Assembly: GCA_951406725.2 (NCBI GenBank)
Contig: OX597817.1
Coordinates: 130,758,001 to 130,822,000 of the forward strand
Reading direction: 5' to 3'
DNA: 64,000 nucleotides
DNA from: Octopus vulgaris
Taxonomy: Eukaryota
Part shown: positions 1-64,000 of the stretch, piece after piece
Position numbering within the stretch: position 1 is the stretch's first letter
How the letters are laid out: every line of letters begins with the position of its first letter
The notes under the pieces: generated by a model
What the model was told of the DNA's origin: nothing
The model's database searches: none
The model's input: the letters and a program-made list of their open reading frames with translations, nothing else
Translations under genes and position numbers: made by a program

Positions 1-3000
1 AACTAAAATAGTTAACCAACCCCTGGCCGAATACAAAGGTACCCGTGACTATGCCTCTCACACGCGTTTTCCATACTGTTTCTTTTAGTATGGCTACTAC
101 GCAGAAAAAGCAAGCCTTCCTTTCCCTGTTAAAGGAAGGAGGCGGCACAATCTCGATGATAGACTCAGCTGATAGCTGTACTCTTCCCATCGGTGACAAC
201 AGTTGTTCTGTGAAAGCTATCAGTCCCGTTAATTCCGGACATTCTACAAATGCGTGCAAGACGGTTTTCTTGTCCCGCCCGCACTTCGGACATGTCGGCG
301 AGACGGCACTTCCGTGCCTTGAGTTTATTACGAACAGGTAATGCCACACGGAAGCACTGCCAATCCAGGGATTTCTGGTAATTATCCAGGTACCCCGGCC
401 CGAAAGTTCTCCTGAACAAGTCGATCAACTGATTTTCATCGTAGCCCAGAGTATCCCCCAAGGTGTATTCGGACATAATTTCCACTAACCCGCTATAAAA
501 ATCCGAGATGGAGCTCCTATTGCCGGCATTGCCCACCCGAGAGAGTAGCTGAAGTGCCTGGCAGCACTCCAATTGCCAGTCCCTCAGCCTAGGTCTCTGC
601 TTGATCCAGTTACCATATCCGGTAAGGACGTTAACTCTGGAAGGTAGAACTGGACGTGCGGTGACCACACCTGCTCTCCATCCAGGTAAAGCCAGAGGTG
701 CCTCAACCTTAACGCGAGTTTTCGGAACCTCAGCCAAGGCATCCCTAGCCCACCCTTTAGCGGTTTTTGGTAGCAGACAGAGCGCTTCACAAGTGGCTTT
801 CCTCATTTCCACAAAAAGCGGAAAAAGATTCTCTCCAACTTGTTCAGCCAAAAATCGGGGCAAGGAACCACGGTCAGACGGTAGGTGATAACCGACGCTA
901 TAAACATCTGCACCACCTCCGCCTTTCCCAGGAAGGACAACGCCCGCCCAGACCAGGTCTGGGTTAGAGCAGTCACCTTGCTGGCCACCTAACTCCAATT
1001 TTTCTCTATCTGGAGGACTGGCCCGAACCAGACTCCGAGCTGTTTAACAGGACCTTCCGTCCAACTCCCCACGACGTTATTGGACGGTATCGGCTTGCCC
1101 CTCCAAGTGCCAAGTTGCAAACCGACCGACTTGTCTTTGATAACCTTTGCTCCTGCCATCGCCTCGTAACTTTTGACAGCCTCTTCCACTGGAAGCTGGC
1201 TCTCATCCGCCATGGTGATGGAGATGTCATCCGCATATGATGACACACCATAGAGAACGCGGTGCGCCTCCTAGTGTCTCCAACATCCGCAAGAATGTTT
1301 CGAGAGCCAACACATATAAAAGCGGAGACAGGGGACACCCCTTACGCACTGAGCGCTCGATTCTGAATGGCTTCGAAAGGAAACCATTCACTTTTACGAC
1401 GGACTCGATGTCGCTGTACAACGCAGCAATCCAATCGCGGAAGGTCGGGCCCAGGCCAGCCTTCTCGAGGACCGCCGCCAAGTACCGATGGTCGACCCTA
1501 TCGAATGCCTTAGACTGGTCTAATTGTATCAGTGCCCCGCGCCAGAAAGCTTCCCCACCCTCTCTAAAGAGTACCGTACAAGGTGGAGATTGTCGTGGAT
1601 CGTCCTGCCCGGGATAGCACACGTTTGCGCTTCCCCTACAAGTCTGTCTATAACCCGCGCCAACCTTTTCGCTAGCACTTTGGCCAAAATCTTTAATTCT
1701 GTGTTCAGCAGAGTTATGGGCTTGAAATTCCCTAATTTATCCCCCTTGCTCGGGTCCTTCCTAATCAACGTCACCACCCCACAGCTCGCAGACTTAGGAA
1801 TTCTCCCATTCTGCTGCCAATTGGCGTAGACGCTGGCCAGCAGGTGTCCGAACAAGTCTGGCATACTTTTGTAAAATTCATAAGGCAGAGCCCCGGCGAC
1901 TTCTCCCCGGGGCATTCGCCCAGTACCTCGATCACTTCCTCGGCTGTAATTGTCCCTTCACAGCACTCCGCCTCCCGTGCCGAGAGACGCGAGCCACCAG
2001 ACAGGAAGTCCCTAAGGGCCTCACCATGATCAAGCACCCCGCCCTGTGAAGCACCTCACACATCTCGTCTTGTCCGTCGACCGAACACCCATTGTCATCA
2101 ACGAGAGACCTAATTGTGACATCGTTGTCACGCTGGGTTTGTACTGTACGGGCCCATCCGGCAACATTAATTCCCTCACGGCCCAATGCGTGCACTTTAG
2201 CCCAAATTCTGCACCCCTTATGTTTGGCTTTGAGGTGACGGTCCAAGGCTGTTGTCGCTGCCAAGACATGTGATGCAGAATCCAATCTCATCGCCTCTTC
2301 TAGGTCCTTAAATAGCTGCCCTTCTATTCTGGCCGTCGAGGAAACAAGCTTGCTTCCATTTCGAGCTCAGACCACGCACATTCAGACACCCAAGATTAAG
2401 TGTAGCCAAAACAAGGAAAAAAATACAAGGGTTCTACTTACCCCTCACTAGTGATGTTAGGGCTGACCTCACAACACATGAGGCAGCACTTTACTCCGCC
2501 TCCGCCTCGCCCTTCTTCAAATATCCTGGAAAGTCCAGGATACTCCTGATGGTCTTTGGACGCCTGACCTTCAGTTGCCTGTAAAGGCCTTCCCATATCC
2601 AGGCACATCTTTATCTTAAGTCCTTGTGCTGTTCAAACAGCGTGGTGGGGTTGTGGTCTATTACAATGTCCTCAATGTATTTGTCTCTAGTGTCGTATTT
2701 TACCAGGGTTTTCTGTTCGTACTCTTTCGTGTTTTCCTTTTTTTCTTTGTGGGACAAGGGGACGGGTTCGTTTCTTTTGTTTTTATGGTGTGGTGCTTCC
2801 TTTTTCGTTTTTTTTTGCTGTGAACTCCCCCTCAGCCACCTCCATGGTGTCGTCCGGGGGAGTTACATGTTCTGGTGCCACTTTAGAGGGGGTGAGTGTT
2901 TTTGACGTTGTCGGGACTGGTGTAAGCATGGTCTGGGGGTTTGGGTGTCGTGTTTGGGGGCGGGCACCACAGATAGAGGAGTGGGAATTTTTGTTTCTGT

Positions 3001-3010
3001 GGGGGCATAT
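1..3010 (-). mobile_element. Tx1-clade non-LTR retrotransposon copy 0: decayed, ORF1 C-terminus plus ORF2 with most of the endonuclease deleted; 3' end runs off the window
   Basis: Minus-strand ORF fragments with RT motifs FKPITLLNTELKILAK, LDQSKAFDRVDH, VRKGCPLSPLLY, SYADD. The ORF2 start (LNLGCLNA..SKWKQACFLD, ~2340-2410) is fused directly to the linker region. Homologous to 19151-22360. Confidence 0.9.
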
Positions 3011-3012
3011 TG

Positions 3013-4290
3013 TAATTAAAGACAAAATATATTCTCTATAGAGAAATGGTCAAATCTATCGAGGAATAAAAACTACAGAAACTAACGACGATGATATAAC
3101 TGAGTGAAGAACTTGAAAGAGTATCATGAATTTAGAAATAAGTAATTCTCTCAGAAAGACAAAAGAGGAAATATAATGGATTTACTTTTACTTTGGACAA
3201 ATATTGAAAGAATTTCGGTCAGCTTTATTTGTAAGAATTGTTTGGTGTCTGAAAATATGAAGCCCACAAAAATTAAAAACGTTTTGATTCAAGACATTCC
3301 TTTATAATAATAAGACTATAGAATTGTCTTGAAAGGCTATCAGTACACAGAAGCAATCTCTTGAGCAAGTTATTCACTCAATAGACAGAGTTAAATACTT
3401 AAGGACATCTTTTGAAGCTGCTTATTTAATTGCTGAGATAAAAGAAACCCCAAATACGAAGAACTTGCATTAGCAGCAGCAATGAAAACATCAGGAATTA
3501 TACATTGAAATAACATACATATGAATCAAAGTTAGTCTGTCAAATGATCATGTTAGTATTTGTATTTCAGAAATTAATAATGATTAATTGGAATAAATTA
3601 TGCGAAGGTTTTTAAACAACGTCTCTAAACATGCAATTCAATTAGATAAAGCAACTAAAATTACAAACTATAGTAATATAGAATAGGGTCCAGGAAGATT
3701 GGTTCGTTAGATGGAGACTTTGTAGATAAAAGTAGACGATCGTTTCTGAGAAGTAGGCCTTGAATGGTATACATGTAATGTAGTATGTAATAAAGATGCA
3801 ACAGCTATGATAAGGAGGGAAACTGGGGTTCAAGTTAAATTTTTAAAATAAAAATCCTATTTCTGTCACTTACCGCAATCTTCACTGTGTTTGTTTCTCA
3901 GAAAATATTTCCAGATACTTTTGCAATATTACAAGAAGCGGTTAAAATTATTAACGTTATTAAAATTCTTGTTTTCAATAGTTTCCTCTTCTGTGAGAAA
4001 ATGGCATCCAATTTCAGCAAAGTTTTATGAAGAACAGAAGTGTGATGGATCTGAAATGGAGAAGCTTTGAAACAATTGTTAGAACTTTAAGAAAATGAAG
4101 ACATAATATTCATGCTGGGATTAAATTCAGAGTTGTTTCACAATGAAGATTCGTTATACAAATTATTCTATTTGTCAGACATTTTTGGACAACTTAATAA
4201 ACGTAATATGTCTGTACAAAAGGGAAAAACACTGAAATTTCTTATTTAAATAAAAGATTCAAGCTTTCATTTAAGAAAAATGAAACACAT
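3013..4290 (+). mobile_element. hAT (Buster/ZBED8-like) transposase relic
   Basis: Manual translation gives LRTSFEAAYLIA, TEV*WI*NGEALKQLLEL (TEVRWLSRG-like) and KLFYLSDIFGQLNKRNMSVQ, with many stops and frameshifts. Confidence 0.7.
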
Positions 4291-6357
4291 GGTTGATCGT
4301 AAAGACAGATGCCACTTTCTCGCAGCTGAATTTCGTCGAGATACCTGTGCATCTGTCTCAATCTTCCACCACCGACCAGATATTTCTGCCATCGACCTAC
4401 ATGCTGTTAACAATGGGAACCGGCTTCTTACACACTTTAAGCTGTTGATGCTTCAAGGAGTCGAGGCTTAGGGTGCATGTCAGCTGCAGATGGACAACTA
4501 CCTTCTTTGACATTGTCGGTCTTAGGTCAGGTGAGGATGATTCTGATGGTTGTGTAGGGCTGCAACATAACACTAAGAGAGAAAGAGAGAGCGAGACAGA
4601 GAGAAAGAAAGAAAGAAAGAAAGAATTAGAGAAAGAGAGAGAGAGAGAGAGTGAAAGAAAGAGAGAAATGTTAGTGAGGAAAAGAGATGACTCAGATGGT
4701 GTTTGGATTTGACGGTAATGTCTCACCGACACGCAGAGATGTGGGAGAGGACAGCCGAATAGCTTTCCAACTGGAACAGCGATTTCCAGCAGAAGACCCG
4801 TGTTGGGAAGGCAGCCATTCTCACAGAAGTGTGCGACGCACCGGATTTGTTTCCTCATAACTCCCCGCCAAAGGGACATTATTTAATTAAATTTTCTGTA
4901 AATACGCTACAGATGGTGATCATTCTGATTATATCGGAATTTGTAGTGAAACAAATTTGTCTGGGGGCGGAAAGAAGAGTTTCGTAAAATTCACGCGAAT
5001 TGTCTGTGTTTGCTCAGAACTTTAGCAAAAATGGGTTATTTTCTAATGTAATTTTCTAAAAATACCTTTCAGAGTGTGTAAAATGCGATTATATTGGAAT
5101 TTAATGTGGAAAGAAAGAATAATGAGCAACACACACACACACACACTGGCGCACATCACAATTTTCTTCGAAATTTCAAGTTTCCTTTTGTCGATATGTG
5201 ACCTGTTGTACTATGTATGTGTAATAATCCACCAAATTAATTTTCTCATATTCATTTCCGATATAATTGTAATCGACACACTCTGAAAGGCATTTATAGA
5301 AAATTCCATTACAAATTTACTAATTTTCTGAAAGTTATGAAAAAAGCAAGACATCTTCTGTGAATTTTCCCAAACTCCTCACCCCAAAGATATAATCGCA
5401 ATTTACAGCATCAGAAGCTCAGTTTTAGAAAATATAATTTAAAATCTCCATTTTCTGGAAGCTCTGAGGCAGGAAATTCGGGTGTCAAACATCTGAAGCA
5501 ATACCGAAAGGCATTTAATATCTCCACACTGAACTCCTTCATAACCGTCGAGATGCGTCAATTTCCGTCGGTTTCCTTTCTCGTAACTGTTTCCCCGGAA
5601 CAGCTCCGTCACACATCCATGAGACCGGCCTACGATGAGTAAAAACAGTGTGTCGAGATGTTTCGGTGGTAGAGGCGTCGTCACTATGAGCTGAATTTTT
5701 CTCCGTTTGATAGCATTCACTTGTTTCCTGTTCTATTCTCATCACTTCCGGTCTGATCCCTTTCGTTCTTGAAGTTTACTTTCACAAATTTGCAGCTTAA
5801 AATAGGACGACAACCAGTGCACGGCTGCACTAAACTGCTCTTTCATTGCATATTCTTGCTCCATTCTCTTTGTAGTACACAGTCAATGGCTTATCTTTGC
5901 AGTTATCTGACCAAATGCCAATTAGAAAATAGAAAATATTAGATTGAGGGAAATGTCCATGCGTCGTGTTGAAATAATGATATTTTATGCAAGAATTTAT
6001 TCAAAAGCAACAATTATTCTTCAAAATAAAGACCAAACACAGCGCACGAACTTTTTCCTCAACTTAATATATAAATTTTAAAGCAATTAAAAAAATAAGA
6101 GGGTTCATTTAGTATGCGAGGTTTGGCTGCTATTTCTAGCAGCTGCATCCACAATAGGTGCCGTGTGGAGATTACGGGGACGAAATAAAGTGGTAAGAAT
6201 TGCTATATTAAAAAATGTGAAATGAAAACGAATCAGTGATGTGGAGAAATGTTCGATATTTATTGATATTGTTTTATAAACACTTCGATCTATTATTTAC
6301 ATTAAATCATATTTGGAAATCTTCCAATTCTGCGCAGTAAAACAGATTTTAACACAA

Positions 6358-7006
6358 AAGAAAATAATACAATTTAAAGTAAAAAGGGATCGAATAAGAG
6401 TTATTGTTCTTACCCTTTTAACGTTGACACCTCCCACTACGTTGTAAGGTGTAGAATGACTCCGCCCATTTTGCTTTCTTTATTAACTCATACCCTTCCC
6501 CTAATACTATATGTATATATCGTTCAAATCGCGTTCTCTCTCTCTCTCTCTCATTCTTTGTTACTCTGTCTCTTTCTCTTCTCTCTCCGTCTCCCACCTC
6601 ATTAATTATTCTCCCCTCCCTTGCTTAAACCCATTTCTCTTTACCTTACGAAACAAAGCATTTTTGTTCAATCACTCTCTCTCTCTCTCATAGTTTCTCT
6701 CTCTCTTCCTCCCTCCCTTACTATATATATATTGCTATACCAATCCGCCTGTCTTATCTTTCTCATGCACTCTCTTTCTCTCTCTCTCATGCTCTCTCTC
6801 TCTCATCTCTCTCTCTCATGCTCTCTCTCTTTCTCATACTCTCTCTCTCTCTGTTGCTTACACAACATATTATTCTACTTTTCTCTCTTTGTCTCCTCTC
6901 TCTCAGCACCTCATTATATATTCATATTAACCACCTCGCCCCTCTTACAGTATCGTTCGCCTCATCCTTTCCCTCAGTTACTGAAAATATATATCAATCT
7001 CTCTCT

Positions 7007-7038
<32 letters not shown>

Positions 7039-8203
7039 GCACTATCCCTTTCTTTCTCTGCACTCTCGCACATTAACATATCCCTCCCTTTACCTAGGTT
7101 TTCTTTCTTCTTTTTTCTCAGCACCTCATTCATTAATATATCCCTCCCCATCCCTAGGGTTTCTCTCTCTCACTCTTTCTTTCTTCCTTTCTCTCTCTCT
7201 CTATCTCTCGCACCTCCTTATATCTTACTCTTTCCTTCTTCCTCTCTTTTTATTTCTAAGAAACGTTACTTTCTTACAAATAAATTATATTTTCAGATTT
7301 ACCTTAAAATTTCTCTCTCGCTAATTATTTTACTAGAAGCTAATTATTTAATTAATGATTAATTACATAATTACTGTGTAGTTCATAACTGAGGAAATTA
7401 AATAGCCAAGACATTGACGGACAATTTAAGACGCATTTATTCAAAGAATAGTCCTACACATGGTTTGACATTATGCTAGAAATAACCGCCCAGTACACTC
7501 AAAGTTGCTTTGTTTTTCATACAAAACTGAAAGACAATTTAAGAAGCATTCATAAAACTTTTCCCGAATCTGGTCAGACTTCTTCCTAGAATGAGAAAAC
7601 AAGTGAAGAAGCGTGTATAAAACGTATTGTTAGTTAGGCATCTTGCTAGAAATCACAGCTCATCACACTATTCTTTATATTGTAATCATGAAGGGCACTC
7701 TAAGAAGCTTCTGGAGAAATATAGTCCAATTGGGGATCTGATGTGATACTAGATATAACAGCCAATTATGTTTAAGTTTGGTTTTGACTTTTATATAAAA
7801 ATGAAGGACACTTAGAAAATCTTCCCCTCCTTAGTCTGTATTAATACAACATCCTTCCCCTATTCCCTTCTCTAATACATGATAGACTCCCTCTCTTATC
7901 ACACACATCATTCCCTCTCCTTCTCTACTCCTCCTCTCTCCCCCCCCTCTGTCACTTATTTATGTTATTGTTTAACCCCGCCTCCATCATCCCTTGTTTT
8001 CTCTCAACTCTTACTCTCCTACCCTCACAAAGCATATATCTCATACATCATCTCTGTTTCCTTCCCCTCTCTCACTTTTTGTCTCTCTCCCTCCCTCTTT
8101 ACCACCTTATATCTCATACTATCCCTCTACCTCTTTAGTTTTCCGCCCCACGTCACAATCTCTCTCTCTTTCTAAACCTATGTATCATTCTCTCTCTCTT
8201 TTC
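6358..8203 (+). repeat. Local duplication, copy 1 (paralog at ~9715-11603)
   Basis: Near-identical blocks such as 7260-7860 vs 10800-11405 and 8010-8203 vs 11409-11603; the CT-rich interior differs in length. Confidence 0.85.
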
Positions 8204-8399
8204 TCACTTCATCATATAATATTCTATTACTACACCCCTCCTACTTTCTCTCTTACCTCATACTTCTCCTTTTATGTTAAGATTCTACTCCCTTCTACCT
8301 CCCTCTATTTCTCTCTGTCTGTCTTTTCCTCTCTTTACTATCTTGCTTTCTCTATTTCAGTCTCTCTCTTTCACCTTGTCCATTCGTATGTCTGTCTGT

Positions 8400-8433
8400 C
8401 TCTTTGTCTTTGCCTGTCTTTGTTTCTCTTTCT

Positions 8434-8485
<52 letters not shown>

Positions 8486-9445
8486 CTCATTATATATTAA
8501 CGCTCCGCCTTTTTCCTCTTTATCTCTCAACTCATAATCCTCCTCTCTTAACATTTATTCTTCTAATTCTCTCTTTCTCCCACCCTCTCTTTTTTTTTTA
8601 CCTTTCTCTCTCTCTCTCTCGCTTTCCTCCCTCTCCTTCTCCTTTTTTTACAGAATCACGTCGCCTTTCCTGTATTTCTCTTTCATTCTCTCTCTCTTTC
8701 TTTCTTTCTCATTCTTTCTTTCCTTCCTTCTTTTGTTCCTTTCCTTTCTCCCTTCTTTCGTTTCTTTCATTCTTTCCTTATTACCTTCCTTCTTTTTCTT
8801 TATTGTTTTCGTTCCTCTTTACCTTCCTTCCTCCCTTCTTTCACCCTTTTTCTCTCACTCTTTCTTTCCTTCTTCATCTCTTTCTTTCCTTCTTCCTCTC
8901 TTTCTTTCCTTCTTCCTCTCTTTCTTTCCTTCTTCCTCTTTTTCTTTCCTTCTTCCTCTCTTTCTTTCCTTCTTCCTCTCTTTCTTTCCTTCTTCCCCCC
9001 TTTCTTTCTTTTCTTCTTCCTTCCTTCCTTCTTTCTTTTCTTCATTCTTTCTGGTGCTTTGTTTCTTTTTTCCTTTCTTTTCTATATTCTCTCTTTGCCG
9101 CTCTCTCCCGCTCGTATCTCTTTCATTTCTTTCTTTCATCTTTCTTACTATATTTCTCTCTCTCCCGCTCTCATCTCATCGTTTATTACAAAATCACTTC
9201 GCTTTCCTTCTTTCTTTCTTTCTTGCTTTCTTTGTTTCTTGTTCCTTCCTTCCTTCCTTCTTTACTTCCTACTGACTATATTTTATTCTTTCTTTATTTA
9301 TATCCTTTTTCCTTCAATTCTTTCTTATTTTCTTCTGTCCTGCTTTCCTTCCTGTTTTCTTTCTTTCTTCCTTCCTTCCTACTTTCCTTCCTTCTCCCTT
9401 TCTTTCCTTCTTTCTTTTTGTCTTTCTTTCCCAACTTTTTCCACT
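8400..9445. repeat. CT-rich low-complexity polypyrimidine tract
   Basis: (CT)n, (CTTT)n and (CTTC)n arrays; source of the spurious S/L/F-rich ORFs. Confidence 0.95.
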
Positions 9446-9714
9446 GAAAGAAATAAACGATAAGAAATAGGGGTTAATATAAAGATCTTCACCGATTAAC
9501 AAAAACAAAAATTCCAAACCTGCTGGGGTTTAACAACTGCGTAGAAACGAATATGACAAAATAAAATTGCGTAAACACACCTTGCGGGAGTGGGGAGAGG
9601 ACTTTTAGAAAATTCACAAGATCCGATTTTTCCGTCATAACTTCCGGTAAAATGGATATTTATTGATTGTTGTATTTTTTCCCGGAATCGCATGTTTTCC
9701 GTTACCGAGGATCC

Positions 9715-10540
9715 AAGAAAATAATACAATTTAAAGTAAAAAGGGATGCAATAAGAGTTCTTACCCTTTCTACGTTGACACCTCCCACTACCTTGTAAAA
9801 TGTAGAATGACTCCGCCCATTTTGCTTTCTTTATTAACTCATACCCTCCCCCTAATACTAAATTTTTTTTTTTTTTTGTACAAACGCGTTCTCTCTCTCT
9901 CTGATTCTTTGTTACTCTGTCTCTTTCTCTTCTCTCTCCGTCTCCCATCTCATTAATTATTCTCCCCCTCCCTTGCTTAAACCCATTTCTCTTTACCTTA
10001 TGAAACACAAAGAACTCTCTCTCATAGTTTCTCTCTCTCTTCCTCCCTCCCTTACTATATATATATTGCTATACCAATCCGCCTGTTTATCCTTCTCAAG
10101 CTCTCTCTTTCTCTCTCTCTCATACTCTCTCTCTCTCTCTCATAGTTTCTCTCTCTCTTCCTACCTCCCTTACTATATATATATTGCTATACCAATCCGC
10201 CTGTCTTATCTTTCTCATGCTCTCTCATTCTCTCTCTCTCATACACTCTCTCTCCCTCTTATCTATGTTTCTGTCTTCCTCCTTCCCTTACTATATATAT
10301 ATTGCTATACCAATCCACCTGTCACATCTTTCTCATGTTCTCTCATACTCTCTCTCTCTCTCACGCTCTCTCTCTTTCTCATACTCTTTCTCTCTGTCGC
10401 CTACACAACATATTATTCTACTTTGTCTCCTCTCTCTCAGCACCTCATTATATATTCATATTAACCACCCCGCCCCTCTTACTGTATCTCTCGCCTCATC
10501 CTTTCCCTCAGTTACTGAAAATATAAATAAATCTCTCTCT

Positions 10541-10582
<42 letters not shown>

Positions 10583-11603
10583 GCACTATCCCTTTCTTTC
10601 TCTGCACTCTCGCACATTAACATATCCCTCCCTTTACCTAGGTTTTCTTTCTTCATTTTTCTCAGCACCTCATTCATTAATATATCCCTCCCCATCCCTA
10701 GGGTTTCTCTCTCTCACTCTTTCTTTCTTCCTTTCTCTCTCTCTCTATCTCTCGCACCTCCTTATATCTTACTCTTTCCTTCTTCCTCTCTTTTTATTTC
10801 TAAGAAACGTTACTTTCTTACAAATAAATTATATTTTCAGATTTACCTTAAAATTTCTCTCTCGCTAATCATTTTACCAGAAGCTAATTATTTAACTAAT
10901 GATTAATTACATAATTACTGTGTAGTTCATAACTGAGGAAATTAAATAGCCAAGACATTGACGGACAATTTAAGACGCATTTATTCAAAGAATAGTCCTA
11001 CACATTGTTTGACATCATGCTAGAAATAACCGCCCAGTACACTCAAAGTTGCTTTGTTTTTCATACAAAACTGAAAGATAATTTAAGAAGCATTCATAAA
11101 ACTTTTCCCGAATCTGGTCAGACTTCTTCCTAGAATGAGAAAACAAGTGAAGAAGCGTGTATAAAACGTATTGTTAGTTAGGCATTTTGCTAGAAATCAC
11201 AGCTCATCACACTATTCTTTATATTGTAATCATGAAGGGCACTCTAAGAAGCTTCTGGAGAAATATAGTCCAATTGGGGATCTAATGTGATACTAGATAT
11301 AACAGCCAAGTATGTTTAAGTTTGGTTTTGACTTTTATATAAAAATGAAGGACACTTAGAAAATCTCCCCCTCCTTAATCTGTATTAATACAACATCTTT
11401 CCCCTATTCTTACTCTCCTACCCTCACAAAGCATATATCTCATACATCATCTCTGTTTCCTTCCCCCTCTCTCACTTTTTGTCTCTCTCCCTCCCTCTTT
11501 ACCACCTTATATCTCATACTATCCCTCTACCTCTTTAGTTTTCCGCCCCACGTCACAATCTCCTTCTTTTTCTAAACCTATGTATCATTCTCTCTCTCTT
11601 TTC
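9715..11603 (+). repeat. Local duplication, copy 2; ends at the 5' junction of Tx1 copy A
   Basis: Matches 6358-8203 up to tgtatcattctctctctcttttc, then switches to Tx1 sequence ctcctaatg. Confidence 0.85.
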
Positions 11604-14600
11604 CTCCTAATGTGTGTGGGCAGACCGGTTTTTATCGGGACCTGGAGCACTTTCTAGTGACGTCTAAAACGTTAGTCTTGGTAGGAGACTTCAACACTAT
11701 TCTCGATGCGCGGGTTGATAGTGTAGGCTCGAACGATAGAAAAGGGAATCCTTGCTTCAAGGTTCTACTAGCGAGTTTTAATCTAGTAGACCGTTTTCGA
11801 CTGGATGAGCCGAACGTTCTACAGTGGACGTGGAGTAACAACGACGGCTCACGCAGATCGTATATAGATAGGGTATTTTTTAAGGAACGAGATAGGAATA
11901 GCGTTAGCTGTCCACAATTTTCTGTTGTGCCTTACACGGATCACAAACTTGTGACGTGTGAGGTACAGGTAGATAAATGCCATAGACAGGGTCCCGGATA
12001 CTGGAAAATGAACAAGTCTATTTTGACTTGTGAAGCTTTCCGTACCCGGATTAAGGAATTAGTCCAGAGGGCATTATGTGGCACCATCATTAATAATAGA
12101 TGGTGGATCGCCCTCAAAAGAGCCATCCGTTTGGAGTCCATTAGATTTAGCAAACAGCTAAGTTTAGATAGGACTAGAATAGAGGGCGAATTAGTGAAGA
12201 ACTTAGACGAGGCAATGGAATCTGGCTGTACATCTGGAGTGTTGGCAGCGAGAACGGTCTTGTACCGTCACCTCAACGCCAAGCATGAGGGGTGTAGAGT
12301 CAGAGCTAAGTTACATGCCGGGAAACGAGAAGGTATTAACGTTGCCGGATGGGCCCGTCGTGAGGAGAGTCAGAAGGGCAAAAAGTCCTGTATTAAGTCT
12401 TTAACTGACGAGCAGGGTCGCAAGATCTATGGACAGGAGGAGATGCAGAAGGTCCTTCACCAGCATTTCGCCCGGTTATTTGGGGATGGCGGTCCGCTCG
12501 AGCGAGGGGATGCCTTAAAGGACTTCCTAGCCGGTGGGCCGCGGCTCTCGACACGTGAGGCGGAATGCTGAGAAGGATCGATCTCTCCCGCGGAGGTAAG
12601 AGAGGTTATGGCCGGTTGCGCCGGGGAAAATAACTCTACTTAGTGTAGAGTTTAAGATTTTGGCCAAGGTGTTAGCAAAAATGTTGACGGCTGTCGAGGA
12701 GAAACTTGTCGGGAAGGCACAGACATGTGCAATCTCAGGCAGGTCGATCCAGGACAATCTTCACCTTCTCCGCTACACTATAGACAGGGTCGGGAAATTA
12801 GCCGGCAAAGGAGGAGCATTGGTCCATTTAGACCAAAGTAAAGCGTTCGATAGGGTAGACCATCGATACTTGGCGGCGGTCCTCGTGGCGGCTGTGCTGG
12901 GCCTTGGCTTTTGCGGGTGGATCTCAGCTATGTACAGCGGCATCAAGTCCACAGTCCAGATAAACGGTTACCTAACGGAGCCGTTTTCGATCAAGCGTTC
13001 AGTTCGTCAAGGGTGTCCCTTGTCCCCGCTCCTGTATGTTTTGGCTCTTGAGCCTTTGCTGCGGAAGTTGGGAGGCAACCCTAATGAAATCAGATGCGGT
13101 AAGTCTGTTTCTACCTATGCGGATGACGTCACTCTCATCGTGTCCAACGAAGCACAGCTACCTCGTGTAGAAGGTGCTCTCCGAAGATACGAAGCGGTGG
13201 CAGGGGCAAAAGTTAACAAGGACAAGTCCACCGGTTTGCGCCTCTGCACCTGGAGGAACAAGCCGATATCGTCCAGTGTTGTTGGGCACTGGACAGATGG
13301 TCCTGTTAAATTGCTCGGAGTTTGGTTTGGTTCAGACTCTCAGACGGAGAAGAATTGGAGCGAGGTAGCGAACAAGGTAGAAGCTATAGTACGGAAGTGG
13401 TCCGGAAGGCATCTTTCCTTGAAAGGGAGGGCGGAGGTGGTACAGATGCTTATATCCTCTGTCATCACCTACCGCCTGACCGTCGTGCCTTGCCTCGATT
13501 CGTGGTTAAGCAAGTTGGAATGACTCCTGTTCCGCTTTTTGTGGAGGGGAGGAAAGCCACTTGTGAGACGCTCCGTGTGTTGCCAGGAACCGCTAAAGGG
13601 TGGGCTGGGGATGCCTTGGCTGATGATGCGCAAGCATGCGTTGAGGCTGAGACATCTCTGGTGTCACCTGGAGGGTGATAAGGTGTGGAGTCCGCTGGCA
13701 GAGGAATTCTTCCCGCGACCGGCCTCTATGGAGAGATTTAAACCCGGTTTCATTAAAAGACGTAACCTGACTTTATGGCAGGAGTGCCGACAGGCACTCT
13801 GGCTGATCCACAAGGTGGGCAAGACCGGCAGCGGGAATACCACCTCGGTGTTCTATAGAGGGCTGATAGAGGCAAAAAATGACGACGTCCTAGGAGGGGC
13901 TCTCGGGTTCGATGAGAATCAACTTTCCAACCTGTTTAAGAAGACTTTCAGGCCGGGGTATTTGGACAATTACCAAAAATCGCTGACCTGGCAGTGCTAT
14001 AGTAATGCATTACCCATTCGCGATAAGTTATCCAGGCACGGAATGTCAGTGCCACCGACGTGTCCAAGATGAGGGTTGGACGATGAAACCGTTCAACACG
14101 CCTTTGTACAATGTCGGGAGCTGTCAAGCTTGATAAGTTACGTTGAACACGTGTTGTCGCATCTGGGACGAGTACAGCTGTCGGCTGGATCTATGATAAA
14201 GATGATACCGTCAACTGGACTCTCAAAGGAAGGTAAGGCTTGTTTTTACTGTACGGTGGCAGTACTGAAAGAGTGTGTGTGGAGAACCAGAATGGAAGGT
14301 TTAGTGACAGGGTCCTTTGTCTCTGGTCTCGGTTTGTTAAAATACTTCAGATATCATCTGAAGAGCAAGACGGGGTTAGAGAAGAGGAGCCTGCCACAGA
14401 AAGAGTATGTGAAACGTTGGAAGGATGTGATGAGAAAGGTGGGTGTTAGTAACCCAGCTTAATCATCGAAGAAAGGAAAAATTAGTTGCTTGGCCTTATA
14501 GGCTGCCGGGTTCAAAATTCGAAATCGGCACTTCCCATTCCTTTTCATTTTACATATGTTATAATTTCTAATGTCTTTTAAAACAAAAAAAAATAAATAA

Positions 14601-14795
14601 ACGCACTAAAGTTCTCGTTATAAAGGCAAAAGTAAGCCAAGTTTTCGTTTAAAGGCAAAAGTAAGCCAAGTTTTCGTTCGTGTTACATTATAATTAAATT
14701 AAAATTTTTTTTTAAAACTCTCATAACATTCTTTGTAATTGTTTGTCCTGTGATGTCCAATTCTATATAAATTCGCATGATCTTAATAAAGATTT
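11604..14795 (+). mobile_element. Tx1-clade non-LTR retrotransposon copy A: 5'-truncated, ORF2 pseudogene plus 3' UTR ending AATAAAGATTT
   Basis: APE motifs (LVGDFN, SYIDRVF, TDHKLV), RT motifs (LDQSKAFD, QGCPLSP, YADD), C-terminal CPR..DETVQHAFVQC zinc finger. In-frame stops and an internal deletion at ~12630. Highly similar to copy B. Confidence 0.95.
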
Positions 14796-14815
14796 CATAT
14801 TCAGCTAGCAGGCCT

Positions 14816-14874
14816 CTGCTACTCTAGATCGATGATGGGCAAAGACCCTGAAACATGCGTGTCTCTAGATGCAG
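14816..14874 (+). ncRNA. Type I hammerhead ribozyme motif with degenerate core (UCGAUGA)
   Basis: Stem I CUGC-(UAC bulge)-UCUAGA / UCUAGA-U-GCAG; stem II GGG-CAAAGA-CCC; GAAA at 14850; stem III ACA-UGCG-UGU; GUC triplet 14861-14863. Confidence 0.75.
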
Positions 14875-15705
14875 GCCTAGCTGTTGGGGGTATTTGTCTC
14901 CCCTTCGTAAATATATAAGGACACAGGAAATGTGTCGAGGTCGACAGGAAGCGTCGGTGTTTCATAGGGCTAAACAGCGGTGGTGTAGTTCCCTTACTGT
15001 TACTTTAAGTTGACAGTATACAACCACACTCCTCCCTCTCTCTCTCTCTCTATATATATATGGTGCAATGATGGTGTAATTTGATTGTTCATTTTGAATC
15101 GATAGAAGGTGTTTTTTTCTAATATTTCATGTATAAGCATGTATATATAGTGACATTGAAGGACACATCTTTCGATTTACAATCTGATATAGTAGAACAT
15201 TTAGTATATGTCTGTATATGTATATATATATGTGTGTATGTGTATATATATGTATTGCATGTTATATACATTATAATATTTTTATAATTTACTTCATCTT
15301 TACTTTTTAATTGTCACTTTAATTTTAACTTTCCTATGATATAAAATTTCAAGATGGTGTAATTTAGTTGTTCATTTTGAACCGATAAAAGTTTTTTTTT
15401 CAAATATTTCATGTATAAGCGTGTATATGTATATAGTGGTATAAATATCAACACAATTTTTCCCCTTCCTCCCTTATTTTTCTTTTTCTTTTTTTGTCTC
15501 TCTCCCCTTCTCCAAACACACAGACACACGCACACACACACGCACACACACACACAAACACACACGGACACACACACAGACACACACACACAGACACACA
15601 CACACACACACACACACATCCACAAAACGATCATAAAAAGTGGAAAGAATTCTTAAACCCCAAAAAGCATTTGACCATTCTCACAATGATAAAAGGAAAT
15701 ATAAT

Positions 15706-15881
15706 TTATGGCCTACCTCCCCGCCACCACACACTCAGTGACACTGTGAAGTGGTCAAAGCTGAAATTCTTAGAACACCCTTGGAGTCAATATTATGGCC
15801 TACCTCCCCGCCACCACACACTCAGTGACACTGTGAAGTGGTCAAAGCTGAAATTCTTAGAGCCCCCTTGGAGTCAATATT
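15706..15881 (+). repeat. Tandem duplication, 87-bp unit x2
   Basis: ttatggcctacctccccgccacc...ggagtcaata at 15706 and 15793. Confidence 0.9.
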
Positions 15882-16249
15882 CTGCCCAGCAGACCAAAAG
15901 AATTCTTTCCTTCTTCTTCTCTCTCCCTTCCCCTCTTTCTCTTTAGCACTCACCTCAGATACAAACACACACACACACACATACACATACACATACACAC
16001 ATGTTCTCTCTCTCACTTTCTCCTCATCCACCTCACCCTCTTGTACTGTCTTATATTCCTCCCCCACCACTACGAAACTCTATAAAATGATTAAAATTCC
16101 CCACAAAGGAACTTATTTTGATTTGAAAATCCCACTAGAATGGGAGAAAGCGCTAATGATCTAAGTGATATGATATATATATAAAAAATGTAATGTATAA
16201 ATAAATATCTGTAAATATAAACCATCCGATCTTCTGATTACCTCATTTC

Positions 16250-16254
<5 letters not shown>

Positions 16255-16323
<69 letters not shown>

Positions 16324-16325
16324 CA

Positions 16326-16359
<34 letters not shown>

Positions 16360-16377
16360 CATACATACATACATACA

Positions 16378-16450
<73 letters not shown>

Positions 16451-16485
16451 GCATACATATATATGTATATTTAAATATATATATA
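16255..16485. repeat. (TA)n/(TACA)n microsatellite
   Basis: Direct inspection. Confidence 0.95.
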
Positions 16486-16489
16486 TTCA

Positions 16490-16908
16490 TTCTTTTATTT
16501 GTTTCAGTCATTTGATTGCAGCCATGCTGGAGCACCGCCCATAATCGAACAAATCGAGCTCAGGACGTATTCTTTGTAAGTCTAGTACTTATTATATCAG
16601 TCTCTTTGGCAGAACCACTAAGTTACGGGGACGTAAACACACCAACATCGATTGTCAAGCAATTGCTGGGGGACAAACATCGACACACAAACACACACAC
16701 ATACATACATACATACAAATATATATATATATATATATATATACACGACGGGCTTCTTTCAGTTTCAGTGTACCAAATCTACTCACAAGGCTTTGGTCGG
16801 CTCGAGGCTATAGTACAAGACACTTGCCCAAGGTGCCACGCTGTGGGACTGAATCCGGACCTATGTTGTTGGTAAGCAGGCTACTTACAACAGAGGCACT
16901 CCTGCGCC
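16490..16908 (-). mobile_element. tRNA-derived SINE (ggcgcaggagt... family)
   Basis: Reverse complement of the family at 42582; tRNA-like A/B box head and shared tail. Confidence 0.85.
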
Positions 16909-16946
16909 TACATATATATATATATATATACACACATGTAACTACC

Positions 16947-16996
<50 letters not shown>

Positions 16997-16997
<1 letters not shown>

Positions 16998-17416
16998 TTA
17001 TCGCCGTACTAATATGGCAATCTTATAAAAATAAGAAAAAAGCTGTCCGCTTATTAGCTCCATGAGGCCATCGCCTTAAGTTAGCTATTCGATACACAAA
17101 CTGTATCCATATAACCTTCGAACAAGGGAGGTCAGTCGCTCCACACTCCTTGACCGACAGCTACAGTTTGTGTATCGAATAGCTAACTTAAGGCGATGGC
17201 CTCATGGAGCTAATAAGCGGACAGCTTTTTCTTATTTTTATAAGAATGCCATATTAGTATGGCGATAACTATTAATTTCCAGGAACGCTGCCGTAATCTC
17301 TTTTAGAGAGACTTAGTAATTTTAATATTTCTATTATTGAAAACAAGTGGATGTATTCCACAGAAACTAGGTAAATAAAACCTTCGAACAGAGATAGTCA
17401 GAAGCGACACCTACTG
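16997..17416 (+). mobile_element. HHR retrozyme-like element, 5' portion with inverted 5' segment (host of Tx1 copy B)
   Basis: 16997-17105 is an inverted repeat of 17162-17270. 17162-17337 repeats at 22884-23060. Flanked by (TA)n. Confidence 0.85.
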
Positions 17417-17634
17417 ATTTTTCCTTGGATTACGTCGGATTATTTTACGCTGTAAGCTGTTATGTTAGTTCGTTCTGTTCTGGATTTACACGTACAGTTT
17501 TTGGATTATTAACTTGTGGAACAAAGTAATTTTCACCCTTCGGGGTAGAAAATTTCTTTTTATATATGAACTATTAACTCAGTGTGGAATTAACTTTTAT
17601 CTTGTCTCTTGTGACAAGTCACTTGCATTTTAAT

Positions 17635-19126
17635 ATGGATCTTGACTTAACGTCAAATTCTGATTTTCCCGAGATGGGAGAAGTTATAAATAATGGAAAG
17701 CAAAAGGATACAAAGGAGAAACAAAGTTTTTCGGAAGCCGTTGGAGGCAATGTTATAGAACTGGAAGTAGCAATGGGGGATCTCTTCAAGTTCAGAAAGT
17801 TCATACAAAGGAATGGAGAAGAAACGAGAATAATACCGCCCCCTGACACCTTACAAGCAATCCGTGAGAAGACGGTAATTTATAAGGTATATAATATTAA
17901 GGAAAAAAAGATTGCAGATGTAAAAAATGAATTGGTAGAACGGTGCATGGCACCAATTTGGAACAAGGTTCGCTATGTTGGCCGAGGAGTGAGAAGCGCT
18001 GCTATTGAAGCGCATTTCGAGTCGGCTAGCATAGCGAAGGAAATTTCAACTCAAACGTTGAAGAGTGCAGACATCCTGTTGCTGCCCACGTACTTAGGGC
18101 GCAGAACAGCTAAGGTAACAATAGAGGATATACCAACAGGTTACGATGTAATGTGGGCAGCAACAGCGGTCGTATTCGACGTAGAAGAGAAATTAAACAT
18201 TTTAAACATGAGGATGAAAGAGGCAAAATTTTGGAAAGGTCAGCAGCTTGAAATGATCGTTCAAGCTGACAATGCAACGCTGGAGAGTTTGCCAGACAGG
18301 GTCTTCGAGGGGGATGGACACACTATGCGGGTATCGGTGGAGGGACGTAGGCCCAGATGTTTCAAATGTGGGCAGAAGGGTCACGTCCGCTCAGAGTGCA
18401 AAAAAGAAAAAACCCGTTAATGCCCCCATTCAAACCGCTGTGGAGAACAAAGCAGACATCACAGCAACAACAAAAGAGAATACCCGGAAAAAGCAAAATG
18501 AAAGTCAAAAGGAGGAAAAGAAAATGAATGGAAAACAAAACGAAAACGAAAACGAGGGGGAAAATAATTTATCAAATGGAAAAGAACTGGAAGTAATGGA
18601 ATATACGACTGTAACCAACAAAAGGAAGAAATCCAATACCCCGGACTCCCCACCCCAAACAAAAAGAAAAACAAACGCAGAAGAACAACACAAAAAAATT
18701 ATCCAATCCCACCCCGCTGGCACTACTTTTGTAGGCCAGCATTTCATTAAACCCCAGCCCCCAACTTTAAAAGAATTAAAAAAAACCGATAGGTGCATTG
18801 CTTATAACACAAAAAACGAGAGAGTAGTTTGGTACATAAAAGCGAAACCAAACATAAAATGTTTCAAATCATCGGAAAAAAACCCGGATTGGAGGTATGC
18901 GAAGGTTGGAGAGGAGGAATGGAAGGAGAGACTCTTCCAACTACACGTGAGGGACAACCTGATTAAAGATGTCACACAAGAGGTGATAGCTGGAAAATTG
19001 AATATTAGCCCGGCAGCCACTCCATCCCAGAGCCCGGTGGCAACGCCGGTTAAATGCCCAGCAACAACGGAGAGTGTGGGGGAGGCAGGCAGACAAAAGC
19101 TGCCATGCTCCCTCTCACAACCGTAA
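17635..19126 (+). pseudogene. Tx1 ORF1 (gag-like, CCHC zinc knuckle), split by a +1 frameshift at ~18410
   Basis: ORF 17584-18420 (first ATG MDLDL at 17635) contains CFKCGQKGHVRSEC. Continuation in ORF 18272-19126 ends LPCSLSQP*, homologous to copy C. Confidence 0.85.
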
Positions 19127-19150
19127 GTAACAAACTTTCTTCATTCATCG

Positions 19151-22100
19151 ATGATTAAGTTGGGCTGTATAAATGTGCGTGGAATGGGGTCGAAATGGAA
19201 ACAGGCTTGCTTGCTGGACGACCTCAGGACACACAGAATAGATGTAGCCATTGTCACCGAGTCCAAAATGAGAGGAACCCAAGCGTTCTCGCATCTTCTC
19301 AATGGTTACGAGAAATTTATTTCTCCTAGCCGAGGAGGAAGTGCAGGCGTGACAGTCCTTATCAGGAAGAACTTGGACTTACAGGTAAGTACTGTCTTTA
19401 TGGACCCAGAAGGTAGGCTGGTTGTCCTCGATGTAACTCACGTGAGTAAGCAGTCCTTCAGGTTGGTAGCTGTTTATGCTCCTAATGAGGGTAGGCAGAC
19501 TGGTTTTTATCGGAACTTGGAGCACTTTTTAGTGACGTCTAAAACGGTAGTATTGGTAGGGGATTTCAACACTATCATCGATGCGCGGATAGATAGTGTG
19601 GGCTCGTCTGATAGAAGGGAGAAATTCTTGCCTCAAGGGTCTACTGACGAGCTTTAATCTAGTAGATCGGTTTCGAATGGATGAGCCGAGCATTCCACAG
19701 TGGACGTGGAGTAACAATGACGGCTCACGCAGATCGTATATAGATAGGGTATTTGTTAAAGAACGAGATAGGAATAGCATTAGCTGTCCACAATTTTGTA
19801 TTGTGCCTTACACGGATCACAAATTAGTGACGTGTGAGGTACATGTAGATAAATGCCATAAACAGGGACCCGGATACTGGAAAATGAACAAGTCTATTTT
19901 GGCTTGTGAAGCTTTCCGTAACCGGATTATGGAATTAGTCCAGAGGGCATTATGTGGCACCATCATTAATAATAGATGGTGGATCGCCCTCAAAAGAGCC
20001 ATCCGTTTGGAGTCCACTAGATTTAGCAACCAGCTAAGTTTAGATAGGTCTAGAATAGAGGGCGATTTAGTTAAGAACTTAGACGAGGCAATGGGATCTG
20101 GCTGTGCATCTAGAGTGTTAGCAGAGAGAACGATCTTGTACCGTCACCTCAATGCCAAGCATGAAGGATGTAGAGTCAGAGCTAAGCTACGTGCAGTGAA
20201 ACGAGAAGGTATTAATGATGCCGGATGGGCACGTCATGTGGAGAGTCAGAAGGGCAAAAAGTCCTCTACTAAGTCTTTAACTGACGAACAGGGACGCAAA
20301 ATCTATGGACAGGAGGAGATACAGAAGGTCTTTCAACAGCATTTCGCTCGGTTGTTTGGGGAGGGCGATCCACTCGAGCGAGGAGAGGACTTACAGAACT
20401 TCCTAGCTGGTGGGCCTCGGCTCTTGCCACGCAGAGCGGAACGCTGTGAAGGACCGATTACTCCTGCGGAGGTAAGAGGGGTTTTGGCTGAATGCGCCCG
20501 GGAAAAGTCGCCGGGACTGGATGGTCTGCCCTATGAGTTTTATTGTTGTATGCCGGACTTGTTCGGGGACATACTGGCAAGCGTCTACGCAAACTGGCAA
20601 CAGAATGGGAGGATTCCCAGTTCTGTGAGCCGGGGAGTTGTGACGCTGATCCAGAAAGACCCGAGCAAGGGGGATAATATTAGTAATTATAGGCCCATAA
20701 CTCTACTTAATGTAGAGTTAAAGATTTTGGCCAAGGTGTTAGCAGAAAAGTTGAAGGTCGTCATGGAAAAACTTGTGGGAAAGGCACAGACTTGTGCAAT
20801 CCCAGGCAGGTCGATCGAAGATAATCTTCACCTTCTACGCTACACTATAGACAGGGTTGGGCAATTAGCCGGCAAAGTAAAGCATTTGATAGGGTAGATC
20901 ATCAGTACCTGGCGACGGTTCTCGAAGCGGCTGGGCTAGGCCCTGACTTTCGCGGGTGGATATCAGCTATGTACAGCGGTATCAAGTCCACAGTCCACAT
21001 AAACGGTTACTTAACGGAACCGTTTTCGATTAAGCGTTCAGTTCGTCAAGGATGTCCCTTGTCCCCTCTCCTGTACGTTTTGGCTCTTGAGCCATTGCTG
21101 CGGGAGTTGGAGACGGTGAGATGCAATCCTAATGAAATCGGATGCGGTAAGTCTGTTTCTGCGTATGCGGATGACGTCACCTTCATCGTGTCCAACGAAG
21201 CACAACTAACTCGTGTAGAAGGTGCTCTCCGAAGATACGAAGCGGTGGCTGGGGCAAAAGTTAGCAAGGACAAGTCCACTGGTTTGCGCCTCGGCACCTG
21301 GAGGAACAAGCCGATATCGTCCAGTGTTGTTGGACACTGGACAGATGGTCCTGTTAAATTGCTTGGAGTTTGGTTTGGTTCAGACTCCCAGACGGAGAAA
21401 AATTGGAGCGAGGTAGTGACCAAGGTAGGAGCCATAGTTCGGGAGTGGTCCGGAAGGCATCTTTCCTTGAAAGGGAGGGCGGAGGTGGAACAGGTGTTTA
21501 TAGCATCTGTAATCACCTATCGCCTGACTGTCGTGCCTTGCCCCGATTTGTGGCTAAGCAAGTTGGATCGACTCCTTTTCCGCTTTTTGTGGAAGGGAGG
21601 AAAGCCACTTGTAAGGCGCTCCGTGTGTTGCCAGGAACCACTAAAGGGTGGGCTGGGTATACCTTGGTTAATGATGCGCAGGCATGCGCTGAGACTGAGA
21701 CATCTCTGGTTTCACCTGGAAGGTGATAAGGTGTGGAGTCCGCTGGCAGATAATTTCTTCCCGCAACCGGACTCTATGGAGAGATTTAAACCCGGTTTCA
21801 TTAAAAGACGGAATCTGACTTTATGGCAGAAAGAGTGCCGACAGGCACTCTGGCTGATCCACAAGATAGGCAAAGCCGGCTGCGGGAATACCTCCTCGAC
21901 ATTTTATAGAAGGATGGTAGAGGCAAAAAATGACGACATCCTAAGAGGGACTCTGGGGTTCGATGAGGATCAACTATCCGACCTGTTTAAGAAGACTTTC
22001 AAGCCGGGGTATTTGGACAATTACCAAAAATCCCTGACTTGGCAGTGCTATAGGAATGCTCTACCTGTTCGCGATAAGTTATATAGGCATGGAATGTCAG

Positions 22101-22520
22101 TGCCACCGACATGTCCAAGATGTAGGTTGGACGATGAAACCGTCCAGCACGCTTTTGTACATTGTCAGGAGCTCTCAGGCTTAATAAGTTACGTAGAACA
22201 CGTCTTGTCGCATCTGGGACGAGTACAGCTATCGGCTGGTTCTATAATGAAGATGATACCGCCAGCTGGACTCTCAAAGGAAGGTGAGGCTTGTTTTCAC
22301 TGTACGGTGGCAGTACTGAAAGAGTGTGTGTGGAGAACTAGATTGGAAGGTTTGGTGTGAGGATCCTTTGTCTCTGGATATGGTATGTTAAAATACTTCA
22401 GATACCATCTAAAGAGCAAGATGGATTTAGAGAAGAGGAACCTGACACAGAAAAAGTATGTGAATCGATGGAAGGATGTGATAAAAAAGGTGGGTGTGAG
22501 TAACCCTGCTTGGTCATCAT
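19151..22520 (+). pseudogene. Tx1 ORF2 (APE endonuclease, reverse transcriptase, CCHC finger), disrupted
   Basis: MIKLGCINVRG, VYAPN, VGDFN, SPGLDGLPYEFY, YADD, CPRC..ETVQHAFVHC. Frameshift near 19615, 28-bp deletion at ~20876, premature stop at 22358-22360. Confidence 0.92.
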
Positions 22521-22758
22521 GAAGGGAGAAAATAGTCTCTGGGCTCTTAGGCTGTCGGGTAAGAATCCTGACTGTGATATACCTAGCTGGCCAAAATCAT
22601 TTTTAATTTAAAAAAAAAAGGAGAAAAGTAAAGTCTAGTATCATAATCAATAATCAACATATGTAAATATCAAACGAACAACGTAAACTTTTTGTAATTA
22701 TGTTTTGTATTGTAATGTACTATCTCTGTAAGATTTTTATAATCATAATAAAGATTTT

Positions 22759-23060
22759 AGAAGCGACACCTACTGGGTCTGACTACGCTGCATTGACAAA
22801 GGGCAAATACCCTGAAACGCGTCTGTAGCTGTCGGTCAAGTAGTGTGGAGCGACTGACCTCCCTTGTTCGAAGGTTATATGGATACAGTTTGTGTATCGA
22901 ATAGCTAACTTAAGGCGATGGCCTCATGGAGCTAATAAGCGGACAGCTTTTTTCTTATTTTTATAAGAATGCCATATTAGTATGGCGATAACTATTAATT
23001 TCCAGGAACGCTGCCGTAATCTCTTTTAGAGAGACTTAGTAATTTTAATATTTCTATTAT
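22759..23060 (+). mobile_element. HHR retrozyme-like element, 3' portion (monomer ~363 nt once the Tx1 insertion is removed)
   Basis: Continues the 17162-17416 unit, contains the HHR, repeats 17162-17337 at 22884-23060 and ends in (TA)n. Confidence 0.85.
22779..22835 (+). ncRNA. Type I hammerhead ribozyme, U3-A8 core variant (UUGACAA)
   Basis: Stem I CUGAC-(UAC)-GCUGCA / UGUAGC-U-GUCGG; stem II AGGG-CAAAUA-CCCU; GAAA at 22814; minimal palindromic stem III ACGCGU; predicted cleavage after C22823. Confidence 0.88.
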
Positions 23061-23295
23061 ATATATATATATATAAACTTGTTTATGTGAGCGTGTGTCT
23101 TGTACATATATATGTATACATACATACATACATACATACATACACACAACACACATACATATATTTATATATATATATATAGTTCCGTAAATGTATCTGT
23201 GTGCATATTCATATTATTTACATACTTCAATTATATTTATTTTTCATATCATTAATTTTGCTTCCATTTCATATTCTTGTTATTTAAATTAGTTT

Positions 23296-23678
23296 GTGGA
23301 GGAGCAATGGCCCAGTGGTTAGGGCAGCGGACTCGCAGTCGTAGGATCGCGGTTTTGATTCCCAGACCGGGCATTGTGAGTGTTTATTGAGCGAAAACAC
23401 CTAAAGCTTCACAAGGCTCCTGCAGGGGGTAGTGGTGAACCCTGCTGTACTCTTCCACCACAACTTTCTCTCACTCTTTCTTCCTGTTTCTGTTGTACCT
23501 GTATTTCAAAGGGCCAGCCTTGTCACACTCTGTGTCACGCTGAATCTTCTCGAGAACTACGTTAAGGGTACCCGTGTCTGTGGCATGCTCAGCCACTTGC
23601 ACGTTAATTCCACGTGCAAGTTGTTCCGTTGATCGTATCAGCTGGGACCCTCATCGTCGTAACCGACGGAGTGCTCCT
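23296..23678 (+). mobile_element. tRNA-derived SINE with 14-bp TSD
   Basis: Head tggcccagtggttagggcagcggactcg...gattccc. TSD ttatttaaattagt at 23280-23293 and 23680-23693. Confidence 0.9.
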
Positions 23679-24980
23679 TTTATTTAAATTAGTCATTTAC
23701 ATCATTTTGCTTCACTATTTCAATTATTGTTAATTCTTAATTTTTCAATACTTGTTCACTTTCACTATTGTTATCGTAACTCCACACCATGCTATCGATC
23801 CTTTATCGAATTTTACTTTCTTTTATTTTAACGTTTCTGTTCATCTCTTTCACATTTTATTCATCTTCTTAGGTGATTCTCGAATTCTCCATGGTAATTT
23901 GGATTACGTGGGAATGATGTTGGCTTAAGGAAACTTCTTTGGGTCGCGGTAACCGAGTGTTGCCACCTAATTCTCTGAGAGCCGGTTTTCGGTTCAATGC
24001 TTGCATATTTCCCTAGGGTCTTTACGTGTGCTTCGGGTCCTATTATAGAAAGTAATTCTTTCAGAGAATGTTGAGGCTTTATAAATTCACATGACATTAA
24101 AAATACTTTATATTATTTCCAATTACTTCACATTACACTGATCTTCTCTATTTATCTACACTCTTGTAATCCACAGATATTGTCAAACGGACCGCCAAAA
24201 TTGAAACAAGACACACTCGCGCACACGCACACACACACAAACTTGCATTATATATGTATATATCTATATACATCTCTATATCTTAGGACTAAATCTAATA
24301 CTATGTAATCAACCAAGCTGTATACTTGAAATAAAACATCCATATTTATTTGTAGAAGATCACCGTAAAAGCAATTTAAGGAAGCATGTTCCTCTCCACC
24401 CAGCAGCAACGTACTAGCCTTTTCATAATACTGAGCTCCTTTGCATAACCCATTCCTTGTACGGACAAAAAGCCGGATGTAATTCACTTATTTAATTAGA
24501 CCGAATTCAGCTGTACCAGTCCAAACCTGCTGTGGTGTGAAGTGTTTACGTGATACACAGATCTCATTGTGTATAAAAGTCGAAGTTGTGTAAAATTAAT
24601 TCAGATTATTTTGAACGTGGGAACTTTTAATAATTGATGAATGCGGAAATAGAGTTTATAATGATATCGGCGTTCATTGAAAAGTTTTATGCATAATTCA
24701 TAGAATCAATCTCTTGTATTTAATGTGTGAATATTATGTAGCCCCAGAGAATTAGATGGACACACATATAAACACGTAGACCGACTCACGCGCATATACG
24801 TGTGAGTATGTGTGTGTGTGTGTCTGTGTGAGTGTAGGTTGGATGTGTTATTAAAAACAAAATATCAGCATCATATCTTTCTAATTCTGCGTTTACTAAT
24901 GGTAGTAATGACGTGTTAGGTAAATATGAATCGACGAGATGGTCAGAGCTGAAATGGATCAAATGTAATCCGAATTAAGC

Positions 24981-25042
<62 letters not shown>

Positions 25043-25189
25043 ACAGTTAATCCAAACAAGAAAGCACAAAAAAGTGTATATATCTGTATATATATAGTTA
25101 ATCCAAGCATGAAAGCACAAAGAGAAAACACAACAACGCGAGGACGTGGAACAAATATAGTATTATTGGACGCTCAGGAAAGAAGGAGG

Positions 25190-25224
25190 GTTTAACGTTT
25201 CGAGCGGAGCTCTTCGTCGGAAAC
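25190..25224 (-). ncRNA. Minimal type I hammerhead motif (core CCGACGA) in a Penelope-like repeat, 25045-25300
   Basis: Minus strand guuu-CCGACGA-aGAGC-ucc-GCUC-GAAA-CGUU-aaac with palindromic AACGUU. Paralog at 27157 has a canonical core. Confidence 0.65.
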
Positions 25225-25472
25225 ATAGGAGAAGGAAAGATCCAGAGAAGGGAAGACAAAGGAAAAAAAAATCGCCAACGGTACACACGCGGTCACATTT
25301 TGACCTACAGCCCTACAAACATACATATACATACATATATATATATATTTATACATTAAACCGTCCTTCTTTCCTTCTTATTTGTTCCACGTCCTCGCGT
25401 TGTTGTGTTTTTCTGTGCTTTCTTGTTTGGATTAACTATATATATATATATACCTACGTACCTACAGACATG

Positions 25473-25537
<65 letters not shown>

Positions 25538-26037
25538 GCACACACACCTACCAGTGCGTAGCACTCCCCCACCGTAAGTGAAATTATGGTCTCTGTTGAT
25601 GTTTAACCAGTAACACTATGGTCAAAGACTTCTAGCCATGATCTTCCCTTAAGTTGTCATTATCTAAAATGTTTCTAGGGTCATTTTAGGGATTCTGTTA
25701 TTTGCTTGTAATAGGGTTTATAATAATTCCAGACAATGTAAAATAATTCCCAGAAGCCATGCATCTGATGGTGGGAAAATATTAATGGAGGATAAAGACT
25801 TTGTGAGAGAAAAATACGTTGTCACCAAATTGTTTAACATTGAAACATTCTTCTTGTTTACTTCAAGACATACGTACGAATTAAATTACCAGAACAATTC
25901 TATTTATATTTAAAGTTTAAAATCAAAATAAAAATTAGTGTAAAGAATTCCATTAATTGGAAGAAAAAGAACAATTAGCAGAGTCATTTATATATGTATA
26001 TATATATTCTTTTACTTGTTTTTTTATACATATATAA

Positions 26038-26072
<35 letters not shown>

Positions 26073-26275
26073 ACTTTATATACAAATATAAATTTCATAG
26101 TGTTCACTTCCGGATTCTCTCACTCTGTGAGAGCCTCAGTTCAAATCGCACGTGCCTTGAATGGGCAGGAGTATTTCTATTTTGGATGTATTTTGGGTAC
26201 TTAGTCGTGCTCATGACTTAGTGTTTTGCTTCTTCCATGGGTATGAGTAAGTATCATTTATTTCTTTGCCACATT

Positions 26276-26328
26276 TATCACTGACGAAGGGAGGGTTCTT
26301 AAGAACTAACCCTGAAATCGGTCCGATA
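26276..26328 (+). ncRNA. Type I hammerhead motif
   Basis: uauca-CUGACGA-AGGG..CCCU-GAAA-UCG-GUC-cgaua; one mismatch at the base of stem I. Confidence 0.7.
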
Positions 26329-26425
26329 TGGTAATAATGGAACTTATTAGAAATTTCTGTCGACCTTTCTTCGAGTAGCATGCGTATTGTGAAAAATGTT
26401 CAAAAAAATTTTATTCTACATTAAA

Positions 26426-26838
<413 letters not shown>

Positions 26839-27156
26839 ATATATATATATATATATATGTCTGTCTACGTCTGTCTGCATTCATTGAGAGAATTATTATC
26901 GCCACCACCACGACACAATCATGAGAACAAATATTATGAATCAGATATTTATTGGGTTAATTTATATGTGTGTGTTCTATATATAAATATCTATATATAA
27001 ATATGTATATATAATATATATATATATACAAAGTGTATATATCTGTATATATATAGTTAATCCAAGCATGAAAGCACAAAGAGAAAACACAACAACGCGA
27101 GGACGTGGAACAAGTATAGTATTATTGGACGCTCAGGAATGAAGGAAAGAAGGAGG

Positions 27157-27191
27157 GTTTAACATTTCGGGCGGAGAACTTCGTCAGAAAC
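27157..27191 (-). ncRNA. Minimal type I hammerhead motif in a Penelope-like repeat, 27032-27257
   Basis: Minus strand guuu-CUGACGA-aguucuccgccc-GAAA-UGUU-aaac; stem II is mutated relative to the 25190 copy. Confidence 0.6.
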
Positions 27192-27256
27192 ATAGGAAAA
27201 GGAAAGATCGAAAGAAGGGAAGACGGAGGAAAGAAATCGCTAACGGTACACACGCA

Positions 27257-27307
<51 letters not shown>

Positions 27308-27978
27308 TAAACAGTGAAAATAATTACAGACATGGACAAGAACATGAAACACCACAGAGACGACACAAGAACCACAGGACGGGACATTCGAAGCCCTCAG
27401 TAATCAGTCAAGAACCAGATCATCTTAGCAATTTCGGCTGATTAATCTTGAGATTGTTCCGATATGGGCAGCTCCGCCAAGGGAAATCTAAGCCAAGCGC
27501 ATTAGATCCCCTGGAAGAAAGCTTCGAATGTATACAACACGAGGACGGAAAACGAACGAAGTACACGAACAAAAATACAGAATACGTGACACCAATAAGA
27601 ATACAAAAACGTAAAAACAATAACGGTAAAAATAAAAAATAAACAACAAAACAAAACCAGGACGTAGGACAAGGGTCTTTCGACAGGACGAGTTGAGTAT
27701 GGGGCTGGCTTATGAAGTTGTGCCTAATGGCCGCAGGGAGACGAACAAATACGTGTTGCTTCAGCGGCTGCTGGAACGAAAAGAGCGCTCAACAGCGGCT
27801 AGCGGTCACGTGAGAACAAAAGACAGGAGAAAGGGACAGATGAAAAGAGAGAGAAGGTGGACGAGGGAGGAGAAGAAAGAGACAGATCGAGGGGGCTGGA
27901 GGTGAGAGAGATAGAGAAACGTAGAAGGGGGGGGGGAAGACGGATGGAGAGGGAAAGAAAGGAAGGGGAATAAGGGAG

Positions 27979-28015
<37 letters not shown>

Positions 28016-28019
28016 TAAC

Positions 28020-28500
28020 AATATAGGGTGAAATTAATTAATTTGGAATAATTATTAATTACACCAAGTAGATTTCGGCATGTAAAAGCCTCATTCGAGG
28101 AAAATTTAAGTAATACTAAGCAATTAAGGGTTTAGCAACGAATTGCCTCACCACACACCGAATTTAGAAATAGCAGTCAAAGAGTTATAGCTATTCTTTC
28201 TACTAAAAGGGAGATCTCAGTAAAAACACAGCACTTGAAAGGCAAACACAGACAGATAAGAGAGAATGAAATGACGGCAATCTATCATACAATTTTAAGT
28301 CACCTACGGACGTACGTTTCGAAATTAAGTTTTAGGAAAGCATAAGAATTAGATAATTATATCTTACCCAACTTCTTACCTGTCTGTGTTTGCCTTTCAA
28401 GTGGTGTGTTTTTACTGAGATCTCCCTTTTAGTAGAAAGAATAGCTATAACTCTTTGACTGCTATTTCTAAATTCGGTGTGTGGTGAGGCAATTCGTTGC

Positions 28501-28502
<2 letters not shown>
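28020..28502. mobile_element. Penelope/retrozyme-like repeat with internal inversion and half hammerhead
   Basis: Inverted repeat 28133-28260 vs 28375-28502. Minus-strand GAAACGUACGUC at ~28309-28320. Related to 56685-57412. Flanked by (TA)n. Confidence 0.7.
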
Positions 28503-28531
<29 letters not shown>

Positions 28532-28624
28532 TGTTGCTACACATCGCTGGTCACATTGCGCATTGTTTTAGCCTTCAAATGACACCGCCCCGCTGGCTAA
28601 GCGAGTAGGCCAATATATATATAT

Positions 28625-29844
28625 ATTATTTTTATTTTATCGCAATTTGATTTGTTTACATATTTCTCGATAAATTATGAGCGCTAGACGATATACCAGA
28701 AATCCCTAGTTTTGTCGGGACGTTCGGAGTCTGCGCAGTGATATGATTAGTTAGAGAGAGTAAATCATTAGAAGCACATGCTTCTAGTGAGTTAGGATCT
28801 CAGAAAAACAGGGCTCTCACTGACGAATTCTCCCTGAGCAAATAAATTATCTTTATTGCTGAAAAGAAAGAAACTGCAGTCTGAGAATAACCGAGTTAGT
28901 AAATGTTTTTATCTTCATTTCACTTAATTTATCAAGCTTCTGTGTTCCTAGCACATATTTCGCCTTAATGTACTGATATATGGAAAATATATGGCTTGTG
29001 TTAGTAATACCAGCGATTATAATTATTTTTATTTTATCGCAATTTGATTTGTTTACATATTTCTCGATAAATTATGAGCGCTAGACGATATACCAGAAAT
29101 CCCTAGTTTTGTCGGGACGTTCGGAGTCTGCGCAGTGATATGATTAGTTAGAGAGAGTAAATCATTAGAAGCACATGCTTCTAGTGAGTTAGGATCTCAG
29201 AAAAACAGGGCTCTCACTGACGAATTCTCCCTGAGCAAATAAATTATCGTTATTGCTGAAAAGAAAGAAACTGCAGTCTGAGAATAACCGAGTTAGTAAA
29301 TGTTTTTATCTTCATTTCACTTAATTTATCAAGCTTCTGTGTTCCTAGCACATATTTCGCCTTAATGTACTGATATATGGAAAATATATGGCTTGTGTTA
29401 GTAATACCAGCGATTATAATTATTTTTATTTTATCGCAATTTGATTTGTTTACATATTTCTCGATAAATTATGAGCGCTAGACGATATACCAGAAATCCC
29501 TAGTTTTGTCGGGACGTTCGGAGTCTGCGCAGTGATATGATTAGTTAGAGAGAGTAAATCATTAGAAGCACATGCTTCTAGTGAGTTAGGATCTCAGAAA
29601 AACAGGGCTCTCACTGACGAATTCTCCCTGAGCAAATAAATTATCGTTATTGCTGAAAAGAAAGAAACTGCAGTCTGAGAATAACCGAGTTAGTAAATGT
29701 TTTTATCTTCATTTCACTTAATTTATCAAGCTTCTGTGTTCCTAGCACATATTTCGCCTTAATGTACTGATATATGGAAAATATATGGCTTGTGTTAGTA
29801 ATACCAGCGATTATAATTATTTTTATTTTATCGCAATTTGATTT

Positions 29845-29848
<4 letters not shown>
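28625..29848 (+). mobile_element. Retrozyme-like tandem array: three 397-bp monomers plus ~33 bp, one HHR per monomer
   Basis: Units start at 28625, 29022, 29419 and 29816; CUGACGA cores at 28820, 29217 and 29614; flanked by (TA)n. Confidence 0.92.
28815..28886 (+). ncRNA. Type I hammerhead ribozyme (further copies at 29212-29283 and 29609-29680)
   Basis: UCUCA-CUGACGA-long stem II (uucu/agaa; agcaaauaa/uuauugcu)-GAAA-CUGCA-GUC-UGAGA; palindromic ACUGCAGU stem III; predicted cleavage after C28881. Confidence 0.85.
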
Positions 29849-29896
<48 letters not shown>

Positions 29897-29899
<3 letters not shown>

Positions 29900-30767
29900 G
29901 TGTGCATTAAGTAGTCGGTTGATCTGAAAATATGCACACCTATATTAAAAGTGCTGGCGAATTTGCATGGCAACTATTTTTTTCCTCAAATGAAAGGCGT
30001 GACCTCTAGGACAAAATTCCTCATCTTATAAAATGTGGTCCGAGTAGACCCGAATGAAATCAGGTTATATTAACTAAAATGTGAAAAGGGGTCTAAATGG
30101 GGCTGGGAGGGGATTAAAATTTACAGGAGCGGGTAGTTATGAATTCTCTGTTACAATAAGCTAAAAAATTTGCGCCAGCCTTTAAATCGTCAATGTGTTG
30201 CCGTCCATCATGAAGAAGTTTTGAATGCCTGCCATGGTGAGTCTACTGTCGTGAGAAAGAATCACTTCAAAACTTGGTGTTTAGAAATTTTCTTTTACAT
30301 CAAGTTCAAAATTTTGCGCCAGCCGTTAAACTGCCACTACGCTGCTGTCCGTCGTTAAGCCATGGTGACTCTACTATCCTCAGATTCTATCCCTTCAAAC
30401 TTTGGTTTCCAATATTCTTATGTTTTTATTCAGCTCGCAAGTTCGTCTGTCCCTTTTAAATGTTAGTGTTTTGCTGTCCGCCTTGAAGCAGACTTTTCCG
30501 TTGTCACTGCCTGATATTTATGATTGATCTTTCAAAATATTTTATTTCTCATCTTACTCAAGATCCTTTGTTGTTTATAAATTGGAGAGTGATAGATAAA
30601 GTTAGAGAGTAAGAGAAAGCGAGGGAGAGTCCGAGAGAAAGGAAGAGTAAGAGAGTGGGAAAGTGAGAGAGTAAGGAGAGAAAAACAAAGAGGGAGAATG
30701 TGGTTATAAACAACAGAAAGTAACAACCACACACTTACCCGCGCGTAGAGCGCGTTACCTTCAGCTA

Positions 30768-30768
<1 letters not shown>
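29897..30768 (+). mobile_element. Non-autonomous Helitron-like element
   Basis: 3' GC hairpin cgcgc-gtaga-gcgcg (30740-30754) followed 10 nt later by CTAG|T. Both ends lie in (TA)n and no TSD is needed. Confidence 0.65.
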
Positions 30769-30825
<57 letters not shown>

Positions 30826-31220
30826 TCTTTTACTTATTCTTTCACTTGTTTCAGTTATGTGACTGCGGCGATGCTGGATCACTACCTGTAGTCAAACAAT
30901 TCGACCCCATGACGCACTCTTTCTTAGCCTAGTAATTCTTCTATAGGTCGCTTTTTGCCGAACCGCTAGTTTACGGGGACGTAAACACACCAACATCGGT
31001 TGTCAAGTGTTAGTAGGTGGGGTGCAAGCACAGCCACACAAACTCACACGCATATTCGACGAGCTTTTTTTCAGTTTTCGCCTACCAAATCCACTTATAA
31101 GGATTTAGTCGGCCGAAGGATATAGTAGAGGTCGCTTGCACACGGTGCAACACAGTGGAACTGAACCTGGAACCAAGTCACTGGGGAGCAAGCGTCTAAC
31201 CACAGAGCGACGCCTGCGCC
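30826..31220 (-). mobile_element. tRNA-derived SINE (ggcgcagg... family)
   Basis: Homologous to 42582-42972. Confidence 0.85.
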
Positions 31221-31442
31221 TATATATACATATATCCTCCTGCTCCAATTAGTCTGGCAATGGACTAAGCGGGGCAAGAGGAGAGAAAGGGTGCTTGAAG
31301 AGATCACATATGTGAGACGAAAGATTTCTAGACAATGGACATACGATAAAAACAGAAGAGGAATAAACGAGTGAAGATTAAATTTATAGTTCGTGTGCTT
31401 ATTTAGTAAATAAAAAACATGAGTGACCATCCTGAAATATAC

Positions 31443-31443
<1 letters not shown>

Positions 31444-31524
<81 letters not shown>

Positions 31525-31532
31525 CGTGTGTG
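31444..31532. repeat. (GT)n microsatellite
   Basis: Direct inspection. Confidence 0.95.
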
Positions 31533-31594
31533 TTTATATGATAGGACAAACGTCACGTACCAAGATTAAAACTCATTTAATATTTTGCATATAT

Positions 31595-31990
31595 GGCGGC
31601 GAGCTGGCAGAAACATTAGCACTCCGGGCGAAATGCGTAGCCGTATTTCGTCTGCCGTTACGTTCTGGGTTCAAATTCTGCCGAGGTCGACTTTGCCTTT
31701 CATCCTTTCGGAGTCGATAAATTAAGTACCAGTTACGCACTGGGGTCGAGGTAATCGACTTAATCTGTTTGTCTGTCCTTGTTTGTCCCCTCTATGTTTA
31801 GCCCCTTGTGGGTAGTAAAGAAATAGATATTTCGTCTGCCGTTACGTTCCGAGTTCAAACTCCGCCGAGGTCGACTTTGCCCTTCATACTTTCGGGGTCG
31901 ATAAATTATGTAGCAGTTGCGTACTGGGGTTGATCTAATCGAATGCCCCATTCTCCCCAAATTTCGGGCCTTGTGCCTAGAATAGAAACG
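31595..31990 (+). mobile_element. tRNA-derived SINE with Meta-like central domain, followed by a second partial copy
   Basis: ggcggcgagctggcagaa...gggttcaaattc; core gcctttcatcctttcggagtcgataaattaagtaccag; partial repeat from ~31829. Confidence 0.85.
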
Positions 31991-32178
31991 AATCTATATC
32001 GCATATTTCAAAACCAACACTGTATCTCATTACAAAGAGAAACTAATTAGAAATTGTCAAATTTACGATCACAGTTTTTGCAAAGTTTCAACGTGTGCAG
32101 CTTTTATTATTCGTCGCATTGTTGTTGGAGGAACGCCACTTTCCTGCAACGATTGCTTTGGATCTTTTTGAAGCTTGT

Positions 32179-32261
<83 letters not shown>

Positions 32262-32484
32262 CTCGTTTGATAGCAGAAGGTGGTCATTTCGGTAGCACAT
32301 AGCCTGTTGCACGAAATTTATGGACTAATCGACCAACTGTTGCAAGCGATATGTTTTTTCAGAGTTGCTTTTCGTTGAAGATGTCGGTGACGGTCCTATA
32401 TATTGGACCATTGAGATCAGACAGAAATGTAAGTTCAATACGCTATAGATTTGTCAAATAGAGGCTAAAAGTTTCATAAAATTT

Positions 32485-32639
<155 letters not shown>

Positions 32640-32789
32640 CCTTTCTACAACAGTTTAAAAGGACATATTACCAAGGGGCCTAAATCGATACATATGCAGG
32701 TACTTTGAGTCTTCTATCGTGTTTTTTATTTATTTATTTTGTCATCAAAACTGAAAATTGTGAAACGAAAGAAAAATATAAACAAGAAA

Positions 32790-32936
32790 TGAACAAAAAA
32801 GAAAGAAAAGAAAAAGCATGGAAGCATGGAAGGAAAAGAACATGTACGGCCAGTTTGCAAGAGATGTGACTGCGAAGACAGATACAGAGTACCGGTGGCT
32901 ATGAATGAGGAGGAGTGACCTGAAGATAGAGATGAC
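32790..32936 (+). mobile_element. R4/Dong-like non-LTR retrotransposon fragment
   Basis: Translation AWKEKNMYGQFARDV..TDTEYRWL*MRRSDLKIE resembles the post-RT region of R4/Dong elements; lies close to an (AAT)n tract. Confidence 0.5.
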
Positions 32937-33379
32937 AGTAAACAAGTATCACCTCAATCTGAAGGCTGAGGACAGCTGACACTTTCCATCATACCCACCA
33001 AATTAAGCTGTGTATTTACATATAAAAATAATAATGATGATGATGATGATTGCCCTGATGCAGTACCAAGCAGTGGCTCTCATGGCTTCTTATTTTAACT
33101 GATGTACATTATCATGTACATTATTTTGTCTTGGTATAAAAGATGGGCGAAACACCAAGTATTCTGCTCAATACCACAGATTTGCTTGTCAGTTGCTTGA
33201 CCTTAACCAGTTGAGCATGTCCCTTAATGGTTGACGATATGTGCATCTCTGATCACAAGCAGAATTAGTGGGGGAGCATCATAGCTATGTATTGAGAGGA
33301 ATTCTATGGGGTTTGGATAAATCACCTTCAGAAAATGGGTGTTTCGTTCAACATCCTTAAACAATCCTTATTCAGTGAG

Positions 33380-35810
33380 TAAATATTTTGGATCATCTTC
33401 AAATATCAGGATTTCCATATTTTCAGATGTTTGCTGTTCAATATGTCCAGGTATTCTGTAAATATTGTTTTCTGCACTTGTTATATAAACACATTCATTA
33501 ATTGTGATTAGACGAGGTCTTTGAATATATTTCCCATCATATTCTTATACTTTCGACCAACGATTTTTCCCTGAACCATTCCACAAAACAGAAATCATCC
33601 AACAATCCAGATTCTGTCTTCTTCTTCTTCTCCCACCTCACAACAACATCACCAAAAGATGTGATTCCTACATTATTCACCCCTGCTTCTCCCTCAAACC
33701 TTCCAAATCTCCACATATCCCCATAACACACTTCAGTTTTACATTTCCCATCATTGATATCAACTACATCGGCATAATGAGGCGTAGGCGTCGCGATATA
33801 TGCAAAAGTAGTAAAATTTGTGGTCCTACCATATTCCTTCGCAGCTGTTGTCTCTCTCTTCTTGAGTTGTGTCTCTAATATAATGACCACCACACACGAG
33901 TTGATTATCGTTGCATATGTAAATTGTGTGATAATATTTCTCAGTTTTGATGGGTTTTAAACGATAGAGATCTCTGTTAAAGACCATCATTTCGTTACTA
34001 AAGACGACTATAAAAATGTTCACCTGTTCACCTGTTCGCCGACACACGTCCAGTGGTGGTGGTTGCTGTGGTAGTTGCTTATGTTGAAGTATGTCACCTG
34101 TTGTTGTGCTGATTAATGTGACACTTTCTCGAAACATCAACACACTGACATTGTCATCTAACTTAATTAGTTTACTGCTCCGGTCCCTAATGTTCATCCA
34201 ATCAAAATTAACAGGTTCATCGAATGTAGGAATGGACAGAGGGACCATTGATGTTCTATATGACAGTCTCCTCACTGATATTTCATCAATTCCCGACTTA
34301 TTCTCCGCTATGTAATTACCACATCTCATTTTTAATATATCTTTATCAATTATTTCACCAATTTCACCTGATTTACCCCTTATTCCTCCTCCTCCTCCTC
34401 TCTCTCTCCCCTGTACTTCAGTTTATTAATTAATAAATCGCTGAATATTTCCTGGTTCATCTGAGATGTGATGGAAGGGAAATGGAGACCAGAATCAAAA
34501 TTAAATAACGACATTGATTCCAGAATATTCCGTTGGTCCCCATCTCTCTTTATGCAATGACACTCAACCGTTTCAATGTGTACACACCAGCAAACATTCC
34601 TCAATTCCCTCCATATCACATCATAAGGTATGAGACTTTGCTAAACTTTATACTTCTGCAAATCTTTTCCATTCAGTTGAAATATTTCTTTTCTTTTTAT
34701 GTCTCTTTCTTCTGTAAAACACACACCACCAACTAAACTTGCAACATTTCTGTAACATAGCAACTCCCCGTCTTCATCAAATATTTAGATATTTCCATTG
34801 TTGGCTTTTTCACACACAACTATTTTTCTTTCTTTAGAGATATTAATATCTTTTACTTGAACAGGATATTCGTCTATTTCTAAACAGGAAACGGAGAAGC
34901 TTCTCGATTAACCATGAATAATCCTTCAACATACAATACATTCGCTTCCCATCTGTGGTTTCCAACAAACATTGGTCTTTTACAGTTTATACTTGAGAAA
35001 TGTACTTCATATTTATAAATTCTTTTATTTAAAAATATTTTGTCGTATTCCCCAGTCTATGTCAAATACACAATGTTTTCATATCAAAATAAACCAGAAT
35101 ATTTATCCCACTCACCATAAATATACAAATGACTGTCATCATCACCAATATCATACACCATGTAGTGTCTAACTGAATGTAACTATTGACCATTACTGTT
35201 GAAGAAAAATGATGAACCTTTTGTTGCTGACAATGATGGCATGGTCAGCAGTAACTTGTGTTGTCAAAGTATATATCGGATTCATTGATCTTTGCTTCTT
35301 TGGTCAGAACTGGCGAAATAGGCCGAAATTTTGTTGTTATTTTTGGTACCTCAGTGCTCTTGTGGTTGTATGGGTTACAGATGAGATAAATGTCAAACAG
35401 TCTTTGTTGAAACCAATCAAGATTTTGCTGAACAAAATTATTATGTCGCTTTATAAATCCCAGAAATCTTTTCATTTTACGTTTAATATTACGTAAAATA
35501 GAAGGTCCATACAAACCCCTGTGATTACATTTATCCTTCACATAATCTATAAACGAACTGATGCGGTCGGATTTGATTATCATTAGGTAACATGTCGCAT
35601 TATGAAGAATGCTTCGTAATATGGAGATTTCTCATTCTTCAGATTTCTTTGTGCTTTTTGTATCCTGTTCTTCAGTTTTCTTTGTGTTATGTGCATGTAA
35701 TATTTGGGGTAGAATTCCTGTAGATTCCTTATAAATCGGTGTTGTATCACAGACTGCGACAGAAATGAGAGCCAACGCTTTGTTTTTTCATTAATTCTCT
35801 CCATTTTAGG
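33380..35810 (-). pseudogene. Decayed intronless gene with NHL/beta-propeller-like repeats
   Basis: Chain of minus-strand ORF fragments (35583-35804, 35245-35583, 34380-34619, 33826-34329, 33537-33893). Manual translation near 34745-34880: PVQVKDINISKERKIVVCEKANNGNI*IFDEDGELL. Confidence 0.5.
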
Positions 35811-36339
35811 AATGTAGAATTATTATCTTTTTTCTGTTAAATATAGTTTTTCTTTGCATTCTGTTTTCTTCATATGAATATAATTTATCATCTCACAATT
35901 CACTAATTTTTAGAGCAAAGCTGAAAAAAAATGAAAACTTTATTGGTTTTTGAAAAGTTTTGATAAAATAATATATTAAAAAAAAAAGGTTCATTTTACA
36001 GTTAAGAATAACATGTAAACTGTTTTCAATAGAATTAGCATAAAATAGATGTTGAAGACATAAATACACTATTAACTGTATTGACTGAATATAAGCAATG
36101 GTGAAAAGTTTTGCAATAAGACGGAATAGAAATATTTTGTGAAGGATATTTCTACAGATGTTCTATAGAAATTATAGCCATCAATGAGGTTTTGCTACAT
36201 CATTTTGTATTGAGATGTCAGATGTAAACAAACAATGAGATAGAAGACAAAAACATCTGTTGTTTCTTCCCCATGGTTGTTTACATCTAACGTCTCGAAA
36301 AAAATAGTGCTGGCTTCTGTAGAAATAACCTTAACAAAG

Positions 36340-36440
36340 TAAAGTATACTAGCCATCTCAATATGGCTAACCACTAAGGGTGGGTGTTACTGTAGCTTTT
36401 AGCCCCGATGTGGGTGTTACTGTAGCTTTTAGCCCCGATG
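36340..36440 (-). mobile_element. Fragment of the HHR retrozyme-like family, forming the 3' flank of Tx1 copy C; includes a 30-bp tandem duplication
   Basis: Minus strand catcggggctaaaagc and hairpin gccatattgagatggc match catggagctaataagc (22925) and gccatattagtatggc (22971). Confidence 0.7.
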
Positions 36441-39400
36441 TCTGTGCTTTCCCTACAAGTTTCTCCACGACAGTCGTCAACCTTTTTGCCAACACCTTGG
36501 CCAAAATCTTTAACTCTACATTAAGTAGAGTTATGGGCCTGTAATTACTAATGTTATCCCCCTTGCTCGGGTCTTTCTGGATTAGCGTCACAACTCCCCG
36601 GCTTACAGAACTGGGAATTCTCCCGTTCTGCTGCCAGTTCGCGTAGACGCCTGCCAGTATTCCCCCGAACAAGTCCGGCATACTTTGATAAAACTCGTAG
36701 GGCAGACCATCCAGCCCCGGCGACTTCTCCCCGGCGCATCCGGCCAGTACCCCCTCTATCTCCGCGGGAGTGATCGCTCCTTCATAGCACTCCACTTCAC
36801 GCCCCGAGAGCCGCGGTCCGCCGGCTAGGAAGTCCTTTAAGGCCCTCCCCCGCTCCAGCGAACCACCACTCCCGAACGCGCGAGCGAAATGCTGGTGAAG
36901 AAACTTTTGCATATCCTCCTGTCCATAGATCTTGTGTCCCTGTTCGTCAGTTAAAGACTTGATTGAAGCTTTGTTGCCTCTCTGACTCTCCACTCGACGG
37001 GCCCATCCGGCAACGTTAATACCTTCTCGTTTCCCTGCGCATAGCTTAGCTCTAACTCTGCAACCTTCGTGTTTGGAGTTAAGGTGATGATACAATACCG
37101 TCCTTGCCGCCATCACTCCGGATGCAGAGCCAGATTCCATTGCCTCGTTTAGATTCTTAACTAAATCGTCCTCTATCCTAGACCTATCTAACCTTAGCTG
37201 ATTGCTAAATCTAATGGACTCTGAACGAATGGCTCTTTTGAGGGAGTGCCACCATCTATTGTTAATGATGGTGCCACATAATGCCCTCTGTACTAACACC
37301 TTAATCCGGGTACGGAAGTCTTCACAATTCAAAATAGACTTGTTCAGCTTCCAGTACCCGGGTCCCTGTCTATGACACTTATCTAATAGCACCCTACAAG
37401 TCACAAATGTGTAATCCGTGTAAGACACAATGTGAAACTGTGGACAACTAAACGTATCCTTATCTCTTTTCCTAACGAATATCCTATCTATATACGATCT
37501 GCGTGAGTCGTCGTTGTTACTCCACGTCCACTGTGGAACGCTCGGCTCATCCAGTCGATAACGGTCTACTAGATTAAAGCTCTCTAGTAGACCCTTGAGG
37601 CTAGGGTTCCCCTTCCTATTGGTTGAGCCAACACTGTCGACCTGCGCTTCGAGGACAGTGTTAAAGTCCCCTACTAAGACTACCGTTTTCGACGTCACTA
37701 AAAAGTGCTCCAGATTCCGAAAAAAACCCGACTGCCTATTCTAATTCGGAGCGTAGACAGCTACCAACCTGAAGGACTGTTTACTTAGGTGGGTCACATC
37801 CAGAACGACCAGCCTGCCTTCTGGGTCCAGAAAGACAGTACTTACCTGCAAGTCCAAGCTCTTCCTGATAAGGACTGCCACGCCCCTTCCTCTTCCTCGG
37901 CTAGGAGAAATAAATTTCTCGAAACCATTTAGAAGAGGCGAGAACGCTTGGGCCCTGTTCATCTTGGACTCGATTACAATAGCTACGTCCACTCCGTGTG
38001 TCGTGAGGTCGTTCAGGAGACAAATTTGTTTCCATTTCGACCCCATTCCACGCACATTCACACAACCCAGCTTTGCCATTGTCGGAGAGAGAGAAAAAAA
38101 CTTACGGTTGGGACAGGGAGCATGACAGTTTAAATCTGCATGCTTCCCCTTCTTCCTCCCTCGTGGTCGTAGCTGCAGGGCTCTTAACCGGCGTTTCCAT
38201 CGGGCTCTGGGTAGGTGTGGTTGCCGGGGTTATAGTAAATTTACCCTCCAGTATTTCGTTAGTAACGTCTCTGATAAGGTTATTTTTTAAATGTTCTTGA
38301 AGTGTTTTTTCCTTCCACTCGTCTTCCTTTATTTTTGCAAAACGAGTGATCGACTTAGTGGCTGCAGACTTACTGAATAATTTCAGTTTTGAAAATTCAA
38401 AATACTTGAACACTCTATCATTTTTCTCGTCGAATGCTACAACCTTTTCATTTTTTTAATCAATTTTTTCCAATCTTGTTTTATGGGGAGGGGCTTGGCG
38501 AACTGTGTTCCAATGAATACAGTGCCGTGGGGGTAGGGCTGGGGAATTTGTTTTGTATGTATCTCTGCGGTGTTTGCAGATCTTTTCTTTGTTTGGGGAG
38601 GGGAGTCCAGGGTATTTTCTTTTTTCTTTTGTGTGTCACCTGTGTAAATTCCATTTGTTCATTTTTATCTTCCGTTTCGATTCCCTTCCTTGTCGCAGTC
38701 TTGGGGTCTTTTTCCGCCTTTTCTTTTTCTGTGTTTGAAGCACTTTGAGGAGGGCTTCGCTGTTTTTCTTTTTTTTATGCAGTTCGAGCGGACGTGACCC
38801 TTTTCACCACATTTGAAACACCTAGGTCTGCGCCCCTCCACTGGCACTCTCATTGTAATTCCCTCCTCAATAAATACCCTATCGGGTAAGTTTTCTAGCA
38901 CATTATTTTCTGCTTGAACGAGGAGTTCGAGCGCTTGTCCCTTCCAGTTTACCTCCTCTTTCCTTTTCATCTGCAGAATTGAGACTTTCTGCTCTACGTC
39001 GTACAGAACCGCCGCTGCTACCCACATTATATCATATCCTCTTGGAATGTCTTCCACATATAGTTTCGCAGTTCTTTTTCCCATATATGTAGGTAGTAAC
39101 ATGATGTCCTCACTTTTTAAGGTCATCGATGAAATCTCTCTTGCCACATCAGCCGAGTCAAAATGTGCTTCAACGGTAGCGCTGCGAGCACCTCGACCGA
39201 CGTAGCGAATTTTGCTCCACACCGGGGACAAGCACTTCTCGACTATTTCGTTCTTCACGTCCATTATTTTTTTCTCTTTGTTTCTGTAAACCTTGTATAC
39301 GACTGTCTTAGCCTTTATTTCCTGTAATATCGCTTGCGGCGGTACCAGTTTAATTTCGTTGCCTTCCTTTTTTACCAAGTTCCGGTATTCGAACAACTGT

Positions 39401-39748
39401 TCTATTTTAAATTCTACTTCCGTTATGGTTCCACCCACTGCGGCCGAAAAAGACTGTTTTTTAACCTCGACATCCTTCTGTTCGCCTTTTCTCATCACGG
39501 GAAAGTCGCTCCTCGACGCCAAGTCGAACTCCATTTCTCAAATTATGAGAACCAATTTTTCAATAAAAAAAAATTACCCTGAAGGTAATAACAATGTTTA
39601 TACACACAATTTTCAGCCCCGTAGGGCGAAAATTACTGTCACACAACGGACAACTGTTCAATTCACGAGCAAATACAAACAACGACGAACAAAAAACGAA
39701 CACACTCAACAAAATAGGCAGCTAACTTCTCAATACGCAGATGAAAGA
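36438..39748 (-). mobile_element. Tx1-clade non-LTR retrotransposon copy C: 5' end intact, 3' half deleted within the RT
   Basis: ORF1 38102-39534 (CFKCGEKGHVRSNC; ends LSCSLSQP*). ORF2 from 38079 (MAKLGCVNVRG) to GKAQT at ~36440. 5' end estimated by analogy with copy B. Confidence 0.93.
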
Positions 39749-40069
39749 GGGGTCCCTAGACGAGTCAAAACACCGGTTTTCGATGAAGGGAGACCTGTTT
39801 GCAAATATTTATTTAATGTTTTTTCCCAGTAACTTCCGTCACTGATTTCGAAAAACTGTCTGCAAGCAATAATAAATCTCTGAACGAGATGTAAACAGTA
39901 ACCTCTCGACAACGTAAATATTGATTAAGCTGGAGATAAAACTGTTATTAATCTGACAAACGCTGTAAATCTCTCATCATCTCAATACAATCCACACAAT
40001 TATCATACACAATATTTATTAACTTGGAAAGCTCATCAAAAGATGGGGTTTAATATAATCACACCGAGT

Positions 40070-40465
40070 CGCCAGACTGGGTCCCCGTGCGGGTGGTACG
40101 TAATAAGCACCCTCAGAACGTGGTCGATGCTAGCCTCCCACCCCGACTAGCTCCTGTGCCGGTGGCATGCAAAAAGCACCATCCGAACGTGGTCGATGCC
40201 AGCCCCACTCTGCCCCGACTGGCTCCTCTGCCGGTAAAAACCACCATCCAAACGTGGTTGATGCCAGTGTCGCCTCACTGGCTCCCGAGCCGGTGGCACG
40301 TAAAAAGCACCCACCACATTCTCGGAGTGGTTGGCGTTAGAAAAGGCATCCAGCTGTAGAAACATTGCCAGATGATATTTGAGCCTGGCGCGGCCTCCTG
40401 GCTTATCAGTCAAACCGTCCAACCCATGCCAGCATGGAAAACGGACGTTAAACGATGATGATGAT
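40070..40465 (+). mobile_element. Non-autonomous repeat sharing the RTE-associated tail, with (GAT)n end
   Basis: Internal subrepeats and caacccatgccagcatggaaaacggacgttaaacgatgatgat; matches 55260-55620 and 60232-60560. Confidence 0.75.
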
Positions 40466-41814
40466 ACACAGCATGTTGAGAGGATCATTATTATTTGTTC
40501 CTGATTGAGATAATAAAGAATAAGCCCAATTAATGAAAGGTGAGTTCATCCTTTAATTACTTCGCAAATTCACCCCCAACTGCAAACAAAAAATAAACAA
40601 GAAAGAGAAAAAGACGGGTCCCCCAATTGCAAATTTAAAAATCGGGGACATTATATATCAACAAGTTTAACAAGTCCGTCTTAAATATGTCAGCAAATTG
40701 TGTCGGGCTAAACTGACATATACTTAGTCAAAGACGCATGCACAATGTATGTATATATATTTGAATATATGCATATTTATATGCATGTATGCATGTATAT
40801 ATGTATCTATTTTTGTATGTGTATGCAAGTATACATGTACGGATGTGTGCATGTATGTGCGTATGTATGTATCTATGCATGTATATTCGAATGTATGTAT
40901 GTATCTACGTACGTATTTTTGATTGTGTGTGCGTTTTAAACTTGGATATATATATATATATATATATACGCGCATACAAACGGAGAGTTGTTTTTGCATT
41001 GTCTACTCAAAACGAATGATCGCAATTGGGTTATCTTTCGCAAAAACTGCGTGCTTGTCCTGTTTGACGTGTGGAAGAGGAAGCAAACAGGTGTACGTGC
41101 GTGCTTGTTGTATTTTTATGTATTTATGTATGTGGATTGTAGATATAACAAAAGCAACATCGCATTGAATCTTTGCTTTTGCCTGCTTCATGTGTGTATG
41201 TAAAATCCGTAAATTTCTAAAAAGAAAACGAGATTTTGCATACATACATTAAGCAGATTAATAACAAATATGCAAGGCTTTTTTCTCCAAGTTTAAAACG
41301 CACACACAATCAAAAATACATACGTAGATACATGCATACATTCAAATATACATGCATAGATACATACATGAATGTCTGTTCTACACACGGGAATGAATAC
41401 GATTACGTAAGCCTCAAAAAAGGAAATATTTTTGTATGATTTAAGGGGGGATTTAGCTGTTATTTCTAGCACATCGTACAATCACCTTTCTCGTTTCTTT
41501 TTTCCTGGCACGTGCCGCTGTTTATGATGGCTATATTCAGTCTATCAATGAAGTCTTAAATAAGCCACCAACTGCTATCTATAATCACATACATAAGCTT
41601 TATAATTAATTTGTCTCATTAAAAGTGATAGGAGAGGGAAGTATCTATTTAGGCAGAAGCCTGTAAGCGAAACTATATACATATAAAGCATATCTACAAA
41701 TGTCTACAGATCTGTAGCCCAACCATATGGGGATTTCTACAGATGTGTATCTCGCCCTCATGCCATATAACATAACTGCATTTCCTTAAAATGCATTAAT
41801 TTTTCTGAAGCTTT

Positions 41815-42420
41815 TCAGTAACACCCACTCTTTGTGGTTAGCCATATTGAGATGGCTATTATACTTTACATTGTCAAGCGGTTACTGTTTACATCTCGCT
41901 CAGAGATTTATTATTGTTGTAAGAATATTTTTGTTAAATTTGAAAGGATTGTTTGGCGTCTGAAAGTATGAAGTTTACAAAAAGAAAAACAAGTTTTGAT
42001 TCAAGACATTCCTTTTATAAAATTAAGCCTATAGAATTGTTTTGAAACGCTATCGGAATCTTTCAGTACACAGAAGCAACCTCTTGAGAAGCTGACTCAC
42101 ACTTTGTGGTTAGCCATATTGAGATGGCTATTATACACTTTACATTCTTACAACATTTTCTCAAGTAAAAGTAAATCCATTTTATTTTCTCTATTTTTTT
42201 GTGAAATTGTGTCGTTCTGAGAAAATTGCTTATTTGTGAATTCAGGAAACTCCTTCAGGTTTGTGACTCACCCTCACTTATATTGTTATCATTATTTTCT
42301 GTTGTTTTATTCTTTGATAGATTTGACCACTTATCTATGGGCAACATACTTTGTATTTAATGATATTAAAATATGAAAATTACAGTTACATATTTTGAGC
42401 AGAAGGAGATGAAGATCTCA
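41815..42420. mobile_element. Composite relic: retrozyme-family fragments (41815-41920, 42100-42145) interleaved with hAT pieces in both orientations
   Basis: gccatattgagatggc hairpin occurs twice. 41866-41915 matches the reverse complement of 39860-39915. 41945-42090 resembles 3238-3380 and 42150-42360 is inverted relative to 3015-3200. Confidence 0.6.
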
Positions 42421-42581
42421 CTCAGTAAATGAACTAATTTTGAGTCATCGCAGTCGAAAGTTATCATTTTTAGTATTAGAGAGTGACTAAGAGTGTTAGA
42501 TTTATTCAGTTTCCAAAACTAGTTCTTTTATAAATAAATTTATAGCTAAAGATGAAATTTAAAACTAAATATGTTCCTATA

Positions 42582-42972
42582 GGCGCAGGAGTAGCTATGT
42601 GGTAAGTAGCTTGCTAACCAACCACATGGTTCCGGGTTCAGTCCCACTGCGTGGCATCTTAGGCAAGTGTCTTCTGCTATAGCCCCGAGCCGACCAATGC
42701 CTTGTGAGTGGATTTGGTAGACGGAAACTGAAAGAAGCCTGTCGTAGTTATGTATATATATATATAAGTGTGTGTGTCTGTGTTTGTCCTCCCAACATCG
42801 CTTGACAACCGATGCTGGTGTGTTTACGTCCCCGTCACTTAGCGGTTCGGCAAAACAGACCGATAGCATAAGTACTGGGCTTACAAAGAATAAGTCCCGG
42901 GGTCGATTTACTCGACTAAAGGCGGTGCTCCAGCATGGCCGCAGTCAAATGACTGAAACAAGTAAAAGAGTA
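42582..42972 (+). mobile_element. tRNA-derived SINE (full-length)
   Basis: ggcgcaggagtagctatgtggtaag...gggttcagtccc head, conserved body and tail ending gactgaaacaagtaaaagagtaa. Confidence 0.9.
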
Positions 42973-43134
42973 AATTAGTTTATATAAAGTGTAAGTTATT
43001 GTTTCGTACAACTTTCAGGAAGAAAAATCATATTTATTATATTTTTGTTGAGACTTTAAATTACAAATAATGGTTGAATACAATTTCATTCCCAGCTTTT
43101 GGAACTAAAACTAAATATGTTTGCAGCTTACTTA

Positions 43135-44706
43135 AAATAAAAGCATGTAAGCGAGTCCTAGCAAGACCACTTCAGTCTCTCTTTCAGAGCTTCCTTGCAG
43201 CTGGCAAACTTGTAAGCAAGCTGAAAGAGGGTAAAATATACCCTAATCATAAAGGAGGTAGCAGAGCAGAGGCCAAAAGCTACAGACCTATCTCTCTGAC
43301 CTTTCACATCAGCAAAGTCATGGAACGAATAGTCATAAGAAAACTAGTTACCTTCCTTGAAGAAAATGACTTGCTGGCTGACAACCAGCATGGTTTCCGA
43401 CCAGGAAGAAGCTGCCTAACGCAGCTCCTACAACACTATGACTGGGTGCTGAAACAACTGCTCGATCACTCAAATGTGGAAGTGATATATCTTGACTTTT
43501 CAAAGGCCTTTCATAAAGTTGATCATGGAATGATATGTCACAAATTGCGTGATCTTGGCATAGTTGGAAAATTGGGAGAATGGCTTCATGACTTTCTGAA
43601 GGATAGAAGTCAGATGATAGTAGCCAATGACATGCAAATAGTGAGCAGTGTTCAGCAAGGCACTGTTTCGGGACCACTACTGTTGATAATGGCCATCTTA
43701 GATATGCCCTCAGCCACACTGAAAGTCACAATCACAAGTTATGCAGATGATACAAAAGTCTTATAGGTAATATAAAACCTTGAGTACACTATGCACCTGC
43801 AACATGAGCAGGATGAAATATACAAGTGAGCTGAAAAGATAGCATGCAGTTTAATGCTGAAAAGTTTCAAGTCTTGTACTATCAGTATGCAAAACTAAAT
43901 GCAGTACCAATTAAATACACTGAACCTGGAGGGATTGCAATCCCAGAGACACAGTCAGTGCGAGAACCGGGCATTTACATGAGTGATAGTGCATCTTTCC
44001 ATGTGCATGTTGCTAAGTTGGCAATGAAATGCAGGCGGCTGACTGGATGGATTCTTAGAACTTTTAGAACAAGAGATTGAGAAACCATGATGATCCTCTG
44101 GAGGACACTTGTCCTAAGCCACTTTGACTATTGCTCTCAGCTATGGACACCAACCAGTGTCACATTCATTGCAGGACTTGAGACAAAAAAAAATAAAGCT
44201 AGCCTCTATGTAGCATATAAGTTACTGGGAAAGACTCAAGAGATTAAGACTCTATTCCTTTGAGCGTAGGTGAGAAAGATATGTCATAATATACATCTGG
44301 AAGATCCTGGAGGGATCTTTCCCCAAACTTTGGCATCGAGAGTTACACATATACTAGAACAGGGCACCACTTCATAGTGCCAAGGACTTCAAATTTGCCA
44401 TCAAGATATAGGACAAGATATTGTGCTTCAGGGGACCACAGCTCTTCAATATCCTCCCGAAGGGCCTGAGAGAGCTGCATGGGGTGGATGTACGTGATTT
44501 CAAAATGAAACTGAACCTCGTACTGTCAAGTGTCTGAGATTAACCAACTTCATAGTAGGAGGTGCAGATGAGGGCTGCGGCATTAAACTCCCTCAAACGT
44601 AGCTTTCTAAAAAGAATTAGTAAAGTAAAATTATGAAGCAACACCAAATGGCGGTACCACAGCATGGCCACGACTCATGAGCTGAAACTAAATCAAATCT
44701 AATCAA
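43135..44706 (+). mobile_element. CR1/L2-group LINE, 5'-truncated, RT pseudogene
   Basis: SYRPISLT, NQHGFRPGRSCLTQL, IYLDFSKAF, QGTVSGPLL, SYADDTK, MQFNAEKF; short-repeat tail. Confidence 0.88.
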
Positions 44707-45443
44707 TTCTGTACATATTTTGATAGCAAATAATTCGTTTTAATATTAATAATTTCTATTAATAACTGCTTATCATTTTCTGAAATAAATTTGATGTAAT
44801 TTAAATATTTTTTTGTATTTAATTTCAGATCAATCAACTTTATTCATTCCAATCACAAGAGAATCCAATAACAAGTGGATAATGCTTAGGAGTCTTTCTC
44901 TCTTGTTTCACTAAATCTTGCACGGCGGAACTTCCTGCCACATCTCATAAATTTTACATATTTAATCTGAGTACATGATGCAAAAACTCGATATTTCATT
45001 GCAAATTAAAATGGAATAAAGTCGTGCAGTTTAAAGGATAATATTGTAGGGGAAAATAGTACTTTTCCATTATCAGAAGTTATCTGAAAAGAGGGAGACA
45101 CAGTGGATTTCCCACAATCACATGGAATTAAAAACAAAAAACAAATGTGTAATTATTTTAATATGACAGGATTTTTCAGCACGGATATTATTAAATACTC
45201 AAGTTTTGGATTTATTTTGATAAGGAAAATCATAAAGTATTATTTTTCGCTGACAAACTAACTGCAGTACTTAGTAAATGATGATAAACCTAAAGCTAGA
45301 ATATAAAACAAAAGTAGTTCTTAATTGCTCACCCAACCACCTGATTCTTTATGCAACCACCCCCACTCTGGAATAGCCTGTCTTAAACCACAACAATACA
45401 AAGTGAAATATTCATATAGACACTATTGCTATATGATACACAA

Positions 45444-45673
45444 GGCGGCGAGCTGGCAGACACGTTAGCACGCCGGGCGAAATGCGTAGCCGTAATTCGT
45501 CTGCCGTTACATTCTGAGTTCAAATTCCGCCGAGGTCGACTTTGCCTTTCATCCTTTCAGGGTCGATAAATTAAGTACCAGTTACGCACTGGGGTCGATG
45601 TAATCCACTTAATCCCTTTGTCTATCCTTGTTCTTCCCCTCTATGTTTAGCCCCTTGTGGGCAATAAAGAAAT
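45444..45673 (+). mobile_element. tRNA-derived SINE with Meta-like domain
   Basis: Homologous to 31595 and 62491. Confidence 0.88.
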
Positions 45674-46779
45674 ATATCGCTATATTATACACATAGAGGC
45701 AGGACATTAATATTTCTGTACCAGACATTCTACTCTCAGCTGTAAATGAAGGCAAGTAACTGTCAATATACTAGAGGATATTAAAACTGTTTTCATAACA
45801 ATGGGAGTGTTTAGAGAGGTAATTAGATATACAGCAACAACAAATGGACATTTCAAAGTTTATCTTTATTGCAAGCATTAATCTCTAGCAAGAAAGCCAA
45901 ATCATTCAGGGAGTTTTTCTTTGGTCTATAGACGTGCTACAATTAGTATCTAAATCCTCTTTGATTCGCAATTGATCACCTTAAACAAGGACACATTGGA
46001 CAATGTGCTTATGGGTTGTCAATAATTAGGATAAAAATATGATGGTCCTGGATGGAATGCAATTGATCATGGGTATCTGTTGGCGAAGGTAGACCTAGGA
46101 CTTAATAAAATTGTCTTGTGTGATGCCTTACCTTCTTTGGGTTATTAATATAATACTGTTAGATACATCTCACATATTATAGAAGTATTCTGTCTGGATG
46201 ACAGATAATAATAATAATAATAGTAGTAATAATAATAATAATAATAATAATAATATATTTAACTGGATCAAGGCCATCAATTTAGAGAGAAGCTGATAAT
46301 GGAACGTTCTTAATGTAAACATATGAAGCGTTTTAGTTCGCAGGAAAGAAGACTCACGAACATCTCCCCCATTCACCTACATGTGAGTGAAGTGTGATCT
46401 TCAACTACATCAACACTGGGAAGTGAAGAGGCCACGACATGTCACTCAAGATACGTGCTGTCATCTAAAAAAAAACACATTTCTGATGTAGTCCTACGCT
46501 TCTAAGTAAAAGACAGATGTCACACTTGGAACAATCTCAAGTCTTCCAGATGAAGGCAGATATCTGGCGAAACAACAATGATAACAACTGATAAATTATT
46601 AGATAATATAGGATGAGTAATAGATAGTGTTGACAGTCCATATACAGATAATGGTGGTTTAGAACTGAAGAATTCAACATTGAGGCTTTTATGTTGATAA
46701 AGTAGATCTTGACGAACGAAGACATCTTCATAGACATTTTCAAAGAAAGATAGTTTGATATCATAAGCATGACAATCAT

Positions 46780-47680
46780 TTCAGTGAATTAACTGACACT
46801 TTATTGGTTTGCTTTCATCTGTTGCTCATAATGAATATATTTTTACTGTGGTAGATGAATATTCTAGAAGACGTCCTGTTGTTCGTCCATATGCAGACAT
46901 TAGTATTTCAACAACCATCTTTGTTGAATACTATCAATACTCCGTATTCCAGCGACGTGTATTTAAATATAGGCTGCTGCATCGTGTCAAGCAATTTGTA
47001 ATAAATAGTTTCCTATTAAAATTGTTGCCTCTAGTAAGACATGCGCGTATGATGCCACGATACAATTGTTTTCTTTGGAAAGCTATGGAACTTGCTTGCC
47101 ACTCCAAAAGTTAAACGTGAAACATGGACCTCACTCAATCTGCTTCCTGTTTTTTACAGCATCTAATGTAACTCCCCATCAAAGAATGTCCAATTATTCC
47201 GGACAATCTATAAATGAGACATCAATTCCAACTTGGTTGAGTAACCCAGGTCCTGTTTTTCTGAAATGCTGTGTTCAGTCCCAATATGATCCTTTAGTGA
47301 ATGAGGTTGAATATATTGAATCAACCGCCTGCTCAATATGCCCAAATCTGATATTCAAAAGTTCATGGAAGTAATACCTCTCTTTGCAGTCTATCACCTT
47401 GCAAAGTTCCCAACAGGATACTGAAAATCAAATGATCATTCATATTTCAAGAGTCGATAAATCTGAGTCGAATTCAATCCCAATTGAGTCTTCTCCAAAT
47501 AATTCTTCTGATTAGTTCTCAATGAACTCTAGATTCGATCAATTCCCCTGAGCCTATTCTGTTATTATTACATCAGTTTCAGTGAGAGAAGTCACCTCCA
47601 GTTTGGCGTGACTTGTGAATATTCATTTTCTGGTAAATTTCATTAGAAGAATTCTCTCTTCTTGGCTGGAGAGAATATGA
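46780..47680 (+). mobile_element. Gypsy-like LTR retrotransposon integrase relic
   Basis: YIFTVVDEYSR, NVTPHQRM, PTWLSNPGPVFLK..DPLVNEVE; purine tract followed by TG near 47665-47680. Confidence 0.6.
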
Positions 47681-48514
47681 TATGATTCATCAGTGTCATC
47701 TATTTAGTCTTTCACGGAAGCATCTAGAGACATATGTCATGTGATTAAGACTTCATTCTAATATTTGTTATATCGAGTTGAAATTATCTGCTTTTTACAC
47801 AAAGATCCTAACAATATTTGTTTCAAGAAAAACCTATCTCAAATTCTTACGGTGGAATAAACAAGACGTATTCTGGTTATTAATTTTGTTTCTTTGCAGT
47901 AAACTTAGTAAAAACGTGAGACAAACATAGTCATTAGCTCATCTGTTTACTCTTAAACAACAACATCTTTTAGTCCCCTTCTTGCCAAAGACAAAATCAA
48001 CTCTATTGTGTATTATTAATTATCCATTTTACCAATCATTCTAACCTCGATTTCATTAAATTACATGAATATATTTAATCGAATTATTTTACAGTTAACA
48101 GTTCAAATGGAATTTAGGAATGGAACCTGTTCTCAGTCATTCTGACATACAAAGGCTCAAGTGAAGGTAAAATTTACAGAAATCAATTAGGTATTGTTAT
48201 TTTCTACTCACCCTCTTGCCACCAATTGCTTCCTAACTGCTTTCGGGAGATCCTTTTCCTCCAGTTCTTTAGTATCTGAAGTAAATATCTCCATGTTATA
48301 TATTTTATAGTGAAATTCCTTAATTTTTATTAATAATCTATATTTTATTATCGTAAGATATTCGTATCATCAATGGTGAAATGGGAACCACAACTGTTTT
48401 TCCCCACATTTTTAATCGTTTTACAATGGTACAAAAAATAGCTCAAATTTCAGGTCTACCACAGAACAGACTAAACTTCCTAAATCTCATTTTTGTTATC
48501 AAGGCATCCTACAT

Positions 48515-49778
48515 ATGAAAGTCGGTTGAAAGGTTCATAGACTGACAAAGATACTCTCACGGAATGTAAGCAAATGAGAGGATATTTTCAACACAATCAA
48601 CCTTGTGGTCCACGCGCCTCTTCCATTGGTATTTCAGTTCTTGAATCCCATCGGTAAACACGATTCCATCCTGTTACTTCAAAACGTCATCAGCAGCAAA
48701 TATGATGTCATCGTCGCTGCGATGACGATTCCCAACCGAGTATTTTTGAAAGTTGATGGACAAACGATAGTCAGATGGGGGTAAATCAGGGGAAGAAGGA
48801 AGGTGATCAACTTGGTCAAAACCAGGGTTATGCACAACAGCCATTGAAGGCAAGGACGTATCTGCTGGGGCATTGTATTGATGATACAAAACCCTTTGCA
48901 TTAGTTTCCTTGGGCATTTGGTCTCGATAGTATTTTGTAACTGCTTCAGTAAGATGGTACAATACCCTCCATTGATGGCGTGGCCCTTCTGAAATTAGTC
49001 AATAAACGCAACGCCTTTTGTATCACAAAATATTGAGATTATCACTTTCTGTGCAGATGAACGATATTGGCTTTCTTTGGAGCAGGGGAGGAGGTGTGTT
49101 TCCACTGAATGGATTATTTCTGGCTTAAGGTGATGAATCCAGTACTCATCCTGCAATAGGAACGGCTCAAGGAAACCAGCTGGAACTGCTTCGCACAATG
49201 TCGAATTTAGTGTGATGTGACCAGCCGGGTGTGCTTTTGAACATGTGTCAGAAATGTTACTAAGCATAAACTATCGTCATGTCAAGTTCATTGTGCAGAA
49301 TATTTTTCAACCTCTCACAGAAAATGCTAATAGCATTGGCTATTTGATTTATAGTCGATCGCTTGTCATCCATCACCATGCAGTGAATATGTTAAATGTT
49401 TTCTTCGGTGGTGGACGTTGCAGGACGTCCAGAAATCGGGTGCTCTCCAAGGCTCTCCTAAATTCAGCTGCCAACGTTTGCACAGTTGATAAAGGTGGAG
49501 TGTCATCACCTAATATAGCAACGATGTTAACACGAATGCCCTTGGGGCTAAACCCTTTCTGCAGATACTTGATAACAACATGATACCACATTTTCTCCAT
49601 TCTCGAAATAGGTCGTTACTAGTCACACTTCAAGTCTTTGTACATTCAGATATCAGTTTACGTGGAATAAAATAATGCAGTTATTAATAAGAAGTGTTGA
49701 ACTTAATGCATGCGAGATTTCACATCCCTAGCGTCGCTCGTTCGTAGTCGCCCTATGATCATTTCAGCACACCCTTAT
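48515..49778 (-). mobile_element. Mariner transposon relic (~1.26 kb)
   Basis: HVVIKYL..LSTVQTLAAEFRR (HTH), QDEYWIHH, HQYNAPA, PSSPDLPPSDY (YSPDLAPSDY-like); degenerate terminal inverted repeats. Confidence 0.85.
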
Positions 49779-50279
49779 AAACTAATAGTGTTGCAATTAT
49801 CCAATCTAATTATCGCTTGATAACAATATTTTTCACTTAGATTTGTCTTAATTTGTTTTTACATTTGTACCAAATGTATGGCATAACATTGTCCTCTCAT
49901 TCTCTAGACCTCAATAACCAACATTCCTTTCACCTGCTTAATTCCATTGTAACAAAGATCTTGTCACAAACACATGGCGCATGATATCAAGGGTAAACAT
50001 ACACCTATTCTCTTTGTTAAAAGTGGTTGCTGGTAAACTTTGATTCTTACTGCCAACATCCCAGTTCGCAAGAATGCCATGTGATTCAGGAAATATTTGA
50101 AGACATTTGAATGTAGTGATAAGAGGTGTTTTAAAACACTTTACATTTGCATAAAACCACACCATTAACTACATATAACTGTTCATCCATACATTATTGC
50201 AAAGGAAAAGTATCTGAAATAGTACACAAGAATTGATGCTCAGGAATATATAAGCAAGGAGATCAAACTGGACGCGAGT

Positions 50280-50606
50280 TCGTAACTTATCTATCGCTTA
50301 TAACCCATCCTCTGTTTCTGCCATGATCTAAATAGATCTACTCATATTAGACAATGAGGTAGTGTACCATCGTCCTAAACTTTTAACAAGTTTCGCCGCT
50401 TTAACTTTCGGCTTGGTTTCTCTTGCTAGTTTGAACTTCACTTTCTTCTGCTGACCTTCATCAAATGAAAGACTGCATTAATTATTTGCCTTAAAACACA
50501 TTCTTGACCAAGTAATTAGTCCATCCTGTCTATCCAGGATGATTTGTATATCATTAGTATTGTTATATCATCCATTAATGCCTTCTTCGGTGATTTTACT
50601 CGAGCC
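50280..50606 (-). mobile_element. R2/HERO-like non-LTR RT fragment
   Basis: Manual translation KKALMDDITIL, then after a frameshift GLITWSRMCFK..VKSLGRWY. Confidence 0.6.
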
Positions 50607-50742
50607 ATTTCTTCTGATATATAAAAGTAAGAAAAACATAATTCACCTGTTTACACTTAAACTCTTAAGCTAAGATACTCTCTCGTTATTTTGATCGCTT
50701 CATTCATTCACTCATAGATCTAACATGTTTTATTACTAATAT

Positions 50743-51108
50743 GTGGACGTGCATTGGCTCAGTGGTTAGGGCAGTAGGCTCCCGGTCGTGGGATCGCGGT
50801 TTCGATTCCCAGATCGGGCGTTGTGAATGTTTATTGAGCGAAAACACCCAGAGGCTCCGGCAGGGGGTTGTTGTGAACCATGCTACATTCTTTCACCACA
50901 ACTTTCTCATTCTTTCTTCCTGTTTCTGTTGTACCTGTATTTTAAAGGGCCAGCCTTGTCACACTCTGTGTCATGCTCAATCTCCCCGAGAACTACATTA
51001 TGGGTACACGTGTCTGTGGAGTGCTCAGCCACATGCACGTTAATTTCAAAAGGGGGCTGTTCCGTTGATCGGATCAACTGGAACCCTCGACGATGGAATG
51101 CCACGACG
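50743..51108 (+). mobile_element. tRNA-derived SINE (family of 23296)
   Basis: Homologous to 23296-23678; apparent TSD actaatatgt at 50735 and 51109. Confidence 0.88.
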
Positions 51109-52099
51109 ACTAATATGTACTTTCGTAAATTAATTATTTAAATTGACTTTTCAATATATATATAACTTCCAAATCCTAATCTCTCCTTCTCTCAGCCTTA
51201 GATTTTCTCCTTAATCCTTCATGTAATTTCCTTGGTTTCTTTCACCCTGCGTTTTCATGTTGGCTAAATATTTTGTCGTACTATCTCTTAATCCCAGCTT
51301 CTTTTTCCTCCATATTTTCATGTTGGCTAGTATTTTTCGTACAATTCCTTAAAGAATCCTTCATTTCCACTACAGATTCTTACTGCTATCTCTACTGCCC
51401 ACGGCGAAAATGCCCATTCATAACGTCCACTTCCAGCCGTAGTGTATATAAAATACATTTTACACCTGTTTCACTCTCATACATTCACGCGGCTCATTCC
51501 AGTGTTCGGTTATTATTGACACCCACGTTAGGCACGGCTAACCTAAGATATTCTCTCGTTATTGAAGTCTCTCCAAACTGAAATTTCTCCAAAGCTTTAG
51601 CTTCTTTACTCCTGTTTTCATGTTGGCTAAATATTTTTTGTATTATCCCTTAATCTGTGCTTGTTCGCGATGCGCCTGCCATTCCCGTCCCCAACATCAA
51701 TACCGGATATCTAGCTTCTCTCCCCGGAAACCTCCTCCTCACTTGTGCTCTCCTCTATTATACCTGCAATCCCACCTCTCACTCTCCCCCAGGACTGACG
51801 CAATCAGTTTAGCAGTCCACCAACTTAATCTAACATTAGCATATTGATATTCATATTTACTTTTTATTTATTTCTATTTACATCTGCAGCACCAGTAATG
51901 CTTATATTCACAATGCTCATAGCACTTATACTTACAATGTCGCTAACACTTACGCTTACTCCCAATAGGGGTAACAATCTTAACATGCTTGAATGTTTGA
52001 ATGAAGAGAGGTCAAAAGTGAAAACAGGTGTAGCATGTCTGTCAAACGAATACGGAAACCTTCTTTTCAGGCACTGAACAACAACTCCACTTCCCAGTC

Positions 52100-55000
52100 T
52101 CCTCCCACATTCATTTCCCAGTTTTTAGAGTTGGCACTATCAATATAGGCACATTGAAATGTAGGTCTAGTAAGACTGCAGAGATGCTTGAACGGAAACG
52201 TGTTGATCTATGCTGCATACAAGAGGTAAGGTTGAGAGAAGCTTCAGCCAGGGTCCTCACAGGCAAAGCATATATGTATAAAATCTTCTGGGAAGGTAAC
52301 AGTGTCGGAGCAGGGGTGTAGGCGTACTCATTGCAGAGAAATAGGTGGATAAGGTGAGAGATGTAGTCACAGAGTGCGATAGAGTGCTTAAGCTTAAGCT
52401 TGTATTGCAGAATAGTATAGCTATAATTATCTCTACCTACGCCCCACAAGCAGGCCTACCAAATAATCAGAAGGACCACTTTTATGATATCCTTCTACAG
52501 GCTAGCTCAAAGACGAATGACAATGACCTCGTCTTTGTAGCTGGAGATTTTAATGAGGATGTCGGAAGGCAATCTAGTATTTTCCATAGTGTCCATGGGG
52601 GCCATGGAACTGGTTCCCGAAACAAAGAGGAAACTACTAGGCTACTGGGATCCTGTGAGGCAAGCAATTTATTAATCTTCAACACCAACTTTAGGAAGCC
52701 AGTCACCTGATAACCTATCAATCAGGCGACTCTGCTAGCCAGATTGGTTTCGTCATCATCAGACAGCTGGATGCATAGTTGCTCTTAAATACAAAAACAC
52801 CGCTTGGTGAAGAATGTACCCCACCAACATACACTAGTCATCAGTGACTTCAGGCTCGAGGCCAGAAGGATGCCAATAAGCAAACCAATCCAGAAAAGAA
52901 GGATTTGGTAGCTTAAGAACCCTTCTCATGGTCAGAGATTTAGGGACATCCTCATTGAGAAATTTCCTGAGAGGGAGGAGCAGCTACAGATTTGTGACAT
53001 AGAGGGTAACTGAAAATTCCTGTGTGACAGCTTACTGAGCACAACAGATCTAAAATCTGTGGTTGGAGCAAAGTCCCTTCCAGACCATACGATAACGTGG
53101 TGGTGGATTAATACTGTAGATATGGCCATCAGAGTAAAGAAAGAGGCCTGGAAAGCCTGGAAGAATTGTGGTAGCAGGGTACTGTACCAGATAGCCCGAA
53201 GAGAGGCTAGGAGACAAGTATATATAGTCAAGGAAGAAGAAGAAGAAAAGAAGTTTACCAATGCTAAGCGACGTGAGGACCAATGAACTGTAGTTCTTCG
53301 GATTAAAAGACAGTGTGTGAGAGAGAATTGTTATGTCACACGCTAGAAGCGTATCCGCATGAATGATGGAGCACTTGTATTTAATGATTCTGCAAAGAAA
53401 GAGGCTTTGAGATGCCATTAGGAAAGACTGCTGATCGTGGAGAATGAGTGGGAGGAAGAAAGCCTATCAAATTGTGACCCAGCTGAGGGACCAGCTACCC
53501 GAATTGATAGCACTCTGGTAGATAAAGCAATTAAGGATATGAAGTCAGGGAATGCCCCCGCCACCGGTCCATCAGGAGTCACTGCTGAAATGCTTAAAAT
53601 GTCTGGTTGTGTGGGTTATAGTCTAGTCACCCGTATTGTAAATCAAGCAGTTCACGAAACGGTCATACTCAATGACTGGTGTAGCAGCACCATAGACAGC
53701 TGCTACAAAGCTCAAGGTGATGCTTTAGACAGATATAATTACAGGGGTAGCAAATTGCTGGATCAGGTGATGAAGGTCACGGAGAGGGTCATAGCAAAAT
53801 TAATTAAGGAGAGAGTTAGCCTAGATGAGATGCAGTTTGGTTCTGTGCCAGGTAGAAGCACCACTGATGCTATATTTCCGGTAAGGCAACTACAGGAGAA
53901 ATACCTAACCGAAGATAAACCTCTGTACTTGTATTTTGTTGACTTGGAAAAAGACTTTTACAAGGTCTCCTGATCCCTTATCTGGTGGCTAATGCGCAAA
54001 CTAGGGATAGACGAGCGGTTAGTAAGAGCTGAACAGGCCCTGTACAGGGATGCTGTTAGTAAGGTGAGGATCGGCAACGAGTATAGGGAAGAATTCCAGG
54101 TAGAGGTAGATTTCACCAAGGATCAGTCCCAAGCCCCCTCTTATTCGTTATAGTACACCAGGCAATAACAGAGGAATTCAAGACTTCCCCTGGGAGCTCT
54201 TCTATGCTGATGACCTTACTCTCATAGCTGAACCACTCCGAGAACTAGAGAAGAAATTTCTGGTGTGGAAGCAAAATCTAAAATCAATGGGTTTGGGAGT
54301 CAATGTAGCAAAAACCAAAGTCCTAGTAAGTAGGAAGACGGGGAAATCATAAACCCCCTTCAGGTAGATGGCCCTGCTCGATCTGTAGAAAAGGTGTAGG
54401 TAGAAACTCCATAAGATGTACCCAGTGTAAGCTATGGACGAATACAAGGTGCAGCAATATCAAAGGAATGTTAACCGGGATGATAGTTTTTATGTACGGT
54501 AGATGCACAGGGGTAATAAACAGCGAAGTGGTTCAGAAAACAGATTACATCACATACTAGGGGGAGAAACTAGAAGTAGTTGATAGTTTCCGCTTCCTAG
54601 GTGACCAAGTATGTAGTGGGGTGGATGCTCTGAGAGTGTTGCCACTGGGCAAAGTTCAGAAAGCTCCTACCGCTGCTGGGGACAAAGGGCATCTCGCTCA
54701 GAGTGACAGGTTGACTGTATGAAGCACGTGTGCGAACTACCATTCTACACGGAACTGAAACATGGCTCATGACTGTTGAGGACACTTAGGCTTGAAAGAA
54801 ATGAAGCTAGTATGATCTACTGAATGTGTAATGTCAGTGTGCACACACGACAGAGTGTAAGCGTCTAGCGAGAAATGTTGAACATAAGAAGCATTAGATG
54901 AGGTGTACAAGAGAGACAGCTGTACTGGTATGGTCATGTGCTGCGTATGGATAAGTAGAGCTGTGTGACAAAGTGTCACACCCTAACAGTGGAAGAAACC

Positions 55001-55620
55001 CGTGGACGAGGGGAAACCCAGGAAGATATGGGATGAGGTGAAGCACGGCCTTCGAACATTATGCTTCACAGAGGCAATGACAAGAGATCGGGATCTTTGG
55101 TGATATGCTGTGATTGAGAAGAGCTGGCAAGTAAAGTGAGATCACAGCTGTAGCCTATATCAGTGCTGCATAACCAGCCCATTTAAAAAGTACCCTTGAA
55201 TCGTCGGGCGACATGCTGTGCTTGAGTCAAGTTAAATCAAAATCGAAATCAAATGAAAATTGTAGTTGTGGCCGATGCCAGTGCTGCCTGACTGGCACCC
55301 GTGCTGGTGACACGTAATAAGTACCATTCAATCATGGTCCGACGCTAGTGCTGCCTGACTGGCTCACCGTGTCGGTGGCACGTAAAGACAGCAACCGAAC
55401 GAGGTCGATGCCAGCCCCACCCCCCTACCCTGATTGGCTCCTGTGACGGTGGCATGTAAAAAGGACCCACTACACTCTTGGAATGGTCCACATTAGGAAG
55501 GGCATTAAGAGGTGAAAACCTTGCCAGATCAGATTGGAGCTGGAGCAGCCTCTTGGCTTGCCATTCCTTTGTGAAACCGTCCAACCCATGCCAGGATGGA
55601 AAACAGACGTTAAGCGATGA
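52100..55620 (+). mobile_element. RTE-clade LINE, decayed (APE plus RT) with 3' tail
   Basis: VDLCCIQEVR, ISTYAPQAG, VAGDFN, QFGSVPGRSTTDAIF, LYFVDLEK, YADD at ~54203; many stops. Confidence 0.9.
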
Positions 55621-55631
55621 TTTATATATAT

Positions 55632-56001
55632 ATTCTCTTTCTCTGCTTTACTTGTTTGACTGTGGCCATGCTGGAGCACCACTTTTAGTCGAGCAAATCG
55701 ACCCCAGAACTTATTCTTTGAAAGCTTAGTACTTATTCTATCGATCTTTTGCGAACCGCTAGATTACGGGGATATAAACACATCACCATCGGTTGTCAAG
55801 CGATATTAGGGGGACAAATACAAACACACAAACATATACACACGCATGCATATATGTATATACGATGGGCTTCTTTCAGTTTCCGTCCACCAAATCCACG
55901 CACAAGGCTTTGGTCGGCCGAGGCTATAGCAGAAGACAGTTGCCCAAGTTGCCACGCAGTGGGAATGAATCAGTAACCATGTGGTTGGTAAGCAAGCTAC
56001 T
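55632..56001 (-). mobile_element. tRNA-derived SINE, 5'-truncated
   Basis: Reverse complement of the 42582 family. Confidence 0.82.
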
Positions 56002-56258
56002 TTATTTCATTTTATTGGCTATGAAAGCCGTACATAGAGAGAGTAGCTGCGAACTGGACAAGGATATGATGATGATGAAATGAAATTTTACATCAGTACT
56101 AGAGACTAAAATAATTGCATTGCTTCTCTTCGGTTTTTAAATTTTGTATTTTTTATTGCCGGCGAAGGGTGTCTGCTGCGCAGTTGGTTTTGGAAAAAAA
56201 TAGGATGTATAAACAAGAGGCATGTAGTTTGATCGCCTCGTGTTTTTAACCCAAGGTG

Positions 56259-56340
56259 TTCCTGCTGAGGACGATTTCACCTAGCGAGTATATGTTATTT
56301 TATTTGCTAAACTAAAATCAGAAACCAATTGGTCCAGGAA
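56259..56340 (+). ncRNA. Type I hammerhead ribozyme
   Basis: UUCCUG-CUGAGGA-long stem II (gauuu/aaauc)-GAAA-CCAAUUG-GUC-CAGGAA; palindromic ACCAAUUGGU stem III; predicted cleavage after C56334. Confidence 0.82.
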
Positions 56341-56637
56341 ACTAGATGGTAAAATGTTTTTATTTTTTCATTTCGTTCCTGTCGAATTTTATCCCTAATT
56401 TTGTGGTTATGGAACCTAGCTGTTCTTTCTAGCGTGTTGAATCCCACGAGCGGATTCCTCATGTGTTTAAATGTACACTGTAATATATTTATATATATAT
56501 ATAGTAGAGCTTCATATATAGTAAACCTTACAAAGTTCCTGACGATGAATTTGTCATATTTACATACCGAAATTTACCGGTAAATAATTGTTGGTTACAT
56601 GAAAAACCACAGAAAAATTATTTACCATTTTTATTGC

Positions 56638-56684
<47 letters not shown>

Positions 56685-56686
<2 letters not shown>

Positions 56687-57412
56687 CAATAAGGTTAAAT
56701 TAATTAATCAATTTATAATTAATAATTTTACTAAGTAGTTCGGTATGTTAAAAGAACCATTTTCGGTAAACTTATGCAAAAATTTTATAATTATGAGCAT
56801 AATTGCAATAAGGGTTCAGCAAAATTGCTTCACCACATACAGAAATTTAGAAATATCAGTTAAATACCATTCTACTACCATAAGATATCTCTCAGAAAGC
56901 AATACTCCCAACTCACGCAGGCAAAGAGAAAAAATAACGAATCAACCCGGCTTTGATTAACTATATACGCATTTCTGGATTAAAGATATGTAAAATTATT
57001 ACTACCCTATTTCCCTCTTCAGTATAGTATTTCAATTATAAATTTGAGAGCACTAATAATTAAGATAAGCATTCGACCAAGCGCCATCGAACAGATTAAC
57101 ATCCAAAAAAACAGTACTTCCGAATTTATACAAACGAGTTAGAGCTCGCATCCTTCCCCGCAGAAACTGCAGTTTACTATCAGGGAGTGAATTATATTAT
57201 CAATAATAATAAAGGGTAAAATTAATTAATCAATTTACAATTAATAATTCTAAAAGAACCATTATCGGTAAACTTACACAAAAATGTTATGGTTATGAGC
57301 ATAGTTATACACTAGCGAAAATAAATTTAATTTTCACTAGTGTAATTAGGGTTCAGCAAAATTGCTTCACCGCATACCGAAATTTAGAAATAGCAGTTAA
57401 ATACCATTCTAC
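56685..57412 (-). mobile_element. Retrozyme/Penelope-like partial tandem repeat (~520-bp period)
   Basis: 56685-56877 repeats at ~57205-57412; contains an HHR; related to 28020-28260. Confidence 0.7.
56960..57028 (-). ncRNA. Type I hammerhead motif
   Basis: Minus strand ACUAUA-CUGAAGA-g-GGA..UCC-a-GAAA-UGC-GUA-UAUAGU. Confidence 0.75.
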
Positions 57413-58105
57413 TAATTTTGCTTAACCCTAATTATAATTATACTCATTATTATAAAATATTTGAATATATATATATATGTATGTAGGTATGTATGCATAT
57501 ATATAATATACATATACATATATATATATACATACGCGCATACACACACATACACACAAAATATTTGTGTGTGTCTATGTGTATATATGTATGTGTATAT
57601 ATATTTATATCTATATATACGTGTGTGCGTGTGTGTGTATGTGTGTATTATCATTTTCATTAGTATGTCTGCTTTCTTTGCTGGCAATTGTTGGCTCTCT
57701 CCTGGAACTGAGCAGTGGACTCTGTCTCTGTTGTCCATTTTTATTTATATATATATACACATACAAACCTGTGTATATCTTTATATACACAAACGCACAT
57801 TTATACATTTCGATAGTGAGAGTAAACAGTAAGAGACGGTTAAATTACAACAAAACAAATTAATTAGTTATATACATAGAAACCATTTTTCATATTAGTG
57901 ACATCAACACATTCCTCACTATGTGTCAGCAATTCTTCATCTTATATTTTTCTACGATGGAGAGGAACAATTGCTTGTTTGCTTCATGTTCTTCAACTAG
58001 ATTTTGTATTGCACAGCATTATATATCAGTTATAATAAGATGCGTTTCATATACTGGATATAAATATATCGTTATCAACAAAATTCCAGTTATATATACA
58101 TACAT

Positions 58106-58216
<111 letters not shown>

Positions 58217-58379
58217 GAAATATGTTACAAAAGGAAAATAGAATCTACACGTAGAAATGTAAGGGGAAAGTAGGAAGAATTATAAGCGAAAATGCATATT
58301 GGAAATAAAAACAAGTAAAGGCATTTTACGAAAAGTAACGATAGATATATACAATTAGATGAACTGAGGTAGGAATAAA

Positions 58380-60022
58380 AGTAATAAAAGTCATTATTCT
58401 GAATTGTTAAAGAGATTCAAAAGCATACCGGTTTCATGAATTTTCTAATCATTGGTTTGAGTGCACATCGATTAATGAACGGTCTCAGGTCTATTAGTCC
58501 CTGAGTAAAGCGATTATGTGTAAGGGAGGTAAGTCGTTCTGGATTTGGTGCAATTAGGGTAGATATAGATCTGTAATGTGAATGGTGTATGGGATGTATG
58601 GATGTTAGTAGTATTAATTGAAAGGTTAGTAGTGTTCTGTATTATGTTATGTGTTCATATTGAGTTGTGGAAGATATTTATTGATGAAAGTTGCCTCTTC
58701 ATTCTTTGTTTGTACTGAGGTGTTCTCTGAACATTGATAGAAGGAGAAAATTAGGAAATTAGGATTAAGATTCCTAGGACACCTGTATCTGTCTGTATTG
58801 TTGGTGGCGGATATGTTCTTTGTGGAGAGTGGTTCTTCGATGTAGTGATATTCCTGTTTGGCCAATATAATTATGACCACTCACTAAGCATGTAATGGCA
58901 TAGACAAAATTTTCCGAGGCACAGGTGAAATTTGATTTGATCTTAAATATTTTAACTTGTTTAAAGTGGAATTCTGAATCCTCCAAAAGGTGGGGGCATG
59001 TTCCACACATAGGACGACCACATTTTTTCACTTTTGGTTCTGTTGTTAATGGATATAGTCTTGAACTGGTTAATATTTTTTCAATGATTTGGGTTGCAGT
59101 CTGCTCTTGATTATTTTGTGTGAGCCTAAAATTTTGTTCATTGTTTTATGTCCTGTGAGGATAGGAAGACTTTGGATGATAATGTTAACGGCTTCGTTGT
59201 TTTTAGGGTTATGTGTGGAGATGTATGTGAGTATTTTTAAGTCTGATGTAGTATTTCGGTTGACGTCCCTTAATGTTCGTATATCTCTTTCCATAAATCG
59301 TTTAATGCCATCATTTATTAAAGATATATTAAAGATATTGGGTAATGTCTTTTGAGAAGTATTATCTGAGTTCAAGGAGTCTTTGTTCACGAGAATAGGT
59401 GTCCGAAACTATGGTACAGATTCTTTTCGCTAGATTATAAGGTATATTAATTTTGATGTGTTTGGGTAGCATGAGTTGAATAATATGTATTGTTTATAAT
59501 CTGTGGGTTTAGAGGAGATGTCTGTTTCGATGTGGTTATTGACCATTTTGATTAGGATTTCAAGAAAAGAGAGTTGTTTATTGCTGTGCTCCATGGTGAA
59601 TTGTATGTTGCTATTAATATTGTTAAGCATTATTTTGAAATCGAGGATTTTGTCCATGCTGTCCTTCCAAAGTATAAAGCAATCGTGCAAATTCCTCTTC
59701 CAGTTCTCCCTTAAATAGCAATGAAATAAGGTGCCATATTTTTGTAGTGATGATTGATATATTTTAAGCTCTAGTAACCCATTACAAGGTTCGCAATCAC
59801 TGGAGCAGCTCGGGTTTCCGTTGCAATTCCACATTTTTGTCGATAGTAATCTGTATCGAACATGAAATAGTTGTTCAGTAGTATGAATTAGAGTACTTCG
59901 ATTATGAATCTGTGGTAAATGCGTCCTGGGATCTCTTCTTGGTGTTTTTCTAGCAAGAAAGTAATCGCTTCTATACCATAATCGTGTGGGATATTGTGGT
60001 ACAAATTCACCACATCGAATGA

Positions 60023-60025
<3 letters not shown>
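58380..60025 (-). mobile_element. Penelope-like element (RT plus GIY-YIG endonuclease), 5'-truncated and decayed
   Basis: LHDCFILW..NIQFTME..LSFLEILI..SKPTD (PLE RT/thumb); KCGRPMCGTC linker; NFVYAITC..YIGQT..RTTLH (GIY-YIG). Bounded by (TA)n. Confidence 0.9.
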
Positions 60026-60117
<92 letters not shown>

Positions 60118-60231
60118 ATGTATGTATGTATGTATGTATGTATATATATATATATATATTCTAGAATTATAAACATAATTATAATTAGGAGGCAGCTAAT
60201 TGCTTCGCCACATTGCTTCACCATATACATT

Positions 60232-60560
60232 ATCATCATCATCATCATCATCATCGTTAAACATCCGTTTTCCATGCTAGCATGAGTTGGATGGTTCGAC
60301 CGGGGTCTGGGAAGCAGGAGGCTGTACCAGGCTCCAGTCTGATCTGGCAGTGATTCTATGCTGGATGCCCTTCCTAAAGCCAACCACTCCGTGAATGTAG
60401 TAGAGGCTGGCAACGGCCACGATCGGTTGTTGCTTTTTACGTGCCACCGGCACGGAAGCCAGTCAAAGCAGCGCTGGCATCGGCTACCTTCGGATAGTGC
60501 TTTTTACGTGCCACCGGCACAGGTATCACAATTACAATTTCCATTTGATTTTGATTTTGA
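60232..60560 (-). mobile_element. Non-autonomous repeat with RTE-associated tail
   Basis: Reverse complement of the 40070 and 55260 tails with a (CAT)n end. Confidence 0.72.
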
Positions 60561-61110
60561 CGGTCGAGTTCAGTGTTTTCCGAGAACTGTCACGCTTTTT
60601 GGGAGTGCAACATCTGCACACGACCAGTTTCCACCCGGCTTCTAACGAGATGGTGGAACGATTCCACCTTCAGCTAAAAGCAGCCCTGGGTGCATCACCT
60701 CGGGTACCTACCTATCGTCCTTTTAGGTTGTCAGTCCTCCGTTAAAGTGGATATGGGTTTTACTTCCGCTGAGCTACTTTATGGAGTACCGTTATCTTTG
60801 CCTGGCCAGCTGTTTGCCTGGCACCTACAGACACATCTAACCAAAATCTATGTACGTCAACCGAATGCGGTCGTACTTTGCAAATATTCAACCTACGAAC
60901 ATCGTCCTCAAACAGAGTAATTTGCATCCCCCTCCCCGAACAACATTGCTTCGTGGACCCACGTCTCCTTACAAAATGACTCTGTGGGGGTCACCTCACA
61001 CTACCATATAAAGGACCTTATCGAGTCCTCACACAAACTGACAAACGTTTCATTATAGACGTTAATGGAAGAAAAGAAACTGTTTGTATACAGACTTGAA
61101 AAGGTGTTTT
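60561..61110 (+). mobile_element. Gypsy integrase fragment
   Basis: FRELSRFLGVQHLHTTSFHPASNEMVERFHLQLKAAL, SAELLYG, PYKGPYRVL (GPY/F motif). Confidence 0.8.
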
Positions 61111-62035
61111 CTGATACTCATACCCGGAATTTGGAAAAATCTCTGCTCCAAATTAATTGACAATTTTCAAGGATTTGATGGTCTTCATGAATGTATGTAT
61201 GTATAATAGTTAAGAAGGCAAGAAGACAGGTGTATAATACATACAGAGAATAAGTGACGAGAGCAGACCAAGAACCTAAAATTGATTGTCAAATGAAAGG
61301 ATACATAATCTGTGCAAATAAAAGTTGAATATAGGTAATGTATCAGCTGAACTAATGAAAATATACTAAAATAGATGTTCTGATAGCTGCTTAGGTATCA
61401 AACCGTTTATATTAATAATAAAGTGAACATAAAATGAAATAAATTCAGTAGAAAAAAATCCCCAAAAGACTGCTGTATGGACTTTCGTAGTGATACCTCA
61501 TAGACAGGTAAAAACCCTGATTTTTATGAACATGGTATAAATGATTCTGTATCTTTGCAGTGACACATAATTGGAAGATCTTGGTGGGTGTAGCACCTAC
61601 TTTGGGGCTGAAATCCATACCAAACACACACACTGAATGCCATAACACCTGCGAACAGGTGAGGTCATCAACATCCCCTTGTCGGCTTGGCAGATGGTCA
61701 ACAGCGACGCCTGCTGGACTCGGCTACTCCACATTGATAAGGTGGAAATACTCCGAAACCGGTCTGTGGTTGCAAAGCCAGCAAGCGAAAGGTGATGACC
61801 TGTCTGTTGGAAGGTGTTATGGACGCAGAAATGTGGGGCAAAAAGAAAAACTTTCTTTGCTAATGTGCTGAAAAATAGACGCTAAATCGTCTAACCACAT
61901 ATTTTTAGTTTTATTATTACACCACATGTCGAAACGAGGAGAGCAAGCTAACAGAAATTCATAAAATATAGTTATCCCCGTATCTGTTCCGATTTCTGGA
62001 TTAATCCGAAAAGGATTCTTCCTTCATCAACGAGG

Positions 62036-62092
<57 letters not shown>

Positions 62093-62490
62093 GACAGTAT
62101 ACATGAATGTATAGATAGATAACTTGATGGATTTGTGTGAATGCATACGTACTTGGGTTTCTGCTAAGATTTCAACTGAGATTTAGAATTGTCAAAAAAA
62201 TTGAAACGAAATAGTGAGTCACCATTTGAATGAATGTTTCATTGTGCAAGAAATAGGATTTAAGTAATTAACTGTGTATATGTGTATGTATGCATATAAA
62301 TATGAGTATTTGATTCTGCATATGTGAATGTATATAATTCTATATGTAAATAATGAGACATTTAAGGTGTGTTATTATACATGAATGCATATTTGTAACA
62401 AAATAGAATATCAGATCCGGGTTTTCTTTTGTGAGAAATTTTACCAGATATACATACATACATACATATTTTTATGCATATATAAATATA

Positions 62491-62725
62491 TATCTATTTC
62501 TTTACTACCCACAAGGGGCTAAACACAGAGGGGACAAACAAGGACAGACAAACGGATTAAGTCGATTATATCGACCCAAGTGCGTAACTGGTACTTATTT
62601 AATCGACCCCGAAAGGATGAAAGGCAAAGTCGACCTCAGCGGAATTTGAACTCAGAACGTAGCGGCAGACGAAATACGGCTACGCATTTCGCCCGGCGTG
62701 CTAACGATTCTGCCAGCTCGCCGCC
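62491..62725 (-). mobile_element. tRNA-derived SINE with Meta-like domain
   Basis: Reverse complement of 45444-45673. Confidence 0.88.
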
Positions 62726-63658
62726 TATATCGTGGTTTCGATTCCCGGATCGGGTGCTATGTGGTGTTCTTGAGCAAAAATGCTTCATTTTGCGTTGTTC
62801 TGCAATTATATCGTCCTGTGGTATGTGACACATCGTTCACCTGTAAAGGTAATGCAGATTCGATTGAGGGAGTGAGTTTAACTGAACACAAATATTTGAT
62901 CACTATAAACATATCATCTGTATGGTTGTTCACCAAGAAATTGCAGAAGCTTTATACGAAGTCTAACGAGGGGCGAGTCCATGTTGATATATATACACAC
63001 ATGTAAGAGTCTGGATACAAATATTTCTTGAGCCGTATGACTCATCAGACCGATCTCCTGTTTCCTTGGCACGCAAATGACTAAGGACATAACATAACCC
63101 TAAATGTCATTCTGTTCCGTTGTAGGGTTTAAATCCAGCAATTTTGAGGAAAGTGTACAAGATTCTTGCCTCAAACTTTGCACTTGACTGGTAATACGTT
63201 TTATCGGCACAAAAAATAAAATTGAAAGTCAACCGTGAGAAGATTTGAGCTCAGAACGTAAAGGGTTTGGGGAAAAATACTATGAAACATTTTACCAGCA
63301 TTTTAATTTTTTCAGTTTACCGAACTTGGATACGGGAAAATTTTACAACCTTCGACGTCAAGTAACCACTATTGTTCCTGAAAGTTGTATTTTATACATT
63401 CTACGGATTGCTCGAAGCTTACTATTTTCCTACACCTTGATACTTGGATCTTACATATTACGGTATATATATGTATATATATATATGTGTGTGTGTTTGT
63501 GTATATGTATGTATATATTCCACCAGAACATCTGATGAAACTTGGAAAGTTGTGATAACAAGAGAAAAGATGAGGACACCTGTCCGTCCATGGTAAATAA
63601 TTTTCTTCTCTAATATTTAACTTTATATGTAAAGCGACAACGTAACTTAACTTAGATG

Positions 63659-63670
63659 AGAGAGAGAGAG

Positions 63671-63719
<49 letters not shown>

Positions 63720-63880
63720 GAGAGAGAGAGAGAGAGGTAGAGAGAGAGAGAGAGATGAAGATATAAAGAGAGAGTTGTAGAATATTGTATATATATATAG
63801 AGAGAATGACAGAGATAGAATAAAGCCAACAGAAAGGGAGAGAGAGAAAGATAGAATAAGAGAGAGAAAGGGAGAGAGTA
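63659..63880. repeat. (GA)n microsatellite and purine-rich tract
   Basis: Direct inspection. Confidence 0.9.
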
Positions 63881-64000
63881 AAACATACATAATTTTAGTA
63901 TACCTGTTTATAAAACACCTGTATCTTTCTGATCAATCTGTGTTTCTTTTCTTTTTACCCTTTCTCATTCACTGTCTCTTCCAGCAAAGAAAAACATTAT

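Follow-up and report, generated by a model that had tools for sequence, protein, structure and literature searches.

A LINE family at one site of hammerhead-bearing repeats and at the 5' ends of U1 and U2 genes in Octopus vulgaris

In a 64,000-nt stretch of the Octopus vulgaris genome (contig OX597817.1; the window in the following) a full-length LINE interrupts a repeat unit shortly before a hammerhead motif, and another LINE copy ends at a similar place before a second one. A sequence-only reading of the window had proposed that the lineage uses hammerhead retrozymes as a multicopy target. This raises the question whether such insertions are the rule in the genome and, if so, what marks the site: the ribozyme, a short DNA sequence, or the position within a transcribed unit.

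The LINE copies and their family

The window contains three copies of the LINE, named A, B, and C (see the table). Copy B carries a CCHC zinc knuckle in ORF1 and an APE endonuclease, RT, and zf-RVT in ORF2, and terminates in AATAAAGATTTT without a poly(A) tail. That it is full length with a 17-bp target site duplication (TSD) was read correctly, both TSD copies being 100% identical direct repeats, and so was its end 34 nt upstream of the hammerhead core at 22793 (counted from the TSD start). It was also thought to split a tandem unit of about 363 nt. The interrupted unit indeed has 363 nt, but there is no long tandem in the window: the array consists of an inverted partial arm, the single unit that is interrupted, and a partial unit of 176 nt, unit position 176 being one of two preferred 3' ends of B units. 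Copy A ends with AATAAAGATTT at 14795 and lies, as proposed, upstream of the core at 14829 in the same orientation as copy B, at a distance of 32 nt; a TSD was looked for in this 5'-truncated copy and none was seen. Copy C belongs to a separate subfamily (82% identity in ORF2 and 67% in ORF1). It had been taken to be flanked by the same repeat family. Its 5' flank is instead a C-type site, and the C-type family, although homologous, is distinct from that of the B unit, the two being 46% alike.

Features in the window (+ and -, strand)
Feature	Position	Strand	Remarks
LINE copy A	11604..14796	+	5'-truncated at 11604; 88-89% identical to B
A-type retrozyme, from insertion site on	14797..15030	+	degenerate core 14829-14835; predicted cleavage after 14863
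Inverted partial copy of B unit	16994..17166	-	Penelope-type inverted arm
B-type retrozyme upstream of insertion	17162..17416	+	unit positions 1-255
PSE-like motif	17343..17355	+	57 nt upstream of copy B insertion; 11/13 bases as in a U2 promoter (L173)
TATA-like AT run	17372..17380	+	28 nt upstream of B site; in 33/40 distinct B upstream flanks
5' TSD of copy B	17400..17416	+	17 nt; first base is the predicted retrozyme +1
LINE copy B	17417..22758	+	full length; ORFs broken by frameshifts
3' TSD of copy B	22759..22775	+	17 nt
B-type retrozyme downstream of insertion	22759..23060	+	ends at unit position 176
Type I hammerhead of B unit	22787..22829	+	motif/pairing scan; fold z -2.85
C-type unit tail adjoining copy C	about 36360-36441
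LINE copy C	36440..39770	-	other subfamily; 3'-truncated
C-type retrozyme, putative promoter region and 17-nt site	39771..39846	-	site at 39787-39771; copy C 5' end

The LINE matches the Pfam families Exo_endo_phos, RVT_1, zf-RVT, and zf-CCHC, the zf-RVT corresponding to a C-terminal zinc-binding region of ORF2. Among solved structures the endonuclease matches human L1 endonucleases best (E about 1e-9 to 1e-10). Among the matches listed in the homolog searches, the nearest named RT regions come from an octopod (64%) and from fish, coral, sea cucumber, and lancelet (37-42%), and none is a named Tx1 reference (Tx1L, Keno); Zepp and a plant LINE share 25% identity over ORF2. Target-sequence preference and a long TSD, as expected of Tx1-clade elements, were both observed. 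Judged by their domains and insertion behaviour, copy B and its relatives are most probably L1/Tx1-type LINEs.

Insertion sites in the genome

For a genome census we used three element-internal 3'-end patterns, chosen from subfamilies already seen, which gave 63 ends, all without a poly(A) tail. Forty-seven of these are at one site of a hammerhead repeat (41 directly before the hammerhead and six in stacks behind the same TSD), seven at the 5' ends of U1 or U2 genes, and nine elsewhere. Insertion is site- and strand-specific, with TSDs of about 17 nt and tandem stacking. All 21 young B-type 3' ends precede an identical 17-mer in the same orientation and at one base, and 17 of the 21 copies have 17-nt TSDs at both ends. 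Exact empty B sites number 1,153 in 2.8 Gb, from which a chance of about 2e-7 per random insertion follows by simple arithmetic. Empty-site joints are visible in contigs from three of four sequencing runs. The possibility that the hammerhead is part of the LINE 3' UTR is ruled out by the empty sites, the TSDs, and tandem copies that precede the TSD only; the hammerhead belongs to the target, as had been proposed.

Older or short copies are often found elsewhere (12 of the best 30 matches of the copy A 3' UTR). Off-target copies have the first three to seven target bases in common with the target; of 17 such copies, 12 retain no more of ORF2 than its last 220 nt, compared to one of 48 on-target rows; the short ones may represent older subfamilies. 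The distance from the site to the core was expected to be fixed, but it is 32-34 nt for A and B, 28 nt for C and D, and about 14 nt in one E copy. An alignment of the repeats puts all four sites in one column, which carries little weight because all sequences had been cut at the same offset.

Retrozymes, snRNA genes, and a shared upstream motif

The occupied unit types are the genes for U1 and U2 and, among hammerhead retrozymes, at least four families (A, B, C, and D, with a fifth, E, represented by one copy). The retrozyme families used by the different LINE subfamilies are homologous and 46-62% alike. Like non-LTR retrozymes they are non-coding tandem units of about 300-400 bp (362-363 nt period in the B type), each with a type I hammerhead motif, and like Penelope pLTRs they combine a partial tandem with an inverted, 5'-truncated copy next to it and have alternative 3' ends. 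Both orientations are present at 23 of 30 B-unit loci, and the B array ends cluster at unit positions 108-117 (19/33) and 172-176 (11/33). An ORF with RT and GIY-YIG leading into a unit was not found in the short flanks of the examined loci; the four PLE-like ORFs there are downstream of or apart from the units. From this architecture the target is a non-LTR retrozyme with Penelope-type inverted arms and putative self-cleavage.

The hammerheads were identified by a motif/pairing scan and by agreement with published minimal type I variants. In the B unit the core (22793-22799) has U3-A8 in place of C3-G8, and is followed by a stem II of 4 bp, GAAAC at 22814-22818, and a short palindromic helix III, with cleavage predicted after 22823; helix I reaches back to the insertion site. 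The core next to copy A is a degenerate TCGATGA, and among 36 A-type cores examined 27 are CCGATGA and three CTGATGA. Counts of B and C cores refer to the census scan, because a regex core scan matched only six B and three C copies. Rfam hammerhead models gave no match in the window at E<=1, nor in the flanks of six further loci (among them L164, L182, L195, L179, and L062), which would be expected for variants with a minimal helix III and U3-A8. The U3-A8 variant has already been described (PMC4209133). Published non-LTR retrozymes, which derive from Penelope pLTRs, share the 300-400-bp tandem units, the type I hammerhead with short palindromic helix III and U3-A8, the inverted 5' arm, and the alternative 3' ends (PMC7229834, bioRxiv 10.64898/2026.07.22.740005, PMC8557442, PMC4209133). 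The consulted parts of these papers mention no LINE targeting them, whereas the units described here are LINE targets.

At the snRNA genes, whose identity and +1 position were assigned by Rfam, the TSD extends from -3 to +14 in U2 and from +1 to +17 in U1. Near-identical proteins are encoded on different targets. Full-length copies at U2 (four), C' (four), and D (L154) are 98.7-99.7% identical (98.1-98.8% for L234), their endonuclease DNA differs by 0-1%, and all seven U2-diagnostic columns among them are in the UTRs. The endonuclease DNA of B and of its U1/ATAC-type relatives is 96.5% identical, while their targets match at 5 of 17 bases. Some elements carry foreign target leaders of 14-17 bases at their 5' ends: all four full-length U2 copies have a D-site 14-mer behind the U2 TSD, and L242, at a non-U1 site, has the first 17 nt of U1. 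Keno, of the Tx1 clade, and Utopia also insert into U2 genes, sometimes in tandem, but at nucleotide 38/39 (PMC4640811); the U2 copies described here, at -3/+14, do not share the Keno site. The consulted part of that paper lists no LINE for U1.

An ATCAGT-like motif is shared by these targets at constant spacing. ATCAGT is located 56-60 nt upstream at 31 U1-type starts, which are distributed over three chromosomes (control, 0), and 59-60 nt before +1 in six of six distinct U2 upstream sequences (ATTAGT in L226), with repeats of one locus and tandem junctions set aside. It also precedes the site by 54-61 nt in 9 of 23 A flanks, many A copies lacking the upstream part that carries it, 12 of 15 C flanks, four of five D flanks, and the one E flank. 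In B the motif is ACAAGTGGATGTA at -57, and an ATCAGTG with its first base at 39846 precedes the 17-nt site of copy C by 59 nt; the background frequency of ATCAGTG in the window is 7e-5 per base. Because the retrozyme families are homologous their shared motif counts as one event and not five. By position and conservation the motif is most readily interpreted as a PSE and thus as part of a putative snRNA-type promoter, whose predicted +1 would be at the insertion site or up to 3 nt downstream of it. The TATA-like run was rejected as a sign of Pol III, since U1 promoters show a similar AT run. Register is not perfect: the U1 site is at +1 and the U2 site 3 nt before it, and of three off-target sites whose upstream sequence was inspected for a PSE-like motif, L138 and L242 lack it, while in L158 it is out of register. 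The equal spacing of all sites behind one motif suggests that the LINE family settles where small-RNA transcription starts. A hammerhead tandem repeat with its own snRNA-type promoter (putative in the octopus) is already known in newt satellite 2 (Coats 1994, as cited in PMC2220036).

What may determine the target

A change of target in LINEs is usually attributed to a change of the endonuclease, and how it happens is an open question. Endonuclease-determined choice is also the standard view for Tx1-clade elements (PMC4494074). In this case the APE endonuclease of each subfamily would read its own target, and the position at the promoter start would result from selection for transcribed copies. 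In agreement with this, the A, B, and C/D/U2 subfamilies form separate clades with different endonuclease sequences, the C', D, and U2 sites have TTYATCG-N6-GG in common, and off-target sites keep the first target bases. However, the strict motif has 12 non-target matches in about 0.9 Mb examined, corresponding to tens of thousands genome-wide, and yet, of 25 C/D-type ends, 24 lie on target or within a stack at the target. This view is also hard to reconcile with the unrelated targets of the B and U1-type elements, and with the U2-leader lineage having stayed in U2 (4/4) without coding differences from the D and C' copies. Altogether we regard it as rather unlikely. For the C'/D/U2 clade taken by itself, plain endonuclease recognition can still account for the targets, because TTYATCG-N6-GG is shared and a fuller degenerate 15-mer of these sites has no non-target match in the same 0.9 Mb. 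Yeast Ty elements use Pol III factors, and a PSE-bound, SNAPc-like transcription complex could recruit the element proteins so that the nick is made at the start site. The constant spacing of 55-60 nt behind the PSE-like motif, common to U1, U2, and retrozymes with unrelated site sequences, would fit, as would a distant LINE family (ORF1 26% identical to that of B) whose 5' ends are directly behind A- or C-type sites at five loci. These loci are a biased set, though, having come to light as neighbours of other elements. In addition, tethering by itself would not hold the subfamilies on separate targets, and some off-target insertions have target bases in common with the target without being preceded by the motif. 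Such tethering is thus improbable.

The hammerhead itself might matter, either by trimming read-through RNA from downstream or as a recognised hairpin. In A to D the extended helix I has the site at its 5' foot, and at every scored end the predicted cleavage follows AATAAAGA at a distance of 63-71 nt. In L186, where the two TSD copies disagree at 2 of 17 bases, the 3' flank breaks off right at the GUC cleavage site. L186 is one end in 63, however, and a deletion by GTC microhomology fits it equally well; the site-to-core distance varies, most A cores are CCGAUGA, and minimal metazoan hammerheads cleave poorly as monomers (PMC4209133). That the ribozyme is the thing targeted is not supported, because near-identical elements are at the U2 5' end and close relatives at U1, both without a hammerhead. 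Of the original proposal, the multicopy retrozyme target with site- and orientation-specific insertion stands, the ribozyme as its object is not supported, and a decisive role of the hammerhead is very improbable. Finally, a few insertions could have been multiplied by Penelope machinery or duplication moving retrozyme and LINE together. In L122 an inverted retrozyme arm runs straight into an internal position of the LINE, with no TSD, and three loci have elements in both arms of an inverted structure. Against this, L128, L141, and L156 are 5'-truncated with an intact upstream unit and TSD, five copies are stacked at C2:73.05-73.07 Mb, the element tails (TTTA/TTTT) and target alleles (A/G) are found in all four pairings with the allele matching at both ends, and several subfamilies and targets are involved. 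As the main cause this is already largely refuted and extremely improbable, while single copies may be explained by it.

We think it fairly probable that the LINE radiation lives at the predicted starts of units with snRNA-type promoters by way of promoter capture and target-homologous RNA ends. The APE domain would nick with a short-sequence preference. A copy at +1 would be transcribed full length from the host promoter, its RNA beginning with 14-17 nt of target, and because AATAAA is only 4-9 nt before the element end the RNA would run on into the 3' TSD. At priming and again at 5' joining, these RNA ends would then anneal to the site that has been nicked. Each donor would thereby re-seed mostly targets of its own type, and new target lineages would arise from rare insertions at another snRNA-type start. 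The ribozyme is best read as mostly a bystander that marks the target family and may sometimes cut read-through RNA. A bolder version, to which we lean less, is that snRNA-type promoter starts as such are the niche: the target would be inherited through the target-derived RNA ends, possibly together with promoter-bound factors, and not be fixed by the endonuclease. Practically the same protein would then hop among U1, U2, and hammerhead retrozymes with the same promoter, and the 3' end of the retrotransposed RNA could occasionally be defined by the downstream ribozyme.

Target-homologous RNA ends or co-transcription, as inferred here, also aid the specificity of R1Bm, SART1, and R2: R1Bm requires downstream target sequence for accurate priming (PMC7265360), and co-transcription with the target gene can strengthen specificity (PMC4494074). 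Those elements belong to other clades and have single targets, whereas the LINE described here has several. Insertion of APE-type Tx1-clade LINEs at one site of a multicopy mobile element, with tandem stacking, is known from Xenopus Tx1L in Tx1D (piggyBac type) and crocodilian Tx1-Mar in Mariner-N4, and other targets are LTR elements, Harbinger, and satellites (PMC4494074). Unlike these, the octopus elements target hammerhead retrozymes, occupy several target families among sister subfamilies, and insert at a predicted promoter start; the consulted part of that paper does not mention Penelope or hammerhead. A retrozyme as a LINE target was not found in the literature searched, although it may be recorded in Repbase or Dfam, in subscription journals, or in supplements such as the target lists of PMC4494074. 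A link of LINE targeting to snRNA promoters was not found in the literature searched either. We know of no retroelement that targets the start site of newt satellite 2, and of no switching among promoter-sharing targets by R1Bm, SART1, or R2.

The list of LINE targets thus gains U1 +1, U2 +1, and retrozymes. With elements 99.1-99.7% identical on three targets, U2 and two retrozyme families, and 5' leaders recording earlier hosts, the contributions of protein, RNA homology, and promoter position become separable by simple swaps. A prediction of the proposal is that snRNA-type promoters drive the retrozymes of invertebrates, as has to our knowledge so far been shown for newt satellite 2, with the start marked by the LINE. 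If true, RNA-end-guided retargeting of an APE-type LINE would be relevant to genome engineering.

LINE copies and their host repeats

The window lies on chromosome C4 of the 2.8-Gb genome. Copy B is full-length, as the sequence-only reading had it, and lies between the two copies of a 17-nt target site duplication (TSD; see table). Its ORF1 contains a CCHC knuckle and the pieces of its ORF2 encode an APE endonuclease, a reverse transcriptase (RT) and a zf-RVT domain (Pfam); this copy in the window carries frameshifts. Copy A misses its 5' part and does end just upstream of a second hammerhead core, at a distance of 32 nt instead of the 33 nt reported before. Copy C belongs to a separate subfamily and lacks its own 3' end. 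It had been regarded as flanked by the repeat family of copy B, but its host repeat represents a related, distinct family. The closest named RT homolog is of octopod origin, which suggests a cephalopod-like host. Architecture and behaviour speak for a putative place of the LINEs in the Tx1 clade.

Coordinates of features in the window and of selected loci elsewhere in the genome
Feature	Position	Strand	Observation
LINE copy B	17417-22758		bounded by two identical 17-mers
TSD 17-mers of copy B	17400-17416 and 22759-22775		identical
Type I hammerhead cores	22793 (B) and 14829 (A)		located by scanning for motif and base pairing
More distant member of this LINE group	141-2393	-	67% identical to B
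Tandem duplication between copies A and B	15706-15881		87 nt, 2 copies, 97%
Hammerhead-like motifs	26281 and 62030	+ and -	long stem II, AUA triplet, other repeat families
397-nt tandem repeat	28620-29854	+	3.1 copies at 99%; CTGACGA, later GAAAC..GTC near 28820; possibly a further young retrozyme family with long stem II
Decayed Penelope-like element	58777-60020	-	RT pieces and GIY-YIG piece match PLE-like ORFs elsewhere
Diverged B-type retrozyme relative	61626-61830	+	U3-A8 core near 61733, B-like site, without LINE
Full-length copy L186/L231	G000:C16:20780170	-	3' flank crosses hammerhead to GUC, then 5' region of another LINE
Very young copy L238	G000:C24:20246560	-	99.95% identical to two sisters; 2 mismatches over 17 bases between its TSD copies
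Cluster of U1-type genes	G000:C18:48.97-49.21 Mb		>20 starts; LINEs at 5' end, partly tandem
Cluster of U2 genes	C3:20.78-20.83 Mb		LINEs at 5' end, partly tandem

The B unit of 362-363 nt is arranged in tandem arrays that stop preferentially at one of two positions, separated by about 60 nt, and an inverted arm is also present in 23 of 30 B-unit loci. Tandem units, inverted arms and clustered array ends are described as typical of Penelope-type insertions (PMC8557442). Tandem arrays of hammerhead units that carry no ORF are known as non-LTR retrozymes, for which an origin from Penelope repeats has been proposed (PMC7229834; bioRxiv 10.64898/2026.07.22.740005). A Penelope ORF leading into a unit was not found in the loci examined. 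The units of the A, B, C and D families have a homologous layout and are only 46-62% alike.

Insertions across the genome

For the census of 3' ends three exact element-internal patterns were used, derived from subfamilies already seen, and yielded 9 A-type, 25 C/D-type and 29 B/U1-type ends. In total 47 of the 63 ends are at retrozyme sites, 7 at snRNA 5' ends and 9 elsewhere, in support of the proposed insertion of the lineage at hammerhead repeats; within this census the 3' flanks are mostly such repeats. Among the B/U1-type ends, 18 are directly followed by the B hammerhead, in 3 the same TSD leads into the next member of a stack of five copies, and 2 are located at a U1 or U1-like start, while the other 6 are found elsewhere, at sites beginning with ATAC or ATAT. 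The C/D-type ends are distributed over C- or D-type hammerheads (16), stacks behind a C-type TSD (3), U2 (5) and one other place, and the A-type ends over the A hammerhead (7) and other places (2). Of the best 30 matches to the 3' UTR of copy A, 17 are inserted in retrozymes, one of them belonging to a fifth family (E); a further 12 lie at other places, and one has lost its end. The identity of U1 and U2 was confirmed by Rfam, and their +1 either coincides with the first base of the TSD or follows it by 3 nt. A distant LINE family, whose ORF1 is 26% identical to that of B, has its 5' ends directly behind A-type, C-type and one other site (L146, L170, L181, L239, L041/L243), stacked with closer subfamilies.

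The LINEs might have been multiplied by hitch-hiking with the retrozymes, which may account for one locus (L122) but does not account for the overall pattern. The genome contains 1,153 exact empty B sites, and empty-site joints are seen in contigs from three of four public sequencing runs. Of the 21 young B copies, 17 are flanked on both sides by the 17-nt TSD, while the remaining four show deletions, an incomplete TSD or an inverted join. The first base of the B TSD (A or G) follows the local allele, and LINE tails and target alleles are found in all four combinations. Copies that lack their 5' part but have a TSD are known from B, A and E. The empty sites and the TSDs around the copies bear out that the hammerhead belongs to the target. 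The C, D and U2 copies have 17-nt TSDs too, with one or two mismatches in 4 of the 16 loci read at both ends. In L238 the TSD copies differ by too many changes for decay, and one of them may be RNA-borne or recombined. Three pairs of LINE copies (L068/L214, L059/L167, L177/L178) each occupy both arms of a single inverted retrozyme structure.

Hammerheads and a shared upstream motif

The Rfam hammerhead models gave no match in the window or in the flank loci scanned. The scanned motifs show a short palindromic helix III, and the B motif also a U3-A8 pair, both of which are known from metazoan Penelope-associated hammerheads (PMC4209133). The insertion site in A-D is the 5' foot of the hairpin closing the hammerhead. 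A fixed position relative to the core had been suggested, but site and core are 32-34 nt apart in A and B, 28 nt in C and D, and about 14 nt in E. Because the core distance varies and the U1 and U2 sites carry no hammerhead, the ribozyme is not what the sites have in common. It is probably a bystander. In a single copy (L186) the 3' flank stops precisely at the GUC cleavage site and the TSD copies are mismatched, which fits a ribozyme-terminated transduction and equally a microhomology deletion. The L186/L231 junction is a possible single case of ribozyme-terminated 3' transduction.

The targets share an upstream motif. On three chromosomes, 31 U1-type starts are preceded by ATCAGT at a distance of 56-60 nt (8 of the 18 exact U1 19-mers fall among these starts), with no control matches. 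The motif is 59-60 nt upstream of the U2 starts examined, and in A, C, D and E it is 54-61 nt upstream of the insertion site. In B a variant at -57 shares 11 of 13 bases with a U2 promoter, and an AT run is found at -28. Judged from its position, its conservation and the typical spacing of proximal sequence elements, the ATCAGT-like motif is most likely such an element. Given the like spacing before all targets, the insertion site would be the predicted transcription start in each of them. In newts, a satellite that carries a hammerhead is already known to have an snRNA-type promoter (cited in PMC2220036).

Possible roles of protein and RNA in target choice

The trees (ORF2 end, 52 rows of at least 400 nt, excluding shorter rows and 5 rows without located end; endonuclease, 47 rows; full length, 19 rows) resolve three groups, the first formed by B together with its U1/ATAC-type relatives, the second by A and the third by C/D/U2. 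Most copies at U2, C' and D reach 99.1-99.7% identity, and the seven columns setting the U2 copies apart are all in the UTRs. The endonuclease could recognise the target sequence by itself: the C', D and U2 sites share TTYATCG-N6-GG, and a fuller degenerate 15-mer has no non-target match in the about 0.9 Mb examined. But the strict motif matches 12 non-target places there, and the endonuclease DNA of B and of a copy with a U1 leader (target-derived first bases at the LINE 5' end) is 96.5% identical while their sites agree at only 5 of 17 bases.

The reading favoured, with moderate confidence, is guidance by the RNA ends. In all four full-length U2 copies the U2 TSD is followed by a 14-mer from the D site, altered by the same single change in each, and L242 has the initial 17 nt of U1 although it is inserted at a non-U1 site; these RNAs would have begun at the donor's site. 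A poly(A) tail is present at no end and AATAAA is 4-9 nt before the junction, so that the transcripts should run into the TSD. The transcript would thus read through the LINE end into the 3' TSD, and 5' joining would use the homology of the target-derived leader. Off-target copies share the first target bases. Of their ORF2 only the last 220 nt are left in 12 of 17 rows versus 1 of 48 on-target rows, with copy ages uncontrolled, which would agree with leader homology serving in 5' joining. Target-homologous RNA ends are known to help priming in R1Bm and SART1 (PMC7265360). Against guidance by the RNA ends, the upstream motif is missing at two off-target sites and out of register at another.

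Tx1-clade elements inserting into other transposons, satellites and snRNA genes are already known (PMC4494074), and Keno and Utopia have their own U2 site at nucleotide 38/39 (PMC4640811). In keeping with the supposed novelty of the target, neither a retrozyme or Penelope repeat as target nor insertion at an snRNA +1 is described in the literature searched, Repbase, Dfam and supplements being beyond the scope. The finding is real and adds a retrozyme target to the known target-specific behaviour of LINEs. With a predicted promoter-start position common to all targets, and near-identical LINEs sitting on different ones, target switching can be tested directly.

Follow-up and report, generated by a model that had tools for sequence, protein, structure and literature searches.

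Covarying stems of an octopus hammerhead repeat as likely parts of a non-coding parasite of Penelope-like elements

The stems of a hammerhead tandem repeat in Octopus vulgaris are best read, with a probability of about 0.65 for the whole chain, as parts of a non-coding parasite of Penelope-like retrotransposons that would be transcribed from an snRNA-type promoter, cleaved by its hammerheads, circularised, and reverse transcribed from internal positions near hairpins H3 and H4. Hosts A and B, the two copies compared in a preliminary description of this DNA, represent two lineages of one tandem repeat with units of 355-366 nt and a type I hammerhead. The repeat is a non-LTR retrozyme, and we consider it very probable that this identity holds and that the RNA stems are real. 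The kind is already known from animal non-LTR retrozymes; the covariation, the mapped 3' ends and the promoter match are what differs here. The window is the whole stretch of 64,000 nucleotides that was analysed (contig OX597817.1 of assembly GCA_951406725.2, positions 130,758,001 to 130,822,000 of the forward strand), and coordinates are counted from its first letter.

Hammerhead repeats in the window and in the genome

The retrozyme copies of the window and the LINEs that adjoin them are as follows.

11604..14796, plus strand: 5'-truncated Tx1-like LINE, ending at the start site of host A, with no host sequence on its 5' side
14797..15026, plus strand: retrozyme family A copy (host A); its putative start (+1) at 14797 is the LINE junction, and it ends at about +172, which is 3' end site 1, and runs into (TC)n(TA)n
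14823..14869, plus strand: type I hammerhead of A, found by pattern; predicted cleavage after 14863, core U3.G8, stem III near-palindromic
16994..17165, minus strand: family B piece covering +1..+172 in inverted orientation, a 5' inversion of the Penelope-like kind
17162..17416, plus strand: direct family B piece (+61..+316), with a PSE-like motif at 17344-17355 and a putative start at 17400
17417..22758, plus strand: full-length L1/Tx1-like LINE B, with a zinc-knuckle ORF1 and a frameshifted APE-RT-zf ORF2
17400-17416 and 22759-22775, plus strand: 17-bp target duplication of LINE B, flanking 17417..22758
22759..23060, plus strand: family B copy (host B), with 3' end site 2 at 23060, running into (TA)n
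22793-22823, plus strand: hammerhead core of host B, U3-A8; cleavage predicted after 22823
39768..39918, minus strand: host sequence of family C on the 5' side of LINE C; its PSE-like ATCAGT is at 39846 and its putative start at 39784
39770-36421, minus strand: LINE C (Tx1-like)
36334..36436, minus strand: 3' piece of family C spanning +104..+176, with a 30-bp duplication; it carries H3 at 36352-36367 and is joined to a LINE that is broken internally
41816..41916, plus strand: family C copy truncated on its 5' side and covering +118..+218; its 3' end is site 2
42095..42146, plus strand: family C copy truncated on its 5' side and covering +125..+174; its 3' end is site 1

The genome holds thousands of retrozyme copies in several divergent lineages. 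Exact genome matches numbered 3110 for one C/D pattern and 572 for one B-type pattern, with 0 for reversed controls, and among the fetched loci 186 distinct of 270 hammerhead-anchored copies formed 45 clusters at 90%. Natural tandem monomers measured 366 nt (A), 364 nt (B), 355 nt (C) and 359 nt (D), within the 150-450 bp typical of the tandem repeats of non-LTR retrozymes. Units lie head to tail with no PLE protein match inside them, and arrays without a LINE ("empty" hosts) occur genome-wide, the array at locus L186 comprising 12 partial or full units. Identity over +20..+180 was 42-56% between the A, B-type and C/D-type lineages, 70-81% between C and D, and 71% both for B with E and for A with A3. 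An Rfam search, which the preliminary description had proposed, found no family for the hosts; at E<=1, the window and five tandem loci returned only simple-repeat/inversion noise, and the hammerheads themselves went unrecognised. The C/D pattern had 0 matches in metagenome and viral collections. By title or abstract start, the literature on octopus hammerhead ribozymes showed none on such a family, which may be catalogued elsewhere.

Each unit carries a type I hammerhead with stems I-III, for which self-cleavage is predicted from the sequence. The core is C3-G8 in families A and D and U3-A8 in B and C. In family A the core reads CCGAUGA in 37 of 44 copies; the copy in the window is damaged, with a U3.G8 core and two broken H2 pairs. 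Every family has a palindromic or near-palindromic stem III, and this feature and the core swap together fit an active, dimer-capable ribozyme as described in excerpts of PMC6765202. The earlier observation that stem I keeps its bulge geometry extends to all four families, with a UAC-type bulge 5-6 bp from the core.

Further hammerhead-like motifs were seen in the window. A 397-bp tandem repeated 3.1 times at 28620-29854, with (TA)n on both sides, has by eye one type I hammerhead-like motif per unit with a long stem II and a palindromic stem III, and is probably an unrelated retrozyme family. The motif at 61734-61764 (plus strand) is that of an older B-related lineage, E. Those at 26281-26328 (plus strand) and 62030-61981 (minus strand) resemble the 3' ends of other PLE families.

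Covariation of the stems 3' of the hammerhead

The preliminary description had proposed, from low-identity copies A and B, one divergent retrozyme family with conserved, covarying RNA modules downstream of the hammerhead. We find a superfamily of this kind, its stems kept across 42-56% identity. The stems of hosts A and B are as follows.

14920..14936, plus strand: hairpin H1 of host A (the +57 hairpin), which covaries
14939..14971, plus strand: hairpin H2 of host A, with an outer stem, a 4x3 internal loop and a 6-bp inner stem
14977..14985, plus strand: 5' strand of stem P4 of host A; the partner at about +185 is missing from this truncated copy
14997..15016, plus strand: hairpin H3 of family A, equivalent to GCCAU..AUGGC, from the alignment and RNAalifold
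22882-22898, 22902-22934, 22970-22987 and 23021-23033, plus strand: hairpins H1, H2, H3 and H4 of host B
22939-22947 with 23010-23017, plus strand: stem P4 of host B

The main alignment comprised the window copies of A and B and 21 hand-picked copies (23 sequences), the picks L200, L211 and L111 having been left out beforehand. From it RNAalifold predicted H2 and H3 unaided, with 94% of cells paired versus 34-50% when slid, and 8 of the 12 H2/H3 pairs had changed on both sides. H1 was missed by RNAalifold in this alignment because MAFFT shifted it by two columns; in a short alignment of 11 sequences it was predicted unaided, with 65 of 66 cells paired and both sides changed in four of six pairs.

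Covariation was then weighed against a null model that takes account of the tree. This test used 21 copies (the window copies of A and B, near-duplicates, were dropped), a tree from the stem-masked alignment and 5000 null runs; the register was set by hand for D in H2 and for A2 in H3. Branches on which both partners changed amounted to 12.3, against 2.1 +/- 1.4 under the null (0/5000). H1 co-changed well beyond expectation (6.0 versus 0.46; 0/5000), bearing out the compensatory change first noticed between A and B, and so did the inner stem of H2 (5.1 versus 0.89; 1/5000). The covariation expected of all the modules was not found in the outer stem of H2 (0.5 versus 0.55; 2245/5000) or in H3 (0.8 versus 0.2; 930/5000), neither of which was significant. 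Among 420 stem cells, which are not independent, 374 were Watson-Crick, 26 G.U, 9 A.C and 11 other; the excess of G.U over A.C favours the sense strand. Between families that are 42-56% alike, the number, order and spacing of the hairpins are kept, as are the 4x3 internal loop of H2 and the UGG/UAG-RGCU-AA residues.

The positions given in the preliminary description for H1 (14920 and 22882), for the strings at +100 (14963 and 22925) and for the gccatatt hairpin, here H3 (22971, 41841, 42113 and, on the minus strand, 36367), are all exact; the +100 string occurs also at 17203 and a fifth H3 at 17248. Two readings of these elements changed. The +100 string is present at both sites, but it is not a single linear module: it consists of the 3' strand of H2, a junction and the 5' strand of P4, which pairs with a strand at about +185 and differs in sequence between families. 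The shared "cat" at its start is partly coincidence, CAT standing in 1 of 44 A copies and CCT in 37 of 44. The gccatatt hairpin is common as described, but its copies at 36367, 41841 and 42113 belong to a third family, C. H2, host A's own H3 at 14997-15016 and the promoter-like primary sequence had been missed. Likeness of the stems to CAB-box/H-ACA, K-turn or telomerase-template elements was considered and dropped, the needed boxes being absent by eye.

Fold of the whole monomer

Whole monomers folded as circles share a common predicted layout, with z scores from -4.5 to -6.8 (40 shuffles). A rod of the hammerhead, the bulged stem I and stem P0 leads to a junction with H1, H2, P4/H3, H4 and a fifth hairpin, which carries the PSE-like motif discussed below; in the minimum-energy fold of family D, H1 is replaced by an alternative. 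The arms of P0 differ between families, yet they beat all 100 shuffles in 12 of 13 copies. Since one arm lies upstream of the next start site, the RNA under selection would be at least monomer-length. Isolated module regions of 120-130 nt mostly folded no better than shuffles (z -2.6 to +0.4), nor did the window copy of A alone (z +0.17 and -0.17), and antisense circles of B and C were nearly as stable as the sense circles.

No sequencing run with the repeat is on record as RNA. Cyclic contigs of 390 nt were found in three of four runs guessed to be RNA, and a 360-back joint in three of four unlabelled runs; both are compatible with a circle or a tandem repeat alike.

The Tx1-like LINE and its target site

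Thirty LINE 3' junctions found by protein search lay in a retrozyme (21), at U2 +1 (3), in tandem LINEs (4) or elsewhere (2). In the reference monomers the retrozyme junction precedes the cleavage site by 57-67 nt. The LINE enters families A, B and C at one site, and U2 at +1. Insertion is site-specific, with a 14-17-bp duplication inside the retrozyme unit. The LINE has an APE endonuclease, an L1-type RT and a zinc-knuckle ORF1, and makes a target duplication; the putative Tx1-like assignment rests on this domain layout and behaviour.

Some LINE copies carry leaders at their 5' ends (loci L231, L271, L272, L289, L448 and L449/L326). Four copies in U2 genes, possibly from one event, have a 14-nt leader that starts at the insertion site of a C-type retrozyme, and two have a U1 +1..+17 leader away from the U1 promoter. 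These leaders likely record transcription starts. The same LINE site in three retrozyme families of unlike sequence and in U2 suggests targeting of a promoter complex, not of a fixed sequence.

An account in which the resident LINE mobilises the retrozymes, the hammerhead unit being its functional 3' end or a SINE-like partner, would explain why 21 of 30 LINE 3' ends lie in a retrozyme and why composites of LINE and host without a 5' host exist (window 11604-15026, L181 and L182). We regard it as very unlikely, since the LINE enters site-specifically with a 14-17-bp duplication, also into U2, while solo retrozymes have their ends at two different sites, frequently at (TA)n and accompanied by inversions, in the manner that excerpts of PMC8557442 and PMC11167929 describe for PLEs, and a PLE in the same window likewise has two 3' ends at (TA)n. 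The narrower proposal that the hammerhead belongs to the LINE 3' UTR is ruled out by the 17-bp target duplication and the empty tandem hosts. At L181 the point of inversion falls within the LINE and both ends are retrozyme sites 1 and 2, an anatomy that suggests the LINE hitchhiking on retrozyme copying.

Related LINEs were seen in other settings. One subfamily (L281, around 1650-1700) occupies an initiator-like site some 30 nt downstream of a TATA box, and others (L275-L280) form 5.3-kb tandem arrays in non-retrozyme targets. The LINE at 141-2400 (minus strand) is more distant, at 67% to LINE B; its 3' end, just beyond the window, abuts a repeat that looks SINE-like by eye and is not a retrozyme.

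A promoter of the snRNA type inside the unit

Because the LINE junction is shared by the retrozymes and U2 +1, the unit was compared with host snRNA promoters. Nine of 18 upstream clusters of U1/U2 matches were chosen by eye as training promoters, and the other nine (LINE ends and pseudogene flanks) were excluded. ATCAGT occurs at -56..-60 in eight of nine U1/U2 promoter types, and ACCTCCCTT, with 0-1 mismatch, at -253..-266 in five of five U1 types. Among snRNA genes held out of training, ATCAGT was present in 9 of 10 U5 loci and 4 of 6 U4 loci; of the distal motif there is a poor match in U2, none in U4 and an inverted one in some U5 loci. A 3'-box-like CAGAC/T follows the host snRNA genes (U1, U2, U4 and U5 loci).

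Both sites have counterparts in the retrozymes. Counted from the LINE site, PSE-like sites lie at -59, -57, -59 and -58 and DSE-like sites at -267, -266, -263 and -268 in reference monomers A, B, C and D, respectively. The former distances are those of a PSE (about 55-60 bp from the start), with a weaker match in references A and B; the latter fall in the range of a distal element (200-270 bp upstream), at the same distance as in U1. By matrix rank each is the best or second-best site of its monomer, the PSE-like site being second-best in A and B and the DSE-like site in A and C; PSE matrix scores >=6 occur at 0.12% of window positions. The DSE-like motifs of hosts A and B are at the following positions.

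14895..14905, plus strand: CCTCCC-type DSE-like motif of host A, a weak family A variant, within the internal loop of stem P0
22857-22865, plus strand: DSE-like motif of host B

The CCTCCC motif at +31..+40 and the PSE-like motif at about +240 are the best-conserved primary sequence of the unit, and as they match the host snRNA promoter they are probably read as DNA. Part of the conservation thus looks to be at the DNA level, and the retrozyme is likely transcribed from a built-in snRNA-type Pol II promoter. The literature searched, with subscription papers and Repbase reports mostly outside its scope, yielded no paper linking retrozymes to the proximal sequence element.

That two of the best-conserved motifs match snRNA promoters, and that H1-H4 all fall within the 204-210-nt spacer between DSE and PSE, could be taken to mean that the conserved elements are DNA features throughout (promoter or enhancer sites, or quasi-palindromes repaired by template switching), with covariation that needs no RNA function. 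This is highly improbable. None of the nine snRNA promoters contains a counterpart of H1, of the +100 string or of H3 (3-5 mismatches), so these are not promoter parts; G.U outnumbers A.C by 26 to 9, the hammerhead core covaries, and bulged, multibranch pairings with a range of 250 nt are maintained. The filling of the DSE-PSE spacer by H1-H4 may explain the fixed unit length.

Insertion ends and the link to Penelope-like elements

Most insertions end in one of two narrow zones. The 3' end lies at +170-179 or +210-239 in 56 of 72 B, 21 of 21 D, 68 of 74 C and 35 of 37 A insertions, and a microsatellite begins within 16 nt (<=16 nt) after the 3' end in 123 of 204 in all (B 51, D 21, C 36, A 15). 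Site 1 is immediately 3' of H3, and site 2 immediately 3' of H4, at positions fixed in all four families, and insertions often abut (TA)n. An inverted 5' piece was present at 78 of 150 loci, some of which overlap. The 5' ends are scattered; 13 of 204 fall within -4..+7 of the cleavage site, against about 7 expected, a weak and biased excess. A 3'-box as the cause of the 3' ends was considered and rejected, the fit by eye being loose for C and D and lacking for A and B.

This anatomy carries the marks of PLEs, namely partial tandems, an inverted 5'-truncated copy, two 3' ends and (TA)n targets. According to excerpts of PMC8557442, Penelope-like elements form partial tandems, include an inverted copy, may have a tail and favour (TA)n; according to those of PMC11167929, the tail of Anolis Poseidon arises from two RT start sites that are internal and lie in a stem-loop 3' of the hammerhead. 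Searches for an autonomous partner by GIY-YIG and RT gave one old PLE family, and the 3' regions of 50 loci showed no match to the module profile (H1-H3). The window holds a member of that family.

58213-60020, minus strand: old Penelope-like element (RT + GIY-YIG)

In its family, the 3' region has the DSE-like 9-mer of the retrozymes at 23 of 30 loci, a PSE-like stretch and a decayed hammerhead with a palindromic stem III. Its copies have two 3' ends about 50 nt apart, at (TA)n, and a terminal 12-mer like that of family B.

As both fixed 3' ends sit just 3' of H3 and H4, a role of these hairpins in RT recognition, which the preliminary description had raised, is plausible. The stems might instead serve only the compactness and stability of a circular RNA, helping it to evade nucleases or innate sensors and bringing its ends to the ligase, while RT starts in AU-rich unpaired stretches with no recognition of hairpins. 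Published retrozyme circles are all highly self-paired according to excerpts of PMC7229834, stem sequences vary freely between families, and both 3' ends lie in AU-rich stretches to which (TA)n primers could anneal. Compactness alone does not call for the retention, at 42-56% identity, of hairpin number, order and spacing, of the H2 loop and of the UGG/UAG-RGCU-AA residues, or for two end positions fixed relative to H3 and H4 in all four families, and we judge this explanation unlikely.

A proposed cycle

In the preferred reading, a non-coding parasite of Penelope-like elements, the DSE-like (+31..+35) and PSE-like (about +240) motifs would set a start 57-67 nt before the next hammerhead. Pol II would read through tandem units and the hammerheads would cut, probably as dimers given the palindromic stem III. 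The monomer from cleavage to cleavage is predicted to fold into a long rod capped by the junction, and a host ligase would circularise it, as published for other animal retrozymes. Excerpts of PMC7229834 report that RtcB ligates mussel and axolotl retrozyme RNA in vitro; a circularisation signal in the stems, as first suggested, is unsupported, the literature pointing to a tRNA ligase that joins the hammerhead ends. From the insertion anatomy, a Penelope-type RT-GIY-YIG protein would nick (TA)n, begin at about +175 or +220-237 and run round the monomer, giving arrays with variable and often inverted 5' ends. H1 and H2 would most likely be protein-binding parts of the RNP.

A wider version can be offered tentatively, in which the unit would act as a minimal replicon that is coded doubly. 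Read as DNA, the unit would be a complete host U1-type promoter whose DSE-PSE spacing fixes the length of ~360 nt, and as RNA its spacer would be a multibranch domain with two stem-loops recognised by a Penelope-type RT. The Tx1-like LINE would home on the snRNA-type start (U1, U2 and three retrozyme families of unlike sequence), take over the promoter and at times be carried to new (TA)n sites by retrozyme copying, which would make a parasite chain of three levels.

Comparison with known systems

Published accounts, drawn on here in part, treat the transcription of animal retrozymes and the choice of template and start site by a Penelope-type RT as open questions. The superfamily offers compensatory variants that occur naturally, two start positions already mapped and a candidate for the promoter, making both questions directly testable with a 360-nt RNA.

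Animal non-LTR retrozymes, as described in excerpts of PMC7229834 and 10.64898/2026.07.22.740005, are likewise non-coding tandem repeats with a type I hammerhead per unit; mussel units of ~350-390 bp are of the same size, GC is below 50% and the circle is predicted to be self-paired. PLEs co-occur with them and a PLE origin has been proposed. In the parts of these sources consulted, published folds are single-sequence and the repeats are called species-specific, whereas here covariation extends across 42-56% identity, two 3' ends are mapped and a promoter is matched to host snRNA genes. In Xenopus, 24 of 57 retrozyme families match Repbase elements, 21/22 of them PLEs (10.64898/2026.07.22.740005, in part); here, with the 3' regions of 50 loci from one PLE family compared, no sequence link to an autonomous pLTR was found.

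The Penelope-like pLTR or "tail" of Anolis Poseidon is alike in having a hammerhead upstream of two internal RT starts and an AT-rich target, and Penelope-like elements share the partial tandems and the inverted 5'-truncated copy (excerpts of PMC11167929 and PMC8557442). Unlike Poseidon, the retrozymes appear to have no ORF, their two ends are 45-60 nt apart versus 30-40, and the ends follow stem-loops with a UU(N)AG-type loop, where Poseidon has an AC-rich stem-loop (PMC11167929, in part).

The present finding suggests that the snRNA-type promoter of newt satellite 2 is not a one-off. Its motifs are the vertebrate octamer and PSE. That satellite is from a vertebrate, unlike the repeat here, whose motifs are this genome's own and whose promoter activity is putative. 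The two are alike in being hammerhead tandem repeats, of ~330 bp in the newt, for which an internal snRNA-type Pol II promoter was reported (Coats, Zhang & Epstein 1994, as cited in excerpts of PMC2220036).

A LINE that inserts at snRNA-type starts regardless of sequence would represent an unusual targeting mode. The target site of Keno lies inside U2; unlike Keno, the LINE here inserts at U2 +1 and at the equivalent site in three retrozyme families that differ in sequence. In excerpts of the Tx1/snRNA literature on Keno, Utopia, Dada and Tx1-Mar (PMC4494074, PMC4640811), insertion at snRNA starts or into retrozymes is not described. The LINE resembles the target-specific Tx1-clade LINEs of these sources (Keno in U2, Tx1L in Tx1D and Tx1-Mar in Mariner), which are likewise APE-type and L1-like, make target duplications and enter U2 or another mobile element.

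Follow-up and report, generated by a model that had tools for sequence, protein, structure and literature searches.

Two Tx1-type LINE copies in a 64,000-nt stretch of the Octopus vulgaris genome (contig OX597817.1; termed the window, with positions counted from its first base) end shortly upstream of a hammerhead ribozyme motif. This raises the question of how the 3' end of the element RNA is made and what brings the elements to such sites. The initial annotation had suggested that read-through RNA is cut by the hammerhead of the host repeat and that the host sequence at the resulting 3' end guides reinsertion into the same family. The sequence observations behind this suggestion were confirmed: copies A and B lack a poly(A) tail and end 5-6 nt past a polyadenylation hexamer, and the GUC sites located 68 nt (C14863) and 65 nt (C22823) downstream on the same strand fall into type I hammerhead-like folds. 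In the following, R-A, R-B, and R-C denote three hammerhead repeat families, A, B, and C the element subfamilies inside each of them, and +1 the first base of the host unit at the insertion point.

Copy B (17417..22758, + strand) is of full length but frameshifted, and is 98.4-98.9% identical to 15 other near-full-length copies. Its ORF1 (17635..19126, +), containing a zinc knuckle, is broken by a frameshift near 18410, and its ORF2 (19151..22522, +), encoding an APE endonuclease, a reverse transcriptase (RT), and a zf-RVT domain, has several frameshifts. The end of the 3' UTR (22647..22752, +) contains six UGUA motifs and the poly(A) hexamer, which is located at 22747-22752, 6 nt upstream of the element end. 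Copy B is flanked by a perfectly matching 17-nt target duplication. The 5' copy (17400..17416, +) represents nt 1-17 of the host unit and, as we infer, the 5' leader of the copy B RNA; the 3' copy (22759..22775, +) begins with the host +1 at 22759. Since the duplication encloses copy B, hammerhead B belongs to the host and lies outside the element. The R-B host repeat comprises an upstream part with a promoter-like region (17162..17399, +) and a downstream part (22759..23060, +) of a 364-nt non-LTR retrozyme-like unit with a TA microsatellite at its end. It is preceded by a 5'-truncated inverted R-B arm (16994..17166, -), the 5' end of which coincides with the predicted cut site inside a 5-nt microhomology. 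This coincidence is possibly due to chance, because such ends do not pile up genome-wide: only 3 of 77 non-Tx1 arm ends fall within 0..+5 of the cut, which is no enrichment.

Copy A (11604..14796, +) is 5'-truncated, and no duplication was seen at its 5' end. Its hexamer is located at 14785-14790, the element ends 5-6 nt later, and the R-A host repeat (14797..15031, +), a sequence family distinct from R-B, follows with its +1 at 14797. A third, more distant Tx1-type copy (36438..39783, -), of which only the 5' part is present, sits at the +1 (39784) of an R-C repeat with a promoter motif at -62. The window contains several further repeats. A distant Tx1-type copy at 33-2330 (-; 67-70% identity), the 3' end of which lies just outside the window (L129), is tail-less and followed by a SINE-like repeat rather than a hammerhead. 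At 61728-61770 (+), a third hammerhead, which belongs to an R-B-like family and has a U3-A8 core, is not adjoined by a Tx1. Three tandem copies of a 397-bp unit, 99% near-identical, occupy positions 28620-29854 between TA repeats, and a scan of this unit found no hammerhead. Two further reverse transcriptase fragments (Pfam RVT_1; 43071-43766 and 53422-53973, both +) have no nucleotide match to the Tx1 copies.

The elements contain the Pfam domains Exo_endo_phos, RVT_1, zf-RVT, and zf-CCHC, and copies A and B both encode APE endonuclease, RT, and zinc-binding domains. The best solved relatives of the endonuclease are L1 endonucleases. The closest protein matches (39-42%) are all unnamed and do not include a named Tx1 protein; the label Tx1 is a candidate assignment that follows the ORF architecture and the naming in the initial annotation. 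Target-specific insertion with a duplication, a trait of the Tx1 clade, was found as well. The endonuclease hairpin loop differs by only 0-1 residue among copies from R-A, R-B, R-C, U1, and U2; between U1-type and R-B-type elements, the identity amounts to 95.6-96%, with three endonuclease differences in common. Such a near-constant loop across five targets would favour position plus pairing over sequence reading. This is weak evidence, because the loop is not a modular determinant of specificity according to the accessible part of PMC1950540.

To what extent, then, are the two junctions in the window representative? Of 28 B-type 3' ends found genome-wide, 21 lie at R-B +1, with 18 continuing into the hammerhead and 3 into the duplication and then another copy. 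The remaining ends are located at the first base of a U1 gene (1/28) or at sites with 3-7 bases in common with the U1 start (6/28). The 17-nt duplication was seen in 12 entries of the B-type junction table. Among the best 30 A-type ends, 12 lie at R-A, 5 are followed by another hammerhead (two of R-C type and three called by eye), and 13 are at neither; hammerheads L077, L081, and L087 were assigned by eye only, as the hammerhead scanner missed them. A hammerhead flank is present in 3 and absent in 17 of 20 further A-like loci, mostly short and older. For subfamily C, 24 pattern matches comprised 22 real ends and 2 chance matches. Seventeen of these ends are at R-C +1, continuing into the R-C hammerhead (14) or into the R-C leader and then another element (3), and five are at U2 +1, where there is no ribozyme; U2-inserted and R-C-inserted copies of this one subfamily are 99.2-99.3% identical. 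R-B offers 1091 exact empty target sites. The arrays surrounding the R-B insertions end differently, and truncated copies are accompanied by duplications or target deletions of their own; therefore, the insertions are independent. With 21/28 B ends and 12/30 of the best A ends at one host base of their own repeat, the association cannot be attributed to chance and is systematic. For these elements, the insertion point is the first base (within -4 to +1) of U1, of U2, or of one of several hammerhead repeats.

Further Tx1-derived sequences were noticed at these loci. More Tx1 families with different 3' UTRs are stacked at the same +1 sites (L180, L182, L185, L189, L192), which suggests a wider radiation. 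An element of ~1.6 kb with only an ORF1-like frame (L302:442-2050, L303) is stacked with C elements at R-C +1; we take it to resemble half-L1 elements. Broken Tx1 pieces of several families are piled up inside a U1 gene cluster (L194, L117; C18 U1 cluster). In an A-like subfamily (L126, L163, L164, L165, L174), the off-target flanks share another start triplet, a hint of an additional host family.

We analysed the upstream regions of the hosts with a motif matrix trained on 15 promoters chosen from 14 U1, 20 U2, and 14 U5 loci of this genome. The motif is located at -57 to -60 in 15/15 training promoters, and the best match of the matrix lies at -57 to -62 in 11/11 host upstream regions, which represent about six families and are thus not independent. 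The background p values range from <0.0002 to 0.016 each, R-B having the weakest match of the hosts (3.6 bits, p 0.016). In the window, this degenerate snRNA promoter motif match occupies 17341..17350 (+), at -57 from the insertion point, and a TATA-like box is present at 17372..17380 (+), at -28 from the copy B insertion point. Most hosts have such a box near -30, and the same holds true for U1, U2, and U5. At ten off-target sites, one comparable motif match and two TATA boxes at -30/-31 were detected. Plain TATA-directed targeting, an early idea, was replaced by the snRNA motif. Two off-target insertions (L084, L086) are located 30-31 nt behind a perfect TATA box in the absence of the snRNA motif, and their target sites are possibly ordinary Pol II starts. 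Judged from these sequence matches, the hosts likely share an snRNA-type promoter, which the element borrows.

The 5' ends of the element copies bear on the same point. In four full-length copies at U2 +1, located on two contigs, the U2 duplication is followed by R-C nt 1-14. U1 nt 1-17 are found at the 5' end of two U1-type copies, one of which (L115, both ends read) sits at a non-U1 site. Overall, the host leaders on full-length copies measure 14-18 nt. Carried leaders that start at +1 and lie at foreign sites were found for R-C and U1; no such case was seen for R-A or R-B. Since host leaders are located behind foreign duplications, the element RNA likely starts at host +1 and borrows the host promoter. 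The nick would then be positioned by the promoter complex, putatively SNAPc, or by DNA opening at the start site. An snRNA promoter is also reported for newt satellite 2, a hammerhead repeat (as cited in the accessible text of PMC2220036). With insertion at the predicted host transcription start, the 65-nt gap between element and ribozyme (58-67 nt across hosts) is likely the host's own leader length, measured from start to cut.

We then consider the ribozymes themselves. Hammerhead B (22787..22829, +; predicted cut after 22823, i.e., host +65) is a type I hammerhead of the U3-A8 variant with 6/6 pairs in helix I and 4/4 in helix II. Its minimal palindromic helix III consists of one pair and a two-base palindromic loop and is absent from the predicted fold. 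Hammerhead A (14823..14869, +; predicted cut after C14863, 68 nt after 14795 and host +67) is predicted to be weak or dead: the copy in the window deviates from the canonical core at two positions (U3, C4), its sister copies at one or none. An Rfam scan of the window returned no family at gathering score. The U3-A8 core is known from Penelope-like elements, and lone minimal hammerheads of this kind showed no in vitro cleavage (PMC4209133, accessible parts). A second hammerhead directly downstream is absent in 14 of 18 B flanks, including that of copy B, where none was found in the R-B remainder to 23060. Hammerhead B is thus predicted to be a lone minimal motif that needs a partner to cut. The claim that the hammerhead cuts read-through RNA stands in part: such cleavage is likely, as one unit described below (L292/L301) ends at the GUC cut, but the core of copy A is mutated and hammerhead B stands alone.

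With tandem periods of 364 (R-B) and 352-353 (R-C), arrays of 1-5 units, and, in R-B, inverted 5' arms and TA-repeat ends, the hosts appear to fit non-LTR retrozymes, i.e., tandem non-coding units with a type I hammerhead each. Six ORFs beside the hosts, examined for an autonomous Penelope ORF, gave 0 Pfam matches. Five R-C loci, representing 3 distinct junctions, stop exactly at the cut. In a census of R-C junctions (370 normal copies), 3 distinct junctions lie at the cut, 3 at -3, and 0 at +3, the +3 pattern being half-sensitive and 2 of the -3 junctions running into TA repeats. These junctions are only suggestive of self-cleavage. At L314/L315, L322/L323, and L327, the R-C leader ends exactly at the cut and is followed by an unrelated ~100-nt sequence ending in TA repeats, possibly a ligated-RNA chimera spread by the repeat machinery.

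How far does the element RNA extend into the host, and what is this extension used for? The junctions of truncated copies are informative in this respect. In 5 of 6 informative copies, i.e., those with a target start unlike the usual host start of their family, the 3' junction is overwritten with host bases of the element's own family (L076, L077, L078, L083, L108); L086 is the exception. The overwriting spans 1-4 bases, or about 9 in one case. Overwritten junctions lie in older copies, and single changes could be mutations. Where an R-B array still shows an empty sister unit, the sequence following the element agrees with that array. Because the overwriting is short and the flanks are target-derived, a short read-through likely primes, and no stretch approaching 65 nt is copied or required. 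Thus, the part of the initial claim that the RNA carries target-matching host sequence stands: the RNA probably extends beyond the element end and probably contributes its first few host bases at insertion, but the ~65 nt up to the ribozyme are not needed. Hops from host to host require only 4-6 shared bases, and a U1-embedded donor gave rise to new copies (L115, L147).

An ordinary 3' end is at hand. The hexamer lies 4-9 nt from the element end in 8/8 ends tested, and polyadenylation cleavage falls 10-30 nt after the hexamer; therefore, the 3' end is expected at host +5 to +25, a range that extends to about the length of the duplication. The hexamer thus offers a ribozyme-free 3' end. UGUA occurs at 6 per 100 nt in the 100 nt ahead of the hexamer of copy B compared to 0.42 in the body (0 of 5000 shuffles), and this excess is present in 4 of 8 ends and absent in 4. 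No poly(A) was seen at the genomic junctions, as expected if priming takes place inside the read-through; this absence is also a gap in the evidence. Contig X1, guessed to be RNA (depth 4.6; strand and ends not shown), covers Tx1 and the junction and reaches 41 nt beyond the cut, and contig X6, likewise guessed to be RNA (strand and ends not shown), stops at +18. None of the loose ends listed for 8 runs of contigs guessed to be RNA has poly(A), 30 more lying outside the listing. As such contigs reveal neither strand nor ends, we do not count them as evidence.

Taken together, we consider the following explanation the probable one. An snRNA-type promoter complex, or DNA opening at the start site, would position the nick at the host start. 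The element RNA would begin at host +1, capturing the host leader, and continue beyond the element end, where the first 4-9 host bases would pair with the nicked strand and prime reverse transcription; the same pairing would tie a lineage to its host family. The 3' end would most likely arise by ordinary cleavage 10-30 nt after the hexamer, and the hammerhead would contribute a secondary, partner-dependent cut on longer read-through RNA. The ribozyme is predicted to cut some element transcripts, and is likely not needed for the element to jump. As a tentative variant, the address may consist of two keys, the snRNA promoter complex setting the nick and the host bases on the RNA 3' end picking the promoter family, with this 3' end trimmed by the host hammerhead in repeat hosts.

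The ribozyme-centred reading, in which the Tx1 RNA 3' end is produced mainly by the host hammerhead and a ~60-nt host tail guides reinsertion into the same family, now appears quite unlikely. Most young copies do precede a hammerhead (18/28 B ends, 14/22 C ends), U2-inserted copies descend from a repeat-embedded donor, and the R-C loci that stop at the cut fit cleavage; yet 3 junction loci are likewise found at a control position located 3 nt ahead of the cut, and of the 53 on-target ends examined only one terminates at the cut itself (0/18 B, 0/13 A, 1/22 C). This is the case of L292/L301, a 5.8-kb unit enclosing a full C element. Its start lies no more than 2 nt from one cut site and its blunt end coincides with the next, where a short 5'-truncated element is attached, as in RtcB-made U6/L1 chimeras (PMC6789731, accessible parts). 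L292 can equally well be read as a host-only leader chimera that later received an insertion at +1; at this locus, the cut end did not act as a primer guide. An attempt to trace its 58-nt piece to a donor by alleles failed, since a subtype matching the local arm exists, and a search of 70 kb did not recover the lost 3' end of the element attached there. What speaks against a cut-defined guide is that near-identical copies of the same subfamily occupy U2, that U1 likewise serves as target and U1-embedded donors transpose, although neither gene has a ribozyme, and that 4-6 shared bases suffice. In addition, the flanks beyond the duplication are target-derived and match their own arrays, lone minimal hammerheads did not cleave in vitro in the accessible account of PMC4209133, and 14/18 B flanks are without a second motif directly downstream. 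The claim that the cut defines the guiding 3' end is therefore not upheld.

It is likewise unlikely that there is no tether to the promoter at all, with the endonuclease nicking many pyrimidine-purine steps, only copies behind promoters being transcribed, and pairing moving the lineages between hosts. U1, U2, R-A, R-C, and others have their first 2-4 bases in common, the hop from R-C to U2 shares 6 bases, and many off-target sites share 3-7 bases with a host start in the absence of the promoter motif, all of which would be expected without a tether. But any site past +1 would be transcribed, yet all hosts are targeted at the start, and the R-B start is unlike that of U1, the target of its 95.6-96% identical relatives, yet the -57 spacing is kept. 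Hitchhiking, i.e., one old insertion multiplied together with its repeat by Penelope-type machinery without any Tx1 targeting, is highly improbable. The youngest B clade (99.6-99.9% alike) does reside in one host subtype at 7/8 independent loci, and L109 and L301 resemble inverted insertions of the repeat type that enclose a Tx1. But this subtype is the commonest, accounting for about half of the first 100 of the 1091 empty sites listed, and a tracking of host subtype by element lineage beyond the duplication was rejected, as 7/8 against a background near one half is not significant. Truncated copies with their own duplications (L096, L107) and the 5'-truncated independent insertions in general largely refute hitchhiking; tandem stacks and several element families occur at one site, and U1 and U2 are not copied in this way. 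We thus return to a nick positioned by the promoter, followed by short pairing, as the preferred reading.

Tx1-clade LINEs such as Keno, Tx1L, Tx1-Mar, Kibi, and Koshi insert at fixed sites in multicopy genes or transposons (PMC4494074, PMC4640811), and members targeting U2, satellites, or other transposons are known (PMC4640811, PMC4494074, PMC8869645; accessible parts in each case). The octopus elements resemble them in the combination of APE endonuclease and RT, long duplications, and tandem stacking (PMC4494074, PMC4640811). They differ in that Keno inserts before U2 nucleotide 39 (PMC4640811) and the elements described here at U2 +1, and in that one lineage spans unrelated hosts with a shared promoter type. 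The accessible parts of PMC4494074 and PMC4640811 do not mention a hammerhead host for target-specific Tx1-clade LINEs. The hosts, in turn, resemble non-LTR retrozymes in their 170-400-nt tandem units, type I hammerheads, Penelope-like inversions, TA targets, and dimer-dependent motifs (PMC7229834, PMC4209133, bioRxiv 2026.07.22.740005; accessible parts). The snRNA promoter of newt satellite 2 is a further likeness; what differs is that several invertebrate families here have a putative snRNA-type promoter and serve as LINE targets; the terms promoter, snRNA, and Tx1 do not occur in bioRxiv 2026.07.22.740005. In SART1Bm and R1Bm, accurate priming is helped by target sequence that the RNA carries from downstream, a likeness to the short read-through described here (PMC7265360, accessible part), whereas our host is a Pol II small-RNA unit and the hexamer is flush with the end of the element. 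Co-transcription from a host promoter and a self-cleaving RNA nearby are shared with R2 (PMC4494074, accessible part). R2, however, has its own HDV-like ribozyme at the 5' end, whereas here the hammerhead belongs to the host, lies on the 3' side, and is absent from U1 and U2; with the ribozyme in the host beyond the duplication, we found no element-encoded ribozyme required for mobility.

For Ty3 and Dictyostelium TRE5-A, promoter factors rather than target sequence set the position relative to the transcription start. Both use Pol III TFIIIB/TFIIIC promoters, whereas the elements described here would use a Pol II snRNA (SNAPc) promoter. In the open-access full texts searched, no paper was found to describe Tx1 insertion in hammerhead repeats or at snRNA +1. 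The terms hammerhead, snRNA, and retrozyme do not occur in a 2026 octopus repeat annotation (PMC13282606; see also PMC8557442). Promoter-start targeting would be a new feature among target-specific LINEs, target-specific Tx1 itself being already known.

Target-specific LINEs are usually explained by sequence recognition through the endonuclease. One lineage at the first base of unrelated hosts with the same promoter type points instead to the snRNA transcription machinery together with short RNA-DNA pairing. Such promoter-start targeting can be tested directly and bears on the use of LINEs for targeted gene insertion. A borrowed ribozyme end would add interest, but the data do not require it; if the two-key variant were true, the LINE would parasitise both ends of a ribozyme retroelement, its promoter and its 3' processing, and could switch hosts with almost no protein change. 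For the repeats themselves, our results give the first hint in the literature searched that snRNA-type promoters drive invertebrate hammerhead repeats, and the leaders captured in transposon copies may be used as fossil maps of their transcription start sites.

Follow-up and report, generated by a model that had tools for sequence, protein, structure and literature searches.

The 397-bp tandem repeat analysed here is very probably a non-LTR retrozyme and represents a new family of an element class that is itself already known. Its copies occupy over 100 dispersed sites of the octopus genome and bear signs of retrotransposition, i.e. a fixed 3' end adjoining (TA)n and ragged 5' ends. We consider it reasonably probable (roughly 0.6) that they are generated by the full retrozyme mechanism, with a circular RNA as template and an enzyme of the Penelope type, probably Neptune. 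The existence of retrozymes, their circular RNAs and a proposed link with Penelope-like elements are established in the accessible parts of earlier reports (PMC7229834; bioRxiv 10.64898/2026.07.22.740005; PMC4209133; 10.1101/2021.04.23.441226; PMC7761336; PMC3846280).

The array and its hammerhead motifs

The array lies within the window (the whole 64-kb stretch of DNA that was analysed) and contains the following features, with unit positions numbered from the predicted cleavage site:

28625..29849, + strand: tandem array, 3.09 copies of the 397-bp unit (self-comparison at offset 397 and TRF)
about unit position 137-144, + strand: 5' end of the array, variable (truncated)
unit position 174, + strand: 3' end of the array, fixed
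28815..28886, + strand: type I hammerhead motif 1 (stem I, CUGACGA, long stem II, GAAAC-UGCA-GUC), predicted cut after 28881, T at 28852
29212..29283, + strand: type I hammerhead motif 2, predicted cut after 29278, private G at 29249
29609..29680, + strand: type I hammerhead motif 3, predicted cut after 29675, private G at 29646
29205..29233, + strand: predicted loop 1-loop 2 pseudoknot of motif 2, formed by CAGGG and CCCUG and present likewise in both other units (covariation)
28882..29278, + strand: predicted excisable 397-nt monomer 1, with the same sequence as monomer 2 (putative release)
29279..29675, + strand: predicted excisable 397-nt monomer 2, reference unit (putative release)
29845..29854, + strand: fixed 3' junction and putative priming site, GTTTA of the unit into (TA)n; internal sequence there GTTTACATAT
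29848..29897, no strand: (TA)25 microsatellite, 3' target (TRF)
about 28613..28626, no strand: 5' junction, a short (TA)n tract adjoining a truncated piece of another repeat (read directly)

The periodic run is 1225 bp long, and each position from 28625 to 29452 is identical to that 397 bp downstream, save at 28852. TRF delimits the array at 28620-29854 (period 397, 3.1 copies, 99% matches), so that the approximately 3.08 near-perfect copies counted in an earlier note on this DNA are confirmed by both methods. The single substitution recorded there is real, with the correction that, judged against other arrays, T at 28852 represents the family state, while the G at the counterpart positions 29249 and 29646 is a derived, private change present in two units. 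This G occurs genome-wide only at its own two places and is absent from the three sequencing runs covering 29249.

The unit has no coding capacity, as previously noted (longest stop-free frames of 37 codons on the plus and 72 codons on the minus strand), and the GC content of the array's 2-kb bin is 33%. No LTR arrangement was found in a search that left out PBS and PPT; patterns of pol III A and B boxes are lacking on both strands, and the unit does not classify as a tRNA-derived SINE. It shares no similarity with the Tx1-like LINEs of the window. The proposal that it belongs to a family distinct from the Tx1 hosts and the view of the array as a recent insertion both hold. The (TA)n flanks already noticed are a short run (28613-28626) and a tract of 25 units (29848-29897); since both flanks are of this kind, a target-site duplication is unreadable. 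An assembly artefact, named beforehand as a possible refutation, is unlikely, because the unit is arrayed at 39 scored places and, in one public run, 17 contigs pass into (AT)n exactly where the family has its 3' end. Upstream of the array, at 28013-28500, an element of approximately 490 bp with long inverted arms is placed between TA tracts; it is abundant in the sequencing runs compared.

The pattern CUGACGA...GAAAC-UGCA-GUC with a 5-bp stem I begins at 28820, 29217 and 29614, i.e. in all three units. The description of this motif as a canonical hammerhead is correct as regards the core, the palindromic stem III (CUGCAG) and the length of stem II, which contains an internal loop, but stem II is closed by an A.A pair and not by G-C. 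In a set of 17 motifs (two of the window and 15 of 19 fetched loci) this closure was observed seven times, which points to a trait of the clan and not to decay. Complementarity of loops 1 and 2 in these motifs was higher within a motif than across motifs (5.7 vs 4.6; permutation p 0.002, an optimistic value because the 17 motifs are related), and the loop 2 belonging to the same motif was the best or tied partner of loop 1 in 7 of 17 cases. The putative pseudoknot pairs are CAGGG/CCCUG in the 397-bp unit vs AGGUG/CACCU at window position 56265, and in one subfamily a stem I pair is changed on both sides (C334T with G2A).

Folding energies do not back the hammerhead. Its fold has -8.0 kcal/mol vs a predicted minimum of -14.1 kcal/mol (the pseudoknot being left out of the energy), and neither the local folds nor that of the 397-nt monomer (-86.8 kcal/mol, z -0.75) are better than those of shuffled sequences. 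The proportion of variable sites is 0.36 in the hammerhead core vs 0.31 in the rest of the unit. An Rfam search detected no hammerhead at either threshold, and at gathering level the 64-kb window matched no family; a manA-II match over the array was dismissed as due to chance (E 9.6). Genome-wide, the hammerhead pattern has 679 matches vs 29 for a control pattern, and the 3' half of the motif is present in 146 exact copies.

Hammerheads or hammerhead-like motifs occur elsewhere in the window as well. One with a CCGA core (25190-25220, minus strand) is located in a repeat recurring nearby, and its U4C change is also characteristic of a subfamily of the 397-bp unit. The segment 56129-56490, a distant relative, contains a hammerhead with a long stem II (at 56265). 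It has 1627 candidates genome-wide and a period of about 476 bp; its 3' end takes either of two positions, about 105 nt from each other, and partial copies in inverted orientation are present at several loci.

A fixed 3' end and evidence for internal priming

The 2.8-Gb assembly was searched for the unit, and 39 of 614 candidates were scored and grouped into 39 arrays. All except two (L036 and L054, which end elsewhere) terminate at unit position 174, that is 174 nt after the predicted cut, and continue into (TA)n. The observation that the ends of the window array do not coincide with the cleavage site holds. Start points freely permuted between loci are not found: the 3' end is constant and just the 5' ends vary. 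The exact junction of the unit with (TA)n occurs 103 times in the genome (control, 0). A further 61 junction copies, fetched regardless of length, span 18-700 bp and are nearly all TA-bounded on the 5' side; in at least six of them, as judged by eye, the 5' junction is marked by a short duplication. A sister family with a 399-bp unit (85% identity) ends at the homologous point in four of four loci.

Target-primed reverse transcription is well known to leave a fixed 3' end and ragged 5' ends as its signature. In the present case this suggests that the strand carrying the hammerhead sense served as the template. Spread of a satellite at the DNA level, with the hammerhead as an inactive relic, would agree with the lack of support from folding energies and with the local expansion described below; it is nevertheless very improbable, given a reverse-transcription signature at more than 100 dispersed sites, copies as short as 18-60 bp, and stems and a pseudoknot that covary across families.

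Transduction of 3' sequences was considered and rejected, as 97 loci share no non-simple 3' flank, although this is a weak test. Two loci approximately 600 kb apart (L204 and L205, G000:C31) have identical flanks and the same short insertion, and probably represent a duplicated segment.

The junctions themselves indicate where synthesis began. The interior of the arrays reads GTTTACATAT, whereas the junctions usually read GTTTATATAT. The internal C was kept at ten junctions, two of which share identical flanks, leaving nine independent cases against 103 with T; approximately 8% of junctions thus retain a base from inside the unit, which argues for internal priming. At comparable positions an isolated CA interruption was seen just once in 786 (Fisher p 5e-8 vs the C-keeping junctions), and the junctions retaining the C come from three subfamilies. 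In these events at least, the RNA must have run on into the unit past the priming point.

These junctions bear on a rather unlikely rival reading, which keeps the element and its target priming but assumes that the template was a linear, partly cleaved read-through transcript and that multi-unit arrays were remade not by circles but by local unequal exchange or template jumping. A (UA)n tail on such a transcript would directly explain the fixed 3' end, and would agree with the lack of 3' ends at other TA-like sites of the unit with equal 6/7 matches (94-95 and 104-106), none of which was used in 39 arrays. Retention of the C, on the other hand, requires internal priming, and the 97 loci without a shared non-simple 3' flank also speak, weakly, against a linear template. 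The unused sites mean that the choice of site needs more than microhomology.

Growth of the arrays and form of the template

Further information on the template was provided by the 5' ends, which were scored at 89 of the 103 junctions. Of these, 17 ends fall at unit positions 1-30 vs 4 at positions 368-397 (p 0.01 after adjustment for exposure), and five at positions 1-4 vs 0.9 expected (p 0.002), including those of 174-bp and 570-bp copies. This excess just past the cleavage site is moderate evidence for run-off at a cleaved RNA end. Stalling at RNA structure could also cause such a peak, and a second hot spot nearly as strong as that of the cleavage site (26 ends) is present at positions 101-140. 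Some 5' ends reach the cleavage site with one, two or three complete units already included. Such ends are not expected from a plain circle; they would require an uncleaved multimer, template jumping or pausing at the junction, and they count in favour of the linear transcript.

Sequence variants were compared in 45 arrays with overlap. As many as 246 variants occur in all copies of an array, 13 in a subset and 68 in one copy, so that each array has one haplotype. No real position-specific variant is common to different arrays, three position-matched sharings having the appearance of edge or alignment effects. A compatible longer source exists in the (incomplete) sample for 22 of 46 arrays, as the linear template would allow, and is lacking for 24, including 17 of the 18 arrays of at least 715 bp (the longest being set aside). 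Simple shortening of extant master arrays therefore does not explain the arrays. The two longest were rejected as masters, since their private fixed variants (C212G and A176T) were unseen in the other arrays examined. This, like the absence of shared position-specific variants, weighs against a linear template, with the reservation that "private" means private to the sample: two variants of L045 turned up in L207.

The homogeneity of the arrays is partly of local origin. All four arrays of roughly three units have a variant present in two of the three, and a 28-motif array of this family on C5 (L200-L201, G000:C5:112643546 to about 112654600) shows a 10-unit higher-order period (p 0.01) as well as one private variant in all 27 monomers. 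The two-of-three variants and the 10-unit period indicate that arrays also grow in place, a point on which the linear-template reading draws equally. Regeneration of arrays from a monomer fits their variants, and so does local growth.

In the window array the G is private to the locus yet present in two of three units, which would be consistent with duplication of a unit after insertion or with a switch of template. The trimer is most likely a shorter insertion that was later extended, or else the product of such a switch. We also considered that a damaged base on one circle, misread over several passes, could give the two-of-three variant; duplication is favoured in view of the 10-unit period of the 28-unit array, although such misreading may apply to the window trimer. 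An assembly effect may also lie behind this variant. Copying of the array, together with its variant pattern, from a similar array on C11 was rejected, because the latter has T throughout and a two-of-three variant of its own.

Taken together, the C-keeping junctions and the comparison of arrays with their possible sources support an RNA template that was internally primed and passed through the cleavage site. The earlier proposal of copying from a 397-nt circle is upheld to this extent, but the array is not the plain product of a circle copied unchanged three times over. Most likely the template was circular, and an uncleaved linear multimer could give the same pattern. Among 24 runs none was listed as an RNA source. 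The unit is covered by contigs of runs that may derive from RNA, one of which, of 427 nt, closes on itself with a period of 397; a tandem would look identical, and this contig was given no weight.

The candidate enzyme and the proposed mechanism

Matches to GIY-YIG are abundant in this genome (6136 candidates; a 781-codon frame in 16 of the 150 scored). Among them is a young, intact Neptune-type Penelope family (L166:1445-3787) encoding a reverse transcriptase with a C-terminal GIY-YIG and having a second open frame upstream. The same genome therefore harbours an intact Penelope-like element with a (TA)n target and an end structure like that of the retrozyme. A minimal hammerhead variant is located near the end of the element in 15 of 24 GIY-YIG loci; that of L166 is of the U3.A8 type, near the 3' end, and the L166 end is a partial tandem repeat. 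The distance from the Neptune-type cut to (TA)n is 54-74 nt in 11 loci, 86 nt in one and 106-112 nt in three. The named relatives of this element come from assemblies labelled as bivalve symbionts, which we presume them to be.

The anatomy of the ends matches and their sequence does not: a comparison of the unit with the 3' regions of 24 GIY-YIG loci, out of 6136 candidates, gave no score above shuffles and no pseudo-LTR homology. It is from the anatomy that we infer a Neptune-type partner. Inspection by eye of 12 and 19 loci revealed no Penelope frame joined to a hammerhead repeat of the clan on the same strand, so that this arrangement was discarded; L167 has an RT-like frame on the opposite strand, past a TA tract.

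It is possible, although we think it unlikely, that the retrozyme cycle is right and the enzyme comes from another TA-targeting element, which could be a Naiad, a member of some other Penelope clade, or a LINE. The absence of sequence shared with the Neptune ends is in line with this, as are the Naiads with a (TA)n bias reported in Octopus by Craig et al. (10.1101/2021.04.23.441226) and the inspection of just 25 of the 6136 GIY-YIG candidates. Naiads are without hammerheads in the available portion of that report, which together with the young, intact Neptune family and its matching ends speaks for the Neptune type. The Tx1-like LINEs of the window were rejected as partners: none resembles the unit, and the one copy examined in this respect (17417-22758) has another target, its flanks being a 17-bp duplication of a different element and not (TA)n.

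The LINE just mentioned (about 17417-22758) is inserted in a different repeat (window 16994-23060), the 17-bp direct repeats being at 17400 and 22759. At 22793 the host repeat bears a minimal hammerhead variant; it also contains a 5' piece in inverted orientation and terminates in (TA)n on the 3' side. The LINE looks like one that targets a hammerhead-bearing element.

The nearest known relatives, as far as the accessible text of Cervera and de la Pena (2020, PMC7229834) describes them, are the 350-390 bp repeats of Mytilus galloprovincialis among the animal non-LTR retrozymes. Like the octopus repeat, the retrozymes of that study are short, low-GC, non-coding, without LTRs, with a type I hammerhead in each unit, and coexist with Penelope-like elements. 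The octopus repeat also agrees with the size rule for retrozymes (units of 150-450 bp and at least two consecutive full motifs, with up to 28 elsewhere in the genome). The mussel motifs likewise lack the usual loop-loop nucleotides, and in an axolotl motif the base of stem II is mismatched, as with the A.A closure. Unlike the elements in those sections of the paper, the octopus arrays are mostly short and dispersed with the 3' end fixed at (TA)n, the motif combines a long stem II with a predicted Watson-Crick pseudoknot, and self-pairing of the monomer does not exceed that of shuffles. RNA and cleavage were demonstrated for the former, while the octopus repeat is known from sequence alone.

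Li, Clavereau and Pollet (2026; bioRxiv 10.64898/2026.07.22.740005) regard retrozymes as non-autonomous derivatives of Penelope pseudo-LTRs. Their survey, in the part available, includes no mollusc and is based on distribution and sequence homology; one of nine predicted dimers was cleaved in vitro. In contrast to their cases, the octopus repeat has no homologous pseudo-LTR among the 24 GIY-YIG loci compared, and its link with Penelope elements relies on insertion-end anatomy. Neptune and Naiad elements, in the consulted portions of two studies (10.1101/2021.04.23.441226; PMC4209133), share with it the (TA)n bias, 5' truncation and partial tandems; the Neptune terminal repeat carries a hammerhead, and copying of more than one unit from a circle was proposed. 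The octopus repeat differs from these elements in encoding nothing and in having a full-size, not a minimal, hammerhead. A literature search covering few subscription papers, and no supplements, retrieved nothing on cephalopod retrozymes or fixed priming sites of retrozyme insertions.

In the proposed mechanism, a transcript of tandem units would cut itself into 397-nt monomers, which are likely to circularise. A nicked TA strand would pair with an internal UACAUAU of the hammerhead-sense strand (6/7 matches, 174 nt past the cut), priming reverse transcription into (TA)n, likely by an enzyme of the Penelope type, probably Neptune. On linear RNA the synthesis would run off at the cleavage site, giving 174-bp copies, whereas on circular RNA it would keep going round to give multimers. 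The cDNA end would then be joined via microhomology, and units may be gained locally after insertion. At the window locus, a shorter insertion was probably followed by mutation of one unit and its duplication. The mechanism has in its favour the hammerhead in every unit, the dispersal, the 3' end fixed at (TA)n, the ragged 5' ends and the single-haplotype arrays; against it are the hammerhead fold above the minimum energy, the A.A pair of stem II, the variable core, the second 5' hot spot and the lack of homology with Neptune. More tentatively, and with odds rather against it, we suggest that the family records the entire retrozyme cycle in the genome, in that priming from nicked (TA)n by a Neptune-type reverse transcriptase takes place at one defined internal site of the circle, that the in vivo cut is recorded in the 5' ends, and that the repeat belongs to an undescribed cephalopod clan with a long stem II activated by the covarying pseudoknot.

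The return of animal retrozymes to the genome has so far been only a proposal. Penelope-like elements were named as a candidate route (PMC7229834), and the mechanism of reinsertion is said, in the accessible text of a recent preprint, to remain to be worked out (bioRxiv 10.64898/2026.07.22.740005). The 397-bp family offers testable detail in this respect: a template strand, a priming site defined to the base, a target sequence and a candidate intact enzyme. Because growth continues after insertion, tandem hammerhead arrays should not be read as pure rolling-circle products. If the more tentative reading given above is true, the intact young enzyme and the repeat, residing in one genome, would form a ready pair for reconstituting Penelope-type priming on circular RNA.
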